Below are positions 1-64,000 of a stretch of DNA of 64,000 bases, piece after piece; positions within the stretch are counted from its first letter, which is position 1, and each line of letters starts with the position of its first letter. The position numbers and the translations under genes are program-made. Source of the stretch: Clostridiales bacterium (GTDB lineage Bacteria; Bacillota; Clostridia; Saccharofermentanales; Saccharofermentanaceae). Under the pieces are notes generated by a model. That model saw only the letters and a list, made by a program, of their open reading frames with translations. It searched no databases and had not been told where the DNA came from. The stretch spans positions 9,000 through 72,999 of the forward strand of contig JAFWDK010000008.1 of assembly GCA_017513085.1 (NCBI GenBank). The letters are read 5' to 3'.

Positions 1-1889
<1,889 letters not shown>

Positions 1890-1980
1890 GAAAAAAATCT
1901 CCTACTCGCATGGGTACCCCATATTTTTTCATATAGATATTATAGCGCAAGATTTTTATTCTTCCTAGCACTTTTAACAA

Positions 1981-2006
1981 AAGAGAGCCGATTTCTCGGC
2001 TCTCTT
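1981..2006 (-). terminator. Intrinsic terminator after the oxidoreductase operon
   Basis: 11-bp perfect stem AAGAGAGCCGA/TCGGCTCTCTT with a 4-nt loop. It is followed on the minus strand by TTTTGTT. It lies 90 nt downstream of the gamma-subunit stop. Confidence 0.6.
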
Positions 2007-2098
2007 TTATACTAAGTCACTATTTTGCCCTCAAATATCAATAAAAGGCGCATTTTGTAAAACTTTTGTGAACTTCTCCGCAAAGCGCTGATTCTACG

Positions 2099-2638
2099 TT
2101 ATTTCGCGAATTCAGCACCCTTATCAAAAGCATTGAGATTGTTCGGGATCATATGATGTCTTCTTTCCGGAAGAACATCATAGAGAGCTTTCTCAAAAGA
2201 CTCTCTGGTAAAAGCACCTGTTGCTGCAGATACACAGCCTAGGAGCACGATCGTGGCATATGCCATGGAACCAAGCTCACTTGCGATCTCAGAAGAATTG
2301 ATTGGAATAAAACGGATATCCGTACGCTTCGGAGATACCTTAACGAGCGAAGAGTCAATGATAATGATTCCGCCCGGCTTCAGTGTATCTTCAAACTTCT
2401 CCAGAGAAGGCTGGTTCAAAGCAATCAAAACATCCGGCTCATTGATGACCGGAGAACCGATCGGCTCATCGGAAATAACAACGGAACAGTTAGCTGTACC
2501 ACCACGCATTTCCGGACCATATGACGGGAACCAGGAAACCTCTTTACCTTCGATCAAAGCAGACTCTGCAGCCATCTTACCTGCAGAAAGGACACCCTGT
2601 CCACCGAATCCGGCGAGAATGATAGAAAAATCGATCAT
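2099..2638 (-). CDS. 2-oxoacid:ferredoxin oxidoreductase, gamma subunit
   Basis: ORF 2099..2884 trimmed to ATG 2638 (MIDFSIILAGFGGQGVLSAGK..EMRGGTANCSVVISDEPI). This is POR/KOR gamma-family sequence. The start lies 4 nt after the beta-subunit stop. Confidence 0.85.
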   Translation of the reverse strand: MIDFSIILAGFGGQGVLSAGKMAAESALIEGKEVSWFPSYGPEMRGGTANCSVVISDEPIGSPVINEPDVLIALNQPSLEKFEDTLKPGGIIIIDSSLVKVSPKRTDIRFIPINSSEIASELGSMAYATIVLLGCVSAATGAFTRESFEKALYDVLPERRHHMIPNNLNAFDKGAEFAK

Positions 2639-2642
2639 GTTA

Positions 2643-3389
2643 TTACACCTCCAGATCCTTACCCTTGAACACGCCCAAAGGATACTGTGGAACCATCTTC
2701 TCTTTACACCACTCGAGTGCCTCGATCGGTTCTTTACCCCAGTTGGTCGGGCATGTAGAAAGGAATTCAACCATCGCAAAACCAAGACCGGCCTGCTGAA
2801 CACGGAAAGCCTTAGCGATTGCCTTTTTAGCTTCCTGAATATGCTTGAAATCAAAGAGTGCGACACGCTCGATATAAACCGCACCGGTCAAAGTAGCCAG
2901 CATTTCACTGACGTTGATCGGATAACCACGGGTCTCTGCATCACGTCCCAGAGGAGAGGTTGTTGTAACCTGACCAAGAAGAGTTGTCGGAGCCATCTGA
3001 CCGGAAGTCATACCATATACGGCATTGTTAACGAAGAACGTGCAGATCTTCTCACCACGTGCTGCAGCATGAACGATCTCAGCAGTACCGATAGAAGCCA
3101 GGTCACCATCACCCTGATAGGTAAATACCATTTCTTCAGGCTTACAGCGCTTGATACCTGTTGCCACAGCCGGAGCACGACCATGTGCTGCCTGAACCAT
3201 ATCGCAGGAAAAATAATCGTAGTTATTGTATGTGCATCCTACCGATGCGACACCGATGGTCTTGTCGATGATATCCATCTCTTCCATTACTTCCGCAATC
3301 AAGCGGTGAATGATACCGTGCATACAACCCGGGCAGTAATGGAACGGCTTATCGGTCAGACCTTTTGTTTTCTGAAATACAACTGCCAT
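2643..3389 (-). CDS. 2-oxoacid:ferredoxin oxidoreductase, beta (TPP-binding) subunit
   Basis: 248 aa: HYCPGCMHGIIHR..QGDGDLASIG..FFVNNAVYGMTSGQ, a TPP-binding beta-subunit pattern. Tightly packed in the operon. Confidence 0.88.
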   Translation of the reverse strand: MAVVFQKTKGLTDKPFHYCPGCMHGIIHRLIAEVMEEMDIIDKTIGVASVGCTYNNYDYFSCDMVQAAHGRAPAVATGIKRCKPEEMVFTYQGDGDLASIGTAEIVHAAARGEKICTFFVNNAVYGMTSGQMAPTTLLGQVTTTSPLGRDAETRGYPINVSEMLATLTGAVYIERVALFDFKHIQEAKKAIAKAFRVQQAGLGFAMVEFLSTCPTNWGKEPIEALEWCKEKMVPQYPLGVFKGKDLEV

Positions 3390-3390
3390 C

Positions 3391-4461
3391 TTACATCTCC
3401 CCCTTATGAATCTTTACGATCTCATCCAGGATCTCTTTCTGAGTCGGCAGGTTACCACCCATACGACCATGGAAGTAGACCGGCTTCTTGCCATTAACGG
3501 CAAGGCGAACATCTTCGATCATCTGACCGGAAGAAAGCTCGACATCGAGGAAGCCCTTTACGCTCGGCATATCCGCAACGCGGGAGAATTCCTTGCTCGG
3601 GAAAGGCCACAAAGTGATCGGACGGACCATACCGACCTTGATACCCAGCTCGGCAGCCTGACGGATAACGTTCTTGCAGATACGGCTGCAAGTACCGTAA
3701 GCAGCGATCACGATCTCAGAATCGTCAAGGTTCGAGGATTCGAACATTACTTCCTTCTCCTCGATCTCACGGTATTTTTCCTGAAGTTCTCTGTTCTTAG
3801 CCTCCAGCTCATCCGGATCAATATAGATCGAAGTGATCGTGTTGTGCTTGGCACGGCCATGCATACCTGTTGTTGCCCAAGGCTTAGCTACTTCTTCAGT
3901 ATCTTCCTTCTCTTTAAAAGCAACAGGCTCCATCATCTGACCGATGGTACCATCACCGAGGATCATGCAGACCATTCTGTATTTATCAGCAAGATCAAAA
4001 GATTTTACTGTAAGCTCATAAAGCTCCTGTACGGAAGCAGGTGCGATAACCAGATTCTTGTAGTCACCATGTCCGCCGCCCTTGGTAGCCTGGAAATAGT
4101 CACCCTGAGACGGGAGAATACCACCGAGACCCGGACCGCCACGCATAATGTTTACGACAACAGCCGGAAGCTCAGCTCCGGCAATATAGGAAATACCTTC
4201 CTGCTTCAGAGAAATTCCCGGAGAGGAAGAAGATGTGAGAACTCTCTCTCCTGTTGCAGCAGCACCATAAACCATGTTGATTGCAGCCACTTCACTCTCT
4301 GCCTGTACAAATGTACCGCCATGCTTCACCATTTCTCTGGCCATGTAGTGCATGACTTCTGTCTGAGGTGTGATCGGGTAACCGAAATAATGACGGCAGC
4401 CGGCACGGATCGCCGCTTCAGCGATAACCTCATTACCCTTCATTAAAACTCTCTTTGCCAT
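3391..4461 (-). CDS. 2-oxoacid:ferredoxin oxidoreductase, alpha subunit
   Basis: MAKRVLMKGNEVIAEAAIRAGCRHYFGYPITPQTEV.. is a typical alpha-subunit N-terminus. ATG at 4461 is preceded by GGAGA with 7-nt spacing. The track start at 4467 is a TTG. Confidence 0.88.
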   Translation of the reverse strand: MAKRVLMKGNEVIAEAAIRAGCRHYFGYPITPQTEVMHYMAREMVKHGGTFVQAESEVAAINMVYGAAATGERVLTSSSSPGISLKQEGISYIAGAELPAVVVNIMRGGPGLGGILPSQGDYFQATKGGGHGDYKNLVIAPASVQELYELTVKSFDLADKYRMVCMILGDGTIGQMMEPVAFKEKEDTEEVAKPWATTGMHGRAKHNTITSIYIDPDELEAKNRELQEKYREIEEKEVMFESSNLDDSEIVIAAYGTCSRICKNVIRQAAELGIKVGMVRPITLWPFPSKEFSRVADMPSVKGFLDVELSSGQMIEDVRLAVNGKKPVYFHGRMGGNLPTQKEILDEIVKIHKGEM

Positions 4462-4472
4462 AACCAATCTCC

Positions 4473-4679
4473 TTACCTTTCCACCGTGATAACCGAATCA
4501 GGGCACTGTGTCGCACAGAAAGTACAACCGATGCACTGATCAGGATCTACACAGGAAGCCGGATGATAGCCCTTACTGTTCAAGCGCTCTTTGTCAAGCA
4601 CGAGGATCTTCTTAGGGCAGGCATATACACATAAGCCGCAGCCCTTACACAAATCTTCTTGAAAAGATACTTTAGCCAT
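4473..4679 (-). CDS. 4Fe-4S ferredoxin-type delta subunit of the oxidoreductase
   Basis: 68 aa with two CxxCxxCxxxCP motifs (CKGCGLCVYACP, CIGCTFCATQCP). First gene of the 4-gene operon. Confidence 0.85.
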   Translation of the reverse strand: MAKVSFQEDLCKGCGLCVYACPKKILVLDKERLNSKGYHPASCVDPDQCIGCTFCATQCPDSVITVER

Positions 4680-4712
4680 ATGTCCCTCCTGATATTTTAT
4701 TGCGTATTATGA

Positions 4713-4741
4713 ATTATAGTCTTGCCCCCCTGTAAAATCAA
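4713..4741 (-). promoter_or_regulatory. Sigma-A type promoter for the oxidoreductase operon
   Basis: On the minus strand: TTGATT (4741-4736), 17 nt, TATAAT (4718-4713). It lies about 35 nt upstream of the delta-subunit ATG and its GGAGGG RBS. Confidence 0.55.
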
Positions 4742-4899
4742 CCTCGCAAAAGGCTACGAATCTGAACGTTTTTGACTCTAGTTTCTATGTATTTTGCCAT
4801 TTTTGTCAGGATCGCCTCCTTCCTTTCGGCTCTCTACGTCAAAAGCACTTCATCGGAACAGAGTTGCTTCGAATCTTTGTAGATCGTACAAAAACAAAG

Positions 4900-4930
4900 C
4901 AGGGTTGCCTCTTCAAAAGAAGCAACCCTG
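4900..4930. terminator. Bidirectional intrinsic terminator
   Basis: CAGGGTTGC/GCAACCCTG stem flanked by an A-rich run upstream and TTCTTTTTT downstream. It sits 26 nt beyond the stop of the minus-strand gene 4956..6623. Confidence 0.65.
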
Positions 4931-4955
4931 TTCTTTTTTCAGGTTCTGACAAGTA

Positions 4956-6623
4956 TCAGATATTTCCTCTGTCTATACCATACTTTTTACAGATGTTCGT
5001 GAACTCTTCACTCTGTCCGAAGAAAGCAAGCACGCTATCTCTTGTCTGTGTTCCCTTTGCGATCTCACCTGTCCAGTAAGCAACTTCGCCTGCTTCCGGT
5101 TCACGATCCATGAAGGTCTTATACAGTCTATTCACGAACTCGTCGTCCTTAAGTTTGAGGTTAACAAACTCCTGGCTGGTGAAGAATTCTTTTGCAGCGG
5201 AACAACCTGTCTGTTCAAGGTTGGTAAGTGCCAAAGACCAGTACTTCAGGCCCGCCTCTTCTGCTTCTCTTCCAAGACAGCAGGTGTAAAGACGTGTAGC
5301 GAAGTTGATCGCGTTCTTAGAAGCAAACTCTGCTTTCGCTGTCGGCGCTCCGGACTTTACTCCGTATGTCGCGCAGACATTACACCATTCCTTCGAGTCG
5401 ATGAATCCCATGATGACCTGATCTCTGGTCATCGTCTTATTCTTCAGTTGACCTACCCAGAATGCCTTACCCTCTGCTTCGGAAGCACGTTCGAAGAACG
5501 TCTTATACAGTGTCTCAACGAAATCCTCATCGCCCAGGCCACGGTTCTTGAACTCAGGTGCTTCGATCAGGAAGAAGTAAGCACAATCACCACCTGTACG
5601 GTTCCCATCTTCGATCTCCTTGACCCAGAAAGCTTTTCCTTCCGGTTCAGACTCACGATTCAATGCGATCGTGTAAAGACGCTCAACGAAATCTGCGATA
5701 GAAGGTTCCTTATCCGGATCACCCGGAACAGGCGTTACCGGGGCAGGTGTTACAGGCGTCGGATCTCCTGGGGCCGGTGTAACCGGGGCAGGTGTAACAG
5801 GAGCCGGATCACCCGGGGCAGGTGTAACCGGGGCAGGTGTAACCGGTGCAGGTGTAACGGGAGTCGGATCACCTGGTGTCGGGGTCACAGGTGTTGGGGT
5901 GACGCCCTGCTCTGCTACGCAGAAACTCACAACGAGATCCTTGTTGTTGTAAATAATCGTTTCTGCTTCCGGATCCTGCTGAACGACCGTACATGTCTTG
6001 TCCGGATCTACGTTGTGGACCCATGTGATACTGAATCTGATTTCATGGGTATAACCACCTGCACGGAGTTTATCCTCTACTTCTTTTTGGGCCTCTTCAT
6101 ACCGCATACCCACTACATCCGGCATCTTCACACAAGCCATTGTCGGCGTCGGAACATCGGTAGGTTCTGACGGCGTCGGGGTGATCCCCTGCTCAGCCAC
6201 ATAAAGAGTAAAGGTATGTCTTTCGTTTCCCAATACCCACTTACCGGCTTCCGGGTCCTGGCTTTTGACCTTACATGTCAATTCAGGATCATTATTATGT
6301 ACCCAACAGATTCTAATTTCGAGATCAGCTGTAAACCCTTCTTCTTTAAACTTTTCCCTGATCTCCTGCTCGGCATCATGGTAATTCTTACCGACCACAT
6401 CAGGCATCTTCACACCAAACATTGTCGGCGTAGGAGCAGACAGTTGTTCATTGTCAGCAGATTCTTCCCGAAAAGATTCCTCAATTACATACGAATTCGA
6501 AGCCGTATCCAGGCACTGTTCCTCATCAGCCTGAACACTTGGCCGGTATACAATACTCGGAATCAAAGCCAAAGTCGTAGCTAACGACAAAAAGGCTGCA
6601 AATAGTCGTTTTCCTCTTTTCAT
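4956..6623 (-). CDS. Secreted protein: signal peptide, 2 PASTA-like domains, Pro/Thr linker, DUF4214 repeat module
   Basis: ATG 6623 (MKRGKRLFAAFLSLATTLALIPS) follows AAGGAGGAAAAAATG. There are two ~85-aa repeats with the PASTA pattern (VKMPDVVGKNYHDAEQEI.. and VKMPDVVGMRYEEAQKEV..). A PVTPAPVTPAPGDP linker follows. The C-terminus has repeated FVERLY/FVETLY/FATRLY/FVNRLY units typical of DUF4214. Confidence 0.8.
   Translation of the reverse strand: MKRGKRLFAAFLSLATTLALIPSIVYRPSVQADEEQCLDTASNSYVIEESFREESADNEQLSAPTPTMFGVKMPDVVGKNYHDAEQEIREKFKEEGFTADLEIRICWVHNNDPELTCKVKSQDPEAGKWVLGNERHTFTLYVAEQGITPTPSEPTDVPTPTMACVKMPDVVGMRYEEAQKEVEDKLRAGGYTHEIRFSITWVHNVDPDKTCTVVQQDPEAETIIYNNKDLVVSFCVAEQGVTPTPVTPTPGDPTPVTPAPVTPAPVTPAPGDPAPVTPAPVTPAPGDPTPVTPAPVTPVPGDPDKEPSIADFVERLYTIALNRESEPEGKAFWVKEIEDGNRTGGDCAYFFLIEAPEFKNRGLGDEDFVETLYKTFFERASEAEGKAFWVGQLKNKTMTRDQVIMGFIDSKEWCNVCATYGVKSGAPTAKAEFASKNAINFATRLYTCCLGREAEEAGLKYWSLALTNLEQTGCSAAKEFFTSQEFVNLKLKDDEFVNRLYKTFMDREPEAGEVAYWTGEIAKGTQTRDSVLAFFGQSEEFTNICKKYGIDRGNI
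5716..5906. repeat. Tandem ~15-nt (GGTGTAACCGGNGCA-like) repeat encoding the Pro/Thr/Val linker
   Basis: Successive near-identical ggtgtaaccggggca / ggtgtaacaggagcc / ggatcacccggggca units are visible on the + strand. They translate on the minus strand to (PVTPA)n with PGDP punctuation. Confidence 0.8.
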
Positions 6624-6814
6624 TTTTTCCTCCTTCTTACAAGAACCTGAAAATGCATCATACATTCTTAGGCAACCTCACAAATTCTTTGTATATTATA
6701 AAAAAATATGATGGTGCTGACAATAATGATACTACAATGACTTCTAGCAAAAAAAGACCCGCTTCCAACGAAATACAATCGTCGAAAACGGGTCTTATTA
6801 ATCAAATTAAATAA

Positions 6815-7237
6815 TCAAGCTTTTTCTTTCTTCAAAAGATCGCGGATCTCGGTAAGGAGCTCGATATCCTTTGGTGTCTCCTCTTCCTTTTCCTCTTCCT
6901 TCTTGGCAAGCTTTTCTTTAGCCTTATTCATAATACGAATAACAATAAAGATGCAGAATGCAATGATTATGAATTGAATAACCGCATTAATGAGAACGCC
7001 ATAGCCGATAGCTACTTCCTCTTTCACAACTTCACCCACAAGATTCGTTTCCGCTTCCTTAAGAACATACTTCATGTTTGCGAAATCCACGCCGGAAGTC
7101 AAAACACCAATGCAAGGCATAATGATGTTGTCCACAAGAGCAGTTACAATCTTACCGAAAGCGGCACCGATAACTACAGCAGTAGCCAAATCGATTACGT
7201 TTCCTCTCAACAGAAATGCTTTAAAATCTTTCCACAT
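6815..7237 (-). CDS. mscL: Large-conductance mechanosensitive channel
   Basis: MWKDFKAFLLRGNVIDLATAVVIGAAFGKIVTALVDNIIMP is the canonical MscL N-terminus. ATG 7237 has GGAGGG 7 nt upstream. The track start at 7243 is a TTG. Confidence 0.92.
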   Translation of the reverse strand: MWKDFKAFLLRGNVIDLATAVVIGAAFGKIVTALVDNIIMPCIGVLTSGVDFANMKYVLKEAETNLVGEVVKEEVAIGYGVLINAVIQFIIIAFCIFIVIRIMNKAKEKLAKKEEEKEEETPKDIELLTEIRDLLKKEKA

Positions 7238-7301
7238 AAACAAACCCTCCGTTCAATTGTTTCTAACTGTGATTATAACAAACCCTAAGAAAAATGAAGC
7301 A

Positions 7302-7688
7302 TCACTTCTTATCTTTTTTTTTCTTTTTTTTGTTCTTTTTTTCTTTCTCTTCTTTCTTGGCCTTATTCTTCTTCTTCACGACGACCGTTTCAGAAGCTAA
7401 AGTATCATTCACTTTTTCCGGAGCATTTTGAATCGTCTTCAGTTCATCGATCAAAGATTCGATCGTGTCACTATCTATACTATAAAAGCACTCACGTCCG
7501 ATCCGGTTTGCTTTGACGATCTTCTTTTCAACTAATACACGCATGTGGTAGGACAATGTCGGCTGCGAGATCTCCACATGAGCCAGAATATCTTTTGCTC
7601 TAAGGCTTTTTGCATCCGCAAGCGAATGTAATATCTGCATTCTGGTGCAATCGCCTATAACGGCAAAATATTCACTAAAATCCACCAT
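7302..7688 (-). CDS. ArsR/SmtB-family winged-helix transcriptional regulator with poly-lysine C-terminal tail
   Basis: DCTRMQILHSLADAKSLRAKDILAHVEISQPTLSYHMRVLVEKKIV is an ArsR HTH. The tail is KKKNKAKKEEKEKKNKKKKKKDKK. Confidence 0.8.
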   Translation of the reverse strand: MVDFSEYFAVIGDCTRMQILHSLADAKSLRAKDILAHVEISQPTLSYHMRVLVEKKIVKANRIGRECFYSIDSDTIESLIDELKTIQNAPEKVNDTLASETVVVKKKNKAKKEEKEKKNKKKKKKDKK

Positions 7689-7703
7689 ATGTCCCCCTTC
7701 GGA

Positions 7704-8336
7704 TCACGCAATCAATTGTCCTTTCAAAGCCTCTTCAAAATCAGACAAATTTGCACAAGCAACAACTTCCGTATTATCTTCCAACAGAATATCCTCATCA
7801 GCCTTCACCAGCATCGTCATCGGTACACCAAGCTTACGAAGCAGCAAAAGCTGATACTCTTTACTTGGCTGATTAGCCAGATACTTGCTGAGCATGCGAA
7901 GGACCTGCTTGGCATCTTCCAGATAAATACCGGACAGACGCATCAGATGGTCAATAACATAGACGCCGAAAACATCATCGAACATCATGTTCTTCTTTTC
8001 CGGGAAGCAGGAAGAAAAAACAGTCATAGCAATCTTGGAAACAAGGTTGAGATTGACAAAATCTGCAATCGGAATACAGAAACTCTTTACATTCGGAGAG
8101 AAGATCTCCTGGAGCTGTTCAACAGTGAGTTCGCCCTTAAGATCCTGGATCCTCTCAATACGAGCCAGAACACGGTCTCTTGGAAGGAACGTCTCCTGTC
8201 CGGTCGCCGTAGCCTTATGAATGAACCAGCTTTCCGGAATCAATTTCATTCTTTTCCAGCGATAAAGTGTTCCATAAGAAATACGTGCCGCCCGCAAGAG
8301 TTGCTTCTTAGAAATCAATTCTTCATTTTCAAACAT
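7704..8336 (-). CDS. DUF4004 (YhbD-like) MerR-type HTH protein
   Basis: LISKKQLLRAARISYGTLYRWKRMKLIPESWFIHKATATGQETFLPRDRVLARIERI matches the YhbD/DUF4004 N-terminal signature. Confidence 0.7.
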   Translation of the reverse strand: MFENEELISKKQLLRAARISYGTLYRWKRMKLIPESWFIHKATATGQETFLPRDRVLARIERIQDLKGELTVEQLQEIFSPNVKSFCIPIADFVNLNLVSKIAMTVFSSCFPEKKNMMFDDVFGVYVIDHLMRLSGIYLEDAKQVLRMLSKYLANQPSKEYQLLLLRKLGVPMTMLVKADEDILLEDNTEVVACANLSDFEEALKGQLIA

Positions 8337-8491
8337 GGCTTTTTCACCTCACAAAAGAATAGCTGCGGACATCTCCTATAGAAACATCCACAGCTATCAT
8401 TTTAAAGAGACAATGTTACAACTTCTAAACAGTCATGTAGCAATTCCGTTCCCTTTTGAATTCAGGCGGAAAAACAGGCATGTAAGAAGTA

Positions 8492-9325
8492 TTAAAGACC
8501 GAAAGCGTCGTAAAGCTCGTCAATAAATCCGTTATAATCGCCTTCCAGAATTGCTTCAAACGCAGGTCTGATGAGGAAGTACAACAGAATGCAGACTGCA
8601 AGGGCCACGATGATGCCGATGATCTTCCAGATCAAAACGGCACGGGAAAGATTCTTGCGGCTCTGCTTCTTGCCGGAAACAGAGAAAATAATGGAACTGA
8701 TCAAGCCAACGACCGGAATAGCAAAAAGGAACAGTAACCAGAAAGCACCACCGGTAGAAAGCGGCTTGGACTCTGTGACCGGCTCTCCGTAGACCTTGTC
8801 CTTCTTCTTTCCTTTCTTCTCTTCAACCGGTGCAGCGGCCGGCTGGGCAAATGTATTCGGTGTCAGAGGTGCCGGCACCGGAATTGGCGCAACGCCTGCC
8901 GATGATGTCTGCGCACTTGGAGCCGGCTGTTGGAATGCCGGAGCCGGAGAAGGGATCGGATTTTGAACAGGACTCGGAATGATCGGCTGATCGACCGGCT
9001 GTGAAGCAAAAGCAGCAACCGGAGCAACTTCCGGAACAGCTTCACTTACTGTCTCGCTTACTGTTTCTACAACTTCTTCTTTTTTCTTCGGTATAGCAAT
9101 GGGGGCACCCGGATCAAAAGATGCACTCGGAAGATCATCTACTTCCTGGTTCAACGTTTCAACCGCAGCTTCTGCTTTCTCTTCAATTACCTCCGGCGCC
9201 GACTGTGCTTCCGTTACCGCATCCGAAACAGCTCCCTGCACTGCTTCAGCAACCACGCTGGCACCACATGACGGACAAAACTTTACGCCATCCGGCAATG
9301 AAGATTCACATTTTGGACAAATCAT
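8492..9325 (-). CDS. Zinc-ribbon membrane protein (Pro/Ala-rich linker, C-terminal TM helices)
   Basis: MICPKCESSLPDGVKFCPSCGASV is a zinc ribbon. ATG 9325 has GGAGGG 7 nt upstream. There is a low-complexity P/A/V/E middle region and two hydrophobic helices near the C-terminus. Confidence 0.7.
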   Translation of the reverse strand: MICPKCESSLPDGVKFCPSCGASVVAEAVQGAVSDAVTEAQSAPEVIEEKAEAAVETLNQEVDDLPSASFDPGAPIAIPKKKEEVVETVSETVSEAVPEVAPVAAFASQPVDQPIIPSPVQNPIPSPAPAFQQPAPSAQTSSAGVAPIPVPAPLTPNTFAQPAAAPVEEKKGKKKDKVYGEPVTESKPLSTGGAFWLLFLFAIPVVGLISSIIFSVSGKKQSRKNLSRAVLIWKIIGIIVALAVCILLYFLIRPAFEAILEGDYNGFIDELYDAFGL

Positions 9326-9432
9326 ATTCGTACCCTCCCCAAAAAATCTATGAATTGACTTGTTTAACAAGACTCGATTTATTATATCATGTTTAGAGAT
9401 TTATTTAACAATTTTTATTGAAAGGAAAAAAT

Positions 9433-10779
9433 ATGCAGAACGACTTATCCTCCGGCAAACCATCATCTGTGCTCTGGCGCTTCTGTCTTCCTCTTTTTGC
9501 CAGCATGCTTTTTCAGCAGATGTACAGCATAGCAGATAGCCTGATTGCCGGCGGACTGATCGGAGAAGATGCTTTGGCTGCAGTCGGAAACAGTTATGAG
9601 ATCACATTCATCTATCTGGCCTTTGCTTTTGGCGCCAACATCGGCTGTTCCGTAATCGTTTCCAGGTTATTCGGTGCCGGACGCCATGAACAGATGAAGA
9701 CGGCCGTCTATACTTCTATTCTTCTGGTCATCGTAATGTGTGTGTTTCTCATGTCTATGGGTTTTATCGGGAACTCCGTTCTTCTCCAACTGATTCGCAC
9801 ACCGAAAGACATCTTCGCGGACTCCCGGAATTATCTTCTGATCTATACGGCAAGTCTTCCCTTCATGTTTTTCTATAATTTGTCCACCGGCATTTTCTCG
9901 GGGATCGGAGATTCCCGCACGCCCTTTCTCTTTCTCGCCATATCCTCAACGGCAAACGTGATCCTGGACTACGTATTTGTGAAATTCCTGCACCTCGGTG
10001 TCCCCGGGATAGCTTGGGCAACCTTGATCTGTCAGGGGATAAGTTGCATCTTATCCATGACCGTCGTATTTCATACACTCCAAAGGATCAAATGCGAGCA
10101 TAAACCAGCGCTTTTCTCGGCGCCCCTTCTTAAACAGATCCTGGCCATCGCCATACCGAGCATATTCCAGCAGAGCTTCATTTCAGTCGGCAACATTATT
10201 CTGCAGCGCATCATCAACGCATTCGGAACCGCTGTCATGGCCGGCTATTCCGCATCGATCAAGCTCAACAACCTTATGGTCTCTTCTTTTACTACCCTTG
10301 GAAATGGTATTTCAAACTACACCTCGCAGAATATCGGTGCCCAAAAACCGGAACGCATCCCGGAAGGACACCGCGTCGGCATACACCTGGAATGGCTGCT
10401 CTGCCTGCCGTTCTTGCTTTTGTATCTGGTCTTCGGGAAATATCTTCTCCTGCCTTTCATGGAAAACCCGACCGGAGAAGCCATCCGGACAGGCATTATG
10501 TTTCTTCGGATCGTGTCACCGTTTTATTTCGTCGCCGAAATCAAGCTTGTATCCGATGGCGTTTTGCGCGGTTCCAATCACCTGAAAGAATTCATGATCG
10601 CCACATTTACAGACCTGATCCTTCGCGTCGTGCTTTCCTTCGCGCTCTCGAAAACAAACCTCGGCGCTAACGGAATCTGGTGCTCATGGCCGATCGGATG
10701 GACCGTCGGAACGATCCTCTCCTACTTCTTCTACAAAAGCACTGTCAAAAAACTTATGTCTTCTCCTCAGAAGGAATGA
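9433..10779 (+). CDS. MATE-family efflux transporter
   Basis: 448 aa, polytopic. PSSVLWRFCLPLFASMLFQQMYSIADSLIAG is a typical MATE N-terminal motif. The first ATG in the ORF is 9433; the track start at 9418 is a TTG. Confidence 0.85.
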   Translation: MQNDLSSGKPSSVLWRFCLPLFASMLFQQMYSIADSLIAGGLIGEDALAAVGNSYEITFIYLAFAFGANIGCSVIVSRLFGAGRHEQMKTAVYTSILLVIVMCVFLMSMGFIGNSVLLQLIRTPKDIFADSRNYLLIYTASLPFMFFYNLSTGIFSGIGDSRTPFLFLAISSTANVILDYVFVKFLHLGVPGIAWATLICQGISCILSMTVVFHTLQRIKCEHKPALFSAPLLKQILAIAIPSIFQQSFISVGNIILQRIINAFGTAVMAGYSASIKLNNLMVSSFTTLGNGISNYTSQNIGAQKPERIPEGHRVGIHLEWLLCLPFLLLYLVFGKYLLLPFMENPTGEAIRTGIMFLRIVSPFYFVAEIKLVSDGVLRGSNHLKEFMIATFTDLILRVVLSFALSKTNLGANGIWCSWPIGWTVGTILSYFFYKSTVKKLMSSPQKE

Positions 10780-13700
10780 TCGCTATACAGATCTGTCCGG
10801 CCTGAAGAGTATACCTTCTTTCATTCAGACGCAGAATATTACCGGTCGATGCCAACCCGATGCTCTTGCAATTCGCAGAATAGCGGAAGACCTCAATGTC
10901 ACGCACCGGCACATCCGCCTCAATCAGGAACTGCTGTTGTTCAGGAGTCGGATTCACAACGATCAGATAAGTATTTCCATTGGAAGTAAAAGCATAAGAA
11001 AGCAGCTCCACCTGATATCCTTCTTCATTCGTCTTAGAAAGCGGCACAGTCCAATTGGTGTCCACACGATATCCTTTCGAGATCGAATGCAGCACGCCGA
11101 CAGTATGGATCGCTGTCTCCATATTCGCAGATGTCGTATATCTGTTTTGCAGTCTGTCATCATCTCTCGCAAAGAAGAAGTCTTCATCCGCATCTCCGTC
11201 CAGCCGGCTGACAGGAAGATCGACCGTCACAAATGCTGTATGCTCTCCCAGGTCTTCAAGCATGCATCTGGCAATATTCGCAGCAGTCAAAGGCTGTTCG
11301 ACCGTGATCACTTCATTGTCATACACCTGACGCGTAATGATCGAAACGGAAAGGTCGGATACCCACTCACCTTTTGTTTCCTGAATATATGACGCCGGAA
11401 TCCTGGGAATAGCGTCCTGATAATCCTGATACTGGGAATCCAGAAGCGAAGAAAGATCTCCGTTTTGGATCTCCTTATTGGCAGCATCGTTAGAAATATG
11501 TAAGGTTGAAGCATGGTAATCCGCCTGAGAATTCATGGTTCCACCTACATACTGCATACCATCGATCAGAACGATCTTATCTTTTATATCTACATAGTAT
11601 TTCGAATTTCGGATCAGCGAGATCACATAATCCACATAAGAACCCCGCTCCATATCCGTCTCAAAAAGCCCGTTACTGTCCGTCACTTCAATCAGGATAC
11701 GGTCAAACTGTCTCGCCCACGGGACCGCGGTTCCATTATCCACACGGACTTTACCGTACGGTTCCGTGATGCTTCCGCAAAGATAACTCAGAAGAACATC
11801 TGAATCTTCTTTACTGAAAGCGGAATCGATCACTAACCAGGGATTCGCGTTGACTTGTTTTACAAGACGGAGCGTCGACTCCAGCGAGATCACGCCGGTA
11901 CCGGAAACCCCATGTTCTCCAACGATGTTCAGTCTTTCATTTCCGTTCAGGAGAAGATTGGACTGAATAGTACTGCCGAGTTTACCAAATCCGAGATTAT
12001 CCAACCGGATATACTCCGGCTGGTTATTTTCCAAAAGCTTAACCAGCTGAGGTTCGATCTCCGAATCGGAAAAACCTTCTCTTTCCAGACGGACACCGTC
12101 GCAGTAGAGTTCGCCGGAACCATAAAAACCGATATTCAAACGTATCTGTGACTCTTCCGACGGAACATATCCGGAAGGCCATGCAAATGTAAAACTATAT
12201 TCTCTCCAACTGCTGCTCACCTCAGTAAAAGTCGAGCCGATCGATTCCGAAAGTCCCGAAAGCCATACCATGACGCGGCCACCGGTCAGATTACCTTGCT
12301 TCAGCCATAAACGCACATGATAAAATGCCTTATCCTTCATCGGGCTGACTTCATCACGGGAAATTACTTGAGAGACAAAATGTGCTTTTTCCACATCAGG
12401 ATTGGAAGAAAAAAGATGCAGAGAACGCTCGCCGGTTGTTTTCGGCGCATTCTGCGCATTCTGGACCACCGAATCCTCACCGAAAACCTCCCAGGCACTC
12501 ATGCCCTCCTGATTCATGGAAGGAACCGCTACGGTAAGGTAACAAACATCGCCGTTTTGAATCAACGCATCGCCGATTTCACGATCGATCGTCACTTTGG
12601 TAAACAGCGACGATGTATAAAGCGTACCTTTTCTGACAAAAAGCAGGTTCTCGTCGGAAGTAATGCCCATCGCCGAGATCTCACTATTACGCTCGTCATT
12701 CAATCTTTCCCACTTGTTCTCCACAAACGAGTAAGAATAAATATATCCGCCGAAAGTCAGCATCCAAACATCTCCATTTGAAAAACAGACAAGCTGCTTC
12801 GGTGAATAGTTTTTCTCGAGGGAATCCGTATATCTTGTAAAAGACCACTTCTGCGCCTCTTCATCAAAGGAACCGATCGCCATCTGTCCCTTTGCGTCCA
12901 AAAGCGTGATCTTTCCGTTATCAAAAGAAGAAAGGATCCAGGAATCTTCACTCTCGCATGAAAGTTCATCCTGACCCAGAGCCCGGAAAACCGTTCCATT
13001 GGACGTCGTCAGCACGGTTCCATTCTCCGCGCACAGCAGAGCTCTTTTTCCGTCACTGACCGCCGTGGAAAAAGAACTCTCCTCACCTGTTTTCGGCTCG
13101 ATGACCCGATTTCCTTCATGCACAAGTACTTTTCCTTGGCCGCCACACGCAATGACAGTCTGCCCGATCACCGTGAGAGCACGAATATCTGTATCTTCAT
13201 TCGGCTCCGCATTGCCACCCAGCTCACTCCACAACCGGCCTCCGGACGAAGAAAAGAAACGTCCGTGTCTGGTCACCGCATAATCTCTTTTGCCGAAGCT
13301 GAACGAATCCACAAAAGGATCATTCTCATCCGGAGATTCGATGGCAAATTGCGTGGAAGTATGAATATACGTGATCATATCGCCATTCGCCATGATCGCC
13401 GCAGAATACTCATCATTACTGCAGATCTTCTTAACTTCCTCAGCGCGGCTGATCTCGCTCTCCATCGGCTTCCAAATGCCTAACTGGTTTTTGGAATAAT
13501 CCACGACACCGGCATCCAGGATCTGATTCATCCGTCCATCCTCATCATAAGCCATAATGCGGAGTTTTCCGCTCTTGTGATAAGACTGCAGGATTTTCTC
13601 GATCTTCGAGGAGGAGTGATGAAGAAAAACCGAATTTCCCTCCGCCTCTGCCACGCTGAACACATCCTCGACATAGTTATTTTCAAAAGAAGCATCCCAA

Positions 13701-13939
13701 ACCAGATTTGTGGAAGGAATGTAAGAGAGATTCAGTCCGAGTCCCGAAGATGCAATACCATTTCTGTTTTGAGAAACCGAGACTTTCGGATAATCGGATC
13801 CCATACGGAATAATCCTAAGCTGACAAAAAGGAAAGACGAAATCAAAAGAAAAATAACGGAAACCGTAACCGCCGTAACAAACGGCCGTTTATGGACGCG
13901 TTCTTTTCGTGTAAACAGATTACGGATCCGACTGAACAT
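10754..13939 (-). CDS. Membrane-anchored 1061-aa multidomain protein of unknown function (beta-propeller-like and CBM-like segments)
   Basis: It has an N-terminal TM anchor (VTAVTVSVIFLLISSFLFVSLGLF). BNR/Ycf48-like degenerate repeats are present (SSSGGRLWSEL, TTSNGTVFRAL). One segment resembles CBM4/9 (WEVFGEDS..LWLKQGNLTGGRVMVWL..ELYCDGVRLERE). The start overlaps the stop of the upstream CPBP gene (TAATG). Confidence 0.6.
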   Translation of the reverse strand: MFSRIRNLFTRKERVHKRPFVTAVTVSVIFLLISSFLFVSLGLFRMGSDYPKVSVSQNRNGIASSGLGLNLSYIPSTNLVWDASFENNYVEDVFSVAEAEGNSVFLHHSSSKIEKILQSYHKSGKLRIMAYDEDGRMNQILDAGVVDYSKNQLGIWKPMESEISRAEEVKKICSNDEYSAAIMANGDMITYIHTSTQFAIESPDENDPFVDSFSFGKRDYAVTRHGRFFSSSGGRLWSELGGNAEPNEDTDIRALTVIGQTVIACGGQGKVLVHEGNRVIEPKTGEESSFSTAVSDGKRALLCAENGTVLTTSNGTVFRALGQDELSCESEDSWILSSFDNGKITLLDAKGQMAIGSFDEEAQKWSFTRYTDSLEKNYSPKQLVCFSNGDVWMLTFGGYIYSYSFVENKWERLNDERNSEISAMGITSDENLLFVRKGTLYTSSLFTKVTIDREIGDALIQNGDVCYLTVAVPSMNQEGMSAWEVFGEDSVVQNAQNAPKTTGERSLHLFSSNPDVEKAHFVSQVISRDEVSPMKDKAFYHVRLWLKQGNLTGGRVMVWLSGLSESIGSTFTEVSSSWREYSFTFAWPSGYVPSEESQIRLNIGFYGSGELYCDGVRLEREGFSDSEIEPQLVKLLENNQPEYIRLDNLGFGKLGSTIQSNLLLNGNERLNIVGEHGVSGTGVISLESTLRLVKQVNANPWLVIDSAFSKEDSDVLLSYLCGSITEPYGKVRVDNGTAVPWARQFDRILIEVTDSNGLFETDMERGSYVDYVISLIRNSKYYVDIKDKIVLIDGMQYVGGTMNSQADYHASTLHISNDAANKEIQNGDLSSLLDSQYQDYQDAIPRIPASYIQETKGEWVSDLSVSIITRQVYDNEVITVEQPLTAANIARCMLEDLGEHTAFVTVDLPVSRLDGDADEDFFFARDDDRLQNRYTTSANMETAIHTVGVLHSISKGYRVDTNWTVPLSKTNEEGYQVELLSYAFTSNGNTYLIVVNPTPEQQQFLIEADVPVRDIEVFRYSANCKSIGLASTGNILRLNERRYTLQAGQICIAIIPSEEKT

Positions 13940-14784
13940 TACTGTTCTCCTTTACTTTCTACAGGCACTGTCATTTTCGATTTCTTATCCTGTTTCTTCT
14001 TGAACCGGATAAGCAGGATAACCATGATGATAAAAATCGGGATCGCCGCATACTCCACAACTTCCAGAATATACTGGATCACTTCTGAAGGATTGAACAC
14101 TTCGTAGATCCCGCTTCCGACAAAATTAAAAAGCATATGCGTCGCGATAGACATGACCAGATTCTTCGAGACATAATACACGACGGCCAGTACGATTCCG
14201 CATAAGAACGCATAGCCGATCTGGATCACCTGGCCATGCATGACGCCAAAACAAAAACCGCTCACAAGAATAGCCGGCACCGGGTGGCTTACCTGAAGCA
14301 TCCCTTGGAAAACCACGCCACGGAAGATCATCTCTTCCAGCACAGGGATCAGGAGACAACTCGAAAGAAGATTCAGAGCAACCGCCAGAGTTGAAGAAGA
14401 CGTCACTTCCATCATCTCATTATATTCACGCATGGATCGTTCAATGTACGGCGTATGGATATTATTGATGGCTGTAAAATACAATGCCGATATGCCCAGC
14501 ATCGCCAGCGCGGCAAAAACCGCCAACAACCAATCTTCCGACTTGCCTTTCGAGTACGGGATCTGCCCGAAACCATATTTTCTGTAGGCGCGGAACCATA
14601 AAAGACAAAGGATGATGCCGACTATACCTTCGAGAGTATAGATCGCATAGTCATACTTCATCACATCTTCTCCGGCAAAAGCACGCACCGTCTCAAGCGA
14701 GATCGATATAAGAAGATAGTAAGCAATCATGCAGGCTAACGGAACTACGACATACTGAATGATGACCCGGCCGACTTTGCTCAT
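13939..14784 (-). CDS. CPBP-family (CAAX) intramembrane metalloprotease
   Basis: Polytopic, with motifs EEMIFRGVVFQ, FGVMHG and THMLFNF. There is an ATGA overlap with the upstream DUF1292 gene. Confidence 0.85.
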   Translation of the reverse strand: MSKVGRVIIQYVVVPLACMIAYYLLISISLETVRAFAGEDVMKYDYAIYTLEGIVGIILCLLWFRAYRKYGFGQIPYSKGKSEDWLLAVFAALAMLGISALYFTAINNIHTPYIERSMREYNEMMEVTSSSTLAVALNLLSSCLLIPVLEEMIFRGVVFQGMLQVSHPVPAILVSGFCFGVMHGQVIQIGYAFLCGIVLAVVYYVSKNLVMSIATHMLFNFVGSGIYEVFNPSEVIQYILEVVEYAAIPIFIIMVILLIRFKKKQDKKSKMTVPVESKGEQ

Positions 14785-15185
14785 GACTCCTCCACATTAC
14801 GTGGTCTCGCCTTCGGCGCACTGCGGACTTTTCTGGCGCTCTTATCCGATGCATACCTGCGCATGAAAACTGTAAACGCAGCTTCCAGCTCGCTTTCATT
14901 CTTGATCGAGTAGAAATACTGATCACCATTCTTGGCGTATTCCGTTCTCATGATCACCAGTTCCGGATCCGCATGATTTCCATCGTCCGGTTCATAGTTA
15001 TACATCACTACGTATTCGATGTTCTCGATCGAAAACGTATCGATCATGGAAAGATAGTATTCCTTCCCGTTGGAAGCATCGCGGATAACAGCAAGCGCAT
15101 CACCCTCCTTCGGAGAATGATGCGTCGTTCTTGCATTACTTGCGATCTTGGATTTAGTTTTCTTCGTCTGAGTAGTCTTCTTCAT
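14781..15185 (-). CDS. DUF1292 (YrzB-like) protein with Lys/Thr-rich N-terminal extension; start uncertain
   Basis: GKEYYLSMIDTFSIENIEYVVMYNYEPDDG..PELVIMR is a DUF1292 core. Every in-frame ATG lies inside the preceding gene, so ATG 15185 implies a 32-nt overlap. Confidence 0.6.
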   Translation of the reverse strand: MKKTTQTKKTKSKIASNARTTHHSPKEGDALAVIRDASNGKEYYLSMIDTFSIENIEYVVMYNYEPDDGNHADPELVIMRTEYAKNGDQYFYSIKNESELEAAFTVFMRRYASDKSARKVRSAPKARPRNVEES

Positions 15186-15516
15186 CTTCAAGCTCTGCCT
15201 CATCGCAAAGACGGTCGTATTCAGCATAGATCTCATCTGCTTCCGACTCATCAAGGCTCATCAGACCTTCTTCGCCGTTCTCCATCGTCACAACCTTGGT
15301 AATGACCATTTCCGGCTCTTCCTCATCGGTAGTAACCAGTACGCAATAGGACTGATCCTTATATTCGAAATCATCCACCAAAGCAAACTGATACTCTTCG
15401 CCACTATCTGCATCGATCATCGTAATGATTGCTTCGTCCTCATTCATGCACTCTTCCGAGCCTTCTGCGCAGTTCAAATTGCAATCATCACAATTCTTTT
15501 CACAATTAAATAACAT
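15154..15516 (-). CDS. DUF1292 protein with Cys-rich N-terminus
   Basis: ITMIDADSGEEYQFALVDDFEYKDQSYCVLVTTDEEEPEMVI is a DUF1292 core. The N-terminus is MLFNCEKNCDDCNLNCAEGSEEC and the tail is acidic. Confidence 0.75.
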   Translation of the reverse strand: MLFNCEKNCDDCNLNCAEGSEECMNEDEAIITMIDADSGEEYQFALVDDFEYKDQSYCVLVTTDEEEPEMVITKVVTMENGEEGLMSLDESEADEIYAEYDRLCDEAELEDEEDYSDEEN

Positions 15517-15580
15517 AAAGCACCTCCGTTACTGTTTCGTCTTGCAACGAATAAATTATTATACCATGAATATCCCCGCT

Positions 15581-16000
15581 TTAGCGATGCATATCCAAAT
15601 ATTCCTGTAAGATGATCTCCGCGGCTACCTGGTCAACGACTTTCTTCTTATTTTTCCCTGAAACACCAGTTGTCCGAAGATATTGGGATGCGATCACCGT
15701 GGTGAAGCGCTCATCACGGAAAACAGGTTCGATTCCGACTCTCTGACTAAGTTCGGCTCCAAAAGCAACCGCCTTTTCTTCGGATTCACTGACTGTACCA
15801 TCCGTACGGCTCGGCTTACCCAGCACGATGGTAGTCACCTGTTTCTCCTCTACGATCTGAGAAAGTCTTGTCAATGCGTATTCACTGTCCTGACCATTCC
15901 AGGAAATCGTTTCAAAACCCTGTGCCATGATACCGAGCGGATCACTGAGCGCTACCCCGATCCTTCTCGTACCAAAATCAATCGCCATGACTCGACCCAT
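15581..16000 (-). CDS. ruvX: Holliday junction resolvase-like nuclease RuvX (YqgF)
   Basis: MGRVMAIDFGTRRIGVALSDPLGIMAQG..VTTIVLGKPSRTDGT..DERFTT is the YqgF family pattern. It sits in the conserved position after ireB. Confidence 0.9.
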   Translation of the reverse strand: MGRVMAIDFGTRRIGVALSDPLGIMAQGFETISWNGQDSEYALTRLSQIVEEKQVTTIVLGKPSRTDGTVSESEEKAVAFGAELSQRVGIEPVFRDERFTTVIASQYLRTTGVSGKNKKKVVDQVAAEIILQEYLDMHR

Positions 16001-16025
16001 CGACGTACACTTCTCCTAAAAACTC

Positions 16026-16286
16026 TTACTCGTCCGCCAGACGCTCGCAGTAATCGCGCACGATCACCTCGAGGAGCTCATCTCTCTCCATACGGCGGAT
16101 GATGCCTCTGGCTCCCTTATAATTGGTAATGTAAGTCGGATCACCGGACATAAAATAACCCACCAGCTGGTTGATCGGATTATATCCCTTCTCCTGTAAT
16201 GCATCGAGAACCTGCATCATAAGTTCCTTCGCATCCTCGGAGCGATCCATATTAAAAGAAAATCTAGCTGTGCCCGAATCCTGCAT
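16026..16286 (-). CDS. ireB: IreB-family regulatory phosphoprotein (UPF0297/YrzL)
   Basis: [54 protein letters not shown] is the highly conserved UPF0297 signature. Confidence 0.9.
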
Positions 16287-16397
16287 TGTCGACGCACCTC
16301 CTTCATTTAAACATCCACATCAATGGATATATTCTACCACACAAAAAATCAATAAATCACAAGAATATTGTAACAAAAATCAAAATTTCTGAAAACT

Positions 16398-17711
16398 CTA
16401 AGAGCCCGTCACTGGAAAACCCTTGCCGCGCAGCGTAAAGCCGTCTGCGGATCCCACCCTGCACGAGAGCAAAATGCCGGGTTTCAGGCAGTCGCTATCG
16501 CAAGTACCCAAAACACGGATATACTCCCTGCAATATCCTTCGAAAAGTCCCGGCTCAGGCACTTTTTCCACGAGTACTTCCACCTCTGCCCCGACCATTT
16601 CACGGGCTCTTTCCGCTTCCATAACATCCGATATTTCACGAAGCTCCGCAGTCCTTCGGTTCTTCACGGAAGGATCCACCTGGTCAGGCATAGAAAACGC
16701 TTTGGTACCTTCGCGCGGAGAAAACGGAAAAACATGGATATGCGTGAATCCGATCTCTTTGGCAAAGGCACAGGACTCCTTATGCTCCTCCTCCGTCTCA
16801 CCCGGAAAGCCGCAGATCATATCAGTAGTAAAGCTCGCCGTCGGAAAAGCACTTCTCAGTTTCCGTACCACTTCCCGGAAAAGTTCAGTGTCATATTTCC
16901 TGTTCATTCTTTTCAGCACCGAATCTGATCCGCTTTGAAGTGAAAGATGGAAATGCGGACATATCTTACCATTATCTCTGAGCATACCGATCAGCTCATC
17001 GGTCATGGAATATGGCTCCAACGACCCAAGTCGGATGCGCTCCACACCATCAATACCGGCCACTTCAGAAAGCAGCTCACCCAGAGCCGAAGGCCCATGC
17101 CCCAGTTCTTTTTCATAAGAACAAAGATGAATACCTGTAATGACGAACTCGCTATACCCCTTGCCCGCCAGATCCCGGATCTCTTCCAGCACAGCTTCAC
17201 GGCTCCGGCTTCTTACCCGGCCGCGGGAATAAGGGATGATACAGTAGGTGCAAAAATTATTGCATCCATCCTCGATCTTTACGACCGCACGTGTTCCCTC
17301 CTGAAGAAGCACCGCACCATACTCAAAGAAACGCCCGCCTGCATCATAAAGATCATTTTCTTTTTCCGCGCTTCGTATCTGCAGTCTCTCCAAAAGAAGC
17401 GGCACGAGTTTCGGGCGATCACTGGTGCCTACCGTGATGTCCGCGCCCTCTTCATCTTTACACATTTCCGTATGACAGCCCATCGCCACAACGATTGCGG
17501 ACGGGGCAACTCTTCTGGCTTTGCGGATCATCTGCCTCGATTTTCTGTCAGCTTCAGCAGTAACAGCGCATGTGTTCACGACATACACATCGCATTGCGA
17601 AGGATCCTGCGTCTCTTCAAAACCCTCGCCGGATAAAAGTTTGGCAATGGCCGCACTCTCATATGAATTCACTTTGCAGCCCAATGTCAGAAAGAAAACT
17701 TTGTATGCCAT
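16398..17711 (-). CDS. mtaB: tRNA methylthiotransferase, MtaB-type radical SAM enzyme
   Basis: MAYKVFFLTLGCKVNSYES is the N-terminal MTTase domain, and CNNFCTYCIIP is the radical SAM CxxxCxxC. ATG 17711 has GAGG 6 nt upstream. The track start is a GTG. Confidence 0.8.
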   Translation of the reverse strand: MAYKVFFLTLGCKVNSYESAAIAKLLSGEGFEETQDPSQCDVYVVNTCAVTAEADRKSRQMIRKARRVAPSAIVVAMGCHTEMCKDEEGADITVGTSDRPKLVPLLLERLQIRSAEKENDLYDAGGRFFEYGAVLLQEGTRAVVKIEDGCNNFCTYCIIPYSRGRVRSRSREAVLEEIRDLAGKGYSEFVITGIHLCSYEKELGHGPSALGELLSEVAGIDGVERIRLGSLEPYSMTDELIGMLRDNGKICPHFHLSLQSGSDSVLKRMNRKYDTELFREVVRKLRSAFPTASFTTDMICGFPGETEEEHKESCAFAKEIGFTHIHVFPFSPREGTKAFSMPDQVDPSVKNRRTAELREISDVMEAERAREMVGAEVEVLVEKVPEPGLFEGYCREYIRVLGTCDSDCLKPGILLSCRVGSADGFTLRGKGFPVTGS

Positions 17712-17857
17712 AAACAACCTCACGTCGTAAAATCGAGACTATTATACCCATATTCACGGAAGTTTCATAGCATCGAAAAGTTTTCTTTCGACATCGTTGA
17801 CATCCAAAACACCTGTGATAAACTATTCCCATACGTTAATAGTCAAGGAGGAGCAAT

Positions 17858-18094
17858 ATGGTTCGCTTTCCAATCCGTTTTCAGTCCATCTCCGATGTGA
17901 AGGAGTTTGTACAGATAGTTAATTCCTATCCGTATGATGTTGATCTGTCATCCGGCCGTTACGTCGTAGATGCAAAATCGATCATGGGTATCTTCAGCCT
18001 TGAGCTCCAGAGCGCCATTAACCTTGAGATCCACAGCAACACTTGCGACGATCTGGTCGAAGCATTGGCTCCTTTCCGCACTGACGATCAGTAA
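17858..18094 (+). CDS. HPr-family-like small protein lacking the phosphorylatable His region
   Basis: 78 aa. VVDAKSIMGIFSLELQSAINLEIHS resembles the HPr core (KSIMGVMSLG). No GIHARPA-type motif is present. The RBS is AAGGAGGAGCAATATG. Confidence 0.6.
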   Translation: MVRFPIRFQSISDVKEFVQIVNSYPYDVDLSSGRYVVDAKSIMGIFSLELQSAINLEIHSNTCDDLVEALAPFRTDDQ

Positions 18095-18141
18095 TCTTTC
18101 CGAAGATCACCCCGACGGGAACCGAAAATCAAGATAAAGCG

Positions 18142-18169
18142 AAGGACTACCATCAAGGTAGTCCTTTTT
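18142..18169 (+). terminator. Intrinsic terminator between convergent genes
   Basis: AAGGACTACC/GGTAGTCCTT 10-bp stem with a 5-nt loop, followed by TTTTT. Confidence 0.7.
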
Positions 18170-18171
18170 GA

Positions 18172-20013
18172 TTATTCAACAAGATTGAAATCGATATGGT
18201 GCATCAGCGGATCCGCCGCAACGGCTTTCACTCGAAGTTTCTGCCCGATCCGGTACACCGTTCCCCGCGACCCCCTCGCTTCAAGTTTCTGCTCATCGAA
18301 AACAAAGTATTCGTTAATAGAATGAAAAGCCACCATTCCTTCTATAGTATTCTCCAACTGTACAAAGATACCGGCATTGCAGGCACCGGATACCACAGCA
18401 TCAAACTCCTCACCCAAACGTTCCTGCATATACTGCGCGCACTTGTAATCCACCGAAGCTCTCTCGGCATCCGCACTGTTCCTTTCCATCTCGGAACTGT
18501 GATACGCCACCTCAGCAACCAATTTGGCAAAGTGATCCTTCTGGTGCTTCTGGTGCAGGAAACTCTTGATGATCCGGTGAATATACAAGTCAGGATAACG
18601 ACGGATCGGCGAAGTAAAATGGCAGTAGAATTTCGAAGCCAAACCGAAATGGCCGCAGTTCATCTCGGAATACTTTGCTTTGGCCATGCTTCGGAGCAAA
18701 AGCTGATTTAAAGCCGGCGCACACTCCCGATCCTTGATCTCTTCCAACACCTCGCTTAAGAACTTCGGCGTAACTTTTCCGGAAGGTCTTTTATGCACAC
18801 CGAAAAGCCGTGCGACATGCAGGAATTCCGCAATCTTCATATCATCCGGTTCCTCATGGATACGGTAGACAAACGGATATTCCATCTTGTTAAAGCGCTC
18901 CGCGATCGCTTCATTTGCTGCGATCATAAACTCTTCGATCACACCATGGATCTCATTGATCGGATAAGCATACACATCCACAGGCTTTCCCTCGGAATCA
19001 AGTTCAACATGCGTCTCCGGGAAAACAAAATCGATGTTTCCGCGCAATCTCCGCTTCTCCTTCAGGATCCGCTTCAGATCCAGCATAGTCTGAAACATTC
19101 CCTTAAGGTTCTTATACTCTTCGATCTCTTCATTCTCAAAAAGCACCCGGTTGACTTCGTTATATGAGGTTCTTGCATTACTCTCGATCAGACTCTCATA
19201 TACGGAATCCTCGATAATATTTCCGGAACCGTCGATAACCATTTCACAAGTCAGACAGAAACGCGGCACATGCGGATTCAAACTGCAAAGTCCATTGGAA
19301 AGCTTCGGTGGAAGCATCGGAATAACACGATCCACAAGATACACGGAAGTTCCGCGCAGGGCCGCCTCTCTATCAAGTGCCGTCCCCTCACGGACATATT
19401 CAGAAACATCGGCGATATGCACCCACAAACGGTACCGGCCATGATCAAGCTTGGCAATAGAGATCGCGTCGTCAAGGTCTTTGGCCTCTTCACCATCGAT
19501 CGTAATGGTCGTAAGATGGCGAAGATCCTTTCTTCCCTGCAGCAAAGCCTCCTCAATCGTCTTATCCTCAGGAGTCAGCGGAAGATCCTGTACTTCTTCC
19601 TGTACCGGAACCGGGAACGAAGAAGACAGTCCAAACTGCCGAAGTATCGACAGCATCGCCACATCGTTGTTTCCGGGATCTCCCAGCACCTCGATAATCC
19701 TGCCCTCGTAATCACCCTTCTTCGCACTCGGATTCAAGATCTCACAGACGACTTTCATACCGAACGGCGCACCATTCTGCTGATTCTTACGGATAATAAT
19801 ACGTCCATATGTGGATGACGGATAGCCGGGATCCGGAACCACCACACCATTATCGATACCTTTCTGAAGGATGCCCACGCACTGGTTTTCCAAAGCCTGC
19901 GGTCCTCTCGGCGCCGTGTCCGCCACAGTAATTTCACGCTCCTGCGGATGCTTGACCAGATTTTTGCTCGCCACCGGGCGAATCTTCATATGTTTTCTCT
20001 TTTGTCTGCCCAT
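18172..20013 (-). CDS. rnr: Ribonuclease R (RNB-family 3'-5' exoribonuclease with C-terminal S1 domain)
   Basis: TIDGEEAKDLDDAISI, VYLVDRVIPMLP, HFGLASKFYCHFTSPIRRYPDL and C-terminal S1-like GIFVQLENTIEGMV. ATG 20013 follows GGAGGGAAAT. Confidence 0.9.
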   Translation of the reverse strand: MGRQKRKHMKIRPVASKNLVKHPQEREITVADTAPRGPQALENQCVGILQKGIDNGVVVPDPGYPSSTYGRIIIRKNQQNGAPFGMKVVCEILNPSAKKGDYEGRIIEVLGDPGNNDVAMLSILRQFGLSSSFPVPVQEEVQDLPLTPEDKTIEEALLQGRKDLRHLTTITIDGEEAKDLDDAISIAKLDHGRYRLWVHIADVSEYVREGTALDREAALRGTSVYLVDRVIPMLPPKLSNGLCSLNPHVPRFCLTCEMVIDGSGNIIEDSVYESLIESNARTSYNEVNRVLFENEEIEEYKNLKGMFQTMLDLKRILKEKRRLRGNIDFVFPETHVELDSEGKPVDVYAYPINEIHGVIEEFMIAANEAIAERFNKMEYPFVYRIHEEPDDMKIAEFLHVARLFGVHKRPSGKVTPKFLSEVLEEIKDRECAPALNQLLLRSMAKAKYSEMNCGHFGLASKFYCHFTSPIRRYPDLYIHRIIKSFLHQKHQKDHFAKLVAEVAYHSSEMERNSADAERASVDYKCAQYMQERLGEEFDAVVSGACNAGIFVQLENTIEGMVAFHSINEYFVFDEQKLEARGSRGTVYRIGQKLRVKAVAADPLMHHIDFNLVE

Positions 20014-20032
20014 ATTTCCCTCCACATACTAT

Positions 20033-20073
20033 GCGAAAAAAAGGGCTGAAGTCCGATTCGAACTTTAGCCCTT
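20033..20073 (-). terminator. Intrinsic terminator after secG
   Basis: On the minus strand: AAGGGCTAAAGT..ACTTCAGCCCTT stem followed by TTTTTTT. Confidence 0.7.
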
Positions 20074-20102
20074 GGTTTACATCTGTAAATGTTTTTTCCG
20101 GA

Positions 20103-20354
20103 TCAGAAGCCTCTTGCCAAGATCAGGAAAAGAACTACGGTCAAAACAGCAAACAGAATTGCGACAAGCAATGTGATCTTCTTCAACTTCTCGTCAAGAG
20201 TTCTGCCCTTTGACTTCTCATAGAAAGAATTCGTGCCGCTGCCACCGACAACGCCCATACCCTGGTCATTACCCTCCTGGGACATAACCAGAATGATCAA
20301 AGCGATGCAAACTATAATATCTACGCATGTAAGTACAATTGCTAATGTATTCAT
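20103..20354 (-). CDS. secG: Preprotein translocase subunit SecG
   Basis: MNTLAIVLTCVDIIVCIALIILVMSQEGNDQGMG..GG is the SecG pattern, with two TM helices. ATG 20354 follows GGAGGCTGATATA. Confidence 0.85.
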   Translation of the reverse strand: MNTLAIVLTCVDIIVCIALIILVMSQEGNDQGMGVVGGSGTNSFYEKSKGRTLDEKLKKITLLVAILFAVLTVVLFLILARGF

Positions 20355-20429
20355 TATATCAGCCTCCAAGACTGTTCTCAAATATTTTAACTGTTAGATA
20401 TTAACACAAGACATTCGCAGAATCAACTG

Positions 20430-23171
20430 TTATTTTTGTTTCTTGAATAACTTGTGGATCTCGCTGGCAGCAAACGGAATAAGTGCCAGAAGAACGATCG
20501 GGATCCAAAGAAGCGGATTGAGTGCCACATTATCAAAGATATGGTTCACACCCGGGATATAGATGACTGCCATAAGCAGCGCGATGGAACCCATCACCGA
20601 GATATTCATGAAACGGTTGGAGAAAAGGCCGAGTTTAAAGACACTGACCTTCTCGGAACGTGCACTGTACGCACGGAAAAGCTCTGCCAGGATCAAAGTG
20701 GCAAATGCCATGGTCCTTGCTCCCTCGATCGGGGCGGCAGCATCTTTAAAGAACACTGTCAAACCAAGGATAAAGGATGTAAAGACTGTAGCAAAGATTG
20801 CCAGGCTCTGTACGAGAATATTGATCTTCATGGACTTGTTGATGATCGATTCCGATTTCTTTCTCGGCTTCTCGTTCATAATACCGGGCTCGCCCTTCTC
20901 ACGTCCCAGCGCCAGAGCCGGGAAGCTGTCCGTTACAAGATTCAGCCACAACAGCTGGATCGCGGTAAGCGGAGTAGCAATATTTGCGACAAGGCTTGTC
21001 GGGATCAAGGAGATCAGGAAGATGATTAGGATCTCACCTACATTACAGGAAAGCAGGAAGCCGACAAACTTACGGATATTGCTGTAGATCACACGCCCTT
21101 CTTCCACAGCGGAAACGATCGTTGCGAAGTTATCGTCCATAAGGATCATATCCGCAGAATTCTTTGCAACGTCCGTACCGGTAATACCCATAGCAACGCC
21201 GATGTCTGCAGACTTCAGCGCCATAGCGTCATTTACACCGTCACCGGTCATGGAAGCGATATGGTCATTTTTCCGAAGCGCGGTAACGATACGTACCTTG
21301 TGATCCGGAGAAACACGGGCATATACATTAGTCGTCTCGCACACTGTTTCGAAATCCTTATCAGAAACTTTATCCAGTTCCGCGCCGGAAAGACTTCCGG
21401 AATTCTCATCCATCATACCCAGATCATTGGCGATCGCAACAGCCGTATCTTTATAGTCACCGGTGATCATTACCGCACGGATACCGGCTTTGCGGCATAC
21501 CGCCATAGCATCCTTAACTTCGGTTCTTGCCGGATCGATCATACCGACCAGACCCAGGAAGCACATATCCTTCTCGTGTTCAAAATCGGCTTCGATCTCT
21601 GTTTTTCCTTCAAAAGAACGATAAGCAAAAGCCAGAACGCGAAGTGCTGTCGTCGCATATCCATGATTGATCTCGGAGATCTTCTTTCTTAATTCTTCCG
21701 TCATCGGAACATTCTTTTCACCGTCAAAATACTCGACACAGCGATCCAGAACGATATCCGGCGCACCCTTGGTAAAAGAAACGATCGCGCCTTCAATAAT
21801 ATTCGGATGATAAGTAGTCATCATCTTTCTGTCCGAATCAAAAGGAAGTTCCGCAATACGCGGGAAATTCTTATTGGTTTCTTCTTTCGGAAGTCCGGAC
21901 TTAGCGCCCAGAGCAATCAAAGCCGCTTCTGTCGGGTCACCGATGCAGGAATATCTGCCGTCTTCTCCCTTAGGTGTTACCGCGTCACTACAGAGGACGC
22001 AGGACTGGAGAAGTCTTGTCAGGCGCGCATTAAGCTCCACTTTATTACCGGAAGCATCCTGGATCTGTCCTTCCGGAGCATAACCGATACCGGTAACATC
22101 CAAAGAATCCTGACCGTCGAATACTTTACGGACAGTCATCTCGTTCTGTGTAAGAGTACCAGTCTTGTCAGTACAGATCACATCCACACATCCGAGTGTC
22201 TCAACAGCAAGAAGACGACGTACGATCGCTTTCCGGCTGGCCATCTTTGTCATGCCCAAAGCAAGCACGATCGTTACAACAGCCGCAAGACCTTCAGGAA
22301 TAGCTGCCACGGCAAGGCTGATCGCTGTCATCAGGCCGTCTTCCCAAGGCTGACCCTGGACCAGAACATTCACCACGAAAACGATCACGCAGACGATCAC
22401 ACAAACGACGCCAAGGATCTTTCCGAGTTTAGTAAGGTTCTTCTGAAGCGGAGTTTCTTCATCGTCAATGTTGGAAAGACGATTGGCGATCTTACCCAAT
22501 TCCGTATTTCCACCGGTCTCCACAACAACACCACGGGCACGGCCATATGTTACCGCAGTACCCATATACAGCATATTCTTGCGATCACCTAAACCGCAAT
22601 CCACATCCAAAACCACTTCTGCGTCTTTATCGACAGGAACGGACTCACCGGTAAGAGAAGCTTCTTCAACCTTAAGCGAGCTGGCTTCCATTAATCGGAT
22701 ATCGGCAGCGATCAGGTCACCGGCATCAAGAACCACTACATCACCGGGAACCAGTTTATCAGAGTCGATCATTTTCTGGATATTATCACGAACGACCTTA
22801 GCCTGAGGCGAACTCATTTTTTTCAGAGCAGCAATCGCTTCATCGGCTTTACCCTCCTGATAAACACCCAGGATCGCATTGATAATAACAATGGCAAGGA
22901 TAACGATAACATCGATCCATCCTTCAAATCCGCCCTCACGAACAGCCATGACAGCAGAAAGGACAGCCGCCGCGATGAGAATGATGACCATCGCATCTGC
23001 AAACTGTCCGAGGAAACGCTTCCACAGCGGAGTCTTTTTTTCTTCGCCCAAAGAGTTCGGGCCGTACTTGACCAGGCGGGCTTCTGCTTCGCTTTGCGAC
23101 AAACCACTCTTCACGTTTGTCTTAAGCTCGTCGATCACACTTTCTTTCTTCATTGAAAACGGATGATTCAT
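20430..23171 (-). CDS. Cation-transporting P-type ATPase, Ca2+ (PMCA/SERCA-like, type IIA) family
   Basis: ICTDKTGTLTQNEM (phosphorylation site), MITGDYKDTA, TGDGVNDAMALK, PEGLAAV. ATG 23171 follows GGAGGTAGGATC. Confidence 0.9.
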   Translation of the reverse strand: MNHPFSMKKESVIDELKTNVKSGLSQSEAEARLVKYGPNSLGEEKKTPLWKRFLGQFADAMVIILIAAAVLSAVMAVREGGFEGWIDVIVILAIVIINAILGVYQEGKADEAIAALKKMSSPQAKVVRDNIQKMIDSDKLVPGDVVVLDAGDLIAADIRLMEASSLKVEEASLTGESVPVDKDAEVVLDVDCGLGDRKNMLYMGTAVTYGRARGVVVETGGNTELGKIANRLSNIDDEETPLQKNLTKLGKILGVVCVIVCVIVFVVNVLVQGQPWEDGLMTAISLAVAAIPEGLAAVVTIVLALGMTKMASRKAIVRRLLAVETLGCVDVICTDKTGTLTQNEMTVRKVFDGQDSLDVTGIGYAPEGQIQDASGNKVELNARLTRLLQSCVLCSDAVTPKGEDGRYSCIGDPTEAALIALGAKSGLPKEETNKNFPRIAELPFDSDRKMMTTYHPNIIEGAIVSFTKGAPDIVLDRCVEYFDGEKNVPMTEELRKKISEINHGYATTALRVLAFAYRSFEGKTEIEADFEHEKDMCFLGLVGMIDPARTEVKDAMAVCRKAGIRAVMITGDYKDTAVAIANDLGMMDENSGSLSGAELDKVSDKDFETVCETTNVYARVSPDHKVRIVTALRKNDHIASMTGDGVNDAMALKSADIGVAMGITGTDVAKNSADMILMDDNFATIVSAVEEGRVIYSNIRKFVGFLLSCNVGEILIIFLISLIPTSLVANIATPLTAIQLLWLNLVTDSFPALALGREKGEPGIMNEKPRKKSESIINKSMKINILVQSLAIFATVFTSFILGLTVFFKDAAAPIEGARTMAFATLILAELFRAYSARSEKVSVFKLGLFSNRFMNISVMGSIALLMAVIYIPGVNHIFDNVALNPLLWIPIVLLALIPFAASEIHKLFKKQK

Positions 23172-23322
23172 GATCCTACCTCCTAAATGTGCACTAACCG
23201 TGCGTACAAAATATAACACAATAAGATTTCAAGTAAAAGCACCAACCCGATACTTATTAGGATGAATTTTGCTATATTCAGCAAAATACAACATCCATTC
23301 TCAATAAAATACACGGAGAATG

Positions 23323-23352
23323 CAAAAAGGACCGGTTCGTAAGAACCGATCC
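23323..23352 (-). terminator. Intrinsic terminator of the tRNA operon
   Basis: On the minus strand: GGATCGGTTC-TTAC-GAACCGGTCC followed by TTTTTG. It lies immediately 3' of tRNA-Phe. Confidence 0.75.
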
Positions 23353-23357
23353 TTGTT

Positions 23358-23433
23358 TGGTGCCCAGAGTCGGAATCGAACCAACGACACGGGGATTTTC
23401 AGTCCCCTGCTCTACCGACTGAGCTATCTGGGC
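23358..23433 (-). tRNA. tRNA-Phe (anticodon GAA), CCA encoded
   Basis: The reverse complement reads GCCCAGATAGCTCAGTCGGTAGAGCAGGGGACTGAAAATCCCCGTGTCGTTGGTTCGATTCCGACTCTGGGCACCA. It has a 7-bp acceptor stem, anticodon loop CTGAAAA and a GTTCGATTC T-loop. Confidence 0.95.
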
Positions 23434-23467
23434 AAATGATAATCGGTCCAAAATGGACCGATTATCT

Positions 23468-23544
23468 TGGCGACGCAGAAGGGGCTCGAACCCTCGACCT
23501 CCAGCGTGACAGGCTGGCATTCTAACCAACTGAACTACTGCGCC
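23468..23544 (-). tRNA. tRNA-Asp (anticodon GTC), CCA encoded
   Basis: The reverse complement reads GGCGCAGTAGTTCAGTTGGTTAGAATGCCAGCCTGTCACGCTGGAGGTCGAGGGTTCGAGCCCCTTCTGCGTCGCCA. The anticodon loop is CTGTCAC. Confidence 0.95.
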
Positions 23545-23548
23545 GTAA

Positions 23549-23624
23549 TGGTGGAAGATACAGGGCTCGAACCTGTGACCCTCTGCTTGTAAGGCAGATG
23601 CTCTCCCAGCTGAGCTAATCTTCC
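23549..23624 (-). tRNA. tRNA-Val (anticodon TAC), CCA encoded
   Basis: The reverse complement reads GGAAGATTAGCTCAGCTGGGAGAGCATCTGCCTTACAAGCAGAGGGTCACAGGTTCGAGCCCTGTATCTTCCACCA. The anticodon loop is CTTACAA. Confidence 0.95.
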
Positions 23625-23666
23625 ATATCCACCATTTGCCGGGTGCACTTCTGAAGCGCAAGAAAG

Positions 23667-23695
23667 AGTATACCGAAACGAGTAGGAGTTGTCAA
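23667..23695 (-). promoter_or_regulatory. Sigma-A promoter of the tRNA operon
   Basis: On the minus strand: TTGACA (23695-23690), 17 nt, TATACT (23672-23667). It lies about 40 nt upstream of the tRNA-Val 5' end. Confidence 0.7.
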
Positions 23696-23922
23696 CAACA
23701 TTTCCAAAAAAATCTGAAAGATAATTACGACATGTCCGCCGATGCCCTGACTACAGTGCTTTTGGCGCAGAAATCCGACATCCTGATGCGATAAACCGAC
23801 AATTTCCTCAAGAGACATTGACACCTGTAACGGATATATCTATTATCAGGTATAAGGGTTAAGAATACGGGGTCGAAAGTCATGAGGCGGTCCCGTAAAA
23901 TCAAGATCAGGGAGGTTATGAT

Positions 23923-26385
23923 ATGTTTTCAGAAAAAGCATTAGCTTTAACTACAGCTTGTCTTCTGGCGGCAAGTCCTTTTTCCGGCAAGGGAAAACAA
24001 CAAAACAACATATTGGATATGTCTTCATTTGCCGCTAATTACGGAGTGCAGCTCGCGAAAGACAATGATATTCGGGAACTCATCGCTCAAAAGACCGGGG
24101 TCCGTGTCTTTGAGCACTGGCTTGCTCCGGATGAGCTGCCTTCTGACGCCATCAATTCGATCATTGCTTCCGGTAAGGCTCCGGATTTCATCGATGGTGG
24201 CGATGGAACCCAGATGCTGTACGATGCCGGGATGCTTGTGGCCTGGGATGAGTATCTTGCTAAGCCTGAGTACTCCAATCTGAAAGAGATGTACTCGGAT
24301 AAAGAATGGGATATGTTCAGGCAGAGCGACGGAAAGATCTATTGGGCAAACCAGTTTAATAACAGTTTCAACGGAATCCCGGCAAATCGCTATTACAACG
24401 ACTATGCTTTTTGGATCCAGGTACGTGTTCTCGAGTGGGCCGGTTATCCGGTAATCGAGACACTGGATGAGTATTTTGATCTTCTTGTAAGATATACTCA
24501 GGCACATCCGAAAAATGAAGACGGCAGCAATGTCATCACCTATACCGTTTTGTCGGAAGACTGGAGATATTTCTGTCTTGAAAGTGCAGGTCAGTACCTT
24601 GACGGATACCCGAATGACGGATGCGTGATCGTTAAGGATCCTGCCACCAATCCGACAGTTGTTGATTATAACAACACACCTACCACCAAGAGATATCTGC
24701 AAAAACTCAACAGCATTTTCCACACGGGAATGCTTGACCCGGAATTTGCCGTTCAGACCTACGACGAGTATATCGACAAACTGGCTTCAGGTGCAGTTCT
24801 CGGCATGAGTGACACATGGTGGGATTTTGCTATGATAAATGATCGACTTGCAGGTCAAGGATTAGACAAACAGGGATGCAACTATGTACCACTGGGTCTG
24901 ACGATCGACAACGGCATGACAAACCAGTATTACACCGGATCACACGAAACGCTGGATGAGTACAACATATACACCGGAATTGCCGTAACAACAAGTTGTC
25001 CGGACCCCGATCTTGCATTCCGTTTCCTGAACCGTCTTCTTGATCAGGATATTCACGATCTTCGTTTCTGGGGAGTAAAAGGTACCGACTACCTGGCAGA
25101 TGGCAACGGAGTATACTACAGAACAGCAGAGATGCGCGAAAAATGGGAATCACAGGATTATCTTACTTCACACGCCTGTGAGTATACATACTTCCCGCAG
25201 TACGGCGGTATGTCACGTGACGGGATCAACCCCATGAAGCCGGAAGACTCTGATTCGGAGTTTTACTTCGGCATGGCAGAACCGCTGAAAAAGTGTTTCG
25301 AGGCCTATGGTTTCACATCGTATTGGCAGTTCCTGCGCACTGAACCGAACCAGCCGATCTACCCTTGGTTCCCTCTCCTTAGAGTTTCCAATAATCTTCA
25401 TGCAGATACAGAGGAAGGTATTTCCTTCTTGAGAATGACAGATTGCAAGCAAGAATATCTCCCGAAGCTTGTTGCCTCCGACAACTTTGAATCGACCTGG
25501 AATGATTATCAGAAGGCGTACAAAGCATGCAAACCGGAGATCTTCCTGGATTTTATGCAGAAAGTAGTCGATTCGTACAAGGGAGAAAAACCGGTTACTC
25601 CGACGCCGACTCCTGCACCGGATCCGGGCGAGGAGCATTCTGTTGGCGAGTTTGTAGAACGTCTCTACACCATCGCTCTGGGACGACCTGCCGAACAAGC
25701 CGGAAAAGCTTACTGGGTCAAAGAGATCGAGGATGGTAACCGTACCGGTGGTGACTGTGCTCACTTCTTCCTCATCGAAGCAGAGGAATTCAGAAACAGG
25801 AATCTGACCAACGAAGAGTTTGTTGAAACTTTGTATGCGACCTTCTTCGATCGTGCATCCGAACCGGCCGGCAAGGAATACTGGGTCGGTCAGCTCAAGA
25901 ACGGTGCCATGACAAGAGACCAGGTCATCATGGGCTTCATCGATTCGAAAGAATGGTGCAATGTATGTGCGAAGTACGGCGTTAAGTCCGGTGCTCCGAA
26001 TGCCAAGGCAGAGATTGCCTCAAAGAGTGCCCTCAGCTTCGCGACACGTCTTTACATCTGCTGTCTCGGAAGAGCCCCGGAACAGGGTGGTCTGGACTAC
26101 TGGGCTCTGGCACTTACCAACCTGGAGCAGACAGGCTGCTCGGCGGCAAAGGAGTTCTTCACTTCTGCCGAATTCGTTAACCTCAAGCTGCAGGATGATG
26201 CCTACATCGAGAGATTGTACACGACCTTCATGGATCGTCAGCCGGAAGCTTCCGAAATCGCATACTGGGCCGGCGAGATCAAGAAAGGCACACAGACTCG
26301 CGCCAGCGTTCTGGCCTTCTTCGGAAGCAGTGAGGAATTCACGAACATCTGCAAGAAGTATGGTATCGACAGAGGAACCATCTGA
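23923..26385 (+). CDS. Secreted fusion: ABC-type extracellular solute-binding-protein fold (family 1, LplA-like) + DUF4214 repeat module
   Basis: 820 aa. The RBS is GGGAGGTTATGAT. The N-terminal ~560 aa resemble sugar-binding lipoproteins (IRELIAQKTGVRVFEHW..SIIASGKAPDFIDG..). A TPTPTPAPDPG linker follows. The C-terminal ~245 aa are nearly collinear with the C-terminus of the 4956..6623 product (FVERLYTIALGR..KKYGIDRGTI). Confidence 0.8.
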   Translation: MFSEKALALTTACLLAASPFSGKGKQQNNILDMSSFAANYGVQLAKDNDIRELIAQKTGVRVFEHWLAPDELPSDAINSIIASGKAPDFIDGGDGTQMLYDAGMLVAWDEYLAKPEYSNLKEMYSDKEWDMFRQSDGKIYWANQFNNSFNGIPANRYYNDYAFWIQVRVLEWAGYPVIETLDEYFDLLVRYTQAHPKNEDGSNVITYTVLSEDWRYFCLESAGQYLDGYPNDGCVIVKDPATNPTVVDYNNTPTTKRYLQKLNSIFHTGMLDPEFAVQTYDEYIDKLASGAVLGMSDTWWDFAMINDRLAGQGLDKQGCNYVPLGLTIDNGMTNQYYTGSHETLDEYNIYTGIAVTTSCPDPDLAFRFLNRLLDQDIHDLRFWGVKGTDYLADGNGVYYRTAEMREKWESQDYLTSHACEYTYFPQYGGMSRDGINPMKPEDSDSEFYFGMAEPLKKCFEAYGFTSYWQFLRTEPNQPIYPWFPLLRVSNNLHADTEEGISFLRMTDCKQEYLPKLVASDNFESTWNDYQKAYKACKPEIFLDFMQKVVDSYKGEKPVTPTPTPAPDPGEEHSVGEFVERLYTIALGRPAEQAGKAYWVKEIEDGNRTGGDCAHFFLIEAEEFRNRNLTNEEFVETLYATFFDRASEPAGKEYWVGQLKNGAMTRDQVIMGFIDSKEWCNVCAKYGVKSGAPNAKAEIASKSALSFATRLYICCLGRAPEQGGLDYWALALTNLEQTGCSAAKEFFTSAEFVNLKLQDDAYIERLYTTFMDRQPEASEIAYWAGEIKKGTQTRASVLAFFGSSEEFTNICKKYGIDRGTI

Positions 26386-26422
26386 TCTGAAGTGCTGCTA
26401 ATACAGTAAAACGATTGAAGGA

Positions 26423-26456
26423 GAGCATCTGGACGAAAGTTCAGGTGCTCTTTTTT
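26423..26456 (+). terminator. Intrinsic terminator
   Basis: GAGCATCTG/CAGGTGCTC stem (one G-U pair) followed by TTTTTT. It lies 38 nt after the stop at 26385. Confidence 0.7.
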
Positions 26457-26694
26457 ATGGGGAATGTCGGTCGGAATGAGCGCCATGGTGCTTTTCGCCC
26501 GTACAAATCGGTGGTTTTCGAGTTTTTTCTTTGAGAAAGGCAGGCGTTTTCGTTGATTTGTCGAAACATGACCGACTTTTGGTGTAAAACAGGGCTGAAA
26601 ATACGGGCTCAAAAGCACTTCCCTGCCATTACGACTGCCTGATGTAGCAAAGCGGGCTTGAAGGGACCTGACAAGACTTTTTCGGATCGAACGT

Positions 26695-27108
26695 TCAGAA
26701 AGACTGATCCTTCACAAAGCCCGTGATCGTTACGATCGCGACTTGTGTTCCCAGATCATCCTTCACTTCGATCTCGTAAAAGCAGGTACTTCTCCCCGAC
26801 TTCACGCAGTGCGCTTCGCTATAGAGCACCTCACCTTTGCAGGCTCCGATGAAAGAAATATTGCTCGAGATCGATACCGTCATGCGCCCGCCGAAATTGG
26901 CCGCCACCGCGAACGTCAGATCCGCGAGCGTAAAGATCGCACCGCCCATCACACCGCCCGCCGCATTCAGGTGGATAGGCGTGATCTTCATGGAGCAACG
27001 GCAGATCTTATCCCCCGCCTCTTCAATGACCACACCGGCCGCATCTGTGGCAAACCGGTCATTCGCAAATGTTTTTCTTGCCCACTCCAGATCTCGGATC
27101 TCTTCCAT
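26695..27108 (-). CDS. PaaI-family (hotdog-fold) thioesterase
   Basis: HLNAAGGVMGGAIFTLADLTFAVAAN..GEVLYSEAHCVKSGRSTCFYEIEV is the PaaI/4HBT pattern. ATG 27108 follows GAGAGGTCTGGTT. Confidence 0.8.
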   Translation of the reverse strand: MEEIRDLEWARKTFANDRFATDAAGVVIEEAGDKICRCSMKITPIHLNAAGGVMGGAIFTLADLTFAVAANFGGRMTVSISSNISFIGACKGEVLYSEAHCVKSGRSTCFYEIEVKDDLGTQVAIVTITGFVKDQSF

Positions 27109-27150
27109 AACCAGACCTCTCTTTCTCGGATCGCCGCGCTGCAAAAGCAC

Positions 27151-27474
27151 TTACGCGATCCATTGCATGATATATTCTACAACAAACACCGTACAGCAGG
27201 CACCGATCGCCACTGTCAGCAGTTTCTTTTCAAACAAAGACAAGACCACAGCCGCGCAAAGTCCAAGAATTGCCGACACAAGATACGACGTGGAATAAAA
27301 GATCGCCGGGATCGTCATAGCTGAAAGCACGGCATACGGTACATAATACAGAAAGGATATCACAAACTTATTCTTGATCTTTTCCTTGCAAAGGACCAGT
27401 GGCAGCATACGGATCAGATATGTAACTCCGGCCATTACGGCAAGATACAAAAAGAATGTACCGGTATCGATCAT
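27151..27474 (-). CDS. azlD: AzlD-family branched-chain amino acid transport protein
   Basis: 107 aa, 3-4 TM. LAVMAGVTYLIRMLPLVL is the AzlD signature. There is a 4-nt overlap with azlC. Confidence 0.8.
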   Translation of the reverse strand: MIDTGTFFLYLAVMAGVTYLIRMLPLVLCKEKIKNKFVISFLYYVPYAVLSAMTIPAIFYSTSYLVSAILGLCAAVVLSLFEKKLLTVAIGACCTVFVVEYIMQWIA

Positions 27475-28205
27475 GCCTGCACCTTCCCTTCTGCTTTCTT
27501 ATCCTGCTCATCCTTGACCGGGCAGGCGATCGCGAAGATCACTCCGGAAACGACCGCGCACACAATAATGGCGATACCTTTCGAAAGGTCCTTAAACAGT
27601 GGCACATAATAGAACATACAGGATAAAGCCACTGCCAGAAGACAGCAGCCTGCTACCGCTTTGTTCTTTTTTGCCGGAGGGATCACGATTGCAACAAACA
27701 TAGCATAGAGCGCAAGTCCCAGTGCCGACACTACTGATGCCGGAAGCACATCACCCGCTACAGCACCTAACGCCGTTCCTCCTACCCATCCGAGAAAAGG
27801 AGTAACGATCAGGCCCATCATATAGGGCGTCTCCAAGTCTTCTTTCTGGCTTATAGAAACCGCGAAGATTTCATCCGTTACCATAAAAGCAATCACAAAA
27901 CGATGGAGAAAGCGTACACGCTTACTGAGTTTTTGCGACATGGAGACAGACATCAAGGAATAACGGAGATTGATCACAAACTGCGTCAGTACCATCTCCA
28001 CAAGCGGAAGGCCACCCACCATGATCGGCACACCGGCAAGCTGTCCGGCGCTGGTCACATTGGTCATAGAGATCAGGATCGCCTGCCAGACAGAAAGGCC
28101 TAAACCCACTGTAAAAATGCCAAAAGCAAAGGACACCGAGAGGTATCCCATGCATATCGGCAGTCCATCCCGAAGTCCTTTGGTAAATAACTGTTTATTC
28201 GTCAC
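27471..28205 (-). CDS. azlC: AzlC-family branched-chain amino acid exporter permease
   Basis: FTKGLRDGLPICMGYLSVSFAFGI..MTNVTSAGQLAG..QFVINLRYSLMS are AzlC family motifs. Confidence 0.85.
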   Translation of the reverse strand: MTNKQLFTKGLRDGLPICMGYLSVSFAFGIFTVGLGLSVWQAILISMTNVTSAGQLAGVPIMVGGLPLVEMVLTQFVINLRYSLMSVSMSQKLSKRVRFLHRFVIAFMVTDEIFAVSISQKEDLETPYMMGLIVTPFLGWVGGTALGAVAGDVLPASVVSALGLALYAMFVAIVIPPAKKNKAVAGCCLLAVALSCMFYYVPLFKDLSKGIAIIVCAVVSGVIFAIACPVKDEQDKKAEGKVQA

Positions 28206-28242
28206 GACGCGCGACCATCCTCATTCTCAAGACATGCTCCGC

Positions 28243-29352
28243 TTATTGGGCAGAGAAACGATATCCGCAAAGATATCCCTTTTCCTCGTCTTTGTCAATG
28301 ACTGCGCTGGCAAAATTCTCGTGATGGATCGCATCCGGGAACATCTGTGCCTCCAGACAGATCGCTTCATACGGGCTGTAGTGAACACCGCCCTTTCCGT
28401 CCTCATCCAGATTGCACGCACAATAAAGCTGGACACCCGGAAAGTTCGTGAACATTTCCATCTTTCTTCCCGTCTTCTCCGAAGAAACAGAAGCAACAAG
28501 AGAAACCTTATCCTGCGAGGTTTTCAGAACATAGTTGGAATCCGCGCCCTTGGAACAATTCAGCTGCGGATTGGAAGAAGTCTTAACAAGTACTTTTTCC
28601 GTCGGACAAGGTGTACGGAAATCGAATTCGGTACCTGCAACGTCGATATACTTACCATTCGGTACATTGTCCATATCCTTCTCGGTGACCTGATCGGCAT
28701 CGATCCACAAGAGCTGCTCGCCGATCCGGCCGGCCGCCTGGCCATCAATGTTAAAGTAGGAATGGTTCGTCGGCGCAAAGATCGTCTTCTTATCGGACTT
28801 AGCTTTATAAGCAATGACCAAAGTTCCATCCGTTGTCCAAGTATAGAGCACTTTCATGTCCATGTTGCCCGGAACACCGCATACGCCATCCGCCAACAGG
28901 AAAGAAAGCAATACACCCTCTGTCTCGACCGTCCAGTCATTTCCGATCGAAAGCCCCGAAATAAAAGCCTGAGCCTCATCACGGGAAATGATCTCGCCCT
29001 CCCAGAAACTGTTCTGGAAGTTTCCTGCACCACCATGGAGGTTGTTTTCGCCTTCATTCTTCGGCATCTGATACTTCACGCCGTCTATTTCAAAAGCACC
29101 GCCCTTGATACGGTTTGCAGTTCTTCCGATAATAGATCCGTGTCCGGAACCACTTGCCATATATGCATCGATGGTATCAAAACCAAGCATGACATCATCC
29201 AGCTTGTTGTTTTTATCAAATACTTTCAAAGTATGGATCAGAGCACCATATGTCAGAACGGAGAAGCTCTCTCCGTTAGGTCTTGTAATAACAAATTCGT
29301 CTACCGCTTTGCCATCTTTTGTCCTATCAAATACGATTTTTTCTGAAGACAT
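28243..29352 (-). CDS. galM: Aldose 1-epimerase (galactose mutarotase)
   Basis: NLHGGAGNFQNSFWEG, PTNHSYFNIDG and ICLEAQMFPDAIHHENF are mutarotase motifs. ATG 29352 follows GAGGTGAAAACT. Confidence 0.85.
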   Translation of the reverse strand: MSSEKIVFDRTKDGKAVDEFVITRPNGESFSVLTYGALIHTLKVFDKNNKLDDVMLGFDTIDAYMASGSGHGSIIGRTANRIKGGAFEIDGVKYQMPKNEGENNLHGGAGNFQNSFWEGEIISRDEAQAFISGLSIGNDWTVETEGVLLSFLLADGVCGVPGNMDMKVLYTWTTDGTLVIAYKAKSDKKTIFAPTNHSYFNIDGQAAGRIGEQLLWIDADQVTEKDMDNVPNGKYIDVAGTEFDFRTPCPTEKVLVKTSSNPQLNCSKGADSNYVLKTSQDKVSLVASVSSEKTGRKMEMFTNFPGVQLYCACNLDEDGKGGVHYSPYEAICLEAQMFPDAIHHENFASAVIDKDEEKGYLCGYRFSAQ

Positions 29353-29493
29353 AGTTTTCACCTCGCCAATATGAATTTATACCGCTAATATTATCGCTTG
29401 TTTTCAGATAGAAAGTCAACGGATATTCTGATAGAATACCAATGTATTTGATAGATATGACTTCCTAGAACTGACTGAAAACGAGGCAAATAC

Positions 29494-31227
29494 ATGAATG
29501 CAAAGTGGCGCAAATTCTTTTCGTATTATCGTCCCTACATGAAGGGCTTCATCGCGGATATGTTTTTCGCATTAGTCGGCGCCGGAACATCCCTCGTCAT
29601 TCCGCTTATCACCCGCTATATCACCGGCACCGTGCTGGAATCAGGTTTTTCTAACGCCTCCAAAACCATCCTGATCCTCTCCTGCGTCATGCTGGGACTC
29701 CTTGCTCTGGAATTCTGCTGCAATTACTTTATCGCCTATGTCGGACACATGGTCGGCGCGAAGATGGAATACGATCTTCGCAATGAGCTTTTCACGCATT
29801 ACCAGAAGCTCTCCTTCCGCTTTTATGACAATCAGAAAGTCGGAAGCCTCATGTCCCGAGTGACCAACGACCTTTTTGAGATCACTGAACTATACCACCA
29901 CGGACCGGAAGACCTTTTGATCTCGATCATAAAGCTTATCGGATCTTTTGTGATCCTTTGTATGATCAACCTCCGTCTGGCCATGGTTGCTTTTCTGCCG
30001 GTCCCCTTTATGGTCGTTTTCGCCACGATCCTGAACCGCAAGATGAAGCGAACGTTCAAGAAAAACCGCGAGCGCATCGCCGAGATCAATACCCGCATGG
30101 AAGACAGTCTTTCCGGAATACGTGTCGTCAAATCGTTTGCCGGTGAAGACACCGAGATCCATAAGTTTACGGAAGGCAATGATCTGTTTCTCCAGAGCAA
30201 GCGTGACAACTACCGCTATATGGCTATATACCATGCGGTGCTCTGGTGCGTCACCGGCTTGATCTCTGTCGCCGTCATTGCCGTAGGCTCCATCATGATC
30301 GGGCACGATTCCCTGACACTTCAAGATCTCATCGCATTCCTGCTCTACGTAAATAATTACACCGAGCCGATCCGCAAGCTCGTCAACTTCACCGAACAGT
30401 TTCAAAACGGCATGTCCGGTTTCGAGCGTTTCTATGAGATGATCTGCATCGAACCTGATATCGAGGATGCCAAGGACGCCGTAGAGCTTCAAACTGTTAA
30501 GGGCAATATCGATTTCCAGGATGTGTCCTTCTCCTATGGAGACAATCCCACCTCCGAATCGCAAGTGCTTTCGCATCTTGACCTTCATATTGACGCCGGT
30601 GAATATGTTGCGCTTGTCGGACATTCCGGCGTCGGCAAGACCACGATCTGCAGCCTGATCCCCCGCTTCTACGAACCGACCCACGGAAAGATCCTGATCG
30701 ATGGAACTCCGATCGACCGGTATACCCAGCGTTCTTTGCGCAGAAAGATCGGTATCGTTCAGCAGGATGTCTATCTTTTTTCAGGCACTGTTCTGGAAAA
30801 CATCCGCTACGGACGGCCCGGCGCTTCTCTGGAAGAAGTCGTGGAAGCCGCAAAGAGAGCGAATGCTCATGATTTTATCATGGAGCTTCCGAATGGTTAC
30901 GACACGGATATCGGCCAACGCGGAGTCAAGCTCTCCGGCGGCCAGAAGCAGCGTCTTTCCATCGCCCGTGTATTTTTGAAGGATCCGCCGATCCTTATCT
31001 TCGACGAAGCCACTTCTTCTTTGGATAACGAAAGCGAAAAAGTCATTCAGGAATCCATGGAAGAACTGGCCAAAGATCGGACCACGCTGGTCATCGCACA
31101 TCGTCTGACTACGATTCAAAATGCCGGCCGGATCCTTGTACTATCCGAAAACGGAATTGAAGAAAGCGGCACGCACCAGGAATTGATTGAGAAAAACGGC
31201 GCTTATGCCAAGCTGTACAAGACATGA
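29494..31227 (+). CDS. ABC exporter, fused permease/ATP-binding protein (MsbA/type I exporter-like)
   Basis: 577 aa: 6-TM domain, then GHSGVGKTT (Walker A), LSGGQKQRLSIAR (signature) and ILIFDEATSSLD (Walker B). Confidence 0.9.
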   Translation: MNAKWRKFFSYYRPYMKGFIADMFFALVGAGTSLVIPLITRYITGTVLESGFSNASKTILILSCVMLGLLALEFCCNYFIAYVGHMVGAKMEYDLRNELFTHYQKLSFRFYDNQKVGSLMSRVTNDLFEITELYHHGPEDLLISIIKLIGSFVILCMINLRLAMVAFLPVPFMVVFATILNRKMKRTFKKNRERIAEINTRMEDSLSGIRVVKSFAGEDTEIHKFTEGNDLFLQSKRDNYRYMAIYHAVLWCVTGLISVAVIAVGSIMIGHDSLTLQDLIAFLLYVNNYTEPIRKLVNFTEQFQNGMSGFERFYEMICIEPDIEDAKDAVELQTVKGNIDFQDVSFSYGDNPTSESQVLSHLDLHIDAGEYVALVGHSGVGKTTICSLIPRFYEPTHGKILIDGTPIDRYTQRSLRRKIGIVQQDVYLFSGTVLENIRYGRPGASLEEVVEAAKRANAHDFIMELPNGYDTDIGQRGVKLSGGQKQRLSIARVFLKDPPILIFDEATSSLDNESEKVIQESMEELAKDRTTLVIAHRLTTIQNAGRILVLSENGIEESGTHQELIEKNGAYAKLYKT

Positions 31228-31376
31228 CCTGAAACTTCTTCGGAAGCGGCAGATCTTCACTTGCATCTCAAAAAAATCGAACATTTCCACGACATTTTCC
31301 ATTAAAAACTTATAGCCATGCACTTTTCTTTCCCGTATAATATGTATAGAGCTTAAAAACTTAGGGGATGAAAAAT

Positions 31377-32669
31377 ATGAAGAATATCGCACTTAAGCGC
31401 TTTTTGCCGCTTATCTTTGTTTTTTGCATGCTATTTGCATCATTGGGTCATCTTTGTCTTGCCGACGATTCCATCGCGGATGGATCCGGTTATCAGACCG
31501 AGGCTTCGAAGGTCGAGAGTTTCGTTACCAGAATGTACGAGATCACTTTGAACAGAAAACCGGACAAAGACGGATTAGCATACTGGTGCAAGCAGGTCAC
31601 GGATAGAAAGATCACAGCAGGCGGCCTTGCTTTTCAGTTTATTTTCGGAAAAGAATTTCAAAACAGGATCTCCAAGGAGAAAATGACCAGCACCCAGTAT
31701 ATTACCTGCCACTACAAGCTTTTCATGGGGCGTGATCCCGAAAAGAGCGGCCTCGAGTACTGGGTAAATTACATGGGTCAGAAGTGGAATACAGACGCCA
31801 AGAAGAAGGCTTTGTTTGTCGGCTTCGTCAATTCCAAAGAGTTCCGCAAGATCTGCCAGGACTATGGCATGCTCCAGGGCTATTACGATCCGAATCACAC
31901 GCCTGATCAGAATACAAGCGTAGCTCTTTTTGTAGATCGCATGTATCAGATCATTCTCGGAAGAAAGAGCGAGAGCGATGGACTTTTCTTCTGGACAGAG
32001 CAATTACTCACCGGTAAGATCGACGGCGCTTCCCTCGGACTCCAGTTTGCTTTCAGCAAAGAATTCAAGAACCTGAAAGTCAGCAACAAAGAATTCGTTT
32101 CCCGTCTCTATCGTGCTTTCATGGGCAGAGAACCGGATCAGGCCGGCATGGATTACTGGCTCTCCCTGATCGAGGTCGGCGCGCCACGTGAAGCGATCTT
32201 CAATGGTTTTATCCATTCCGCTGAGTTCACCAAAATCTGCAAGACGTACGGTATTACCAGAGGTTCTCTGAACCTTCCTACTACTGAGGTCTATGCCCGT
32301 ATCGTAGCCATCAATAAGCTCCGCGAAGAAAATGGTGCTCCGAAACTTAAGACCACTGATCTGATGCAGAAGTGGGCAGACACTCGTGTTCTTGAGATCT
32401 CCACCTACTTCTCTCACTACAGAAAAGACGGCTCTAAGTATGATAAAGTCGGCCGCAACCTCGGCATCAAGTTCGGCGCCAGCGCAGAAAACATCGCAGC
32501 CGGTTCCGGCGGATGCATGGATAATCTGGATCAGGCACTCAAAGCCTGGATGAATTCCGAGGGTCACCGTAAAAATCTTCTCAACCCGATTTATAATCGC
32601 GCTGCTCTGGGACGTTATGTTGCTCCGGACGGAACCGTATACTGGGCATTGGTACTTGCACAGTGCTGA
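31377..32669 (+). CDS. Secreted protein: DUF4214 repeats (x3-4) + C-terminal CAP/SCP (PR-1-like) domain
   Basis: The signal peptide is MKNIALKRFLPLIFVFCMLFASLGHLCLA. DUF4214 units are present (FVTRMYEITLNRKPDKDGLAYW, FVDRMYQIILGRKSESDGLFFW, FVSRLYRAFMGREPDQAGMDYW). The C-terminus AENIAAGS..AWMNSEGHRKNLLNPIYNRAALG is a CAP domain. ATG 31377 is favoured by AGGGGA 8 nt upstream. Confidence 0.8.
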   Translation: MKNIALKRFLPLIFVFCMLFASLGHLCLADDSIADGSGYQTEASKVESFVTRMYEITLNRKPDKDGLAYWCKQVTDRKITAGGLAFQFIFGKEFQNRISKEKMTSTQYITCHYKLFMGRDPEKSGLEYWVNYMGQKWNTDAKKKALFVGFVNSKEFRKICQDYGMLQGYYDPNHTPDQNTSVALFVDRMYQIILGRKSESDGLFFWTEQLLTGKIDGASLGLQFAFSKEFKNLKVSNKEFVSRLYRAFMGREPDQAGMDYWLSLIEVGAPREAIFNGFIHSAEFTKICKTYGITRGSLNLPTTEVYARIVAINKLREENGAPKLKTTDLMQKWADTRVLEISTYFSHYRKDGSKYDKVGRNLGIKFGASAENIAAGSGGCMDNLDQALKAWMNSEGHRKNLLNPIYNRAALGRYVAPDGTVYWALVLAQC

Positions 32670-32701
32670 TCAGAACTATTCCATCTTATAGCCCGAGATG
32701 A

Positions 32702-33181
32702 TCAATCCGCAACGATATCCGCAAACTGTCCGGATACCGCTTTGCAAAGATCATCCGGCTTGAGATGGATCTGCGTTCCCAGCATTCCTCCGCTTACGAT
32801 AATGGTATCAAAAAGTTGCGCCGTTTCATGAATAATTGTCGGATACTTTTTCTTCATTCCGATAGAAGTCACGCCGCCACGGATATACCCCGTTACAGCC
32901 TGAATATCCTTGACATGCAGCATCTCCAGAGACTTCTCCCCGACGACTCTGGCCGCTTTCTTCATATCCACCTCTTCTGCGATTGGAAGAACAAAAACAA
33001 AATAGTTCTTCGACTTGCCCTGCATGACTAAAGTCTTGAAAGAGGATTCATACGGCTGTCCCAGCATATCCGCGATATGTACGCCATCAATAAACTCGTC
33101 ACACTCGTAATACACCGCTTCGTAAGGTATCTTCTCCTTATCGAGGATTCTCATCGCATTTGTCTTATTTTCTTTTTTCAC
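32702..33181 (-). CDS. ybaK: Cys-tRNA(Pro)/Cys-tRNA(Cys) deacylase YbaK
   Basis: TNAMRILDKEKIPYEAVYYE..KTLVMQGKSKNYFVFVLP..DIQAVTGYIRGGVTSIGMKKKYPT is the YbaK/EbsC pattern. Confidence 0.85.
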   Translation of the reverse strand: MKKENKTNAMRILDKEKIPYEAVYYECDEFIDGVHIADMLGQPYESSFKTLVMQGKSKNYFVFVLPIAEEVDMKKAARVVGEKSLEMLHVKDIQAVTGYIRGGVTSIGMKKKYPTIIHETAQLFDTIIVSGGMLGTQIHLKPDDLCKAVSGQFADIVAD

Positions 33182-33205
33182 GTCAGTACCACCTTTTCAA
33201 AACAA

Positions 33206-34570
33206 TCAGCCGAAGCAATGCTTCTGCAGATACTCACTTATATTCGCGGAAAGAGGCTGTGTCGGCACAGATCCCAACGTCTGAACATTGGACAGGACAA
33301 TGATGATGTCCTCCGTCTCCCGGTTTACGAACACATTCGTGTTATATCCCAGCGTCATGCCGGAATGCTCAATACACGGTCCAATCACATAAAAACCGTA
33401 TCCGTATCCAAAAGCACCGCCGTCGAAGATCTTGTCCCAGCTTTCTTTCTTAAGCAGTTTTCCATCCAGAACAGCATATTCCCACTTCAGAAGGCCTTCC
33501 GCCGTTCCCGTCATCACGCCGACAGCATAGCTGATGCTTGGATCCTGTGAAGGAAAATCAAAATTCCAGAACAAAAGCGATGTTCTTCCCTTAGAAGTCA
33601 GATGATCGATATCCGGATAAAGCTCCGTCAGATCAAGCGGTTCAAGGATGTTCTTTCTGATGTACTCATCATACTTCATACCGGTCAATCTCTCGATAAT
33701 AATACCGAGGAAATAGTAATTTGTATTGCAATACTTAAACTGCGTACCGGGAGTAAACTCCAGATCAAAATACGACATCTGCTCGATCAGCCAATCACCG
33801 GTGATCGGTTTGGTTACCACCGCACGGACCGTCTGTTCCAGAGCATCCAGCTTCGTAAAATCGATCTGGGAAAAATCCGTCATGGAAAAGCCCAGCGTCC
33901 CGGTCTCCAGATAATCCGAAATGCCGGAAGTCATATTCAAAAGCTGATGTATCGTGATCTCCTTGGCATGTGAATATTCCGGAATATACTTATCAAGCGT
34001 ATCCTCCGGCGAGATCAATCCCTGCTCCACGAGCTGCATGATTGCAACAGCCGTAAACTGTTTCGTGATAGAGCCCATCTCAAAAACCGTATCCATCTTA
34101 TTCGGGATCCCCTGCTCGCGATCCGCCAATCCGGACTCTTTCGTCCATACTACTTCCCGGTTCTGCGAAACGAGCGCTACGCCGTCAAACGTGATCCCGT
34201 TGAAATACTTTTCTGCCGTTCCTTTGTCAAAAGCACTGTCAGTATTCCCCGGTGCTGTGGTAGTTTCCGTGGTGGTTTCTTCGGATGTCAGCTCCGTGGT
34301 CTCCGATGTGCTTTCTTCCGTGGTGGTCTCTTCCGAAGTCGTCTCCTCGGTCGTTTCCTCCGTCGTATTCTCGGTGGTAGTCGCCTCTGTCGTTTCTGAA
34401 GTGGAAGTCTCTTCAGATGAAGATTCTTCAGTCGTAACCGATGTCTCTTCCGAAGTTTCACGTTCAGTCGTACGGCGCGTGGAACGCGTCTCTTCCTCAT
34501 TCTTACTGCAAGATGCCATCAGAATGCTGAGAGAAAGGATTCCCGCCAGGATCTTCACTGATTTTTTCAT
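33206..34570 (-). CDS. Serine hydrolase of the beta-lactamase/PBP4*-like family, lipoprotein with Glu/Thr/Ser-rich linker
   Basis: The lipobox is ILMASC. A ~80-aa E/T/S low-complexity linker follows. The SxxK motif is GSITKQF. Confidence 0.8.
   Translation of the reverse strand: MKKSVKILAGILSLSILMASCSKNEEETRSTRRTTERETSEETSVTTEESSSEETSTSETTEATTTENTTEETTEETTSEETTTEESTSETTELTSEETTTETTTAPGNTDSAFDKGTAEKYFNGITFDGVALVSQNREVVWTKESGLADREQGIPNKMDTVFEMGSITKQFTAVAIMQLVEQGLISPEDTLDKYIPEYSHAKEITIHQLLNMTSGISDYLETGTLGFSMTDFSQIDFTKLDALEQTVRAVVTKPITGDWLIEQMSYFDLEFTPGTQFKYCNTNYYFLGIIIERLTGMKYDEYIRKNILEPLDLTELYPDIDHLTSKGRTSLLFWNFDFPSQDPSISYAVGVMTGTAEGLLKWEYAVLDGKLLKKESWDKIFDGGAFGYGYGFYVIGPCIEHSGMTLGYNTNVFVNRETEDIIIVLSNVQTLGSVPTQPLSANISEYLQKHCFG
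34255..34500. repeat. Low-complexity imperfect repeat DNA encoding the (E/T/S)n linker
   Basis: Reiterated ggt(g/a)gt(t/c)tc(t/c)tc(c/g)g-type units on the + strand. On the minus strand they translate to TSEETTTEESTSETTE... Confidence 0.6.
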
Positions 34571-34632
34571 GCTTTACTCCTCTATGCAAAAGGACCTCTT
34601 TACGAGGTCCGTAATCGATATCAAGTCTTTTC

Positions 34633-35070
34633 TTACGCTTCAACTTCTTCGATCTTTTTATAGAAACGGTTCTTTTTAAGCGCCTTATAGTCACTCTTTT
34701 TCATTCCGCTTTGAATCGTAATACTCTCACCGGAATTCTTATCCTCAAGGATAAGATCATATGTCTTGGTCGCTGCGTGATGAACTCCACGAGGAACCAG
34801 ATTTGTAGTAACAGGAGTCGAATCTTTAATGATACGCTTCGCTTCTTTCTTAGCGTCCTTGATGCACTTATCACCGTTGAAGCAAACCGGACAGAAATGG
34901 TAATAGTCCGCGCCCAGCGGGATCAACGGAATAAAGTCAAGATGTCCCCACTTATTAAACTTTACATATGTCTCCTGGTAAGCCTTGTGGCAGAAAGAAC
35001 ACTCTTTCACCTCACCTTTAGGTCCATATACTTTTTTAAATGATCTTACACCATAATAAACTACGCCCAT
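34633..35070 (-). CDS. Hypothetical zinc-ribbon protein
   Basis: 145 aa with CSFCHK .. CPVCFNGDKC cysteine pairs. No recognised family. Confidence 0.55.
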   Translation of the reverse strand: MGVVYYGVRSFKKVYGPKGEVKECSFCHKAYQETYVKFNKWGHLDFIPLIPLGADYYHFCPVCFNGDKCIKDAKKEAKRIIKDSTPVTTNLVPRGVHHAATKTYDLILEDKNSGESITIQSGMKKSDYKALKKNRFYKKIEEVEA

Positions 35071-35237
35071 CTTTGTACGCCTCCTGTGCTTTTCTAAGCT
35101 TCACTCTAAACGTGTTTATTCTCGCATAGATATAAGAAAAAAACAATGTAATCATATTCACAAATCTTTCCTTATCAAACAGGCTACATTAAGAAAGAAT
35201 GTTATAATAGAAGAAGAAATCAAAGGAGGTCTGATGC

Positions 35238-36200
35238 ATGCCGATCATTACCATTTCCCGTCAGATGGGCAGCCTCGGCGACGAAGTCGCACAAGCTCTT
35301 TCCAGTAAGCTTGGCTGGGAATTGATCACAAGAGACCTTCTTATGGAGCGGTTCTTTCCGGACAGCAATCCGGAGCAAAGGCAAAGTCTTGCAGAGAGCG
35401 CGAAATTCTATTTATCCGAATACAAAGACGGTAAGACTTTCCGAGAAGTACTGGAGTCCTCTCTTCTTGATCTGGCGCAGCATCAATCTGCAGTACTGCT
35501 CGGATTCGGTTCCCAGATCTTCTTTTCAGACTATGACAGCGCCATCAACGTCCGCATCGTCGCGCCGAATGACGTCCGTCTCAGCAGGATACAAAGACAG
35601 TTTCACATGACCGAACAAGCCGCGCAAGCGCTTTTGGAATCAACGGACAGAAAACACAAGCGTTTTGTCTCGCACGTATTCTCTGCTGATTCTTCCGATG
35701 TGTCACTTTATCACCTTGTCCTGAATACTGCCTATCTTTCCGTAGACGAATGTGTGGCAGCGATCCTTGCTACCCACAACGAGCATGCGCTCCGTGTCCG
35801 TATCAAGGATGAAACCAAAAGAGAGGGCGCGTACGATCACCAGAAAGATCTTCCTGTTTTTAAGAATCCTTCTGAAGCCGAATTTGCGCGCATTCTCGAC
35901 ATGTACCATATTGACTGGAAATATGAACCGAAGACCTTCCCGGTAGAGTGGGACAGCGAAGGCAATGTAACCCTGGCGTTCAGTCCGGATTTCTATCTGA
36001 CAAGATTTGACACCTATCTGGAACTGACCACCATGGATCAGAAATATGTTACGAAGAAAAACAAAAAGCTGAAGAAAGTCCGCGAACTCTATCCCGGCAC
36101 ACACATTAAGATCGTTTACAAGAAAGATTTTCTGGAATTGGTGGAACGTCTGAAGAGTTTTGACGCACCGCCTGCCGCATCCGACGATAACGAAAAGTAA
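35238..36200 (+). CDS. Cytidylate-kinase-like (AAA/P-loop-like) family protein with an extra ~130-aa C-terminal domain
   Basis: MPIITISRQMGSLGDEVAQALSSKLGWELITRDLL is the cytidylate_kin2 family N-terminus. The C-terminus EFARILDMYHIDWKYEPKTFPVEW..SPDFYLTRFDTYLELTT is a separate conserved-looking module. The RBS is AAAGGAGGTCTGATGC. Confidence 0.7.
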   Translation: MPIITISRQMGSLGDEVAQALSSKLGWELITRDLLMERFFPDSNPEQRQSLAESAKFYLSEYKDGKTFREVLESSLLDLAQHQSAVLLGFGSQIFFSDYDSAINVRIVAPNDVRLSRIQRQFHMTEQAAQALLESTDRKHKRFVSHVFSADSSDVSLYHLVLNTAYLSVDECVAAILATHNEHALRVRIKDETKREGAYDHQKDLPVFKNPSEAEFARILDMYHIDWKYEPKTFPVEWDSEGNVTLAFSPDFYLTRFDTYLELTTMDQKYVTKKNKKLKKVRELYPGTHIKIVYKKDFLELVERLKSFDAPPAASDDNEK

Positions 36201-36212
36201 GAGAGGACTACT

Positions 36213-36743
36213 ATGGAGCAGATCACATATAAGAAGATCCTTTATACCCAGGAACAGCTCGCCAGGCGTATCGCCGAACTGGGCAAGACCATCACTTCCG
36301 ATTATCAGGGTGAAGAACTCGTTCTTCTCGGTGTACTGAAAGGTTCTCTCTACTTCTTCACGGACCTGACCCGCGCGATCGATCTTCCTATCGAACTGGA
36401 CATGCTGGCTGTCGGTAATATCCCTGATACGACCAGCACGACCGGAATCGTACGGATCACCAAAGATGTCGATATCAACATTACCGGCAAACATGTCATT
36501 GTAGTGGAGGACATCATCCGTACCGGGCTGACTACCGCTTACCTGCTCCAGACGCTGGAAGCCAGAAGACCGGCGTCTTTGGAAGTCTGCACATTGCTTT
36601 ATAATCCGGATAGACAACTCATTGATCTTCCTGTCAAATATTTCGGCTTCGAGATCGACCGGAGCTGGTTGATCGGATACGGCATGGATGCTTCGGAAAA
36701 AGGAAGGAATCTCCCCTTCATTGCCGAACTGGAACACAAATAA
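36213..36743 (+). CDS. hpt: Hypoxanthine phosphoribosyltransferase
   Basis: LLGVLKGSLYFFTDLTRAI..KHVIVVEDIIRTGLT (PRPP-binding)..GFEIDRSWLIGYGMD. Confidence 0.92.
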   Translation: MEQITYKKILYTQEQLARRIAELGKTITSDYQGEELVLLGVLKGSLYFFTDLTRAIDLPIELDMLAVGNIPDTTSTTGIVRITKDVDINITGKHVIVVEDIIRTGLTTAYLLQTLEARRPASLEVCTLLYNPDRQLIDLPVKYFGFEIDRSWLIGYGMDASEKGRNLPFIAELEHK

Positions 36744-36761
36744 ATCTATTTCCCTAATAGC

Positions 36762-36792
36762 AAAAGGTGGTCTCATAATGAAACCACCTTTT
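36762..36792. terminator. Bidirectional intrinsic terminator (hpt on +, candidate RNA on -)
   Basis: AAAAGGTGGT (36762-36771) and ACCACCTTTT (36783-36792) form a 10-bp perfect stem with an 11-nt loop. The A-tract on one side and T-tract on the other give a U-tail on both strands. Confidence 0.75.
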
Positions 36793-36818
36793 ATATAAAG
36801 CCTGAGGACAAATTAAAA

Positions 36819-37410
36819 GCTCCAGCGAACCAATCTCACTTCCAATTCCTACGGCCACCCTTTATTATCTGCGAACCTTCAAGATCCTGCTCAACCTGTC
36901 TTCGCGGAATTACTCACCACATGAAGCTGTGCCTTTCCAACCGACCCGAACCCGAAATGTTGTCGTCTCCGAAACCACCCTTTCCATTACCTCTGCTGCA
37001 TCTGCCTGAACTGATTGCCCCATGCTACCAATCCGGTCTCCGATCCAGTTTTTGCAACTTACTCAGTTATGGTCCGTCTCCTACCATCTCTTCGTAATCT
37101 CGACTCCCCGCTTGCTGATTCCCATCATCATCGGTTCATCTAAATCAAGGTTCCAACCTGACCCGCGACTTGTGTCCGCCCTCGCGTACCGTCAATCGCT
37201 GTCCGCTCTCCACTGCTTGCTACTATGGCTCAAACGGTTCCGGTTTTTGCTGTTCCTATTCGATCTCACCGGATCGCCTTCAAAAACGCATCCACCATCG
37301 TTTCCTGACCACTCTCTGGTCTTTCTGTTTTTTTCAACCTCGCCTTGTGTATTCATCAGTGGCGGTTCTCCGTTTGGGAAATGGTGTTAACTCGTATTCC
37401 CTGGAGCTAA
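36819..37410 (-). ncRNA. Candidate large structured non-coding RNA, family unassigned (size class of ROOL/OLE-type ornate RNAs)
   Basis: There is no credible ORF. A near-consensus promoter lies immediately upstream. The 5' GCUCCAG (37407-37401) is complementary to the 3' CUGGAGC (36825-36819). Many local hairpins are present. The transcript strand is purine/U-rich, and a terminator lies about 30 nt downstream. See the findings. Confidence 0.6.
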
Positions 37411-37414
37411 TTTA

Positions 37415-37442
37415 AGTATAGCACGCAATAAACGTATGTCAA
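37415..37442 (-). promoter_or_regulatory. Sigma-A promoter with extended -10 driving the candidate RNA
   Basis: On the minus strand: TTGACA (37442-37437), 16 nt ending in TGc, TATACT (37420-37415). The closing-stem arm GCTCCAG starts 7 nt after the -10. Confidence 0.7.
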
Positions 37443-37687
37443 CACCTTCCACCGCGAAATGCGCAAACTTTTTTATTTCGTTGTGCAACATGCACAAAAC
37501 GATACGTGCTGTTTTTGAAAAGCACCCTTGCATCTTTCAAACTGCGCTACCATCACGGTTTGCGGCTTTCCCTCCATCTTATCTTACCGGTTCACAGCAA
37601 GTGCTTCTGTATCCGTACTACAAAAAAAGTGCGACGATTGTTTACTTTTCGGTCATAATTCCCCACTGTTTCTAACAATACTGTCAC

Positions 37688-37715
37688 TTGGTTTTTCTCA
37701 AAAATCCGTTATAAT
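37688..37715 (+). promoter_or_regulatory. Sigma-A promoter for the 37744 ABC operon
   Basis: TTGGTT (37688-37693), 16 nt, TATAAT (37710-37715). It lies 28 nt upstream of the ATG. Confidence 0.55.
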
Positions 37716-37743
37716 TGTTTTAGTTTAGCATTGGGAGTGTTGT

Positions 37744-38310
37744 ATGAAAGTCAAGCTTTTAAAACTCAATCGTGGTCTGATCCTTCTGATCATCGCAATC
37801 ATCGGCGTGCTGATCTACTTAACTGCCGAGACAATTGATGCCAACAAGAAAAAACAAGAAGTTCGCACTCTTGCTTCTGAGATCATCACGAAAACACAGG
37901 AGTGTATCGTAATCGTTAGCGACATTGACGACGTCATGAATTCACGCACTTTTATCTATCACAATAATTCTGACTTTAATGAAAACAAAGAGAATAATTA
38001 TTCCAATATTGACATACTGAAACCCTATCTTTACCAGGACGATCGTTTGTACCAGGAAATTTCAGAACTTGGCAATGATCTTTCTACAAGCGCATTTGTA
38101 AATGATAATGTGATCATTAAGAGTCTGGTTTCCAGAATTCCCTACGAAACCAGCGTCATGTATTACAACAACACTGCCAAAGTTACGATACGCGTGAATA
38201 ATGAATATATATCCGCTGATAATACCCAGAATAGTATGACGTCTACCGACGAGCTCGGCTTTGAGTATATAGACGACAGATGGCAACTGGTCAGTTATGA
38301 GATTTATTGA
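37744..38310 (+). CDS. Hypothetical membrane-anchored protein (single N-terminal TM)
   Basis: MKVKLLKLNRGLILLIIAIIGVLIYL anchor, then an Asn/Asp/Ile-rich ectodomain. It is the first gene of the operon with the ABC ATPase and permease. The RBS is GGGAGTGTTGT. Confidence 0.6.
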   Translation: MKVKLLKLNRGLILLIIAIIGVLIYLTAETIDANKKKQEVRTLASEIITKTQECIVIVSDIDDVMNSRTFIYHNNSDFNENKENNYSNIDILKPYLYQDDRLYQEISELGNDLSTSAFVNDNVIIKSLVSRIPYETSVMYYNNTAKVTIRVNNEYISADNTQNSMTSTDELGFEYIDDRWQLVSYEIY

Positions 38311-38350
38311 TTCCGATCCAATATTGTCCTAACCTTTCAGGAGAGAATAC

Positions 38351-39283
38351 ATGAGTGATAATCCAGCATTAAGCATACAGAATCTTACTAAGACATTCGG
38401 AAAGAAAGTGGCTGTCGACAATGTTTCTTTCGATGTTTATCCCGGCGAAGTTTTCGGTTTTTTGGGACCGAACGGCGCCGGAAAAACCACGATCATCAAG
38501 AGCGTCATGGGCTTTATCCAACCGGATAAAGGAACGATCGTTATAAATGGTCATAATGCAAAAAAAGAATATGAAAAAGCCATGTCTTCCATCGGTGGCA
38601 TTGTGGAGAATCCGGAAATGTATTCGAATCTCTCTGCATACCTGAATCTCAAGATGTACGCCAAACTTCACGATAACATTTCAAAAGAACGTATCGACGA
38701 AGTCCTGGAACTGGTTGGTCTGAAAGAGCGTGCAAAAGAACCTGTCAAGAAATACTCTCTCGGCATGAAACAGCGAATCGGTCTCGCACAGGCCTTGCTT
38801 CACAAACCAAGGATGCTTATCCTGGACGAACCTACCAACGGACTCGATCCGGCAGGCATCCATCAGCTTCGTGATATTTTGAAGAAATATGCTCACGAAG
38901 ATGGAGCCGCGGTCATGGTTTCCAGTCATCTTCTTTCTGAGATGCAGATGATGTGCGACCGTATCGGTATCATCAATCATGGAAAACTGATCCGGATCTG
39001 TTCTATCGAAGAGTTAACAGATCAGAGCACCTCGTCTTCCAAATATCGCATCAAGACTTCTGATCCGAAAAAAGCTTCCGTATTTCTATCCGAAACCTAC
39101 AGCTACAAAGTCAGCAATCTTACGGAAAGCTGTTTTGATATCGAAGTGGACGAATCCGAAATCAACGAATGTGTCCGCAAAATGGTGGAATCCGGTTCGG
39201 ACATTTTAGGCGTGCAGAAAGTGGAGACCTCACTTGAAGACGCTTTCTTACAGATCACAGGAGGAGGAATTGAAATTGAATAA
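38351..39283 (+). CDS. ABC transporter ATP-binding protein (ABC-2 type)
   Basis: GPNGAGKTT, LSLGMKQRIGLAQAL-type signature (YSLGMKQR), LILDEPTNGLD. Confidence 0.9.
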   Translation: MSDNPALSIQNLTKTFGKKVAVDNVSFDVYPGEVFGFLGPNGAGKTTIIKSVMGFIQPDKGTIVINGHNAKKEYEKAMSSIGGIVENPEMYSNLSAYLNLKMYAKLHDNISKERIDEVLELVGLKERAKEPVKKYSLGMKQRIGLAQALLHKPRMLILDEPTNGLDPAGIHQLRDILKKYAHEDGAAVMVSSHLLSEMQMMCDRIGIINHGKLIRICSIEELTDQSTSSSKYRIKTSDPKKASVFLSETYSYKVSNLTESCFDIEVDESEINECVRKMVESGSDILGVQKVETSLEDAFLQITGGGIEIE

Positions 39284-40850
39284 GATTGCTGCTCTTTATT
39301 CCAACGAAATGATCAAGATCTTCCACAGAGTTTCCGTGTGGATCGTAATGGTAATCATGCTTTCTATCGCGATACTGGCTCCGATCGCATTTAAAGTTTC
39401 GGTCGGAGATTATAACGATCAGTATGACGACTTTGAATCCTATTTATCCAAAGAAGAATTTACCAGAAGAAGAGATTCATTGGCACAGATTCTGAAAGAT
39501 ACCAACGAGTTCGTCAAGCATTCCAATGTTCAGTACACTACCCAAAATGAAACACACGAAGTATTCTCGACATGGCTGGAATGTGACGAGGATAAGGCTA
39601 CAGACTACAGTTCCTATATATGTTATAACAACCTCATCAGCACCTATAACTTTGAATCCAACAGATTCAATACAAGCTGGTTGACGATAAACGCCTTACA
39701 GTCTTATGTGCTGGCTCACCATGATATCTGCTATTTGAATCTGACTCCTTTTTCCGAGCGTGATGAAGAATGGTATAAGATGTATACATTATACAGTCAG
39801 GCATTTGATCTGTACTCCGAAGCGCTTTTCTCAAATAACCTGAACGCTTATTATTCCGGCGAAGTTTTAATGGATACGGTCGGCAGATCCCGTTTCGAAA
39901 TCTCTTCACTGCAAAGACTGATGGAGATCGACCCGGATGCTTCTTTCCCCCCGGATCAAGCAAACTGTTTGCTTGATCTTCTTAACGAGATCGACAAATG
40001 TGAACAGGACCTCCATAGCAACCTGGCCAGAAGCCAAAGCACTCTTCCGCGAGTTTTGACGCAAACGGAAAAAAGTCGACTGCGTGACAGGCTTTCTATC
40101 CTAAACTACCATTTCGATCATGGGAATTATTTCACAGAAGAAGTCACCATCGCTCACCAGATCAACAATCTGGCGATAACATTCGGTCGCTTTGCTCTGA
40201 TCGTACTCCTGGTCCTCATTGCAGGCACCAGCGTTTCCCAGGAATTAGCCACCGGCTCGATCAAATCCTTGATCATTGCCCCCGTACGCAGATGGAAGAT
40301 CTTCCTGGCTAAACTTCTCTCTATCATCTCCTGGTGTATTGTAGGTTCGATCCTTCTGGTAGGTGCTTCGACTTTGACAACGATGTTCCTTTACAGGAAT
40401 ATCTCTCTGCCGGAATACATTTATGTTTCCGGCGGAATGATCCATCGCATTCCCTATCTTATCTATATGATCATGTCATTCTTCGTAAGCAGCCTTTCCC
40501 TCTTTGTCTATCTTATCCTTGCATTCATGATTTCTTGCATTTCCAAGAATACCGGTGTTTCCGTTGCCGTATCGAGTGCACTGATCCTTTGCTCGAATCT
40601 TCCATCCATCCTGATCGAGCTGGGCGGTCGTAAGAGATGGATCGACTTCCTGCCCTCCATAAACATGGATATCAAAAATCTCGTCTTCCCCTTCTCGAAT
40701 TTGATGAACGGATTGAATAACAACGATTTTTTCATTACAGAAAATACGATAAACAATTCGCTCTCGTTCTCTCTGATCTATGTGGCGGTGCTGCTCCTCA
40801 TTATGCTCACTATCGCATACGATGCATTCACCAAGAGGGACATCCAGTAA
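39276..40850 (+). CDS. ABC-2 family transporter permease with large extracytoplasmic loop
   Basis: A probable TTG start at 39276 (LNKIAALYSNEMIKIF) lies 8 nt after AGGAGGAGG and overlaps the ATPase stop by 8 nt. The C-terminal half is polytopic (SIKSLIIAPVRRWKIFLAKLL). Confidence 0.75.
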   Translation: MNKIAALYSNEMIKIFHRVSVWIVMVIMLSIAILAPIAFKVSVGDYNDQYDDFESYLSKEEFTRRRDSLAQILKDTNEFVKHSNVQYTTQNETHEVFSTWLECDEDKATDYSSYICYNNLISTYNFESNRFNTSWLTINALQSYVLAHHDICYLNLTPFSERDEEWYKMYTLYSQAFDLYSEALFSNNLNAYYSGEVLMDTVGRSRFEISSLQRLMEIDPDASFPPDQANCLLDLLNEIDKCEQDLHSNLARSQSTLPRVLTQTEKSRLRDRLSILNYHFDHGNYFTEEVTIAHQINNLAITFGRFALIVLLVLIAGTSVSQELATGSIKSLIIAPVRRWKIFLAKLLSIISWCIVGSILLVGASTLTTMFLYRNISLPEYIYVSGGMIHRIPYLIYMIMSFFVSSLSLFVYLILAFMISCISKNTGVSVAVSSALILCSNLPSILIELGGRKRWIDFLPSINMDIKNLVFPFSNLMNGLNNNDFFITENTINNSLSFSLIYVAVLLLIMLTIAYDAFTKRDIQ

Positions 40851-40861
40851 ACCTGAACTGA

Positions 40862-41788
40862 CTATTCTTTCGGACAGGGTCGGAAATTCCGGCCCTGTTC
40901 GATTTTCCGCAAATGAAACTCCTGCGTGATACGATTTCTGACCATTCTCTTATTCGCCACCCATAATGGCGCGATCAGATGCTTCTTGTCTCCGTCCCCG
41001 GTCATCCGGTAAATAACGATGTCTTCACGAATGTTCTCGACCACGGTACATAAGAAATCGATATACTCATCCATGTCCATCAACGGGAATGGCTTCTGTT
41101 CAAAAAGCACTGCCAGTTCCGTATCGCGCAGAACATTCAGATTCGCGATCTTAATGCCCTGAATCGGAAGATTCGAGCAATACCGTATCGTCTCCAGCAT
41201 CATATCTTTCGTCTCGACCGGAAAATCCAGTATTACATGTACGATCGTTTCCAGATGACCGGATAACTTAGAAAGGCGCTCCACCGCTTGTTCAAACGCG
41301 GAAAGATCATATCCGCGATGAAACCATACTGCGGTCTCTTCATGGATCGTCTGAAGTCCCAGCTCGATCCAGACATACGTCTTCTGCGCCAGATCTTCCA
41401 GGATCCTGTACATCTTCTCGCTGATACTGTCCGGTCTGGTCGCGATCGACAGGCCCACTACTTCAGGATCCGAGAGCGCCGCCTCAAATTTTTCTTTCAG
41501 CGTCTCCTCATCCCCGTAAGTATTTGTGAAATTCTGAAAATACGCGATATATTTGTGGCTCTTGCACTTCTGTTCCACTCTCGTTTTCGCAAGGGCAAGC
41601 TGGGCCGGAACATCTAACGTCCGGTCCGCTGCGAACTCACCGGAACCGCTGCCGCTGCAGAATATACAGCCGCCCCTCCCCTTCGTACCGTCCCGGTTCG
41701 GGCAGGTGCAACCCGCATCCAGCGCGATCCGGTAAACTTTCTCTCCGAAGATCTCCTTATAGTGTTCGCTGGCACTGCGATAACTCAT
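40862..41788 (-). CDS. Radical SAM protein, TIGR01212 family
   Basis: YRIALDAGCTCPNRDGTKGRGGCIFCSGSGSG..IAYFQNFTNTYG is the family signature. There is an ATGA overlap with dinB. Confidence 0.85.
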   Translation of the reverse strand: MSYRSASEHYKEIFGEKVYRIALDAGCTCPNRDGTKGRGGCIFCSGSGSGEFAADRTLDVPAQLALAKTRVEQKCKSHKYIAYFQNFTNTYGDEETLKEKFEAALSDPEVVGLSIATRPDSISEKMYRILEDLAQKTYVWIELGLQTIHEETAVWFHRGYDLSAFEQAVERLSKLSGHLETIVHVILDFPVETKDMMLETIRYCSNLPIQGIKIANLNVLRDTELAVLFEQKPFPLMDMDEYIDFLCTVVENIREDIVIYRMTGDGDKKHLIAPLWVANKRMVRNRITQEFHLRKIEQGRNFRPCPKE

Positions 41789-43023
41789 ACGTCCTCCTTA
41801 AAACCGCCGTGCGGGTGGTCTTCCCGATCTCCCGGACAAAGGTCTTCCTTCCCTTCCAGCTGTGTCGCCCGCATGACGATATTATACCCGTATCTTGCCC
41901 GCAAAGTATCGAGCGCAGTATTGACTTTATCATCACGCTGCATCTTCTCAAAATCTTCAAACACCGTCATCTGACGGTACCCGCCTTCATCCGACAGATT
42001 GGTCGTGCGCACTCCGATACTACGCAAAGGTGCATGCCAGTCATAACTCTCATCGAAAAGCTCCATGGCAAGCTGTGCGATCGCCTTCTCATCGTTCGTC
42101 TCGGACGGGAGCGCACGCTGTTTCTCATAGGATTTCAGTTCCGTATCCCTCACCCAGATCGTCACGGTCTTGGCCAGAAAGTGATGTTTCCGAAGACGCC
42201 CGGCCACCTGCGCGGACAAAGCAACGATCACTTTCCACACATCATGGCGGTCAACCATGTCTCTCGGTGTCGTCGTACTGTTTCCGACAGACTTGAGCGG
42301 ACGGGAATACGACTCCTCCCTGACCGGCGCCTCGTCTCTCCCGTTAGCATGCTCCCATAAGCTGAACCCGTTCTTTCCCATGGCGGAAATTACATAATCC
42401 CGATCCAGTCGCGCCAGATCGCCTATCGTCCGGACATTGATCTTGTGAAAAGCATCAGCGGTCGCCTTCCCGACAAAGAGAAGATCCGACACGGGCAATG
42501 GCCAGACGATATCACGGAAATTCTCCTCCGTGATGATCGTAGTAGCATTCGGTTTCTTATAATCGGATCCGAGTTTGGCAAACGTCTTATTAAAACTGAC
42601 ACCGACCGAACAACTCAAAAACAGTTCTTCCTTCACACGTCTTCTGATCTCATCCGCGATCTGTTCAGGATGCCCTCCGGAACTCTCCGTGATATCCAGC
42701 CAGCACTCATCCAACCCGAAAGGTTCGACCTTATCCGTATACTGCAGGAACATCTCCCGAAGCTTCTCCGAAAAATATACATACTGGTCAAAATGAGCCG
42801 GCACGATAAGAAGATCCGGGCATTTTTGCCTGGCCTGCCAGAGCGCCTCGGCCGTCTTCACACCGCACGCCTGAGCCAGCGGATTCTTCGCCAGAATAAT
42901 TCCGTGACGCTTCTCACTGTCCCCGCCGACAGCCATAGGAATATTGCGCCACTCCGGGTGGCTGCGCATCTCTACAGAAGCGAAAAAACAGTTCTGATCC
43001 ACATGTAAAATGTCCCTATGCAC
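41785..43023 (-). CDS. dinB: DNA polymerase IV (Y-family)
   Basis: ILHVDQNCFFASVE, GLDECWLDIT and SCSVGVSFNKTFAKLGSDYKKPN are Y-family palm/finger motifs. Confidence 0.9.
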   Translation of the reverse strand: MHRDILHVDQNCFFASVEMRSHPEWRNIPMAVGGDSEKRHGIILAKNPLAQACGVKTAEALWQARQKCPDLLIVPAHFDQYVYFSEKLREMFLQYTDKVEPFGLDECWLDITESSGGHPEQIADEIRRRVKEELFLSCSVGVSFNKTFAKLGSDYKKPNATTIITEENFRDIVWPLPVSDLLFVGKATADAFHKINVRTIGDLARLDRDYVISAMGKNGFSLWEHANGRDEAPVREESYSRPLKSVGNSTTTPRDMVDRHDVWKVIVALSAQVAGRLRKHHFLAKTVTIWVRDTELKSYEKQRALPSETNDEKAIAQLAMELFDESYDWHAPLRSIGVRTTNLSDEGGYRQMTVFEDFEKMQRDDKVNTALDTLRARYGYNIVMRATQLEGKEDLCPGDREDHPHGGFKEDV

Positions 43024-43249
43024 TATGTCTCTCCTTGGCTGGAATCAAACGTTTGTTTGTTTTTCTATAACTATAATATCACCTTTTTTGAACAAACTCC
43101 AGACTTTACAAAATGGACATGTTTTATTTTCATTTTCGCTTTTATTTTAGAAGTGAGAAATGTATAATTACAAATAGACAAGTTTTTTTATTGTTGTAAA
43201 TTTGGCGACCCTGAAGAAGGTGCATTTTTTAACAAAGGATGGTGGATTT

Positions 43250-43957
43250 ATGGCAAAGCATCGTATTTTATTGGTAGATGACGATACCGATATTCTTGAG
43301 ATCAATCGCTCGTTTTTGTCAAACGAAGGCTATGAAGTCAGCGTAGCTACAAATATTTCCCAGACACTGCAAAAAGTGGAGACTAATGCTTACGATTGCA
43401 TTGTCCTGGACATCATGCTTCCGGATGGTAATGCCTTTGATCTTCCTTCGAAGATCCATGTACACTGCAATACTCCGATCATCTTCCTTTCCGCTAAGGA
43501 TCAGACAGAAGACAAGATCGCAGGTCTGCGTGCCGGCGGCTCTGACTATATGACGAAGCCGTATAGTCTTCCTGAGCTCTCCGCTCGTATCGCTGCCCAC
43601 ATCCGCAGCAATATGGCACGTGACGGCTTCCTTATGGAATTCCCGCCGCTGACCATGAACGTGAAGACCCGTGAGGTTACGCTTAATGGCACACCTGTTC
43701 ATCTTACCAATCGTGAGTTCGACATTCTCCGTCTCCTGGCGGAAACACCGAACGTAATCGTTCCTTTTGCACGCATTTATGCAAATGTATGGGGTGACGA
43801 TGGTCTGTGCGACAATCACCTCGTAATGGTCAATATCAGTTATCTGAGAAAGAAGATGGAAAAGGCTGATCCGACTGTTCAGTTTGTTAAGACAGAATGG
43901 GGTAGCGGCTACTCCTTCACCTTCCCACCGATCAGAAATACGATGCGCGCCGAGTAA
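43250..43957 (+). CDS. OmpR-family response regulator
   Basis: ILLVDDDTDILE..CIVLDIMLPDG receiver plus winged-helix output (LTNREFDILRLLA..GSGYSF). Confidence 0.9.
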   Translation: MAKHRILLVDDDTDILEINRSFLSNEGYEVSVATNISQTLQKVETNAYDCIVLDIMLPDGNAFDLPSKIHVHCNTPIIFLSAKDQTEDKIAGLRAGGSDYMTKPYSLPELSARIAAHIRSNMARDGFLMEFPPLTMNVKTREVTLNGTPVHLTNREFDILRLLAETPNVIVPFARIYANVWGDDGLCDNHLVMVNISYLRKKMEKADPTVQFVKTEWGSGYSFTFPPIRNTMRAE

Positions 43958-43982
43958 GCTTAGTCGGAAAGCGTGACAAAGC

Positions 43983-46181
43983 ATGTCCAAGGATCGCAAC
44001 TCTATTGCCAAGAAGCGTCTTTCCGTAACCGCGTATCTTATCTTAGTTATTTTTGCAATCGCTGTCTTGTCGGTAGTTTTCCTTCTGGTAAACTACCGGC
44101 GGAGCAGCGATTATTCTTTTACAGATGATGGCGTGCTGGATCTTCGCAACTGGAACGACGACAGTTCCCCTATCATTCTGGGCAAAGGCTGGCAGTTCTA
44201 TCCGCATCAGCTCCTGACTCCGGAAGATGTCAGAAGAGACAGACGTGTGCAAGCCACCACCGGCGAAATCGAATACAATTGCTATGAAAACGTGCAGATC
44301 ACGACCGAAGGCTGGCGTGATCTGGGCTCTTCGGCGACACTCAAGCAAGCCGGAAACGGAAGCAAGACCGAACCCATGGAATCTTTTGGTTTCGGCACGT
44401 ACTGCCTCGATCTCGTATTCAGCAGCACTACAGATTATGTTACGATCAATCTGCCGAACATTGCCCAATCCGCCAGGATCTGGGTCAACGGAAAAACCAT
44501 ACGTCATTTCGGTATAGTTTCCACATATGAAGCAGCATATGTACCGGAAGAGATCAGCACGGATATCCAGGTAGAGCCTTCAGAAACCGGACATGTTGAG
44601 ATCATCATCAACTGCGCCAACTTCTCCGCGCCTAACGGAGGCATTCTCTGCAGTCCATGTCTGGCATCCACTTCTTCCATCGAGCTGATCAAGTACAGTA
44701 CCAGAATGTATCTGGCTGTACTCATCGTACTGTGGATCGGATTCCTGATCGGCGGTCTTTATATCTCCCAGACCTTCCAGGGAAAGAGCAAGTTCTACTT
44801 CTTCATGCTGTTCTTCCTGTTTGAGATCCTGTATGAGAATTTCGATCCGGCGGTTACGCTTCTTCCGGGATCGTGGAACTATCTGCTCCGCGTTACGATC
44901 CTGATCTTTATGAATTACTTCTCATTTCTTTTCTATGTTTCATTGTACCCGAGAGGCGCCAGCAAGCTGAACGATAAGATCCGTTATTTCGAGTCGATCT
45001 TCTTCTCACTTATTTCGGTCCTTTACATTCTGACTTACTGGTGTTTCCCGAGATTCCTGTATCAGCGGTCCTCGGTATTCGCAAACTTCATTCTGATTCT
45101 GTTCACCAATCTGTATTGCATGAGCAAAGTCTTCTACATGGTCCGCCGACATGAACACGGACACTATCTGTATACACTTTCCGTGATGGTAACCAGCTTC
45201 CTTCACTTTTCGGTATTCATCCAGACACAGTACTATATCCCGATCACGCTGCATGCGTTTATTCTTATCTTCTTCACATTGATCTACGGCAGTTACTTCA
45301 TCATGGATTATGTGAAGACTTTTGAGAAGCTCTCGTTCCATAATAAGAATCTGGAAAGTGCGGTGGATGAAAAAACCAAGTATATCGCCAAAGTTAATCA
45401 GGATCTTCTTCGTAACCATGAGAAGCTCCTCGAAAACGAAGAAGCAAGAAAAAAGATGCTCTCCAACGTTTCTCACGATCTTCGTACACCGATCACAGCG
45501 ATCCGCGGATATGTCGAGCTGATGCTGAATGCAAAAGAACCCCTCCCCCGCGAACAGGAAGTCCAGTATCTTAAGAATATCCATACACGTAGCACACAAA
45601 TGGAGCAGCTTATCTCCGACCTGGTACAGCTGACACGTCTGGAATCGGAGAATGACACATTGGATCTGATGCCCATCAGCGTCAAAGAGATGGTTCACGA
45701 TCTATATACGCTCTACCACGCCGAGTGCGAAGGAACGAAAAAACAAGTGCTTTTTGAGGCGCCGGATGACGACGATCTGCTCATCGACGGCGATGCCAAG
45801 AAGTTACTGCGCGTATTTGAAAACATCATCGTCAACGCTATGAAATATACACGCGAGGACGGCATTATCCGCATCATCTGTCACCGATACGGCGATCCGG
45901 CCATGCTGGGCGGCAATGCGGTGGAAGTAATCGTGAAAGACAACGGCGTAGGTATTCCGCCTAACGAAGTACCCTACGTTTTTGACCGCTTCTACCGTGC
46001 CGAAAACTCCGGCATCAACAAGACGGGTTCCGGGCTTGGTCTTTCCATCGTGAAGAGCATCATGGATAAGCACGGCGGCAAGATCTGGGCCGAGAGCGAA
46101 GAAGGACAAGGATCGGAATTCCATATCGTATTCCGCGCCTCCGAGTTCAACTTTGACGAAGAACCGGAAGAGGAAGAATGA
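43983..46181 (+). CDS. Sensor histidine kinase with 7TMR-DISM-type extracellular and 7-TM input domains
   Basis: N-terminal TM, then an ectodomain (GWQFYPHQLLTPEDV), 7 TM helices, HisKA (SNVSHDLRTPITAIRGY) and HATPase (DNGVGIP..GSGLGLSIVK). Confidence 0.85.
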   Translation: MSKDRNSIAKKRLSVTAYLILVIFAIAVLSVVFLLVNYRRSSDYSFTDDGVLDLRNWNDDSSPIILGKGWQFYPHQLLTPEDVRRDRRVQATTGEIEYNCYENVQITTEGWRDLGSSATLKQAGNGSKTEPMESFGFGTYCLDLVFSSTTDYVTINLPNIAQSARIWVNGKTIRHFGIVSTYEAAYVPEEISTDIQVEPSETGHVEIIINCANFSAPNGGILCSPCLASTSSIELIKYSTRMYLAVLIVLWIGFLIGGLYISQTFQGKSKFYFFMLFFLFEILYENFDPAVTLLPGSWNYLLRVTILIFMNYFSFLFYVSLYPRGASKLNDKIRYFESIFFSLISVLYILTYWCFPRFLYQRSSVFANFILILFTNLYCMSKVFYMVRRHEHGHYLYTLSVMVTSFLHFSVFIQTQYYIPITLHAFILIFFTLIYGSYFIMDYVKTFEKLSFHNKNLESAVDEKTKYIAKVNQDLLRNHEKLLENEEARKKMLSNVSHDLRTPITAIRGYVELMLNAKEPLPREQEVQYLKNIHTRSTQMEQLISDLVQLTRLESENDTLDLMPISVKEMVHDLYTLYHAECEGTKKQVLFEAPDDDDLLIDGDAKKLLRVFENIIVNAMKYTREDGIIRIICHRYGDPAMLGGNAVEVIVKDNGVGIPPNEVPYVFDRFYRAENSGINKTGSGLGLSIVKSIMDKHGGKIWAESEEGQGSEFHIVFRASEFNFDEEPEEEE

Positions 46182-46210
46182 TCCAAAGACGAACATAAAA
46201 CAGGCACAAA

Positions 46211-46248
46211 GAAAGAGAGGACATCCCCTACGAGACGTCCTCTCTTTC
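46211..46248. terminator. Bidirectional terminator hairpin between convergent genes
   Basis: GAAAGAGAGGAC/GTCCTCTCTTTC 12-bp perfect stem with a 14-nt loop. Confidence 0.65.
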
Positions 46249-46276
46249 ACATTAAGCTCTTGTGTTCAAAAAGCAC

Positions 46277-46480
46277 TTACGCGTTTGCTTCCAGGTACTC
46301 ATTCAGAGCAGTGACGAGCTGGTCACAATCCAGACCATGTACTGCGCAAGCTTCCTCGATCGACTCACCATGAGCCATCGCGCAACCCAGGCAATGCAGT
46401 CCGCTGTTCATAAAGATCGGTACCAGATCCTGGTGCTCGTTCAATACTTCCGCAATGATCATATCTTTAGTAATAGCCAT
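46277..46480 (-). CDS. DUF1858 (hybrid-cluster-protein-associated redox disulfide) small protein
   Basis: MAITKDMIIAEVLNEHQDLVPIFMNSGLHCLGCAMAHGESIEEACAVHGLD is the DUF1858 signature with CxxC. Confidence 0.8.
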   Translation of the reverse strand: MAITKDMIIAEVLNEHQDLVPIFMNSGLHCLGCAMAHGESIEEACAVHGLDCDQLVTALNEYLEANA

Positions 46481-46635
46481 ATTCTATTTCCTCCATTGTA
46501 AACATATACTGCTACATTACCACGAGTTGACAGAGAATGCAATTTGAAATTCCTTAGGTTTATTTCTCAGTTTTTGATACGTTTATGTTATATTGGAAAG
46601 AGATCAAACCGAAAACCAGAAGGAGGAAACGATAC

Positions 46636-47973
46636 ATGAAACTCAACTATAAGCGGACGCTTCTCTCCGGAATGGCATTTCTGGTCATCATGGCTTTTTG
46701 GCAGATGTACGATAACGTACTTCCTCTCATGCTGAGAAGCACCTTTCATCTGAATGAAACCCTGATCGGCGTGATCATGGCTTCCGACAATATTCTGGCG
46801 CTGTTCCTGCTACCGCTTTTCGGTAAGCTTTCCGATCACACACATACCCGTATCGGTAAACGTATGCCGTATATCCTGTTTGGCACCGGACTTGCCATCA
46901 TCTTTACCAACATACTTCCCATACTGGACAACAGCTACTACGCTTCGGCCGGCAACCTGAAAATGGTTTCCTTCATCGTAACACTCGGACTCCTTCTGAT
47001 CGCCATGGCGGTCTTCCGCTCTCCGGCGGTCGCCCTGATGCCTGATGTTACGCCGAAGCCTTTGCGTTCTCAGGGAAATGCCGTAGTTAACCTGATGGGC
47101 GCGCTGGGCGGTATCATCTACCTTATCTTTTCTGCACTGATGTATCCGGAATCCAAGACAAAAGCAGCCGAGCATGTCAATTATCAGCCGCTTTTCATCT
47201 TCATCGCTTCCCTCATGTTCGTCGTCATCGGAATCATGTTTCTGACTGTGCGCGAGCCTAAGTGGTCAAAAGAAAACTCAGAAATCGAAAAAGCACATCC
47301 TGAATGGGATCTTACCGAAAAGACCAAAGACAAAAGATCCCGTCTGCCCAAACCGGTCCTGCGCTCCATGATCTTCCTTCTCATGTCCGTCGCGCTCTGG
47401 TATTTCGCCTATAATGCGCTGACAACATGGTTCACTTCTTATGTGGATATCGTCATGGATAAACAATTAGGCTTTGCTTCAACTTGTTTTCTGGTAACCA
47501 ATGTCGGCGCGATCCTTTTCTTTATCCCCGCAGGCATAATTGCTTCTAAGATCGGACGGAAGAAATCGATCCTGACCGGCACTTTGATCTTCAGCAGTTG
47601 CTTCCTGGCCGCATTTTTCATCACGACATCAGCCAAAGAAAACGCCATCATTCCAATGTATATCGACTTCTTTATCGTCGGAGTCTCCTGGGCACTGATC
47701 AACGTCAACTCCCTGCCTATGGCCGTAGAGATGTGCAATGGCGCGGACACCGGCAAATTCACCGGTTATTACTATGCCGCTTCCATGAGCGCACAAGTCG
47801 TAACGCCGGTCCTTGCAGGCTTTTTGCTCCGTTACATCGGTTATAAGATCCTCTTTCCGTATGCGGCTGTTTTTGCCTTTTTGAGTTTCACAACCATGCT
47901 CTTCGTCCGGCATGGGGATAATCGTGTCGCGGCAGTCAAAAATCTGAATGCTTTTGAAGATATGGATCTATGA
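46636..47973 (+). CDS. MFS transporter (GPH/SLC45-like glycoside-cation symporter family)
   Basis: 12-TM protein. LLPLFGKLSDHTHTRIGKRMPYIL is an MFS loop 2-3 motif. ATG 46636 lies 8 nt after AGGAGGA. Confidence 0.8.
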   Translation: MKLNYKRTLLSGMAFLVIMAFWQMYDNVLPLMLRSTFHLNETLIGVIMASDNILALFLLPLFGKLSDHTHTRIGKRMPYILFGTGLAIIFTNILPILDNSYYASAGNLKMVSFIVTLGLLLIAMAVFRSPAVALMPDVTPKPLRSQGNAVVNLMGALGGIIYLIFSALMYPESKTKAAEHVNYQPLFIFIASLMFVVIGIMFLTVREPKWSKENSEIEKAHPEWDLTEKTKDKRSRLPKPVLRSMIFLLMSVALWYFAYNALTTWFTSYVDIVMDKQLGFASTCFLVTNVGAILFFIPAGIIASKIGRKKSILTGTLIFSSCFLAAFFITTSAKENAIIPMYIDFFIVGVSWALINVNSLPMAVEMCNGADTGKFTGYYYAASMSAQVVTPVLAGFLLRYIGYKILFPYAAVFAFLSFTTMLFVRHGDNRVAAVKNLNAFEDMDL

Positions 47974-48061
47974 TTATATAGAGTATAAAAAGATAATAGC
48001 ATCTTGACAAATACAAATGTTATGCTTGTCTGCAGATTTGAAGGAAAAATCGAAAAAACCC

Positions 48062-48090
48062 TTGACAATAGGCGATTTGACGTTCATAAT
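48062..48090 (+). promoter_or_regulatory. Sigma-A promoter of hup
   Basis: TTGACA (48062-48067), 17 nt, CATAAT (48085-48090). A second TTGACA lies at 48004. Confidence 0.5.
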
Positions 48091-48127
48091 AACGATTGTT
48101 AATAAAGCCCTGAAGGAGGCATTGATT

Positions 48128-48412
48128 ATGAATAAATCAGAACTTATTGATGCAGTTGCAAAGTCAACAAAGTTGACAAAGAAGGATGCTGAGGCAGCTA
48201 TCAACGCTACACTCGATGCTATCGGCGATGCTCTCGCTGCTAAGAAGCCGGAGAAGGTTGTTCTCGTTGGTTTCGGTACATTCGAGACAAAGAAGCGTGC
48301 AGCTCGTAAGGGTCGCAACCCGAGCACAAAGGAAGTTATCGACATTCCTGCTTCCAAGGCTCCTGTTTTCAAGGCTGGTAAGGGCCTGAAGGACAAGGTT
48401 AACAAGAAGTAA
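48128..48412 (+). CDS. hup: DNA-binding protein HU
   Basis: MNKSELIDAVAKSTKLTKKDAEAAINATLDAIGDAL..GFGTFETKKRAARKGRNPSTKE. The RBS is GAAGGAGG. Confidence 0.93.
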   Translation: MNKSELIDAVAKSTKLTKKDAEAAINATLDAIGDALAAKKPEKVVLVGFGTFETKKRAARKGRNPSTKEVIDIPASKAPVFKAGKGLKDKVNKK

Positions 48413-48433
48413 TTTTTGTTAGATTGTTAGATC

Positions 48434-48465
48434 AAAAAGACTGTCTCATCGAGGCAGTCTTTTTC
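48434..48465 (+). terminator. Intrinsic terminator of hup
   Basis: AAAAAGACTGTCTC-ATC-GAGGCAGTCTTTTT hairpin with a U-tail. Confidence 0.75.
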
Positions 48466-48488
48466 TTTTGCCGTTATTCAGATCCCCA

Positions 48489-49088
48489 TCAATATTCCGA
48501 TCTTCCGTAACTTCGGAAAACTTCCTCCATGGAGGCATCCAGGAGCCGGTTGATCATGGATACCACACGGGTCTCCTCCCCTCCTTTTGCCCGTCGTTTC
48601 ATGGCATAACGGATATTTCTTTCCACCTGGCTGGGTGACATATGAAATACAGGCATGGCCTTCGGATAAAGAAGCTTGGCCACGCCACGAAGGAGCGACG
48701 GGTCCTGGAACAACTGATAGATCAGGAAACGCAAAATCTGTGTTCCGACCAGAGTCGGATCAAATCCGTTCTTCTTCAATGTCGTCTCGATCGCATAATA
48801 AACATATGCATCGTCGGCATGCGCACTTCGCCGGTCGGCACCGGTAATGCTCATTACTTTCTGATTGACCTGATTTGCCGCAAATTCACGGCCACGACGG
48901 CCGTCAACAAGATAGTGCACTTTCCCGTCCGCACTACTGATTCCGACCATTCCATTGTTGAGAAGCATGGAATTCACACAATTAAGAATCGCTCTATCAT
49001 CACATGCAATATAAAAACCATATTCATTCGGATTCTTGTGCTTGTATGAAGACTGCTCCCCAGAGGCAACTCTGCTGAAACTGTTCAT
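48489..49088 (-). CDS. Orphan Spo0A C-terminal (DNA-binding) domain-like protein without receiver domain
   Basis: The C-terminal half GTQILRFLIYQLFQDPSLLRGVAKLLYPKAMPVFHMSPSQVERNIRYAMKR parallels the Spo0A_C pattern (..[24 protein letters not shown]). The N-terminal ~100 aa are unassigned. Confidence 0.6.
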   Translation of the reverse strand: MNSFSRVASGEQSSYKHKNPNEYGFYIACDDRAILNCVNSMLLNNGMVGISSADGKVHYLVDGRRGREFAANQVNQKVMSITGADRRSAHADDAYVYYAIETTLKKNGFDPTLVGTQILRFLIYQLFQDPSLLRGVAKLLYPKAMPVFHMSPSQVERNIRYAMKRRAKGGEETRVVSMINRLLDASMEEVFRSYGRSEY

Positions 49089-49164
49089 ATTTTCACACTC
49101 CAAATGTTTTTTCTATATTAAAACATCTTCAGAAAACGAAGTCTATATGATATAAGCACAATTT

Positions 49165-49592
49165 TTATTTTTTCACGAACTCTTCTTCCTTATCCTCATC
49201 AAGCTCTTCCGCCTTCTGAATCGAATAAGCATAGTGCGCATAAGGTGTATACTTGACCATCACCTCGTCGCCTTTCTCAAGCTCGAATTCAAAAGGATTC
49301 ACATAATAGATCACTCCATTGATCGTTATGTGATCCTTGAAATAAGACACCTTCTCGATTGTTCCTCTCTCCTGCTTAAACGTGGAACGCAAAACCGTCG
49401 TAGTATCCAAAACACGCGGAATCGAGAAAACAGCAAGCTGGACAAGCAGGATCACCATAAGCACGACCGGCATGAGGAATAAGAAACCATGACGCCAGCG
49501 ATTGTGCTGCGTATTCTTCGTTGCCCATAAAAACACGATCAGAAGCAGCAGGCTGATCAGAAGATGCACGCCAAGATTTCCCCAGAAATAAC

Positions 49593-49596
<4 letters not shown>
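49165..49596 (-). CDS. Hypothetical membrane protein (2 TM + soluble C-terminal domain)
   Basis: 143 aa. There is an ATGA overlap with the upstream cyclo-ligase gene. No recognised family. Confidence 0.55.
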
Positions 49597-52875
<3,279 letters not shown>

Positions 52876-52895
52876 TTGCCTTCACTCCGTATCAA

Positions 52896-53132
52896 TCAAT
52901 CTTCAAACTCGTACGGATCATAATCTGCAAGAAGTTCCTTAAGAACAGCAACTTCTTCAGCAGTCAAAGTAATACCCTTTCCGGCACGCTCATGCTCCGG
53001 TGCCCAGTCACGGATATCCAGCTTCGGCTTACCGTCGTTCCAACGAATAATATTCACTTCACGATTCCAGTTAGATTTACTTGTAGACAAAATACCGATT
53101 TCCTTAACAACTTCGGACTTGATCTCTGCCAT
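52896..53132 (-). CDS. YdbC/PC4-like single-stranded DNA-binding family protein
   Basis: WNREVNIIRWNDGKPKLDIRDWAPEHERAGKGITLTAEEVAVLKELL is the YdbC (DUF2128, PC4-fold) signature. Confidence 0.75.
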   Translation of the reverse strand: MAEIKSEVVKEIGILSTSKSNWNREVNIIRWNDGKPKLDIRDWAPEHERAGKGITLTAEEVAVLKELLADYDPYEFED

Positions 53133-53243
53133 TTTCTTTTTCCTGCCTTCCTGTCAGGACATTTCCTGACAATTCTTTCAATACCAGATGATTATAACAT
53201 ATGCTATTATATTTTTTGACTACAATTTCATTGGAGATGCAAA

Positions 53244-54107
53244 ATGACTTTCAACATCGGTACGATCCTGCTTTGTATCCTCGGTCTGGGGTTCCTGACC
53301 GGAATCATTCTGCTCGTCTATTCCTATCTTGAAGCCGGAAACCTCAAGGTCGACATCCGGGATATCGATGCGTACCGATCGTCCGATCAAAAGTCCGGAG
53401 AAACCGTGACAATAGGATTTTTCTCCGATTCACACGGTAAATTCTGTCATTTCAAACCGGAGCGAGTCTCCCGGGAATTTCTCGAACACAACTGCGACCT
53501 GGTGCTTTTCGGCGGAGATTGCTGTCTGCATCATCATGTCGACCCGACGGATCTTACCATGTTGCGGGAGGTCGCATCCGATCTGAAAACAAAGGATATC
53601 GATCTTTTTGCCATCTACGGCAACCATGACGGACAGATGAAAGATGAATATTTCGAAGAGATGGGCGTGATCCTTCTCAAGGATTCCTGGCGGGAGATCA
53701 CCATCGGCAACGCCCGGTTTGCGCTTTGCGGACTTTACGACAGCGGGCGGGAAAACCGTGTCTGGCCGAAGATCCCGAAAGATTTCTCAGACTATCCGGG
53801 ATTCCGCCTTCTTCTTGTCCATAACCCTGATTATATCTATTCTCTTCCGGACTATACCGGAAAGAAAAACCTTCCTTACGATTATCAGCTTTCCGGTCAT
53901 CTGCACGGCGGTCAGGTCCATCTTCCGTTCACGCTGGAATATAAACTTCTGCGCTATGACCGCATCGCCCTGGAAGAAAATATCCTCGGAGGCGCTTTTA
54001 CCTTCCGAGGACTTTCCGGTTTTATCTCCAAGGGTGTCGGTTGCGGCGCTCTTCCCATCCGTTTCCGCGCACGCCCGGAGATCCATATTTTACGTTTTCA
54101 TTTTTAA
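53244..54107 (+). CDS. Membrane-anchored metallophosphoesterase (YkuE-like)
   Basis: N-terminal TM, then FFSDSHG, GGDC, YGNHD and SGHLHGGQ, which are calcineurin-like phosphoesterase motifs. Confidence 0.85.
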   Translation: MTFNIGTILLCILGLGFLTGIILLVYSYLEAGNLKVDIRDIDAYRSSDQKSGETVTIGFFSDSHGKFCHFKPERVSREFLEHNCDLVLFGGDCCLHHHVDPTDLTMLREVASDLKTKDIDLFAIYGNHDGQMKDEYFEEMGVILLKDSWREITIGNARFALCGLYDSGRENRVWPKIPKDFSDYPGFRLLLVHNPDYIYSLPDYTGKKNLPYDYQLSGHLHGGQVHLPFTLEYKLLRYDRIALEENILGGAFTFRGLSGFISKGVGCGALPIRFRARPEIHILRFHF

Positions 54108-54116
54108 TACCGCTGC

Positions 54117-55781
54117 TTAGCGATTCTCTAAGAAGTGTGGAGTGAAGCAGCAGAAAAGTGTACCCAGACCAATGTTTACCACGGTTCCGATCACCAACGC
54201 CGGAAGCATCACATGAAGAACAATACCGACGATCACCGCAATAATGGCAGGGAACATTCCGATGTACAGGAATACCATCTGAACCACTGCTTTGATCGAA
54301 CTGCCCGTCTTTTGCGGCAGAGAAACGTTGATAAATGTACCCACTGCCGTGCCGAAGAAGCTGACGGATATGATGAACAGCATCCAGCCTAATACAACCA
54401 GAGGATTCTCCATCAGGAGAACGGTTACCACGATCAACGGAAGCAGAAGGTCGATTGCACAAACCACAAGTCCTCCGAACATGGAATACCACATTTTCAT
54501 AAACGAAGAATCCGGAACGAGTACGAAAAACTCTCTTGATGTATCTTCTTCCAGAGGGTTGCCCAATGTCCGGTAAAATACCAGCACGATCAAAGCTATC
54601 GCAGGTACCACGATCGGGCTTGCGCCATCAATGTCACGTCCCAGCCAGGCCGCTACGCCGGCTACAAGTGTAAATACGATCGATGTCTTCGAAAGCACTT
54701 TGAAAATACCGAAGCGCAGGCGGTTATAGATCGGTTTGAAGAAGAATACGCTGGCGCCAAAACCATGCGAGAAACCTTCACGATTCAGCTTATCGCTTCT
54801 GTCTTTCTGTCTGGTCATAACACCACCATTGGCAGATCTCTTGGCATTGTCGAGCAATTCCGCTTTCTTCTCTGCCGCGCCAATAGCATCTTCGTAAAAA
54901 TCTGCTTTCATCTTCCAGATAAAGACGACCAGGCATGCGCAACCAAGGATAAACAAAGCCAGGAAGATCAAGGATCTTGCCACAGAACCGGTGAGCGCAT
55001 AGTAGCAGAAACCACGGATCCAGCCCCAGAAAGGAACAAAGAATGTGTTACGGTTTCCGAAGAAACGGCATGCGCAAGTAAGAAGATCTTTCTCGGAACC
55101 GAGCGTTCTATAAAGGAAGAAAGCACCTGCCAGTACAGCTAAAAACACGATCAGATATGTCGTCATACTCTTGCCCGGACGCTTCCTGTTCGAAGAAATC
55201 GTATAGAATGCTACCTGGATCAGAGTACCCAGGACCGAAAGGAGCGAATACGCGAAGATGATCGAAAGGCTTCCGTAAATACTGAATCCTGCCCCTGAGG
55301 TAAGTTGAGGCATATAGAACAGCATACCTATGGAACATAACACCATCAGGCCCATCTGTCCCAAAAGACGGAAAAGCATGACTGACTGGGGTTTGATCGG
55401 TGCGGCAAATAACATCGGAACATCACCGGGCTGGAAAATATTGCCGGCCTTTTGTGAATTGGCGATATTCGATACCAAAACCAGGATCGCAGCCAAGGCA
55501 ATGATAGTATCTGTAAACAGGTACTTATCGATCCCTCTCTTTTCGAGGAAATTCTGAGAGTCTTCAGAATCGGCTTCTTCATCCTTCTCTCCCAGACCAA
55601 TAGTAACCGAGATTTGTTCTTTCTCGTCGGGATCATCGGAATCCGGTATAAGGCTACCGATCACAAATCCGATTAATCCACCCACGATCATTAGCACAAG
55701 AAACAAGGCAACCCATGTCTTCAAAAGTTTTTTGAACGTATTAATGAAAGAATGGGCAAAGTAGTACAGGAAGGGTCTCAT
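54117..55781 (-). CDS. Putative ABC exporter permease (large polytopic, ABC_export-like)
   Basis: 554 aa with at least 10 TM. The start overlaps the stop of the upstream ABC ATPase by 1 nt. Confidence 0.7.
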   Translation of the reverse strand: MRPFLYYFAHSFINTFKKLLKTWVALFLVLMIVGGLIGFVIGSLIPDSDDPDEKEQISVTIGLGEKDEEADSEDSQNFLEKRGIDKYLFTDTIIALAAILVLVSNIANSQKAGNIFQPGDVPMLFAAPIKPQSVMLFRLLGQMGLMVLCSIGMLFYMPQLTSGAGFSIYGSLSIIFAYSLLSVLGTLIQVAFYTISSNRKRPGKSMTTYLIVFLAVLAGAFFLYRTLGSEKDLLTCACRFFGNRNTFFVPFWGWIRGFCYYALTGSVARSLIFLALFILGCACLVVFIWKMKADFYEDAIGAAEKKAELLDNAKRSANGGVMTRQKDRSDKLNREGFSHGFGASVFFFKPIYNRLRFGIFKVLSKTSIVFTLVAGVAAWLGRDIDGASPIVVPAIALIVLVFYRTLGNPLEEDTSREFFVLVPDSSFMKMWYSMFGGLVVCAIDLLLPLIVVTVLLMENPLVVLGWMLFIISVSFFGTAVGTFINVSLPQKTGSSIKAVVQMVFLYIGMFPAIIAVIVGIVLHVMLPALVIGTVVNIGLGTLFCCFTPHFLENR

Positions 55782-56554
55782 TATGCGTTCTCCCCCTTCA
55801 CCTGCTCATTCGAATTGTCGGATCCTTCGGCTTCGGAATGGCTGACGTCATCTTTTTCTATGCCTTCAGTAACCTCAAAGAAGATGTCTTCCAACGTTTT
55901 TCCCGCGCCTTCGATTTCCGGACGGGTGATATTCGCGCGGACAGTTCCCTTCTGCATAATGATCGTGCGGTCCCAGAGCATGTCCACACTGTCGATGATA
56001 TGCGTACTGATCAGCATGGTCTTTCCCGCCTGACGCATCTCCTCGATGTAGTTCTTCAGTTCTTTTATAGCATGAGGGTCCAAACCGAGAAGCGGCTCAT
56101 CCATGAGGATAATATCAGGATCCGGCAGAAGGCCGATGCAAAGGTTCAATTTCTGCTGCATGCCTTTGGAAAGCTCATCGCCGAACTTCTTTTTCTTATC
56201 TGCCAGTTCAAAACGATCCAGAAGCATCTGAATACGGTCTTTATAGTTTGTCATCTTATATGCACGGGCAATGAATTCCATATGCTCGATCACGGTAAGG
56301 TTAGGATAAAGTGACGGCATCTCCGGGATATACCCCAGAACTCTTCTGGCCTGGACCGTCTTATTCGGCATACCATTGACGGTAATGCTGCCCTGGTATT
56401 TCAAAAAACCGATGATCGACTTGATGATCGTACTCTTGCCCGCTCCGTTCGGTCCCAAAAGAACCGTCAGGCTGCCCGGCTGCAAGGTAAACGACACATT
56501 ATCACAGGCAAGTGTCTTTCCGAACTTTTTAGTCACTCCATTAATCTCTAACAT
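55781..56554 (-). CDS. ABC transporter ATP-binding protein
   Basis: GPNGAGKST, LSKGMQQKLNL and IILMDEPLLGLD. Confidence 0.9.
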   Translation of the reverse strand: MLEINGVTKKFGKTLACDNVSFTLQPGSLTVLLGPNGAGKSTIIKSIIGFLKYQGSITVNGMPNKTVQARRVLGYIPEMPSLYPNLTVIEHMEFIARAYKMTNYKDRIQMLLDRFELADKKKKFGDELSKGMQQKLNLCIGLLPDPDIILMDEPLLGLDPHAIKELKNYIEEMRQAGKTMLISTHIIDSVDMLWDRTIIMQKGTVRANITRPEIEGAGKTLEDIFFEVTEGIEKDDVSHSEAEGSDNSNEQVKGENA

Positions 56555-56793
56555 AGAAAATCCTCACTTCTTCTTTTTTTCTCTCCAAGCGCTTATTTAA
56601 CGATACCATTGTAAAAATGAAAGGTAAATCCATAGTCTAGATAATCTAAAGAAATAGTAAAGTATGTTTTTTCGCTATTTTCACGGCTTCTATATATCCT
56701 TATAATGATTGAGTTATTCGTATTCTAGTGTTAAGATTGTCTACGGCGATTTTATATATAAGGAAAAAGAACTAGTTAGAACAGGAAAAATAT

Positions 56794-59601
56794 ATGTCTT
56801 TTGCTTCGATTTTATATCAATTACTTCTGGCTCCTCTCGAGCTGATCTATGAGCTGGTCTATAACTTTGCCAGCAATATTCTTCAGGATTACGGCGCTGC
56901 GATCATTCCGCTGAGCCTTGCCGTCAACTTCCTGCTTCTGCCTTTTTACCAGCGTGCTGACGCGATCCAGAAAGCAGAGAAAGATATGCAGAACAAACTG
57001 GCAGCCGGCGTCGCCCACATCAAGAAGACCTTCAAGGGCGATGAGCGCTTCATGATGCTCAACACCTACTACCGACAGAATCACTATAAGCCGATCTATT
57101 CCCTTCGAAGCTCGATCCCGCTGCTTTTGCAGGTACCGTTCTTCATTTCGGCGTACAATTTTCTTTCGAATCTTCCGGATCTGCAGGGCACAAGATTTGC
57201 CTGCTTTTCCGATCTGAGTTCTCCGGATGCGCTGATCAGGATCGCCGGGATCTCCATCAACCTTTTGCCTATCCTCATGACGCTCATCAACGTCATCTCC
57301 AGTGAGATCTATATGAAAGGACACCCTTTCAAGGATAAGATCCAGCTTCACGGCATGGCCCTGATCTTCCTGGTCCTTCTCTACGATTCGCCGTCCGGTC
57401 TTGTTTTATACTGGACCCTGAATAATGTCTTCTCCCTTGTGAAGAATATCGTAAACGGAAGCAAACGCCCGAAACTGTGCGTCAGCATCTTCATGTCGCT
57501 GGTCGGTTTCCTTGCCTTCTTCTACGCATTCTTCAGCTACAAGGGACCGAACAATTATAAGCTCGCAATCATTCTGATCGGACTTTTGTTCCACCTGCCG
57601 TCGATCATCAACCTGATCCGCATGAAGATGCCGGCCAAGACCAAAGAGGCAAAAGAATCCTCCGAGCTCTCAGCCGAACAAAAGAAAGCAGACAACCGTC
57701 TTTTCCTGTATGGCGCTTCATTCCTGACCATCATGACAGGACTTCTCATCCCAGCAGCGGTCATCCGTTCCTCTCCGGCAGAATTCGTACTGGTCACGGA
57801 TTTCCATTCTCCGCTCCGCTACGTATTCCTGTCATTTCTCATGGCCGCCGGTCTCTTCCTGATCTGGTGCGGTCTCTTCTACTTCCTTTCCAAACCGAAG
57901 TCCAGAAGAGTTTTCAGCGTCGTTCTCCTGATCATGTCCATTGCCGGCACAGTCAACTACATGCTTTTTGCCAAACACCTGACATCCCTTACCTCCGATC
58001 TGAAATATGAGGGTGGCATGTCCTTTTCGACCAAAGAGATCATCATCAATCTGGCAGCCGTGGCGGCCATCTGTGTAATTCTTCCGATCCTCTGGAAGAA
58101 GAAGCACCAGATCGTGTCGAAAGTGTTCCCGCTTATCGTGATCGCTGTCTTTGGCATGTCCATCTACAACATGGTCGGCATCCAGCAGTCCATCAACGAG
58201 GTACGCGAAGTCGTAGAAAACCAGTCCACCGAGCTCGCCACTTTCCAGTTCAGCAAAAAAGGCAAGAACGTCGTCGTCTTTATGCTCGACCGTGCAGTCA
58301 GCTGCTACGTCCCGTATTTCTTCCAGGAAAACCCGGACCTGGCGAAGCAGTTCGACGGATTCACCTGGTATCCGAACACACTCTCTTTCGGAGTAAGAAC
58401 CAACACCGCGGCGCCGGCGCTTTTCGGCGGGTATGATTACACACCGGACCAGATCAATGCCAGAGCAGACGAGCTTCTCGAAAACAAACACAACGAAGCG
58501 CTGAAAGTTATGCCGGTGCTTTTTGATCAGGCCGGATATCAAGTCACCGTATGCGACCCGCCTTATGCAGGCTACGGCTGGATCCCGGATCTTTCGATCT
58601 ACGATGAATACCCGGACATCCGTGCTTTCAATACAGAGATCGGCCAGTTCCGTGACCAGACGGAGAGTAATATTCTGAGGAAACAAGCCTGGAAGCGTAA
58701 CTTCTTCTGTTACAGTTTCATGAAGGTCATGCCGCTTCCTGTCCAGTACGTTATTTACCAGGACGGCGCCTACTTCAGTCCGGGAAGCACCAATAAAGTT
58801 CTGATGCAGTCCGAGGCGATCACAACTTCCAAGCCGTCCGTCGGCGTATGGAATCCTTTCATGAACGCCTACTCCGCGCTGAGCTCGCTTTCTGACATGA
58901 CGAAGATTTCCGAAGGTGACGAGAATAATTTCCTCATGATGCAGAATGGTACCGCCCACAACGTCATGATGCTTCAGGAACCCGGATATGTCCCGGCAAA
59001 AGAAGTCGACAATACGGAGTTCGAATCTACGCATCAGGACCGTTTCACACTTGACGGCAAGACGCTCGAGATGGATAACGCCTATAAGATCGTGCACTAC
59101 CAGTGCAACATGGCCGCACTCCTTCAGATGGGCAAATGGATGGACTACCTGCGCGAACAAGGCGTGTACGACAACACCAGGATCATCATCGTAGCCGATC
59201 ACGGCTGGACACTCGGTCATTTCGACAACATGATCTTCGGAACCGATCTGGCGGATACTTCCTATTACAATCCGGAAGACGCCATGGGTTACAACCCGCT
59301 CCTGCTCGTCAAAGACTTCGGCAGCACCGGTCCGGTCAAGACCGACTACACTTTCATGACCAACGCGGACACCCCGTCGCTGGCGATGATGGATCTTCTG
59401 GATTCACCGATCAACCCGTTTACCGGCCGTGCGATCAATCGTCCGGAAGAAAAACAGAAAGACTCGATGCTGGTTATGTATACCGATAACTGGAGCGTCG
59501 AATTCAATAACGGAAACACCTTCTCCGGATGCGTATGGTTCAACTGCAGAAACCAGAACATCTTCGAGAAAGAAAACTGGTCCAGAGCCCAGGATCAATA
59601 A
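56794..59601 (+). CDS. Fusion protein: YidC/Oxa1-like insertase domain + extra TM bundle + extracytoplasmic sulfatase/alkaline-phosphatase-superfamily (LtaS/PEtN-transferase-like) domain
   Basis: Residues 1-215 carry 60KD_IMP motifs (LLPFYQRADAIQKAEKDMQ..MLNTYYRQNHYKP..PLLLQVPFFISAYNFL..GLVLYWTLNNVFSLVKN). Residues ~220-470 hold about 7 more TM helices. Residues ~480-935 carry VVVFMLDRAVS, GVRTNTAAPALFGG and IIIVADHGW, which are metal-site and nucleophile-type motifs of the sulfatase superfamily. Confidence 0.75.
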   Translation: MSFASILYQLLLAPLELIYELVYNFASNILQDYGAAIIPLSLAVNFLLLPFYQRADAIQKAEKDMQNKLAAGVAHIKKTFKGDERFMMLNTYYRQNHYKPIYSLRSSIPLLLQVPFFISAYNFLSNLPDLQGTRFACFSDLSSPDALIRIAGISINLLPILMTLINVISSEIYMKGHPFKDKIQLHGMALIFLVLLYDSPSGLVLYWTLNNVFSLVKNIVNGSKRPKLCVSIFMSLVGFLAFFYAFFSYKGPNNYKLAIILIGLLFHLPSIINLIRMKMPAKTKEAKESSELSAEQKKADNRLFLYGASFLTIMTGLLIPAAVIRSSPAEFVLVTDFHSPLRYVFLSFLMAAGLFLIWCGLFYFLSKPKSRRVFSVVLLIMSIAGTVNYMLFAKHLTSLTSDLKYEGGMSFSTKEIIINLAAVAAICVILPILWKKKHQIVSKVFPLIVIAVFGMSIYNMVGIQQSINEVREVVENQSTELATFQFSKKGKNVVVFMLDRAVSCYVPYFFQENPDLAKQFDGFTWYPNTLSFGVRTNTAAPALFGGYDYTPDQINARADELLENKHNEALKVMPVLFDQAGYQVTVCDPPYAGYGWIPDLSIYDEYPDIRAFNTEIGQFRDQTESNILRKQAWKRNFFCYSFMKVMPLPVQYVIYQDGAYFSPGSTNKVLMQSEAITTSKPSVGVWNPFMNAYSALSSLSDMTKISEGDENNFLMMQNGTAHNVMMLQEPGYVPAKEVDNTEFESTHQDRFTLDGKTLEMDNAYKIVHYQCNMAALLQMGKWMDYLREQGVYDNTRIIIVADHGWTLGHFDNMIFGTDLADTSYYNPEDAMGYNPLLLVKDFGSTGPVKTDYTFMTNADTPSLAMMDLLDSPINPFTGRAINRPEEKQKDSMLVMYTDNWSVEFNNGNTFSGCVWFNCRNQNIFEKENWSRAQDQ

Positions 59602-59613
59602 GGAGGGATGCAT

Positions 59614-60906
59614 ATGTTTACACTTCAACAGATCAGTCAGCTCGTATGCCTCACTCCCCGCGTGAGACTGTACATCGACCCGGGAACGGGCAGCATGCTC
59701 TTCGCCGTACTCATCGGACTTCTCGGCGTAGGCCGCTTCCTCTTCAAAGGCCTCTGGGTCAAGCTCCGTTTCCTTTTCAGCGGCGGCAAGAAGACCGACG
59801 CTGACAACGACGTGATCCCGCTCGCCGTCTTCTCGGACGACAAGCGTTACTGGTCCGTCTTTGAGCCGATCCTGCGGGAACTCGACCAGCGCGGATTCGA
59901 CGTCGTTTATATGACCGCATCCGAAGACGACCCTGGCCTCAAGACCGACCTGTCTCACGTAAAAGCCGAGTGCATCGGTCCGGGAAACCACGCATTTGCC
60001 AAACTGAACTTCACCAAAGCCACCATGCTGCTCTCGACCACACCGGGACTGGATGTCTACCAGTGGAAGCGTTCCAAAGATGTAAAATACTACATCCACA
60101 TTCCGCACTCCCCGGCCGAGCTCACCACTTACCGCATGTTCGGCACAGACTACTATGACGCCATGATGCTTTCCGGCCAGTACCAGATCGACGATGCACG
60201 CGAGCTCGAAAAGCTCCGCGATCTTCCGGCAAAAGAACTCACCCTCGTGGGTATTCCTTTCCTCGACGAGAAGGTTAAGCGTCTGGAAGCATTCAAAGCG
60301 CAAAATAAGGACGATGACACCAAACATGAGCGTACGGTCCTTCTCGCTCCTTCCTGGGGCGAGAGTGCCATTCTCAAGCGTTACGGCGGGGATATGATCC
60401 GCCGCCTCCTCGACACCGGCTACCATATCATCATCCGCCCGCACCCGCAGTCCTTCACTTCCGAAAAAGATTTGATGGACAAGCTGATGCAGGAATTCCC
60501 GGAAAGCGACAGACTGGAATGGAACCGAGACAATGATAACTTCGATGTTCTCAACCGCTCTGACATCATGATCTCCGACTTCTCCGGCGTCATCTTTGAA
60601 TTCGCACTCGTATTCGACAAACCAGTCATCTGCGCAGACACCGAATTTGACTCCTCACCTTACGACGCCTGGTGGCTCGGCAGACTCCCCTGGGGCCAGA
60701 CCGCGATTCCACGCATCGGCAAGATCCTGACCAAAGACAACTTCTCCGAGATCAAAAACATGATCGACACCTGCATCGAAGACAAATCCTTCGAAGAAAG
60801 CCGCCACGCCGTCCGCGACGAAACCTGGACCCACCGCGGCGAAGGCGCCAGACTCGCCGCCGACTACATCACGGAAAAGTACAAAGAGTTAAAAACAACC
60901 AAGTAA
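59614..60906 (+). CDS. CDP-glycerol glycerophosphotransferase (TagB/TagF) family protein
   Basis: LAPSWGESAILKRYG..IIIRPHPQS..DIMISDFSGVIFEFALVFDKPVI is the TagF-family C-terminal catalytic pattern. ATG 59614 lies 6 nt after AGGAGGG, whereas the ATG at 59608 abuts the RBS. Confidence 0.8.
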   Translation: MFTLQQISQLVCLTPRVRLYIDPGTGSMLFAVLIGLLGVGRFLFKGLWVKLRFLFSGGKKTDADNDVIPLAVFSDDKRYWSVFEPILRELDQRGFDVVYMTASEDDPGLKTDLSHVKAECIGPGNHAFAKLNFTKATMLLSTTPGLDVYQWKRSKDVKYYIHIPHSPAELTTYRMFGTDYYDAMMLSGQYQIDDARELEKLRDLPAKELTLVGIPFLDEKVKRLEAFKAQNKDDDTKHERTVLLAPSWGESAILKRYGGDMIRRLLDTGYHIIIRPHPQSFTSEKDLMDKLMQEFPESDRLEWNRDNDNFDVLNRSDIMISDFSGVIFEFALVFDKPVICADTEFDSSPYDAWWLGRLPWGQTAIPRIGKILTKDNFSEIKNMIDTCIEDKSFEESRHAVRDETWTHRGEGARLAADYITEKYKELKTTK

Positions 60907-60933
60907 AACACAAAAACTTATCCCGCAAACAAA

Positions 60934-60978
60934 AACCTTGCTTCCCCGCAAAATCGCAGAGAAACAAGGTTATTTTTT
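60934..60978 (+). terminator. Intrinsic terminator after the TagF-like gene
   Basis: AACCTTGCTTC..GAAACAAGGTT stem (one mismatch) followed by ATTTTTTG. Confidence 0.55.
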
Positions 60979-60980
60979 GC

Positions 60981-61049
60981 CCCGGACATTGTTTGTGATT
61001 TCAAATTTCGCCGCGATTACGCAGGGCAAAGCCCGAGTACCAGCGGCGA
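60981..61049. repeat. Intergenic structured repeat, copy 1
   Basis: CCCGGACATTGTTTGTGATTTCAAATTTCGCCGCGATTACGCAGGGCAAAGCCCGAGTACCAGCGGCGA. It matches copy 2 except for a 4-nt insertion and one substitution. Confidence 0.85.
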
Positions 61050-61115
61050 TTTACTTCCTTTACACCGGAAACTCACCCACCAAATGAAATCCTCGCAGGA
61101 ACTAACTATTACAGT

Positions 61116-61198
61116 CCCGGACATTGTGATTTCAAATTTCGCCGCGATTACGCAGGGCGAAGCCCGAGTACCAGCGGCGAAATTTGCAAATCACAATG
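61116..61198. repeat. Intergenic structured repeat, copy 2, with full-length inverted-repeat arms
   Basis: CCCGGACATTGTGATTTCAAATTTCGCCGC..GCGGCGAAATTTGCAAATCACAATG. The ~24-nt arms have one bulge and enclose a nested GGGC-GAA-GCCC hairpin. The right arm contains the stop codon (61191-61193) of the decarboxylase gene. Confidence 0.85.
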
Positions 61199-62312
61199 TT
61201 TCTAAATACTTCATAAAATTCTCTTTGTTTTCCAGTGCTGTCGTGGTCGGGCGGCCAAGATCTTCGCGCGCTCCGATGGAACACATAACTTCGATCAGAC
61301 AGAGCTCATCCATCTCCTTGGCCACTGCCAGTTCACGATCCAGCGCGAAGAAATCCTCGACACGGATCGCATACGGATATCCGCACGCCTTCGCCACAGA
61401 AACCAGATCAACATCGCTCATTACTGTCGGCATACCACCCACCGTTTCATGCGCACCGTTATTGATCACGATATGCACGAGATTCTTCGGTTTGTTCGCT
61501 CCGATCACCGCCATGGAACCCATATGCATCAGAACCGCACCGTCACCATCGATACACCAGATCTTCTGGTTCGGCTTATTGATCGCAACTCCCAAAGCAA
61601 TGGAAGAACTGTGACCCATGGAACCGACTGTCAGGAAATCATACTTATGGCTCTGTCCGTTTGCCACTCTTGTCTCAAAAAGCTCTCGCGATGCTTTTCC
61701 TGTAGTGGAGATGATCGGGTCCTCTTCACTGACCGCCACGATATGCTGGATGATCTCTTCACGGACCATTGTATTCTCGTTACTATAAACCACCTTCTCG
61801 TCATACGAAAGCGCGCCTTTACGGATAACAAAAGCGACATCTTTGCCCGAAGAAAGGATCTCACGGAATTCATCCATCTTTGCCTTCACTTCATCGTCTG
61901 TCGTATCCTTGCCGATCGCAAAATTCGCAATACCCATATCGTCAAGAAGCTTCACGGTCACTTCACCCTGATAGATATGCTGTGGCTCATCGTGGATGCC
62001 GGGCTCGCCTCTCCAACCGATAATAAACACGGTCGGGATCGCATACACCTTATCATTCAGAAGACTGGCCACCGGATTGATGATATTGCCTTCACCGGAA
62101 TTCTGCATATAGACGACAGGCACTTTTCCGGTAGCAAGATGGTAACCTGCCGCCAAAGCCGTACAGTTGCCCTCATTTGCCGCGATCACATGATGATGCG
62201 CATCAATGCCGTAAGTATGCATAAGGTAATTGCAAAGTGCTTTTAATTGGGAATCCGGAACTCCTGTATAAAAATCCGAACCAATGATCTGAACCAGTTT
62301 TTCAACTTTCAT
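61191..62312 (-). CDS. aepY: Phosphonopyruvate decarboxylase
   Basis: FYTGVPDSQLKALCNYL..AANEGNCTALAAGYHLATGK..WCIDGDGAVLMHMGSMAVIG is a TPP enzyme of the Ppd family. It lies directly downstream of PEP mutase. Confidence 0.88.
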   Translation of the reverse strand: MKVEKLVQIIGSDFYTGVPDSQLKALCNYLMHTYGIDAHHHVIAANEGNCTALAAGYHLATGKVPVVYMQNSGEGNIINPVASLLNDKVYAIPTVFIIGWRGEPGIHDEPQHIYQGEVTVKLLDDMGIANFAIGKDTTDDEVKAKMDEFREILSSGKDVAFVIRKGALSYDEKVVYSNENTMVREEIIQHIVAVSEEDPIISTTGKASRELFETRVANGQSHKYDFLTVGSMGHSSSIALGVAINKPNQKIWCIDGDGAVLMHMGSMAVIGANKPKNLVHIVINNGAHETVGGMPTVMSDVDLVSVAKACGYPYAIRVEDFFALDRELAVAKEMDELCLIEVMCSIGAREDLGRPTTTALENKENFMKYLETL

Positions 62313-62330
62313 TTTACTATCTCCTTGACA

Positions 62331-63626
62331 TTAGATTTCGTCGATCAAAGTAATGATCTCTTTAATGGACATCAGACGGTCATCAACCTCTTTTGCCCGG
62401 TGATACTTAAGAATATCTTCCGCGGTCTTCTGCATGGCCGGAAAAGCACTTCTGGTGAGCTGGTTGGCGTAGATCACGATGTTCACGCCGTGTGCGGCCA
62501 GTTCGTCCTCGGTAATGGTATTAAAACTTGAAGGCACGACCACGATCGGGGTATGCTTGTTTTCTTCTCTGAACTTATCGCAGAACTCCAGGATCTCATC
62601 CGGCTCCTTCTTTCTGCTGTGGATCATGATTCCGTCCGCTCCGGCCTCGACAAAAGCTCTTGCCCGTGTCAGTGCGTCGTCCATGCCTTGTTCGAGGATC
62701 AGGCTTTCGATTCGTGCAATGATCATGAAATCATCCGTCAGCTGTGCTTTCTTACCTGCACGGATCTTCGCGGAAAACTCTTCAATGCTCGCCTGCGTCT
62801 GCTTCACTTCCGTTCCGAAAAGCGAGTTCTTCTTGAGTCCCGTCTTATCCTCGATAATGACAGCGGACACACCCAGTCTTTCCAGACTTCTCACCGTATA
62901 TACGAAATGCTCGGTCAATCCGCCTGTATCACCATCGAAGATGATCGGTTTTGTCGTTACCTCGGTAATATCCTCGATCGTGCGGAAACGGCTGGTCATA
63001 TCCACCAGCTCAATATCCGGTTTTCCTTTGGCCGTACTGTCGCAAAGGGAGCTGATCCACATCGCATCGAACTGATCGAGTTTCCCTTCATGCTCCACGA
63101 CCGTCTTTTCCACGATCAGACCGGTAAGACCGCTATGCGCTTCCATCGTCTTTACGATCGGTGTCATCTCGATCAGCTGGCGCAATCTCTTTCTGCGGTA
63201 TTCCGGCATACCCAGTTTCTCGCGAAGCTGCAGATCGATCTTTCTTACATTCTCGTTGAATGTATACGGAATATCCACCAATTCTCCGCCGTACTCGGCA
63301 AGCAGGTTCTCCACATGTGCCCGGATCGTGCTTTCCGGTCCCTCTTTCCAGTTATCGCCATGGACGACATAATCCGGATGGATCAAGGCGATCACATCGT
63401 CATAATGCATCTTCTCCTGGATCACGACCTTCTCCACCCCCGGGAGCGAACGGTACAGTTTCACACGCTCCTCCTGCGGGATCGTCGGGAACTTGTTATA
63501 ACGGATCAAGACCTGATCGGAAAGACATCCTACGATCACGTTTCCCAACTTCTTTGCTTCATTGATAATGTTCAGATGTCCCTCATGGATCACATCCGTG
63601 CAAAAGCATGTATAGACAGTTTTCAT
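62331..63626 (-). CDS. aepX: Fusion: HxGH-type cytidylyltransferase domain + phosphoenolpyruvate mutase
   Basis: The N-terminus VYTCFCTDVIHEGHLNIINEAKKLG is the cytidylyltransferase HxGH motif. The C-terminal domain carries the PepM signature IIEDKTGLKKNS (EDKxxxxxNS) and an isocitrate-lyase/PEP-mutase fold. Confidence 0.88.
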   Translation of the reverse strand: MKTVYTCFCTDVIHEGHLNIINEAKKLGNVIVGCLSDQVLIRYNKFPTIPQEERVKLYRSLPGVEKVVIQEKMHYDDVIALIHPDYVVHGDNWKEGPESTIRAHVENLLAEYGGELVDIPYTFNENVRKIDLQLREKLGMPEYRRKRLRQLIEMTPIVKTMEAHSGLTGLIVEKTVVEHEGKLDQFDAMWISSLCDSTAKGKPDIELVDMTSRFRTIEDITEVTTKPIIFDGDTGGLTEHFVYTVRSLERLGVSAVIIEDKTGLKKNSLFGTEVKQTQASIEEFSAKIRAGKKAQLTDDFMIIARIESLILEQGMDDALTRARAFVEAGADGIMIHSRKKEPDEILEFCDKFREENKHTPIVVVPSSFNTITEDELAAHGVNIVIYANQLTRSAFPAMQKTAEDILKYHRAKEVDDRLMSIKEIITLIDEI

Positions 63627-63703
63627 GTCTTATATCTCCTTCTTTATCGCATTTGTCGCAATAGACACATATCTCACGCGTGCCGGATCCGGCACACTAC
63701 CGC

Positions 63704-64000
63704 TCAGGAACGGTAGCCCTTCTCCTCGGAATAATGGACCGGAACCGAAACACCAGACGCTTGCAGAGCTTCTTGAAACACAACAAAGAAGTCTTCAATA
63801 TCTTTCTCATCGATCGCGCCCAGTGCGCAAAGACGGAAAGTATTGGTCGTGGAGATCTTACCGGGATAGATGGTAAATCCACGTTCATAACAATAATCAT
63901 GCACCTTCTCGAAACTCCAGTTCGGATCATCCGGATAGATTGCCGAAGAAACCAGACCTGCGCGCCATTCCGGCTTGATCACCTGACGGAAGCCAAGCTC
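63704..64000 (-). CDS. phnW: 2-aminoethylphosphonate-pyruvate transaminase, C-terminal part (N-terminus beyond window)
   Basis: The frame is open to base 64000 (..ELGFRQVIKPEWRAGLVSSAIYPDDPNWSFEKVHDYCYERGFTIYPGKISTTNTFRLCALGAID). This is the class V aminotransferase AEPT C-terminal pattern. It lies upstream of pepM and ppd. Confidence 0.8.
   Translation of the reverse strand, partial: ELGFRQVIKPEWRAGLVSSAIYPDDPNWSFEKVHDYCYERGFTIYPGKISTTNTFRLCALGAIDEKDIEDFFVVFQEALQASGVSVPVHYSEEKGYRS

What the first reader, a model, noticed from the sequence alone, without database searches (positions are those of the whole stretch)
36762..37442. Self-contained promoter-to-terminator unit encoding a ~590-nt, hairpin-dense, end-paired RNA of unassigned family
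Seen directly: the hpt stop (36743) and the next credible CDS (37744) are 1 kb apart. Across 36.82-37.41 kb the + strand is strongly pyrimidine-rich. I counted 35% and 28% purines in the two 60-nt lines starting at 37021 and 37081. The minus-strand transcript would therefore be G/A/U-rich and able to form G-U pairs, which the + strand could not. On the minus strand a near-consensus promoter, TTGACA-16 nt-(TGc)TATACT, sits at 37442-37415. Seven nt after the -10, GCUCCAG (37407-37401) begins. It is exactly complementary to CUGGAGC at 36825-36819, so a terminal helix would close a 589-nt domain. Inside it I can fold many local stems by eye: GGGAA..UUCCC next to the closing helix, GACCA-GAGAG-UGGUC, CGAUC-CGGUGA-GAUCG, CGCGA..UCGCG, AUGGU..ACCAU, CACA..UGUG, GCGAA..UUCGC enclosing UUGAG..CUUGA, and a twice-repeated AAAGGGUGG motif. 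About 30 nt after the 3' arm lies a 10-bp A/T-flanked bidirectional terminator (36762-36792). The only ORFs here (37022..37390 and 37170..37415, + strand) lack an RBS and are Leu/Ser/Pro low-complexity. Inference: this is an independently transcribed large structured RNA. Its length falls in the range of the large ornate bacterial RNAs (ROOL, OLE), which occur in Clostridia and rumen or gut Firmicutes. I cannot assign it to any family from memory, so it may be a new class.
Basis: partly seen in the sequence, partly recalled or inferred. Interest (0 to 1): 0.88.

Follow-up and report, generated by a model that had tools for sequence, protein, structure and literature searches.

The report
New large structured RNA beside hpt
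This is a real gene for a ~590-nucleotide, intricately folded non-coding RNA that matches no catalogued RNA family and is conserved next to the hpt gene in dozens of uncultured rumen and anaerobic-digester Clostridia; its function is unknown.

Summary
On the minus strand, window 37442-36762 contains a near-consensus promoter, a 591-nt purine-rich non-coding stretch closed by an 8-bp terminal helix, and a hairpin/U-tract terminator.

I found 50+ distinct homologs, 404-624 nt long. They come from 30 species-representative MAGs, further metagenome contigs and two more divergent branches. Wherever the flank is visible, the element is single-copy and convergent with hpt.

A 158-pair model derived from the alignment is 87% base-paired, against 26-46% when partners are slid. 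It has 69 compensatory pairs against 24-38, and 0 of 500 shuffles reach the observed values. Long-range helices pass the same test alone. Helices that never vary in the main family (P1, P5, P6) show compensatory changes in the divergent branches. G.U cells outnumber A.C cells 5:1, which assigns the structure to the minus strand.

No ORF is conserved and substitutions show no codon periodicity. Rfam 15 gives no credible hit for three divergent members. Phage and plasmid searches and literature searches found nothing.

Function and expression remain untested, and every known host is uncultured.

The parts
37482..37496 (.). Conserved palindrome TGTGCA-N3-TGCACA, 73 nt upstream of the RNA start. 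It is a candidate transcription-factor site in the divergent promoter region.
   Evidence: Present at 69-76 nt upstream in the window, L033 and L106 types, and in many long-form members. It is imperfect in L030 and lies further upstream in L104.
37415..37442 (-). Sigma-70-type promoter: -35 TTGACA (37442-37437), 16-nt spacer, extended TG (37423-37422), -10 TATACT (37420-37415).
   Evidence: 11 of 12 matches. All 48 unique main-family homologs keep 10-12 of 12 matches plus TG, with the same spacing to the RNA start.
36818..37408 (-). The conserved structured RNA, 591 nt. RNA position n corresponds to window coordinate 37409-n. It begins AGCUCCAGGGAAU and ends GGUUCGCUGGAGCU.
   Evidence: nhmmer and alignment of 50+ homologs. 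Covariation tests. No conserved ORF.
37401..37408 (-). P1 5' arm (AGCUCCAG, RNA 1-8). It continues into GAAU (10-13), which pairs with GUUC near the 3' end.
   Evidence: Invariant in the main family. The inner pair G-C becomes G.U in L102 and A-U in L106.
36818..36825 (-). P1 3' arm (CUGGAGCU, RNA 584-591).
37210..37362 (-). 5' domain (RNA 47-199), closed by CCACUG/CAGUGG. It holds the hairpins GACCA-GAGAG-UGGUC (88-102) and 131-150. RNA ~103-178 is absent from the 428-nt forms.
   Evidence: Helices 47-52/194-199, 58-60/186-188, 70-73/170-173, 113-115/165-167 and 131-137/144-150 all show compensatory changes.
37165..37206 (-). Invariant core (RNA 203-244): the P5 5' strand GCGGAC, then P6 GCGAUU...AGUCGC, which encloses GACGG, a small hairpin and ACA.
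   Evidence: 34 of 42 positions are invariant in 36 sequences. P5 has CG<->UA in alignment A1 and becomes ACGAGC/GCUCGU in L102/L104. P6 shows two compensated pairs in L106. The inner hairpin changes CGC/GCG -> CGG/CCG -> UGG/CCA -> UGUC/GACA.
36954..37151 (-). Dispensable peripheral arms (RNA ~258-455). They are absent from the ~404-nt forms, and RNA ~345-448 is absent from the 428-nt forms. The long arm ends in hairpin 378-398.
   Evidence: Size classes. Helices 319-325/449-455, 333-338/433-439, 351-355/419-423 and 378-385/391-398 are supported.
36899..36949 (-). 3' hairpin domain (RNA 460-510) with invariant UGGAA and AGUAA strands flanking a covarying 8-bp hairpin (476-493).
   Evidence: Pairs 466-468/502-504 and 476-483/486-493 covary. 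The resemblance of AGUA/GAA to a loop-E/sarcin-ricin motif is my inference from memory and was not tested.
36851..36876 (-). P5 3' strand GUUCGC (RNA 533-538) and the invariant junction AGAUAAUAAAGGG..CCG (539-558).
   Evidence: Invariant columns. AAAGGG is kept in all divergent branches.
36793..36817 (-). Single-stranded 3' tail between P1 and the terminator. It carries the conserved motif UUUGUCCUC (36812-36804).
   Evidence: UUUGUCCUC(A) in the long forms and UUUGUCCC in the 428-nt forms.
36762..36792 (.). Bidirectional intrinsic terminator shared with the convergent hpt gene.
   Evidence: Sequence and fold. A hairpin plus U-tract is present after the RNA in every homolog, with unrelated stem sequences.

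Best explanation
Window 37408-36818 (minus strand) is the gene for a stand-alone, trans-acting, large structured non-coding RNA of a previously undescribed family.

**Shown:**
- The flanking sequences are a conserved strong promoter and a conserved intrinsic terminator, with no downstream gene on that strand.
- The 5' and 3' ends zip together (P1 and its extensions) and enclose three domains.
- There is an invariant core: P5/P6 with GAUUGACGG...ACAAGUCGC, the CCGCCAC strand, the AGAUAAUAAAGGG..CCG junction and the UGGAA/AGUAA loop.
- Peripheral arms are dispensable. Natural variants of 404, 428, 554 and 584-624 nt lack or gain whole arms but keep the core.

**Inferred:**
- The RNA is transcribed abundantly from its own promoter, starting at about 37408, and is probably trimmed to or stabilised by the P1-closed form.
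- The function lies in the folded core rather than in base-pairing to targets or in regulating a neighbouring gene.
- The most likely mode of action is as the RNA subunit or scaffold of a ribonucleoprotein. A ribozyme or a self-assembling RNA is a less likely alternative. This follows the pattern of OLE and raiA, the other large orphan RNAs of Bacillota.
For: **Conservation**
- Homologs occur in 30 of 185,579 species-representative genomes, all uncultured Clostridia from rumen or anaerobic digesters.
- There are 26 further metagenome hits and two more divergent branches.
- There is one match per genome contig. The RNA lies 60-130 nt from the hpt stop, convergent, wherever the flank is visible.
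- 106 of 309 gap-free alignment columns are invariant across hosts whose hpt proteins are only 64-90% identical. Sequence beyond the promoter is not alignable.

**Structure**
- 158-pair model: 87.4% of cells paired against 26-46% slid. 69 pairs have compensatory change against 24-38. Covariation score is 0.206 against 0.03-0.08. 0 of 500 shuffles reach the observed value on any of five measures.
- The 87 long-range pairs alone: 90.8% against 27-46%, and 33 compensatory pairs against 6-14.
- Hold-out sequences: 84-97% paired for close relatives, 70-72% for the 428-nt forms and 56-59% for the branch at ~50% identity, each above its slid controls.
- P1, P5, P6 and the P6 hairpin show compensatory changes in the divergent branches.
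- Strand: 650 G.U cells against 129 A.C cells.

**Transcription unit**
- Promoter and terminator are conserved in all members, while terminator sequences differ.

**Not coding**
- Stops occur in all frames. No ORF is conserved in position or frame. Variable columns fall 128/135/134 by position mod 3.

**Not catalogued**
- Rfam scans were negative. ARAGORN found nothing. No literature description was found.
Against: - There is no direct evidence of transcription, RNA ends or abundance.
- All hosts are uncultured, so nothing can be tested genetically at present.
- Single-sequence folding energy is only modestly better than shuffles (z = -2.4 from 20 shuffles).
- The sequences fall into a few clades, so many compensatory 'cells' trace back to few events. 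A naive all-against-all scan gives 391 spuriously covarying column pairs.
- The structure was derived from the same alignment it was first scored on. The slide controls, the hold-outs and the divergent branches mitigate this but do not remove it.
- Some parts are uncertain: the 5'-proximal region (RNA 14-45), the closing helices of the middle domain (73-75% paired) and the inner hairpins of RNA 270-305 (33-52% paired).
- The mode of action (RNP, ribozyme or assembly) is pure inference.
- Constant linkage to hpt could mean a local function that I cannot exclude.
Confidence: 0.85

Rival explanations
1. It is a highly diverged member of an already known large RNA family (OLE, ROOL, GOLLD, RNase P RNA, tmRNA or SRP RNA) that the Rfam models fail to recognise in this lineage.
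For: - The size (~600 nt), the Bacillota anaerobe host and the many invariant nucleotides recall OLE.
- The rumen origin and the size recall ROOL (PMC5737381).
- Closure by a terminal helix with modular peripheral arms recalls RNase P RNA.
- I could not scan whole host genomes to show that canonical RNase P, tmRNA and SRP genes exist elsewhere.
Against: - cmscan with permissive filters and E up to 10 gave no hit to any of these families for three members that share only ~50-60% identity.
- ARAGORN finds no tmRNA.
- The invariant motifs (AGCUCCAGGGAAU, CCGCCAC, GAUUGACGG, ACAAGUCGC, AGAUAAUAAAGGG) do not include the RNase P GGAAAGUCC-type P4 strands as I remember them. I did not test that separately.
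- ROOL has few highly conserved nucleotides and sits near tRNAs or prophages in three phyla. This RNA has 106 invariant columns, a fixed chromosomal locus and one narrow clade.
- No oapA-like gene follows the RNA, from my own knowledge of OLE loci.
Confidence: 0.04
2. It is a cis- or locally acting regulatory element. It might be a long leader or riboswitch, an antisense or convergent-transcription regulator of hpt, or part of the control region of the divergent 188-aa/ABC-transporter operon.
For: - It is adjacent to and convergent with hpt in every locus where the flank is visible.
- It shares a bidirectional terminator with hpt.
- A conserved palindrome lies in the divergent promoter region.
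- The transcript is purine-rich and sits next to a purine-salvage gene.
Against: - No gene follows it on its own strand. The transcript ends at a strong terminator facing the hpt stop.
- It does not overlap hpt.
- The gene on the promoter side varies: an ABC operon, an MS-channel gene, a radical-SAM gene or an Sm_multidrug_ex gene. The RNA stays constant.
- A size of 400-620 nt with about 25 helices and 106 invariant columns is far beyond known leaders.
- Gene order is conserved across the whole clade, so the linkage may be inheritance only.
Confidence: 0.06
3. It is a decayed protein-coding gene, or an mRNA for one or more small proteins. The purine-rich sense strand would then reflect a former or current coding function.
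For: - Purine loading of the sense strand is typical of Firmicute mRNAs (my own knowledge).
- A 54-codon ATG ORF exists in the window at 37356-37192, with a GGAG 11 nt upstream.
Against: - There are 7-12 stop codons in each sense frame.
- The 54-codon ORF is already broken in same-species strains L004, L009 and L002. No ORF keeps its position, frame or length across members.
- Variable columns show no 3-nt periodicity: 128/135/134 of 197.
- Substitutions are compensatory in helices.
- Insertions and deletions remove whole helical arms rather than respecting a reading frame.
Confidence: 0.02
4. It is the RNA component of a mobile or defence element. Candidates are an omega or bridge RNA of an IS element, a retron msr/msd, a group II intron remnant, or a phage-borne ornate RNA such as many ROOL and GOLLD copies.
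For: - Large ornate RNAs are often phage- or element-borne (PMC5737381).
- One hit came from a contig flagged as viral.
Against: - It is single-copy at one syntenic chromosomal site in every genome.
- No transposase, reverse transcriptase, TnpB/IscB or integrase is next to it in the main family.
- There is no similarity in 50,697 phage or 72,556 plasmid records.
- The 'viral' contig is a chimera that holds only 77 nt of the RNA fused to unrelated coding sequence.
- Rfam HEARO, group II intron and retron-type models did not hit.
Confidence: 0.02

Closest known systems
OLE (ornate, large, extremophilic) RNA, Rfam RF01071
   Same: It is about 600 nt and occurs in anaerobic or extremophilic Bacillota. 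It is a stand-alone non-coding gene with an intricate multi-helix fold and many strictly conserved nucleotides, and its biochemical function is unknown (abstracts of PMC9723947 and PMC12054373).
   Different: - No sequence or structure match to the Rfam model for three members.
- No oapA-type membrane-protein gene follows the RNA in the same orientation (my own knowledge of OLE loci; gene calls).
- It is restricted to one uncultured clade rather than spread across many Bacillota.
ROOL (rumen-originating, ornate, large) RNA, Rfam RF03087
   Same: It averages 581 nt, was first seen in cow-rumen metagenomes, has many multistem junctions, and has no known function (PMC5737381).
   Different: - ROOL has only about 10 highly conserved nucleotides, lies near tRNAs and in prophages, and occurs in three phyla.
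- This RNA has 106 invariant columns, a fixed hpt-adjacent chromosomal site, no tRNA or phage context and no Rfam hit.
GOLLD RNA, Rfam RF01998
   Same: It is a large, ornate bacterial RNA of unknown function.
   Different: GOLLD is larger, is often prophage- or tRNA-associated, and forms RNA-only multimers (PMC12286853 abstract). No Rfam match here, and the genomic context differs.
raiA motif RNA, Rfam RF03072
   Same: It is an independently transcribed, abundant, structured orphan RNA of Bacillota, including Clostridia, and acts in trans (abstracts of PMC10861870 and PMC11706538).
   Different: It is much shorter (about 200 nt, from my own knowledge) and occurs in more than 2,500 species. No Rfam match here.
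Bacterial RNase P RNA
   Same: The architectural logic is similar: the 5' and 3' ends pair in a terminal helix, the core is invariant, and the peripheral helical arms are lineage-specific and dispensable.
   Different: No match to RNase P models in Rfam. The universally conserved P4-region sequences, as I remember them, are absent. I could not test whether the host genomes have a canonical rnpB gene.

Membership tests
OLE RNA (RF01071) | Match to the family covariance model (conserved sequence plus structure). | tested here: not met
   No OLE hit at the gathering threshold or at E up to 10 with permissive filters, for the window, L104 and L033 members.
OLE RNA (RF01071) | An oapA (OLE-associated membrane protein) gene immediately downstream in the same orientation. 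This feature is from my own knowledge. | tested here: not met
   Downstream of the RNA lies a terminator and then the convergent hpt gene in every locus. The 188-aa single-pass membrane protein is upstream and divergent, poorly conserved, and absent in L102/L106-type loci.
ROOL RNA (RF03087) | Match to the family covariance model. | tested here: not met
   No hit.
ROOL RNA (RF03087) | Frequent location near tRNA genes or in prophages, and few highly conserved nucleotides (PMC5737381). | tested here: not met
   No tRNA within 36000-38000. No phage similarity. The site is a fixed hpt-adjacent one. 106 columns are invariant.
GOLLD (RF01998), HEARO (RF02033), raiA (RF03072) | Match to the family covariance model. 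| tested here: not met
   No hits.
RNase P RNA / tmRNA / SRP RNA / 6S RNA (housekeeping RNAs) | Match to the Rfam models. For tmRNA, also a tRNA-like domain and a tag reading frame. | tested here: not met
   No Rfam hits. ARAGORN finds no tmRNA.
RNase P RNA / tmRNA / SRP RNA / 6S RNA (housekeeping RNAs) | The host genome lacks any other copy, so that this RNA would be the replacement. | not testable with these tools
   Whole MAGs were not available.
Riboswitch or cis-regulatory leader | Lies in the 5' UTR of a gene on the same strand, whose expression it controls. | tested here: not met
   The RNA is followed by its own terminator and a convergent gene.
Element-borne guide or structural RNAs (omega RNA, bridge RNA, retron, group II intron) | Adjacent element gene (TnpB/IscB, IS110 recombinase, reverse transcriptase), multiple copies or variable location. 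| tested here: not met
   Single copy, one syntenic site, no such neighbours. Phage and plasmid searches were empty.
Structured non-coding RNA gene (generic) | Base-paired architecture maintained by compensatory substitutions beyond controls. | tested here: met
Structured non-coding RNA gene (generic) | Its own conserved promoter and terminator, and no conserved ORF. | tested here: met
Structured non-coding RNA gene (generic) | A detectable transcript of the predicted size and strand. | not testable with these tools
   No RNA-seq data were available. The chimeric contigs are only a hint of high read coverage.

The most novel reading that the evidence does not exclude
This is a new class of large bacterial RNA whose invariant core performs sophisticated biochemistry of its own. 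It could be a new natural ribozyme, or an RNA that self-assembles into a higher-order particle as ROOL, GOLLD and OLE were recently shown to do. It would be specific to an abundant, wholly uncultured clade of rumen and digester Clostridia. The natural 404-nt minimal variants would already define the functional core.
Probability: 0.25. Interest if true: 0.92.

Novelty: categorically new. Interest (0 to 1): 0.82.

Why it matters
**Rarity.** Bacterial non-coding RNAs of this size and complexity are very rare. Apart from rRNA, group I and II introns, RNase P and tmRNA, only a few orphan classes are known (OLE, GOLLD, ROOL, HEARO, raiA). Each has proved biochemically unusual, as a membrane RNP, an RNA-only nanocage or a nuclease guide.

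**Quality of this candidate.** A further class is a prime candidate for new RNA biochemistry when it has about 25 helices, 106 invariant columns, naturally occurring deletion variants that outline a minimal core, and its own strongly conserved promoter.

**Where it lives.** Its hosts are uncultured Clostridia that recur in buffalo, yak, sheep, goat and reindeer rumen and in anaerobic digesters. It may therefore be relevant to the physiology of organisms that matter for fibre degradation and biogas.

**What can be done now.** The 404-nt and 428-nt natural variants and the three divergent branches give immediate constructs for structure determination and a ready alignment for an Rfam entry.

Tried and rejected
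1. **Phage and plasmid similarity.** blastn in distant mode against both collections found nothing.
2. **Same-species contigs.** They are 98.5-100% identical and useless for covariation.
3. **Strict gapless all-against-all helix scan.** It found only 6 helices because of indels in the variable arms. I replaced it with per-size-class RNAalifold.
4. **RNAalifold on the mixed-length alignment.** It recovered only the core.
5. **A CCGCC/GGCGG pseudoknot.** I proposed pairing between the invariant CCGCC (RNA 44-48) and GGCGG in the P6 loop. I rejected it because GGCGG is replaced in the L102, L104 and L106 branches while CCGCC stays.
6. **Covariation search for pseudoknots or tertiary pairs.** It was swamped by clade structure: 391 column pairs passed, of which 12 were in the model. 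No call was possible.
7. **The 'core-only' metagenome and viral hits.** I first read them as a divergent subfamily or as phage carriage. They are chimeric contigs with identical RNA fragments fused to unrelated genes.
8. **Sample type of the chimeric contigs.** A literature look-up of the sample identifiers found nothing.
9. **Search for a cultured host.** A second hpt homolog search returned only MAGs and metagenome proteins.
10. **Covariance model.** Not attempted. The RNA exceeds the 400-column limit of the model builder, and only in-session sequence could have been searched.
CGCGA/UCGCG, GCGAA/UUCGC and UUGAG/CUUGA, and the AAAGGGUGG repeat, were rejected.
Full report
**1. What is at the coordinates**

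- hpt is confirmed: TIGR01203 scores 164.6 bits against a cutoff of 150. It ends at 36743. The next gene with homolog support starts at 37744.
- Gene callers left this ~1 kb empty on all 19 public contigs of the same species.
- The promoter scan finds TTGACA-16-TATACT with an upstream TG at 37442-37415. This is 11 of 12 matches and the only minus-strand site in 1.5 kb.
- GCUCCAG (37407-37401) and CUGGAGC (36825-36819) are exact complements.
- The + strand purine fractions are 35.0% and 28.3% in the two quoted lines. The transcript would be G199/A180/U110/C100.
- The hairpin at 36792-36762 folds strongly and is followed by U4. The simple terminator scan missed it.
- All three sense frames are full of stops.
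- Folding energy alone is unimpressive: z = -2.4 for the minus strand and -1.3 for the plus strand.

**2. It is not in the catalogues**

- Rfam 15 (4,227 families) gives only three tRNAs elsewhere in the window at gathering thresholds.
- With permissive filters and E up to 10, the region gives only chance-level hits on the terminator hairpin.
- Two very different family members found later, L104 and L033, also give nothing.
- ARAGORN finds no tRNA or tmRNA.
- Phage and plasmid collections hold nothing similar.
- Full-text searches turned up no description. I searched for large orphan RNAs, rumen and Clostridia motifs, and hpt-associated motifs, and checked three Breaker/Weinberg discovery papers.

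**3. Relatives**

- Same-species contigs are 98.5-100% identical. I therefore walked outward using hpt homologs and their contigs.
- The gene-free gap persists at 90, 86, 81, 78, 70 and 69% hpt identity. The gap DNA aligns over exactly the promoter-to-terminator interval, with long invariant blocks between variable segments. Sequence beyond the promoter does not align.
- I scanned one genome per species (185,579 species) with a core pattern that leaves the stem positions free. It returned 30 true hits and 2 chance hits with the wrong spacing.
- All 30 are uncultured Clostridia MAGs. They come from water-buffalo, yak, sheep, goat and reindeer rumen and from anaerobic digesters. NCBI labels them Clostridiales, Oscillospiraceae, Clostridiaceae or 'Mageeibacillus sp.'.
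- The metagenome scan added 26 true hits, including 8 new full-length variants.
- In every locus where the flank is visible, the RNA is convergent with hpt and lies 60-130 nt from its stop. There is one match per genome contig.
- The gene on the promoter side varies: an ABC-transporter operon, a mechanosensitive-channel gene, a radical-SAM gene or an Sm_multidrug_ex gene.

**4. Size classes and the edge of the family**

- Unique sequences fall into four classes: 584-611 nt, 554 nt, ~404 nt and ~428 nt.
- The 404-nt forms lack RNA ~258-455. The 428-nt forms lack ~103-178 and ~345-448.
- Both terminal arms (AGCUCCAGGGAAU and GGUUCGCUGGAGC) are invariant in all 40 sequences first collected, although they were not part of the search pattern.
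- hpt loci at 62-63% identity include MAGs labelled Saccharofermentans sp. They still have a 780-950-nt gap holding a clearly homologous RNA of 559-624 nt at only ~50% identity. The exact pattern had missed it.
- A third branch (L106-108, 600 nt) is more divergent still.
- One lineage (L109-111) has hpt followed after 27 nt by a convergent aminotransferase gene, with no RNA at this locus.
- A second hpt search shows that the divergent branch belongs to a very large, wholly uncultured clade. I found no cultured host.

**5. Structure**

- RNAalifold on the long forms gives a model in which the 5' and 3' ends zip together and enclose three domains.
  - Terminal zipper: P1 (1-8/584-591), GAAU/GUUC, and further pairs up to 45/550.
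  - 5' domain: closed by 47-52/194-199.
  - Central core: P5 (203-208/533-538) and P6 (210-215/239-244), with a small hairpin inside P6.
  - Large middle domain: 246-526, including a long arm that ends in hairpin 378-398.
  - 3' hairpin domain: 460-510.
- Per-helix counts show several pair types in most helices.
- On the 36-sequence alignment A1, the 158 pairs score as follows.

| Measure | Model | Partners slid 1-3 columns |
|---|---|---|
| Cells paired | 87.4% | 26-46% |
| Pairs with compensatory change | 69 | 24-38 |
| Covariation score | 0.206 | 0.03-0.08 |

- 0 of 500 shuffles reach the observed value on any of the five measures.
- Local hairpins are easy to get right, so I repeated the test on the 87 pairs more than 60 columns apart. 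They give 90.8% against 27-46%, 33 against 6-14 compensatory pairs, and 0.220 against 0.03-0.08.
- Sequences not used to derive the model also fit it. Close relatives are 84-97% paired, the 428-nt forms 70-72%, and the ~50%-identical branch 56-59% under a crude alignment. Each is above its slid controls.
- Helices that never vary in the main family are settled by the divergent branches:
  - The inner P1 pair goes G-C, then G.U (L102), then A-U (L106).
  - P5 GCGGAC/GUUCGC becomes ACGAGC/GCUCGU.
  - P6 GCGAUU/AGUCGC becomes GUGGUU/AGCCAC, which is two compensated pairs.
  - The P6 hairpin goes CGC/GCG, CGG/CCG, UGG/CCA, UGUC/GACA.
- G.U cells outnumber A.C cells 650 to 129. The same pairs would be 77% rather than 87% canonical on the other strand, so the structure belongs to the minus-strand transcript.
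- Caveats:
  - The sequences form a few clades, and single-pair covariation is noisy.
  - Some helices are weak: RNA 30-39 with 555-562, 252-261 with 512-520, and the hairpins inside 270-305.
  - In the 428-nt, L030, L102 and L104 forms, a local hairpin after GGGAAUA appears to replace part of the 5'/3' zipper. Examples are CUAGAG/CUCUAG, AUACUG/CAGUAU and CGAAGA/UCUUCG. I saw this by eye in the sequences.

**6.

| Hairpin | Cells paired | Compensatory pairs | Verdict |
|---|---|---|---|
| GACCA/UGGUC | 94% | 1 | supported |
| CGAUC/GAUCG | 96% | 4 | supported |
| AUGGU/ACCAU | 83% | 3 | supported |
| CACA/UGUG | 70% | 4 | supported (part of an 8-bp hairpin) |
| GGGAA/UUCCC | 79% | 0 | ambiguous |
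| CGCGA/UCGCG | outer pair broken in 29 of 36 | 0 | not supported |
| GCGAA/UUCGC | 63% | 0 | not supported |
| UUGAG/CUUGA | 60% | 3 | not supported |

- UCGC belongs to P6, and UUCGC belongs to P5, which is 100% paired.
- Only the 3' AAAGGG of the 'repeated AAAGGGUGG' is conserved.

**7. Coding and mobile-element alternatives**

- No ORF keeps its position, frame or length across members.
- The window's 54-codon ORF is already broken in other strains of the same species.
- Variable columns fall 128/135/134 by position mod 3.
- Indels remove whole helical arms.
- There is no element gene next to the RNA in the main family, no second copy and no phage or plasmid relative.
- The one 'viral' hit and five other short JGI contigs are chimeras. 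Each holds 70-125 nt identical to the L033- or L064-type RNA, fused at different points to unrelated genes.

**8. Transcription unit across the family**

- All 48 unique main-family members keep a promoter with 10-12 of 12 matches, an extended TG and a 16-nt spacer, placed 6-7 nt before AGCUCC.
- The divergent branches keep a weaker promoter at the same distance.
- Every member is followed within 20-45 nt by a strong hairpin and U-tract. The stem sequences are unrelated between lineages, so the function is conserved and the sequence is not.
- A short tail motif (UUUGUCCUC or UUUGUCCC) lies between P1 and the terminator.
- A palindrome TGTGCA-N3-TGCACA lies ~70 nt upstream of the start in all three branches. 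This suggests regulated transcription.

**9. How it most likely works**

- Shown: it is a conserved, self-contained promoter-to-terminator unit. It encodes a non-coding RNA whose multi-domain fold is maintained by selection. The core is invariant and the periphery is dispensable.
- Inferred: it is made as an abundant stable RNA and acts in trans through the folded core. 30 of the 106 invariant columns are unpaired in the model. That is the pattern expected of a protein-, ligand- or RNA-contact surface or of an active site.
- By analogy with OLE and raiA, I think an RNP scaffold or subunit is the most likely role. A ribozyme or a self-assembling RNA is the more exciting minority possibility.
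- The constant hpt linkage is probably inherited gene order, but a local role is not excluded.

**10. Comparison and novelty**

- It works like the large orphan RNAs of Bacillota (OLE, ROOL, GOLLD, raiA). It fails every membership test that I could run for them (see Membership tests).
- ROOL is the obvious suspect for a rumen RNA of this size. By its discoverers' own description it has few conserved nucleotides, a tRNA or prophage context and a multi-phylum range. All three differ here.
- I therefore rate it a new class. The main weaknesses are that expression is untested, the hosts are uncultured, the distribution is narrow and the function is unknown.

Noticed in passing
window 37482-37496 (and the equivalent position in L033, L106, L104, L020, L023 and L026 loci): A 15-bp palindrome TGTGCA-N3-TGCACA lies ~70 nt upstream of the RNA start. 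It sits in the region between the RNA promoter and the divergent 188-aa/ABC operon and is conserved in all three branches of the family. A GTTTCGC-like direct repeat lies between it and the -35 element. It is probably a transcription-factor operator. I did not identify the factor.
   Followed up: partly
L080, L082, L087, L089, L094, L097 (= viral-flagged L101): Six short JGI contigs from only two samples (Ga0116232, Ga0180031) carry 70-125 nt identical to the RNA core. The fragment is fused at different breakpoints to unrelated genes, including an archaeal pilin-like gene and a solute-binding protein gene. These look like assembly chimeras seeded by a very high-coverage sequence. That would fit an abundant RNA in a metatranscriptome, but I could not determine the sample type.
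   Followed up: partly
window 36803-36812: A tail motif UUUGUCCUCA lies between the 3' arm of the terminal helix and the terminator. It is conserved in the long forms, and the 428-nt forms have UUUGUCCC. Its role is unknown. It could be a processing or protein-binding site.
   Followed up: no
window 35238-36200 (+): A 320-aa protein is encoded immediately upstream of hpt in every locus. It has an N-terminal cytidylate-kinase-like domain (PF13189, E = 2e-30). Its ~120-aa C-terminal region has only a weak, sub-threshold resemblance to DUF790 (19 bits against a cutoff of 28.8). It travels with hpt and the RNA, but it is also present in the lineage that lacks the RNA (L109-111).
   Followed up: partly
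L109-L111 (hpt homolog P0153): A related lineage keeps the cytidylate-kinase-like gene and hpt, but hpt is followed after 27 nt by a convergent aminotransferase gene. There is no trace of the RNA within the 3 kb on either side that was held. This is a natural RNA-minus comparison, through either loss or relocation.
   Followed up: partly
window 23361-23624 (-): A cluster of three tRNA genes, the only Rfam gathering-threshold hits in the 64-kb window. It is 13 kb from the RNA and unrelated to it.
   Followed up: no
window 1-64000: The + strand has far more C than G (17,020 against 13,349). This is a strong negative GC skew across the whole window. The RNA gene is therefore on the G-rich strand, while hpt and its neighbours are on the C-rich strand.
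   Followed up: no
window 37744-38310 (+): The divergently transcribed 188-aa protein has an N-terminal membrane helix and no Pfam or NCBIfam family. It evolves fast: 30-40% identity where hpt is ~90%. It heads the ABC-transporter operon. It is absent next to the RNA in the divergent branches.
   Followed up: partly

Follow-up and report, generated by a model that had tools for sequence, protein, structure and literature searches.

A YidC-like domain fused to a surface-phosphotransferase-type module and paired with a TagF-like enzyme: a probable LicD-independent route for surface head groups

In the window, by which we mean the whole stretch of 64,000 nucleotides analysed here, a gene on the plus strand (56794..59601) runs from ATG to TAA over 935 codons with an unbroken frame. 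According to its translation, its full-length homologs and an AlphaFold2 (AF2) model (pLDDT 85.5, pTM 0.75), the encoded protein of 935 aa combines a YidC-like domain, a two-TM hairpin, a five-TM bundle and a domain of the alkaline-phosphatase superfamily. The AT-rich spacer of 239 nt upstream of this fusion gene contains a promoter-like site (TTTTCA-17-TATAAT, 56678..56706, plus strand) with 10/12 matches in a consensus scan, which is a consensus match only. The stop codon is followed after 12 nt by the ATG (59614) of a gene for a TagF-like phosphotransferase of 430 aa (59614..60906, plus strand), and GGAGG is located 7 nt ahead of this ATG, in agreement with the translational adjacency and strong RBS noted before in a sequence-only reading. 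A terminator scan finds a 17-bp hairpin (60934..60971), likely a bidirectional terminator, between the convergent genes of the TagF-like enzyme and of phosphonopyruvate decarboxylase (Ppd; 61191..62312, minus strand; TIGR03297 459.9 bits vs 312.5, Pfam TPP_enzyme N and C domains). On the same minus strand follow a cytidylyltransferase-PEP mutase fusion of the PntC-Ppm type (62331..63626; TIGR02320 419.7 vs 319.55, Pfam CTP_transf_like and PEP_mutase) and the 3' end (98 codons) of a 2-aminoethylphosphonate (AEP) transaminase gene, which is cut by the window end (63704..64000) and is 91/91 identical to the protein of locus L001 (TIGR03301 461.6 vs 360.8). The fusion gene thus indeed lies close to AEP genes.

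The joining of YidC to a surface-phosphotransferase-type architecture is real and encoded by a single gene. The same full-length architecture is present in 79 independent genome loci (species-level genomes) with 43-57% identity, spanning residues 1 to ~930, and the earlier statement that the frame is continuous with no assembly join is thereby confirmed. All motifs quoted in that reading are found in the translation: GLVLYWTLNNVFS of the YidC C-terminal helix at aa 202-214, FMLDRAVS at 496-503, RTNTAAP at 534-540 and VADHGW at 800-805. At E<1e-30, a search with the non-YidC part yields 925 relatives when clustered at 50% identity, and the family is spread over hundreds of gut and rumen Firmicutes. 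The architecture had not been recognised as a described one. Concerning publications this holds, as none on a YidC-phosphotransferase fusion family was found in the literature; however, the architecture is not rare, forming a large family in Clostridia whose members are already annotated by NCBI as 'membrane protein insertase YidC'.

The first 225 residues (56794..57468, plus strand) form a YidC/Oxa1-like core consisting of an N-terminal amphipathic helix, TM1, a cytoplasmic coiled-coil hairpin and TM2-TM5, with core boundaries at aa 37-222 in the AF2 model. Pfam 60KD_IMP (PF02096) matches aa 33-220 (E=4e-23, 82.6 bits vs a cut-off of 35), NCBIfam TIGR03592 scores 90.6 (cut-off 84.3), and solved YidC structures are matched in a sequence search against the PDB, down to E~1e-6; the YidC/Oxa1 assignment of the N-terminal domain therefore stands. 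PF02096 is likewise found in 47/47 homologs. Like YidC, SpoIIIJ and Oxa1, the fusion has the five-TM core and the cytoplasmic hairpin, where K78, F80, G82, D83, R85, M87 and Y93 are among several residues invariant in homolog alignments, and it keeps the PxGLxLYW helix and several polar groove positions. The differences are equally clear. Where E. coli YidC has its groove arginine (R366), the fusion carries Asn45 (56926..56928, plus strand; query 'aVNflllP' vs YidC 'iVRgimyP' in the HMMER alignment), which is invariant in the 47 homologs and in 12 diverse homologs, although a positive groove residue has been described as strictly conserved in YidC homologs (PMC8920935). The C-terminal ribosome-binding tail is missing, and the chain instead continues for 710 residues more. 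Furthermore, the fusion gene resides in a surface-decoration operon, is patchily distributed and is often tandem-duplicated or multicopy per genome; this is not how a housekeeping gene behaves.

Beyond the YidC domain, hydropathy and the AF2 model reveal seven more hydrophobic helices at aa 228-458, which agrees with the about seven counted before and brings the whole protein to 12 TM helices by hydropathy. Two of these belong to the linker (aa 226-300; 57469..57693, plus strand), which also includes a K/E-rich cytoplasmic segment of low confidence (pLDDT 56-57 at aa 281-300) and shows the lowest conservation within the protein, its alignment consensus being mostly 'x'. Directly before the catalytic domain a five-TM bundle follows (aa 301-475; 57694..58218, plus strand; helices 301-326, 341-365, 368-395, 413-436 and 438-475 in the model), which AF2 helices, invariant residues and Foldseek characterize as an anchor of the LtaS/EptA/PbgA type. 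Its outer loop SSPxEFV...HSP is conserved in the homolog alignments (S327, E330, F331, P340), and Foldseek aligns full-length PbgA over 726 columns and MCR-1 over 659, more than it does for soluble domains. The sequence-only reading had placed the YidC fold in the position of the five-TM anchor. This is revised by the model, which shows the YidC core ahead of the normal LtaS/EptA/PbgA layout, with the five-TM anchor retained.

The remaining part (aa 476-935; 58219..59598, plus strand) is assigned to the alkaline-phosphatase superfamily by Foldseek, with probability 1.0 to PbgA/YejM, MCR-1 (full-length), LtaS/LtaP, phosphonate monoester hydrolases and sulfatases, together with weak Pfam and PDB sequence matches. 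The fusion's own score with Pfam Sulfatase (PF00884) is 19 bits, under the cut-off of 25, and an NCBIfam search gave no match for this phosphotransferase-like part, but PF00884 is matched at E<=1e-3 in 43/47 homologs, the best with 3e-10. The positive-inside rule and hydropathy predict the domain to be extracytoplasmic, as expected earlier. Five residues are invariant in the 47 and in the 12 diverse homologs, both tandem paralogs included. Asp499 (58288..58290, plus strand), at the end of the first beta-strand (NVVVFMLD; strand 492-498 in the model), is a putative metal ligand by analogy with LtaS, EptA and sulfatases. Thr536 (58399..58401, plus strand; RTNTAAP), at the N-terminus of helix 536-545, is a putative catalytic nucleophile, by comparison with LtaS, EptA and MCR-1, where a Thr has this role. 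His722 (58957..58959, plus strand), after strand 712-718, is a candidate substrate or metal ligand, and Asp802-His803 (59197..59202, plus strand), after strand 795-800, a putative metal-ligand pair. The latter belong to the stretch IIIVADHGW, which is the part that sequence searches align with LtaS, with sulfatases and with phosphonate monoester hydrolase. An alkaline-phosphatase-superfamily domain with metal-ligand and nucleophile motifs, as had been read from the letters, is consistent with all of this.

LtaS/GacH and EptA/MCR-1 take a head group from a lipid donor via a covalent Thr intermediate, and together with PptA they use ordinary phospholipids as head-group source. The fusion shares with LtaS/GacH and EptA/MCR-1 the succession of a five-TM anchor and an extracytoplasmic alkaline-phosphatase-superfamily domain, an acidic residue as metal ligand behind strand 1, a Thr where a helix begins and an Asp-His pair, and we propose the same chemistry for it. 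It differs from them by its marginal sequence similarity (see the Sulfatase score above), by the whole YidC core and two-TM hairpin ahead of the anchor, and by the coupling of its gene to that of a TagF-like enzyme in the cytoplasm and to the synthesis of CMP-head groups, a supply which those enzymes do not need, their donors being bulk PG or PE.

The TagF-like protein matches Pfam PF04464 with 45.4 bits (vs 22.1), and the top Foldseek match of its AF2 model (pLDDT 85.7) is S. epidermidis TagF (3l7k). Its N-terminus is a conserved anchor, RLYIDPGTGSMLFA..., with a single TM helix followed by a K/R-rich segment; because of this arrangement and the short N-tail, the catalytic domain should face the cytoplasm. 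TagF-like motifs on the same strand and abutting the fusion occur in 73/86 loci, in either gene order, and in a reverse test 3/3 independently chosen TagF-like homologs adjoin a fusion of 917-924 aa. Co-occurrence with pepM had been suggested as a check, but the PEP mutase (PepM) motif is found in 14/86 loci only; the constant partner of the fusion is the TagF-like gene rather than the phosphonate genes. FtaD of Clostridioides difficile, a CDP-N-methylthreonine:GlcNAc phosphotransferase, is a TagF-like enzyme as well (bioRxiv 10.64898/2026.02.12.704994). Both proteins are related by the TagF fold (TagF being the best structural match of the window's enzyme), and FtaD provides a case of a small amino-bearing phospho head group taken from a CDP donor. 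However, FtaD acts on flagellin glycan in the cytoplasm with no outside partner, whereas the window's enzyme is tethered by a conserved TM anchor and comes with an obligate partner in the membrane.

The head-group genes next to the pair vary. With a choline-kinase motif in 27/86 loci, lic-type choline genes are present in more loci than the pepM motif, and other loci encode a cytidylyltransferase fused to an aminotransferase or to an oxidoreductase. A nucleotidyltransferase is found in 10/12 Pfam-annotated contexts. Compact operons of five or six genes read LicC/LicA, BCCT or EamA transporter, TagF-like, fusion, and consist of supply genes and the pair, nothing else. As in the Lic pathway (LicA, LicB, LicC, LicD) of S. 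pneumoniae and H. influenzae, the relatives' operons carry a choline transporter (EamA/LicB-type or BCCT), and choline kinase and a LicC-like nucleotidyltransferase are co-operonic with the pair. LicD, in contrast, was not found: no annotated context has a Pfam LicD match, the PWDDD motif occurs in 1/92 loci, and the TagF-like enzyme and the fusion stand in its place. A second difference is that the window's supply arm yields AEP instead of phosphocholine. Cytidylyltransferase-PEP mutase fusions (PntC-Ppm) have already been described (PMC8942020, PMC6697681), PntC enzymes make CMP-AEP (PMC6697681), and such a fusion with Ppd and AEP transaminase, as in the window, is the published signature of CMP-AEP for cell-surface phosphonates in Pnt clusters (Rice et al. 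2019, PMC6697681; Li et al. 2022, PMC8942020). The downstream enzymes named there are LicD-like phosphotransferases or glycosyltransferases, whereas the window has the TagF-like/fusion pair; 'YidC' is absent from the main text of both papers, and sulfatases appear once, in one of them, in another context.

Taken together, the pair probably represents an undescribed LicD-independent route for surface head groups, fed by CDP-choline or CMP-aminoethylphosphonate. That fusion and TagF-like enzyme have some role in surface decoration with CMP-activated head groups we consider quite likely. Our complete model, to which we give a little less than even credence, is a two-gene module that would install small zwitterionic phospho- or phosphono- head groups outside the cell without LicD, the proposed head group being 2-aminoethylphosphonate in the window and phosphocholine in many relatives. 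Neighbouring genes, whose content is observed and whose chemistry is taken from their families, would first supply the cytoplasm with the CMP-activated head group: in the window PepM, Ppd and AEP transaminase would provide AEP and cytidylyltransferases CMP-AEP, while in relatives a choline transporter, choline kinase and LicC-like enzyme would provide CDP-choline. The membrane-anchored, cytoplasm-facing TagF-like enzyme, the sole CDP-alcohol-type transferase in the compact operons, would then use the CMP donor to place the head group on a lipid of the membrane or on a lipid-linked glycan. The hydrophilic groove of the YidC-like domain might act as a dedicated scramblase or flippase bringing the loaded lipid to the outer leaflet, and may also hold the conserved TagF-like N-terminal helix. 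Finally, judging from fold, topology and invariant residues, the five-TM and alkaline-phosphatase module would load the head group onto Thr536 and pass it to an extracellular acceptor, e.g. teichoic acid, polysaccharide or protein.

The more tentative part of this model is the lipid relay in which the YidC-like domain translocates the lipid or docks the TagF-like enzyme; it is somewhat less probable than the model's general outline. Support for the model comes from the architecture, the invariant catalytic residues, the topology, the TagF-like pairing, the head-group supply genes and the Asn in the groove, and, by analogy, from FtaD with its CDP donor, CMP-AEP from PntC and the scrambling of phospholipids by purified E. 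coli YidC (PMC11047089). Several points count against it. The lipid intermediate is hypothetical, and the TagF-like enzyme could, like LicD and FtaD, attach the head group to a lipid-linked glycan straight away inside the cell, in which case there would be no obvious need for an outside transferase. The TagF-like proteins of AEP-linked and choline-linked loci are 63-75% identical, which could mean one common donor instead of different head groups. In addition, some family members have no adjacent TagF-like gene, such as those in L004/L005, whose neighbours are two YfhO genes, and L006 is TagF-paired, yet no head-group genes are seen within 10 kb. The load-flip-transfer logic itself is familiar from three-part extracytoplasmic glycosylation (GtrB/CsbB, GtrA/GtcA flippase, GtrC/YfhO), in which a carrier is loaded inside, flipped and used for transfer outside onto a finished polymer. 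Folds and chemistry differ completely, these being sugars on undecaprenyl phosphate with GT-A and GT-C enzymes, and in the proposed module flipping and transfer would be united in one polypeptide.

A lipid-handling groove and a dedicated insertase had both been put forward in the sequence-only reading, and both hypotheses are live. The YidC-like domain could be a true insertase or assembly chaperone, with the alkaline-phosphatase module an ordinary LtaS/EptA-type transferase and no lipid passing the groove; we regard this as unlikely, though the strongest competitor of the relay. The domain exceeds curated cut-offs and retains the cytoplasmic hairpin with its many invariant residues. It may aid the insertion of its own seven downstream helices or, more plausibly, insert and permanently hold the TagF-like N-terminal anchor in a trans-membrane two-enzyme complex. 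This N-terminus, a short tail with Asp, one TM helix and K/R residues, is presumably similar to YidC-only substrates such as Pf3 coat and is extraordinarily conserved (YIDPGTGSM is nearly invariant in alignment A4 and exact in 70/86 loci). Moreover, Arg-less grooves can still insert proteins with an aromatic neighbour residue. Loss of the groove arginine would not exclude insertase activity, because E. coli R366 is dispensable if residue 517 is aromatic (PMC8920935) and the aligned counterpart of that residue is the invariant Trp207. On the other hand, the invariant exchange of a groove residue described as strictly conserved in all YidC homologs points to a changed job. LtaS, EptA, MCR-1 and PbgA become inserted without a private YidC, the host machinery must first insert the fusion's own N-terminal YidC domain, and an insertase does not account for a substrate common to a CDP-using enzyme in the cytoplasm and a transferase outside.

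Somewhat less probable again is a common pathway with no relay, where the TagF-like enzyme decorates a lipid-linked glycan inside, comparable to LicD of S. pneumoniae and FtaD, and the fusion acts on the exported polymer. It could do so as an LtaS-like polymerase or primase using phosphatidylglycerol, as a ligase, or as a phosphodiesterase trimming or remodelling the decoration. Usual acceptors of the TagF family are lipid-linked, or glycan for FtaD, and by Foldseek the alkaline-phosphatase domain is as close to LtaS/LtaP and phosphodiesterase-type hydrolases as to pEtN transferases. The members adjoining YfhO-type teichoic-acid glycosyltransferase genes in place of a TagF-like gene fit as well, and the high TagF-like identity across head-group contexts is compatible with a common role. 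However, this reading gives no reason why the two genes are almost always adjacent and translationally coupled, nor for the added YidC domain; the compact operons hold just supply genes and the pair, and a scavenging hydrolase makes little sense beside de novo AEP synthesis.

We consider it very unlikely that the C-terminal domain lacks catalytic activity and serves in lipid binding or sensing, which would make the protein a regulator or a transporter of lipids. PbgA counts as a regulator that binds lipid or LPS and not as an enzyme, and full-length PbgA (6xlp, 6v8q) and YejM periplasmic domains are the best Foldseek matches, 6xlp including the TM part (E=5e-8); the sub-threshold Sulfatase score would also agree. 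Unlike PbgA/YejM, the fusion family keeps the complete and invariant catalytic set of acid ligand, Thr and Asp-His pair, and by Foldseek E-value MCR-1, LtaS/LtaP and phosphonate monoester hydrolases lie within ~1-2 orders of magnitude of PbgA.

A frameshift or mis-assembly fusing yidC to a neighbouring sulfatase-family gene has a negligible probability and was rejected, since the full-length architecture recurs in the 79 independent loci, and no point in favour of it was found. The identical protein is encoded on an independent metagenome contig, and >120 full-length homologs share 49-87% identity with the fusion protein. Queries with the non-YidC part give matches nearly all of which start at about residue 190-290 of proteins of 860-940 aa, and the YidC part is present in nearly all relatives among the matches listed.

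The gene at window positions 56794-59601 on the plus strand consists of one uninterrupted reading frame with 935 codons, and all peptide motifs quoted in the sequence-only reading are present in it. An identical fusion protein is encoded on an independent metagenome contig (the sister contig L001), and more than 120 full-length homologs share 49-87% identity. When the part outside the YidC-like domain (aa 231-935) was compared with 1.8 billion cluster representatives, 925 relatives were found at E<1e-30. Among the best 150 of these 925, nearly all matches start at about residue 190-290 of a protein of 860-940 aa, the short matches (580-740 aa) are fragments which begin within YidC or without a start methionine, and none is a stand-alone C-terminal module without YidC. 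The architecture is not rare: a scan of one genome per species gave at least 597 candidate loci, and the best 79 of these are all full length with 43-57% identity. The hosts of the 79 are mostly Oscillospiraceae, Lachnospiraceae, Ruminococcaceae and other Clostridia from rumen and gut; cultured strains among them include Acetatifactor aquisgranensis DSM 110981, Butyrivibrio sp. INlla21 and Lachnospiraceae bacterium XBD2001. Members of the family are named "membrane protein insertase YidC" at NCBI, and hundreds of database entries are probably mis-described by this name. The sequence-only reading knew of no description of the architecture, and in open-access full text we likewise found none, neither of YidC joined to a domain of the alkaline phosphatase (AP) superfamily nor of the pairing with a TagF-like gene.

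In some loci a second full-length copy follows directly on the TagF-like gene (14152-16935 in locus L002, 4531-7314 in L003, 14051-16822 in L062), giving the order fusion, TagF-like, fusion, and both copies retain Asn45 and all catalytic residues. Two separate loci each were found in the MAGs JAFRQR01 (L004, L009), JAEEIT01 (L018, L021), DFFH01 (L011, L026) and CAJOLL01 (L024, L040).

The assignment of the first about 215 residues to YidC is borne out by profile searches. The Pfam profile PF02096 (60KD_IMP) scores 82.6 bits against a cut-off of 35 over aa 33-220, covering 160 of its 163 positions, and the NCBIfam profile TIGR03592 scores 90.6 against 84.3 over the N-terminal ~220 aa. PF02096 is found in 47 out of 47 fusion homologs, and the N-terminus of the fusion can be aligned by sequence with solved YidC cores (E. 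coli, B. halodurans, Thermotoga) over their whole length. In the AlphaFold2 (AF2) model the helices of this part span residues 37-79 (TM1 running into CH1), 83-95 (CH2), 100-125, 157-173, 179-196 and 201-222; the five-TM core with a cytoplasmic coiled-coil hairpin between its first two helices is thus present according to both model and alignment.

The groove of this domain is different. In a HMMER alignment the position of E. coli Arg366 is occupied by Asn45, which is kept without exception in the 47 homologs and in a more diverse set of 12. The fusion therefore lacks the positive groove residue described as strictly conserved in all YidC homologs (Chen et al. 2022, PMC8920935), which, judged from the alignment, is a clear departure from the family signature. 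However, the same residue is dispensable if residue 517 is aromatic or hydrophilic (Chen et al. 2022, PMC8920935), and the equivalent of residue 517 in the fusion is the invariant Trp207 (HMMER alignment). A loss of insertase activity therefore cannot be deduced from Asn45. A second YidC was not found within the 64-kb window; the tandem and multi-locus copies together with the operon context are indirect hints against a housekeeping role. Save for the groove charge and the housekeeping context, the fusion shows the features by which YidC family members are recognised.

Behind the YidC-like part about seven more TM helices had been noticed, and seven were found at aa 226-475, both in a Kyte-Doolittle scan and in the AF2 model (pTM 0.75, mean pLDDT 85.5 and mostly >85 in the C-terminal domain). 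The model begins with an amphipathic helix (aa 3-30) and the YidC core (aa 37-222; TM1, which passes into the cytoplasmic coiled-coil hairpin, and four further TM helices), followed by a two-helix hairpin (aa 226-278), a K/E-rich cytoplasmic linker of low confidence (aa 279-300), five TM helices of which the last is extended as a stalk (aa 301-475), and an α/β catalytic domain (aa about 484-935). Hairpin and linker are the least conserved part in the homolog consensus, and invariant residues are abundant in the YidC core, in the first outer loop of the five-helix bundle (SSPxEFV...HSP) and in the catalytic domain. The idea that a YidC fold replaces the usual 5-TM anchor of LtaS- and EptA-type enzymes did not hold, as these five helices are present as well. 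Going by the model, the C-terminal 635 residues show the ordinary layout of LtaS, EptA/MCR-1 and PbgA, to which YidC has been added in front.

Hydropathy gives 12 TM helices in total, K/R-rich loops which alternate between the two sides, and an N-terminal tail free of K and R. Because of these features both termini are predicted to be outside and the catalytic domain to be extracytoplasmic, as the sequence-only reading had expected for the sulfatase-type domain. Both termini outside is the usual orientation of YidC.

PF00884 (Sulfatase) reaches only 19 bits with the window fusion, against a gathering score of 25, but is matched by 43 of 47 homologs at E<=1e-3 (best 3e-10) and is given for many fusion homologs in the precomputed Pfam annotation. 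Direct sequence searches of the C-terminal 475 aa against the PDB gave marginal matches (E 0.04-0.6) and a profile search was little better, and therefore the fold assignment rests on the AF2 model and Foldseek. With the modelled domain Foldseek returns the AP superfamily at probability 1.0 (E 5e-8 to 1e-5), the matches comprising full-length PbgA/YejM, full-length MCR-1, LtaS/LtaP, phosphonate monoester hydrolases and many sulfatases; PbgA and MCR-1 align over greater lengths as full-length proteins than as soluble domains. In the model Asp499 follows the first strand (492-498), helix 536-545 begins with Thr536, and Asp802-His803 follow strand 795-800. Neither these residues nor His722 vary among the 47 homologs or in a more diverse set of 12, and both members of tandem pairs retain them. 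Judged by position, Thr536 would be the counterpart of the Thr nucleophile in LtaS and EptA/MCR-1, and Asp499 and Asp802-His803 those of their metal ligands. In fold, anchor, predicted topology and catalytic residues the fusion agrees with the LtaS/EptA-type transferases, although it is very distant from them by sequence. It would be an enzyme of the same type with an extra YidC domain and an obligate TagF-like partner.

This partner, a protein of 430 aa, is encoded at 59614-60906 (+) and starts 12 nt after the fusion gene, with the junction TAA-GGAGG-7 nt-ATG, so that the adjacency noticed from the sequence, including the strong ribosome binding site, is real. PF04464 scores 45.4 bits (threshold 22.1), no NCBIfam equivalog matches the protein, and its AF2 model (pLDDT 85.7) has TagF (3l7k, E=1e-10) as top Foldseek match and a TagF-like capsule polymerase (8qoy) in fourth rank. 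The loci were surveyed with degenerate back-translated DNA motifs, and because these are exact-match scans all counts obtained in this way are lower bounds. The TagF-like motifs YIDPGTGSM or DVYQWKRSK lie on the same strand and abutting the fusion gene, either upstream or downstream of it, in 73 out of 86 loci, and several of the remaining 13 are truncated contigs. In the reverse direction, three out of three TagF-like homologs from an independent search adjoin a YidC-sulfatase fusion of 917-924 aa. The TagF-like proteins are 61-85% identical and thus better conserved than the fusion. Their topology is indicated by a short N-terminal tail and a single TM helix with a K/R-rich segment behind it, and because CDP/CMP donors are located in the cytoplasm the catalytic domain must face this compartment.

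One fusion paralog has no TagF-like neighbour (L004, 4285-9800 (-) and 12923-14719): it is divergent to two large YfhO-family genes and lies upstream of a gene for a 598-aa protein. The latter was considered as a diverged TagF-like protein and rejected; it has no Pfam match either. An Rce1-like gene of the CPBP intramembrane protease family often adjoins the TagF-like gene (L028 9247-9999; L087 6307-7017; L089 6264-6902), and in one lineage this domain is fused to the TagF-like N-terminus (homolog P0328, 540 aa; L091 7001-8623).

In the window the fusion gene is preceded by a spacer of 239 nt with a promoter-like site. The TagF-like gene is separated by a 17-bp hairpin from a convergent operon, which encodes phosphonopyruvate decarboxylase (Ppd; TIGR03297, 459.9 against 312.5), a cytidylyltransferase-PEP mutase fusion (TIGR02320, 419.7 against 319.55) and a 2-aminoethylphosphonate (AEP) transaminase cut by the window end; the AEP genes are therefore close by, as had been stated. 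On the sister contig an HTH-nucleotidyltransferase is encoded next after the AEP genes. Such a gene set is the published signature for production of CMP-AEP for cell-surface phosphonates (PMC6697681, PMC8942020).

The AEP genes are not general. A survey of co-occurrence with pepM, as had been suggested, gave the PEP mutase motif in 14 of 86 loci (a lower bound), mostly in the clade nearest to the window fusion, while the more constant companion is the TagF-like gene; a choline-kinase motif is present in at least 27 of the 86. Pfam annotation shows how the neighbourhood varies. Acetatifactor aquisgranensis has, in this order, an HTH-LicC-LicA fusion, a LicC-like protein (nucleotidyltransferase), a BCCT transporter, the TagF-like protein and the fusion. 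In each of three metagenome/MAG loci, genes for LicC, LicA (choline kinase) and an Rce1-like protein accompany the TagF-like and fusion genes; two of these loci also have an EamA (LicB-type) transporter, and in one the Rce1-like part is fused to TagF-like. Lachnospiraceae XBD2001 has a nucleotidyltransferase-aminotransferase fusion in front of the pair, and a Solobacterium MAG an aminotransferase and a cytidylyltransferase-oxidoreductase fusion. In total a nucleotidyltransferase is found in 10 of 12 Pfam-annotated contexts; one TagF-paired locus is an exception, with no supply genes visible within 10 kb. A generic nucleotidyltransferase motif (AAGxGxR) was discarded as noisy and insensitive, since it missed loci with Pfam-confirmed NTP_transferases. 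The conserved unit consists of TagF-like protein and fusion; what varies is the cassette, which makes a head group of phospho- or phosphono- type that is CMP-activated and bears an amine.

LicD, the phosphocholine transferase of the Lic pathway, has no Pfam match in any of the 12 annotated contexts, and the motif PWDDD, which we take to be that of LicD, occurs in 1 of 92 loci in an exact-match scan that is a weak test alone. According to contexts and scan these loci hence deviate from the Lic type, in which LicD is encoded together with licABC. Compared with the Lic pathway and with published phosphonate-tailoring clusters the supply arm is alike, whereas the transferase arm differs, being represented here by the TagF-like protein and the fusion.

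Choline genes and AEP genes are both missing from some relatives (L049 4202-8735; L054 1059-3723). In one type a nucleotidyltransferase is fused to a class I/II aminotransferase, and NeuB, a CMP-sugar-type cytidylyltransferase and a radical SAM enzyme are encoded in the vicinity; the other type has a cytidylyltransferase-GFO/IDH/MocA oxidoreductase fusion plus an aminotransferase. Such cassettes may provide further CDP-activated head groups of the amino-alcohol kind. On several contigs (L089 4168-5913; L090 2143-3888; L091 1-2540) the cassette of lic, TagF-like and fusion genes is flanked by serine recombinase genes, which suggests that it is mobile; mobile elements also flank licABC in Clostridium immunis (bioRxiv 10.1101/2024.06.12.598703).

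How could the two conserved proteins work together? By gene content, the TagF-like contexts supply CMP-AEP or CDP-choline rather than CDP-glycerol. In the compact operons the TagF-like protein is the only enzyme able to consume CDP/CMP donors, and it probably uses them; a TagF-like enzyme acting on a CDP-amino compound has a precedent in FtaD of C. difficile (bioRxiv 10.64898/2026.02.12.704994). If the TagF-like protein inside and the catalytic domain of the fusion outside belong to the same pathway, some intermediate has to pass through the membrane. As far as is known, the characterised LtaS/EptA-type enzymes (LtaS, GacH, EptA/MCR-1, OpgB, PptA) take their head group from an outer-leaflet phospholipid, and for this reason we propose a lipid relay. 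The TagF-like protein would put the head group on a membrane lipid or lipid-linked glycan, this rare dedicated donor would be shifted to the outer leaflet, and the module of five TM helices and AP domain would pass the head group via Thr536 to a surface polymer. A rare donor made in the inner leaflet needs a flippase and bulk PG or PE does not, which would explain why, among such enzymes, the fusion family alone carries a YidC fold. The Oxa1/YidC fold may then have been recruited from protein insertion to serve as a built-in flippase or scramblase and as a dock for the loading enzyme, and the whole would be a self-contained, LicD-independent machine for decoration with phosphocholine, AEP and related amino-alcohol phosphates in many gut and rumen Firmicutes. 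We put this forward as a tentative possibility.

The YidC domain could instead be a local insertase or assembly chaperone, probably for the TagF-like anchor, with no passage of lipid. The N-terminus of the TagF-like protein (RLYIDPGTGSMLFA, TM helix, K/R residues; window 59614-59790, aa 1-58) is almost invariant, its motif being found in at least 70 of 86 loci, and is kept more strictly than most of the catalytic domain. We take it to resemble a classic YidC-only insertion substrate. In the lipid relay, too, it may bind to the YidC-like groove of the partner, tying both enzymes together. With Asn45 in that groove the insertase reading seems to us doubtful. It is also conceivable, though rather unlikely, that the TagF-like protein decorates a lipid-linked glycan inside while the fusion works independently on polymer that has been exported, be it as a polymerase, a ligase or a phosphodiesterase that trims. 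Such a separation would agree with the TagF-less fusion paralogs and with the finding that TagF-like proteins are highly identical whichever head group their context supplies, but the near-obligate pairing and the compact operons speak against it. A non-enzymatic, PbgA-like binding protein we rejected as very improbable, since the shared fold is outweighed by the invariant catalytic set, which argues for an active enzyme. An assembly artefact was rejected with practically no doubt left: the frame is continuous, as the sequence-only reading had seen, the identical protein is encoded independently, and the full-length architecture recurs.

The enzyme which moves AEP from CMP-AEP to its acceptor, the last step of phosphonate tailoring, is still poorly defined (PMC6697681). 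In C. immunis polysaccharide is decorated with phosphocholine in a licABC-dependent, licD-less manner, with a metabolic phenotype of the host as its consequence (bioRxiv 10.1101/2024.06.12.598703). The pair of TagF-like protein and fusion is a concrete candidate for the missing transferase in licD-less phosphocholine decoration. To our knowledge no physiological use of lipid scrambling by the YidC family is known, and the fusion family, with a YidC fold hard-wired to a putatively lipid-dependent phosphotransferase and the signature Arg lost, is a natural test case. Scrambling of phospholipids by E. coli YidC has been observed in vitro (PMC11047089). If the YidC fold of the fusion proves to move lipid, the system could be categorically new.

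Several other features of the region were noted. An ABC exporter pair (PF16962 permease and ATPase, 54117-56554 (-)) is divergent from the fusion gene and also present on the sister contig; since L002 and other homologous loci lack it, the pair probably stands outside the conserved module. An Rfam search found no regulatory RNA near the locus, its sole matches in the window being a cluster of three tRNAs (23361-23624 (-)). Between the TagF-like and Ppd genes (60907-61190 in the window) L001 has ~131 nt more, and between PEP mutase and transaminase (63627-63703) ~74 nt less; therefore L001 and the window come from different strains or assemblies. A gene for a calcineurin-like metallophosphoesterase lies near the AEP genes at 53244-54107 (+), and in Butyrivibrio sp. 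INlla21 (L062 7799-8545 (-)) such a gene directly adjoins that of the cytidylyltransferase-PEP mutase.

Follow-up and report, generated by a model that had tools for sequence, protein, structure and literature searches.

The 2-aminoethylphosphonate (AEP) locus described here shares its enzymes with the phosphonyl-tailoring (Pnt) clusters known from Atopobium rimae, Olsenella uli and Treponema denticola (Rice et al., 2019, PMC6697681), namely Ppm, Ppd, the aminotransferase AEPT, a LicC-family PntC and a nucleotidyltransferase fused to Ppm. For both, the cell surface is the inferred destination. The Pnt clusters have LicD-like phosphotransferases or glycosyltransferases, whereas our locus has, in the place of LicD, a machine of TagF-like, YidC-like and alkaline phosphatase (AP)-fold parts.

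Another relevant system is the Lic pathway (LicA, LicB, LicC and LicD), which places phosphocholine on teichoic acids and LPS, with LicD (PF04991) as the known phosphocholine transferase. Its Kennedy-type logic recurs in sister loci that carry the TagF-like/YidC-AP core described below, where a LicC-like gene, a choline kinase and a LicB-like (EamA) or BCCT transporter lie in one operon with the core. Unlike in the Lic pathway, LicD is missing from 79 of 80 core loci (it occurs in one), with TagF-like, YidC and AP genes in its place.

A LicC-like gene paired with a TagF-like GT-B gene, likened to ours by description, is FtaB/FtaD (CD0242/CD0244), from the flagellin type A glycan pathway of Clostridioides difficile. 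FtaD modifies a sugar using a CDP-amino-acid donor (bioRxiv 10.64898/2026.02.12.704994; PMC10714395). The donor is CDP-N-methylthreonine, and the chemistry, in which a phospho-head group is moved onto an acceptor hydroxyl and CMP is released, is that proposed here for the TagF-like enzyme; that FtaB makes the donor is the authors' inference, as its purification failed (bioRxiv 10.64898/2026.02.12.704994). Thus, TagF-like enzymes extend beyond CDP-alditols. Unlike the TagF-like protein of our locus, FtaD is soluble or cytoplasmic, acts on GlcNAc-flagellin and has no YidC or AP-fold partner; its CDP-amino acid donor forms a phosphodiester, whereas the donor proposed here is a CMP-phosphonate.

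The AEP operon and its extension

The window (the whole stretch of 64,000 nucleotides that was analysed) ends in a minus-strand operon that the initial annotation had read as transaminase, PEP mutase and phosphonopyruvate decarboxylase genes of the three-step AEP pathway (Table 1). Curated models confirm all three assignments above their cut-offs: TIGR02320 for the mutase (419.7 bits, cut-off 319.55), TIGR03297 for Ppd (459.9 bits, cut-off 312.5), which has TPP_enzyme_N and TPP_enzyme_C domains, and TIGR03301 for AEPT (461.9 bits, cut-off 360.8), scored over the full-length 383 aa protein of a near-identical contig. The conversion of PEP to phosphonopyruvate, phosphonoacetaldehyde and AEP is the established enzymology of these equivalog families. 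The mutase fusion matches PEP mutases 5UNC/1M1B in the PDB (E ~1e-41 to 1e-43) and carries the EDKxxxxxNS signature already noted (EDKTGLKKNS at residue 259) as well as HEGH at residue 14, within a cytidylyltransferase-like domain that Pfam places at residues 11-101. A hairpin in the convergent intergenic region is the probable terminator of the operon, and may be bidirectional.

Contigs that match the final 3 kb of the window at 99.9-100% identity gave the sequence past position 64,000, and the cluster does continue there as anticipated. The AEPT gene reaches ~64855 in extended coordinates and is followed by a gene for a winged-helix (wHTH) LicC-like nucleotidyltransferase, then by unrelated LppM and LRR/DUF4214 genes. 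The LicD-like, glycosyltransferase or flippase genes expected in this extension do not follow the LicC-like gene on these contigs.

Table 1. Features of the locus, in order along the window and its extension.
Feature	Position	Strand	Size or structure	Basis
Promoter-like candidate	56678-56706	+	TTTTCA-17-TATAAT, 10/12	Consensus scan only; not evidence of function
YidC-AP-fold fusion	56794-59601	+	935 aa	PF02096 and weak sulfatase/phosphodiesterase matches
TagF-like phosphotransferase	59608-60906	+	432 aa	PF04464
Hairpin	60934-60971	-	17-bp stem, then T-rich tail	Convergent intergenic region
Phosphonopyruvate decarboxylase (Ppd)	61191-62312	-	373 aa	TIGR03297
Fom1-type cytidylyltransferase::PEP mutase fusion	62331-63626	-	431 aa	PF01467 and TIGR02320
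AEP:pyruvate aminotransferase (AEPT), 3' end	63704->64000	-	Last 97 codons	TIGR03301 partial, E 6.6e-24
wHTH-LicC/PntC-like cytidylyltransferase	~64876-65766 (extended coordinates)	-	296 aa	Near-identical contigs

Nucleotide activation had been attributed to the HxGH domain of the mutase. Both the activation and the domain hold up, but a separate enzyme of LicC/PntC type lies past the edge, in a family for which CMP-AEP synthesis has been demonstrated experimentally (PMC6697681). This protein matches LicC (PDB 1JYK, E 5.9e-27) and PntC (6PD1, E 2.2e-9), and has Glu at both positions that distinguish the AEP-specific Tde-PntC (E104/E196) from the choline-specific LicC (D105/D192) (PMC6697681). 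Its specificity residues read E-D-E in 9/9 AEP-type loci, while the first position is S, P or D in choline-type loci. The operon's LicC/PntC-like enzyme would, judging from its homology to the characterised PntC and LicC, convert AEP and CTP to CMP-AEP.

The fused HxGH domain is, by sequence similarity, a homologue of the CyTase domain of Fom1 (PDB 5X3D, E 1.2e-26), and 23.6% of all Ppm are PF01467::Ppm fusions (PMC6697681). The locus therefore has two cytidylyltransferases, either of which is a possible maker of the donor.

The TagF-like and YidC-AP-fold proteins

The initial annotation had also placed a TagB/TagF-family gene and a YidC-sulfatase fusion convergent with the AEP operon. Both genes are present, but the C-terminal domain read as a sulfatase lacks the C/S-x-P-x-R sulfatase motif.

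The TagF-like protein (430 aa from the ATG at 59614, the start used in the public protein) matches PF04464 (E 7e-12, 45.4 bits, cut-off 22.1) and none of the NCBIfam models. It consists of one N-terminal TM helix with the near-invariant motif YIDPGTGSMLFA, followed by a cytoplasmic GT-B domain. Its AF2 model (pLDDT 86.9) finds TagF 3L7M/3L7L (E 7e-12) and Cps3D as best Foldseek matches. With TagF, TarF, TarL, TagB and Cps3D it shares the GT-B fold, PF04464, an HP-containing motif (RPHPQ) and a second invariant His, yet identity is only ~15-17% and there is no CDP-glycerol supply gene nearby. Across the core, TagF-like proteins differ from that family in having either a single TM anchor with a near-invariant DPGTGS motif or a YidC fusion, and their donor is probably CMP-AEP or CDP-choline. 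H167 and H279 (in RPHPQ) are invariant and are putative counterparts of the TagF catalytic histidines, a match based on invariance and motif resemblance rather than superposition. A short-motif search of the PDB found nothing.

The fusion protein, with a promoter-like candidate ~90 nt upstream of its gene, has a YidC/Oxa1-like domain (residues ~30-220), about seven more TM helices and an AP-superfamily domain (residues ~480-935) that hydropathy and charge place outside the membrane. The first domain scores above cut-off with both TIGR03592 and PF02096 (E 4e-23 for the latter), while the C-terminal half has only weak sulfatase/phosphodiesterase matches. Foldseek with the AF2 model (pLDDT 85) returned PbgA/YejM, LtaP/LtaS, MCR-1 and phosphonate monoester hydrolases as top matches. 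Family invariants include D499, T536 (followed by -x4-P-x-L-F), H722 and D802-H803. The domain thus looks like a membrane-anchored ectodomain of LtaS/EptA/PbgA type with an invariant Thr. T536 may correspond to the LtaS/EptA nucleophile, again on invariance and motif likeness without superposition. As a class, LtaS/EptA-type ectoenzymes transfer phospho-head groups from lipids onto acceptors in the envelope; for PbgA, the best Foldseek match, we know of no enzyme activity. LtaS/LtaP, GacH, EptA/MCR-1 and PbgA/YejM share with the fusion a multi-TM anchor, an extracytoplasmic AP-fold domain and the Asp, Thr and Asp-His set. The fusion differs in adding the YidC-like domain, for ~12 TM helices in total, and the similarity is restricted to metal-site motifs.

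The five-TM core of the YidC-like domain aligns with B. halodurans YidC2 (SpoIIIJ/YidC2 type) and E. coli YidC. According to PMC8920935, the groove arginine of YidC is strictly conserved across all homologues. In the window-type protein, by contrast, this residue is an invariant Asn (N45 in 46 aligned members), and unlike in the insertases the core YidC-like domain always occurs as part of an enzyme fusion.

A two-gene core with exchangeable supply cassettes

We compared 80 GTDB species-level loci anchored on TagF-like homologues. In gut and rumen Clostridia, the TagF-like and YidC-AP genes make up a core of two, adjoining each other on the same strand, in either order, in 72/80 loci. Beside this core lies an AEP cassette in nine loci, a LicC-like gene with choline kinase, sometimes accompanied by an EamA or BCCT transporter, in 23, a LicC::aminotransferase fusion in three, a class-V aminotransferase with LicC in one and LicC alone in nine. 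No LicC-type gene was seen within the sequence covered in the other 35 loci, 13 of which have ample flanks. The density of LicC-like genes is 9.6 per 100 kb up to 4 kb from the core vs. 0.65 per 100 kb at 4-10 kb. This comparative evidence for a two-gene core beside varying LicC-type cassettes is what is new here.

The junction between an AEP cassette and TagF-like/YidC/AP genes takes at least five forms: convergent in the window's clade; divergent (L115); co-directional, with the TagF-like gene immediately upstream of PepM (L156); a single operon LicC-AEPT-PepM-AP(554 aa)-YidC::TagF(636 aa)-Ppd (L104 and L167-169); and the cassette followed by YidC::TagF and then YfhO (L176). YidC is thus fused to the AP protein in the window type and to the TagF-like protein in the YidC::TagF operons (PF02096 E 3e-28), a Rosetta-stone shuffle. 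The TagF parts of the two architectures are related (BLASTP E 5e-33), although the second is distant (27% identity) and keeps Lys at the groove position. The window-type association forms a single clade of the TagF-like tree, so it represents about one event within the first architecture, plus L115 and L156. These comparisons support the functional link that had been suggested between the AEP genes and the convergent pair.

Proposed pathway and alternatives

We think it likely that the locus combines an AEP supply cassette with a head-group transfer machine that occurs across Clostridia and here takes CMP-AEP to decorate the envelope. Because the cassettes beside the conserved pair vary and AEP cassettes link to the machinery repeatedly, the core is most likely such a machine, using CMP-AEP here, rather than a CDP-glycerol teichoic-acid polymerase. 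The minus-strand operon (LicC/PntC-like, AEPT, CyTase::PEP mutase, Ppd) would take PEP to AEP and on to CMP-AEP. In the plus-strand pair, a TagF-like GT-B enzyme would face the cytoplasm and an LtaS/EptA-like AP-fold domain the outside, with a YidC-like domain in the membrane. We propose that the TagF-like protein is a CMP-AEP:acceptor AEP (phosphonyl) transferase; most likely, an acceptor hydroxyl attacks the phosphonyl phosphorus of CMP-AEP and CMP leaves, the chemistry that TagF performs on CDP-glycerol. This would yield a membrane-associated intermediate that bears AEP; the Thr536 ectodomain may act on it, or on its carrier, outside the cell and so complete or relocate the decoration of an envelope polymer. 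In sister lineages, choline or other amino-alcohol cassettes would supply the same machine. If true, the machine is a specific candidate for the phosphonate-transfer step that has long been missing.

The initial annotation allowed either activated phosphonate or glycerophosphate as the transferred group, and took conservation of the TagF-like gene away from pepM to speak against its idea. Formally such loci exist, yet the idea stands because they adjoin analogous LicC cassettes and never a TagD-type supply (TagD-like genes: 0/80 loci), which favours phosphonate over glycerophosphate. It is accordingly unlikely that the two core genes encode a standard primase or polymerase for glycerol- or ribitol-phosphate teichoic acid together with an LtaS-like synthase, fed by CDP-glycerol or phosphatidylglycerol, with AEP added by another enzyme and the adjacency reflecting a shared envelope theme. 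That explanation fits the name of the PF04464 family, the matches to TagF/TarL/Cps3D, the presence of LtaS/LtaP among the ectodomain's top fold matches, an HTH-IspD-like cytidylyltransferase with an MFS transporter in a few loci, which could supply CDP-alditol, and the teichoic-acid glycosylation enzyme YfhO, which adjoins the core in L033 and L176. However, the cassettes seen repeatedly pair a LicC-type gene with choline kinase or AEP enzymes, TagF-like and AP genes sit between PepM and Ppd inside an AEP operon, and the TagF-like protein is small (~415 aa, one GT-B unit) and far from the polymerases in sequence (PDB phmmer E 0.2).

Improbable, too, is a phosphonolipid product, with AEP moved from CMP-AEP onto diacylglycerol, a glycolipid or ceramide by the membrane-anchored TagF-like enzyme and the AP-fold protein remodelling or turning over the lipid. 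The TM anchor with its near-invariant intramembrane motif and the lipid-linked acceptors of TagB-type relatives are compatible with it, but a Thr-type transferase domain facing outwards is strictly co-conserved, and GtrA, GT2, YfhO and PMT_2 neighbours in several loci suggest glycopolymer modification. AEP clusters with sulfatase-family genes were earlier classed as "Group 4 phosphonolipids", although known bacterial phosphonolipid clusters carry CDP-alcohol phosphatidyltransferase-type enzymes ("Burkholderiales_CDP-OH") (PMC8942020).

The convergent adjacency could instead be functionless, a mobile AEP cassette having landed by an envelope gene pair while a transferase elsewhere, such as LicD, uses its product. 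Close PepM homologues (73-89% identity) in metagenome contigs lie mostly away from the core, 13 of 80 near LicD; the cassette can thus do without the machine, and adjacency by itself is no proof. Moreover, the cassette is 87-95% identical across L008-L016 vs. 52-57% for the neighbouring YidC-AP, and the two modules are transcribed separately, towards each other, with a probable terminator in between. The repeated junctions, including single operons in the distant architecture, the synteny kept across the window's clade (9/9 loci with enough flank) and the lack of LicD in the window make this reading quite improbable.

An antibiotic-type small-molecule product is highly implausible even though a Fom1-type CyTase::PepM fusion also serves fosfomycin biosynthesis (PMC6697681), since the conserved set has no resistance or exporter genes and none for tailoring enzymes (methyltransferases, oxygenases, ATP-grasp or NRPS ligases); the cell-envelope destination first suggested is supported by the membrane and envelope enzymes that neighbour the cluster and by the assignment of the AEPT and LicC-type architecture to cell-surface tailoring (PMC6697681).

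The AEP supply cassette and its continuation

At the end of the window, genes for making 2-aminoethylphosphonate (AEP) converge on a pair encoding a TagF-like protein and a YidC domain fused to an alkaline-phosphatase-fold (AP) ectodomain (YidC-AP). An ORF map combined with profile searches (Pfam and NCBIfam) bore out all the gene identities proposed in the initial annotation: an AEP aminotransferase (AEPT), a fusion of PEP mutase (PepM), a phosphonopyruvate decarboxylase (Ppd), a TagF-like protein and a YidC-sulfatase-like protein. PepM, Ppd and AEPT each score above curated equivalog cut-offs, in agreement with the three-step AEP pathway named there. The mutase does carry an N-terminal HxGH cytidylyltransferase (CyTase) domain (HEGH at residue 14; PF01467, E 5.4e-12), and a motif search placed its catalytic EDKxxxxxNS motif, here EDKTGLKKNS, at residue 259 of the fusion. 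This motif sets PepM apart from other isocitrate-lyase-family proteins (PMC6697681).

The cluster continues past the window edge, as had been supposed. Among contigs with exactly the same PepM fusion, three (L003-L005) match the window's final ~3 kb at 100% identity. L001, the longest extension contig, is 99.9% identical, carries a single extra copy of a ~131-nt spacer unit, and was used to score the complete AEPT (383 aa; TIGR03301 461.9 bits against a cut-off of 360.8). The next operon gene encodes a 296-aa protein with a MarR-like winged-helix domain and a LicC-type nucleotidyltransferase domain. With the added contig genes, the supply cassette therefore reads LicC-like - AEPT - CyTase::PepM - Ppd. 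The genes upstream of the LicC-like one, for LppM lipoproteins, a tRNA and LRR/DUF4214 proteins, are not conserved in relatives. A search of the extended contig against Rfam matched one tRNA and no riboswitch, and base composition gave no evident signal of horizontal transfer. The cassette is like the cluster type described by Rice et al. (2019). In their work PF01467::PepM fusions make up 23.6% of all PepM, and example clusters have both a fused and a separate nucleotidyltransferase (their Figure 3c; PMC6697681).

Features of the window and of compared loci (L-numbers), with positions in the sequence named in the first column; "::" marks a fusion
Sequence	Feature	Position	Strand	Remarks
Window	ABC ATPase and PF16962 'ABC_export' permease	54117-56554	-	divergent from YidC-AP gene
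Window	YidC-AP	56794-59601	+	935 aa; N-terminal YidC, weak sulfatase/phosphodiesterase matches in C-terminal half
Window	TagF-like	59608-60906	+	432 aa; PF04464; seven bases downstream of YidC-AP gene
Window	hairpin	60934-60971		17-bp stem, T-rich tail
Window	spacer element, copy 1	60995-61049		element ~60982-61050
Window	spacer element, copy 2	61126-61180		element ~61117-61183
Window	Ppd	61191-62312	-	TIGR03297 459.9 bits vs 312.5; TPP-binding PF02776 and PF02775 both found
Window	CyTase::PepM	62331-63626	-	431 aa; PF01467 and PEP mutase; TIGR02320 419.7 bits vs cut-off 319.55
Window	AEPT, 3' end	63704 to beyond 64000	-	97 residues in window; TIGR03301 84.9 bits (partial)
L019	CPBP/Rce1-like gene	9304-10017
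L033	LicC::aminotransferase	8145-9992
L033	YfhO-family gene	13998-16508		Butyrivibrio
L060	LicC::aminotransferase	12309-14120
L063	HTH::IspD-like/LicC-like/MFS module	6625-9785
L100	four-gene insert	11320-15076
L104	gene order			AEPT - CyTase::PepM - 556-aa AP-superfamily membrane protein - 636-aa protein - Ppd
L167-169	gene order			LicC - AEPT - PepM - AP - YidC::TagF - 63 aa - Ppd
L167	small ORF	9929-10120
L170/171	gene order			GtrA - LicC::aminotransferase - AP - YidC::TagF - ... - GT2
L170	LicC::aminotransferase	4452-6275
L170	small ORF	9904-10209
L172/173	gene order			AP - YidC::TagF with HTH-LicC-ChoK fusion and transporter
L172	small ORF	8907-9215
L174/175	gene order			GT-C-type genes - LicC::aminotransferase - YidC::TagF
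L174	LicC::aminotransferase	5174-6988
L174	small ORF	8908-9171
L176	gene order			AP (834 aa) - LicC - AEPT - PepM - Ppd - pilin-like - YidC::TagF - ... - YfhO
L176	small ORF	8908-9120
L176	YfhO-family gene	10194-12863		AEP-type YidC::TagF locus

The extended locus encodes two CyTases. The LicC-like protein matches Streptococcus pneumoniae LicC (1JYK, E 5.9e-27) and Treponema denticola PntC (6PD1, E 2.2e-9). The head group is contacted by E104 and E196 in the AEP-specific Tde-PntC and by D105 and D192 in the choline-specific Spn-LicC (PMC6697681). An E-D-E signature, with Glu at both head-group-contacting positions, occurs in the window's LicC-like gene and in 9/9 AEP-type loci, and in the LicC-like proteins of choline-type loci the first of these positions is Ser, Pro or Asp. 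Judged by these residues, LicC-like proteins track the cassette type of their locus, with the caveat on the Glu/Asp signature that Rice et al. describe specificity determinants as mainly steric and Ari-PntC as LicC-like (PMC6697681). The match of the fused domain to the Fom1 CyTase (5X3D, E 1.2e-26) marks it as a clear homologue that may act on HEP, AEP or another compound; for AEP activation, experiments back the LicC family (PMC6697681).

The TagF-like gene and ppd are separated by a convergent spacer that holds a hairpin with a T-rich tail and two exact or near-exact copies (one mismatch) of a ~55-68-nt element, 131 nt apart, with an internal inverted repeat (TCGCCGC...GCGGCGA). No further copy of the element was seen across the 64-kb window, and TRF found no tandem array in the spacer, the repeat consisting of two dispersed copies.

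The TagF-like protein and the YidC-AP fusion

The TagF-like protein scores 45.4 bits against PF04464 (gathering score 22.1), with no NCBIfam model. Its sequence gave marginal matches only in the PDB (E 0.2), so fold prediction was needed. The AlphaFold2 model (pLDDT 86.9) has a GT-B fold, for which Foldseek returned TagF as the best match (3L7M, 3L7L and 3L7K; E ~1e-11, TM 0.54-0.59), then Cps3D, a TagF-like capsule polymerase, with generic GT-B glycosyltransferases lower. H167 and H279, the latter in RPHPQ, are invariant in 49 TagF-like sequences and, by invariance and motif, are candidate counterparts of H444 and H584, the catalytic histidines of TagF; H279 aligns with the 'MHP' motif of TarL. 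The N-terminal TM helix bears a near-invariant YIDPGTGSMLFA motif.

YidC-AP has ~12 TM helices and an acidic C-terminal domain, preceded by a short KR-rich loop and predicted to lie outside the membrane. With its AlphaFold2 model (pLDDT 85), Foldseek retrieved full-length PbgA/YejM and MCR-1, LtaP/LtaS, phosphonate monoester hydrolases (PMH) and sulfatases. In fold and architecture, a multi-TM anchor with a predicted extracytoplasmic AP fold, the protein resembles LtaS/EptA-type transferases. The formylglycine motif C/S-x-P-x-R is absent from the whole 935-aa protein, so a formylglycine sulfatase is ruled out, and the PF00884 (sulfatase) match of 19 bits lies below the 25-bit gathering score.

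Residues invariant in the YidC-AP family are D499, T536 (in T-x4-P-x-L-F), H722 and D802-H803, and the DHG region lines up with the metal site of sulfatases and PMH. The T-x4-P-x-[LM]-F motif around T536 presumably corresponds to the nucleophile motif of EptA/MCR-1. Position and motif resemblance make T536 a likely Thr nucleophile of the LtaS/EptA kind; a 66-residue query around it gave no AP-superfamily alignment in the PDB, so its role stays one that we infer.

The YidC domain scores above threshold in PF02096 (82.6 bits against 35) and TIGR03592 (90.6 against 84.3), and its five-TM core aligns along its whole length with YidC2 and Escherichia coli YidC (3WO7, 3WVF). A strictly conserved groove arginine has been attributed to all homologues of the YidC insertases (PMC8920935). 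This position is Asn (N45) in 46/46 aligned YidC-AP members, and the YidC-like domain is thus probably not a standard insertase. In a second architecture, YidC::TagF, in which the YidC domain sits on the TagF-like enzyme and the AP protein is separate, the same position is an invariant Lys (K34), and the counterparts of the two TagF-like histidines, H370 and H479, are also invariant. NCBI names both fusion types 'membrane protein insertase YidC', a label that conceals their enzyme domains and probably misdescribes their function. Divergent from the YidC-AP gene lies an ABC ATPase/permease pair, which is kept only in the closest genome (L007) and so is probably outside the system.

The conserved core and its cassettes

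GTDB species representatives were scanned with an alignment of TagF-like homologues, giving at least 563 matching stretches. Eighty loci were retained and each was searched for the other system genes; neighbour genes were grouped by all-against-all clustering and the cluster representatives scanned with Pfam. The TagF-like/YidC-AP pair is a conserved core: the two genes adjoin in 72/80 loci, in either order and, where adjacent, always on the same strand. Of the 56 loci with 3 kb or more on each side, just two lack YidC-AP (an automated tally gave three, L013 being a distance-threshold artefact). The core occurs in Oscillospiraceae, Lachnospiraceae, Butyrivibrio, Acetatifactor, Christensenellaceae-like and other Clostridia. 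Its cultured carriers include Acetatifactor aquisgranensis DSM 110981 (L032, choline type) and Butyrivibrio sp. AC2005 and MB2005 (L033 and L061, aminotransferase type); the AEP type is represented by MAGs only.

The genes beside the core vary. AEP genes are adjacent in the window's own clade only (nine loci, TagF-like identity at least 71%, a single clade in the NJ tree), and these nine loci were the only ones matched with the window's PF01467 domain as query. In 23 loci the core is accompanied by a LicC-like gene and a choline/ethanolamine kinase (ChoK; PF01633), usually with an EamA (LicB-like) or BCCT transporter; such choline-type loci mostly form one co-directional operon, LicC-ChoK-EamA-TagF-YidC/AP. 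Three loci have a LicC::class-I/II aminotransferase fusion, one a class-V aminotransferase with LicC, and nine a LicC-like gene with no other cassette gene. The density of LicC-like genes falls from 9.6 per 100 kb in the 4 kb nearest the core to 0.65 per 100 kb at 4-10 kb, and clustering found no other ORF family recurring in at least 10 of the 80 loci.

These neighbours bear on whether the core serves a CDP-glycerol teichoic-acid function. Use of CDP-glycerol or CDP-ribitol by PF04464 enzymes normally goes with a tagD/tarI supply gene in the locus. A tblastn search found a TagD-like gene in 0/80 core loci, a negative slightly weaker than it appears, and the recurrent cassettes are of LicC type; machinery genes also lie inside an AEP operon in L104 and L167. 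Such a function is therefore disfavoured. The initial annotation had allowed that the TagF-like gene might belong to a separately conserved teichoic acid operon in genomes that lack pepM. Conservation beyond the AEP loci is indeed what we found, but the other loci are not unrelated teichoic-acid operons and carry LicC-type cassettes instead.

The converse search was anchored on the PepM fusion in metagenome contigs (80 loci, 73-89% identity). In most of these the core is not within reach, and the cassette is therefore mobile and independent of the TagF-like/YidC-AP machine. LicD (PF04991), for which the window has no gene, lies nearby in 13/80 of these loci versus 1/80 core loci (Pfam on the representative). 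That the cassette occurs without the core weakens any argument from simple adjacency; coincidental adjacency is nevertheless unlikely in view of the different junctions, with at least five gene arrangements joining AEP cassette and machinery. In L115 core and cassette are divergently oriented, and the TagF-like protein, at 61% identity, falls outside the window's clade; in L156 YidC-AP, TagF-like and PepM genes are all co-directional.

The most telling junction is L104, a Rosetta-stone rearrangement in which the YidC domain is fused to the other enzyme. In its 636-aa protein, an N-terminal YidC domain (PF02096, E 3e-28) is joined to a C-terminal part homologous to the window's TagF-like protein (BLASTP E 5e-33), the two having TVL(L/I)APSW and TGY.II.RPHPQ in common, and its 556-aa protein shares two metal-site motifs with the window's ectodomain (E 5e-9 and 1e-3). 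That the same three domains recur with YidC exchanged between enzymes argues that they are a triad, physical or functional. The YidC::TagF family is large (PF02096 and PF04464, ~633-638 aa), and the contexts of its members (see table) make cassette swapping common to both architectures. Directly 3' of every YidC::TagF gene examined is a small ORF (63-102 aa, no Pfam match), which may be a fourth conserved component of this architecture; nothing comparable was seen to follow TagF-like in the window.

Several further features accompany the cassettes. LicC::aminotransferase fusions (~604-615 aa; L033, L060, L061, L170 and L174) are a third recurrent supply module, used with both core architectures, and suggest another amino-alcohol phosphate head group; L060 has an ornithine-cyclodeaminase-family gene in addition. 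A fourth module beside the core combines an HTH::IspD-like CyTase and an MFS transporter with a LicC-like protein whose first head-group position is His (L051, L063, L065, L072 and L081), possibly importing and activating a ready-made organophosphate. In ~8 metagenome loci (among them L100, L113, L143, L144, L146 and L165), genes for a calcineurin-like phosphoesterase, an NAD-dependent epimerase/dehydratase, DUF6564 and a saccharopine-dehydrogenase-like protein are inserted beside the same CyTase::PepM, mostly between PepM and Ppd and upstream of PepM in L144 and L165, often with LicD close by; this is a different, putative phosphonate-tailoring route.

The core itself also varies. A CPBP/Rce1-like intramembrane protease-family gene (PF02517) lies directly upstream of the TagF-like gene in ~11 loci (among them L019, L024, L055, L067, L083 and L085), and in one protein (P0061, 540 aa) this domain is fused to TagF-like. 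Extra YidC-AP paralogues occur in L009, L011, L018, L038, L040, L058 and L084, the whole pair being tandemly duplicated in L038. Across L008-L016, identity to the window is 86-92% for AEP cassette proteins, 71-76% for TagF-like and 52-57% for YidC-AP, a gap explained either by strongly different constraint on cassette and core or by their separate histories.

A proposed route to phosphonate decoration

The observation made in the initial annotation, AEP genes convergent with a TagF-like gene, is confirmed, and its interpretation as a probable phosphonate-decorated surface polymer locus is supported, with corrections. All function beyond AEP synthesis is what we infer. On curated homology and established enzymology, PEP is converted to phosphonopyruvate by PepM, to phosphonoacetaldehyde by Ppd and to AEP by AEPT. 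As in characterised homologues, AEP and CTP may then give CMP-AEP, with the LicC/PntC-like enzyme the likelier catalyst; the Fom1-type domain could be an alternative catalyst or act on another phosphonate. Comparative genomics, fold and precedent suggest that the TagF-like enzyme would act at the inner membrane face, passing the aminoethylphosphonyl group of CMP-AEP to a hydroxyl of the acceptor with release of CMP. The TagF-like FtaD (CD0244) of Clostridioides difficile transfers phospho-N-methylthreonine from CDP-N-methylthreonine to GlcNAc in vitro, with the LicC-like FtaB, whose purification failed, as its proposed donor maker (bioRxiv 10.64898/2026.02.12.704994; PMC10714395).

Two speculative readings concern the ectodomain and the YidC-like domain. 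A lipid-linked polymer precursor might be decorated in the cytoplasm and the AP protein act later, for example in transfer or ligation outside; or the TagF-like enzyme might charge a lipid whose head group crosses with the aid of the YidC-like domain and is passed by the Thr ectodomain to a wall or lipoteichoic polymer. Relay-like head-group transfer is carried out by GacH, LtaS and EptA with bulk phospholipids. We tentatively extend the second reading to a trans-membrane relay, while holding it to be rather unlikely. At the inner face, AEP (in sister lineages choline or other amino-alcohol phosphates) would be loaded from CMP-AEP onto a membrane lipid or lipid-linked carrier. The YidC-like domain, with Asn in place of Arg and always fused to one enzyme, would have been diverted from protein insertion to a role as conduit or scramblase that brings the polar head group through the bilayer. 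Outside, the Thr536 AP-fold domain would move it to the wall or lipoteichoic polymer through a covalent Thr-phosphonyl intermediate. YfhO, GtrA, GT2 and PMT_2 neighbours in several loci point to glycopolymer modification. The end product could instead be a phosphonolipid, as was earlier guessed for sulfatase-rich AEP clusters (PMC8942020); we consider this improbable. An antibiotic-type small-molecule phosphonate pathway is very unlikely and was rejected, there being no tailoring genes.

Most bacterial phosphonate biosynthesis serves cell-surface tailoring via CMP-phosphonates, with later steps that have been called enigmatic (Rice et al., 2019; PMC6697681), and a survey of ChoP pathways makes no mention of Clostridia or of LicD-less systems (PMC10434233). 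The AEP cassette is already known in kind, as is, from very recent precedent, TagF-like transfer of non-alditol head groups. Full-text literature searches returned no identification of a CMP-AEP transferase after Rice et al. (2019), no report of YidC-sulfatase or YidC-TagF fusions, and nothing on the TagF-like/YidC-like/AP-fold triad as a LicD-independent partner of LicC-type cassettes with AEP among the head groups. Transfer by the TagF-like enzyme with its YidC-like and LtaS/EptA-like partners is a specific, clonable candidate for phosphonate decoration. Domain shuffling and cassette swapping make this hypothesis directly testable, and the question of what transfers CMP-AEP becomes a set of direct experiments.

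In many Lachnospiraceae and Oscillospiraceae this machine seems to add choline-type head groups independently of LicD, and the comparison points to a widespread envelope-decoration machine in gut Clostridia. This bears on the zwitterionic, host-mimicking epitopes of abundant gut commensals. If true, the relay would be a LicD-independent extracytoplasmic route for zwitterionic envelope decoration, widespread in gut and rumen Clostridia and of a kind previously undescribed, and would give a YidC/Oxa1 domain its first assigned non-insertase function. In L033 and L176 the gene directly downstream of the core belongs to the YfhO family, which is known from teichoic-acid glycosylation.
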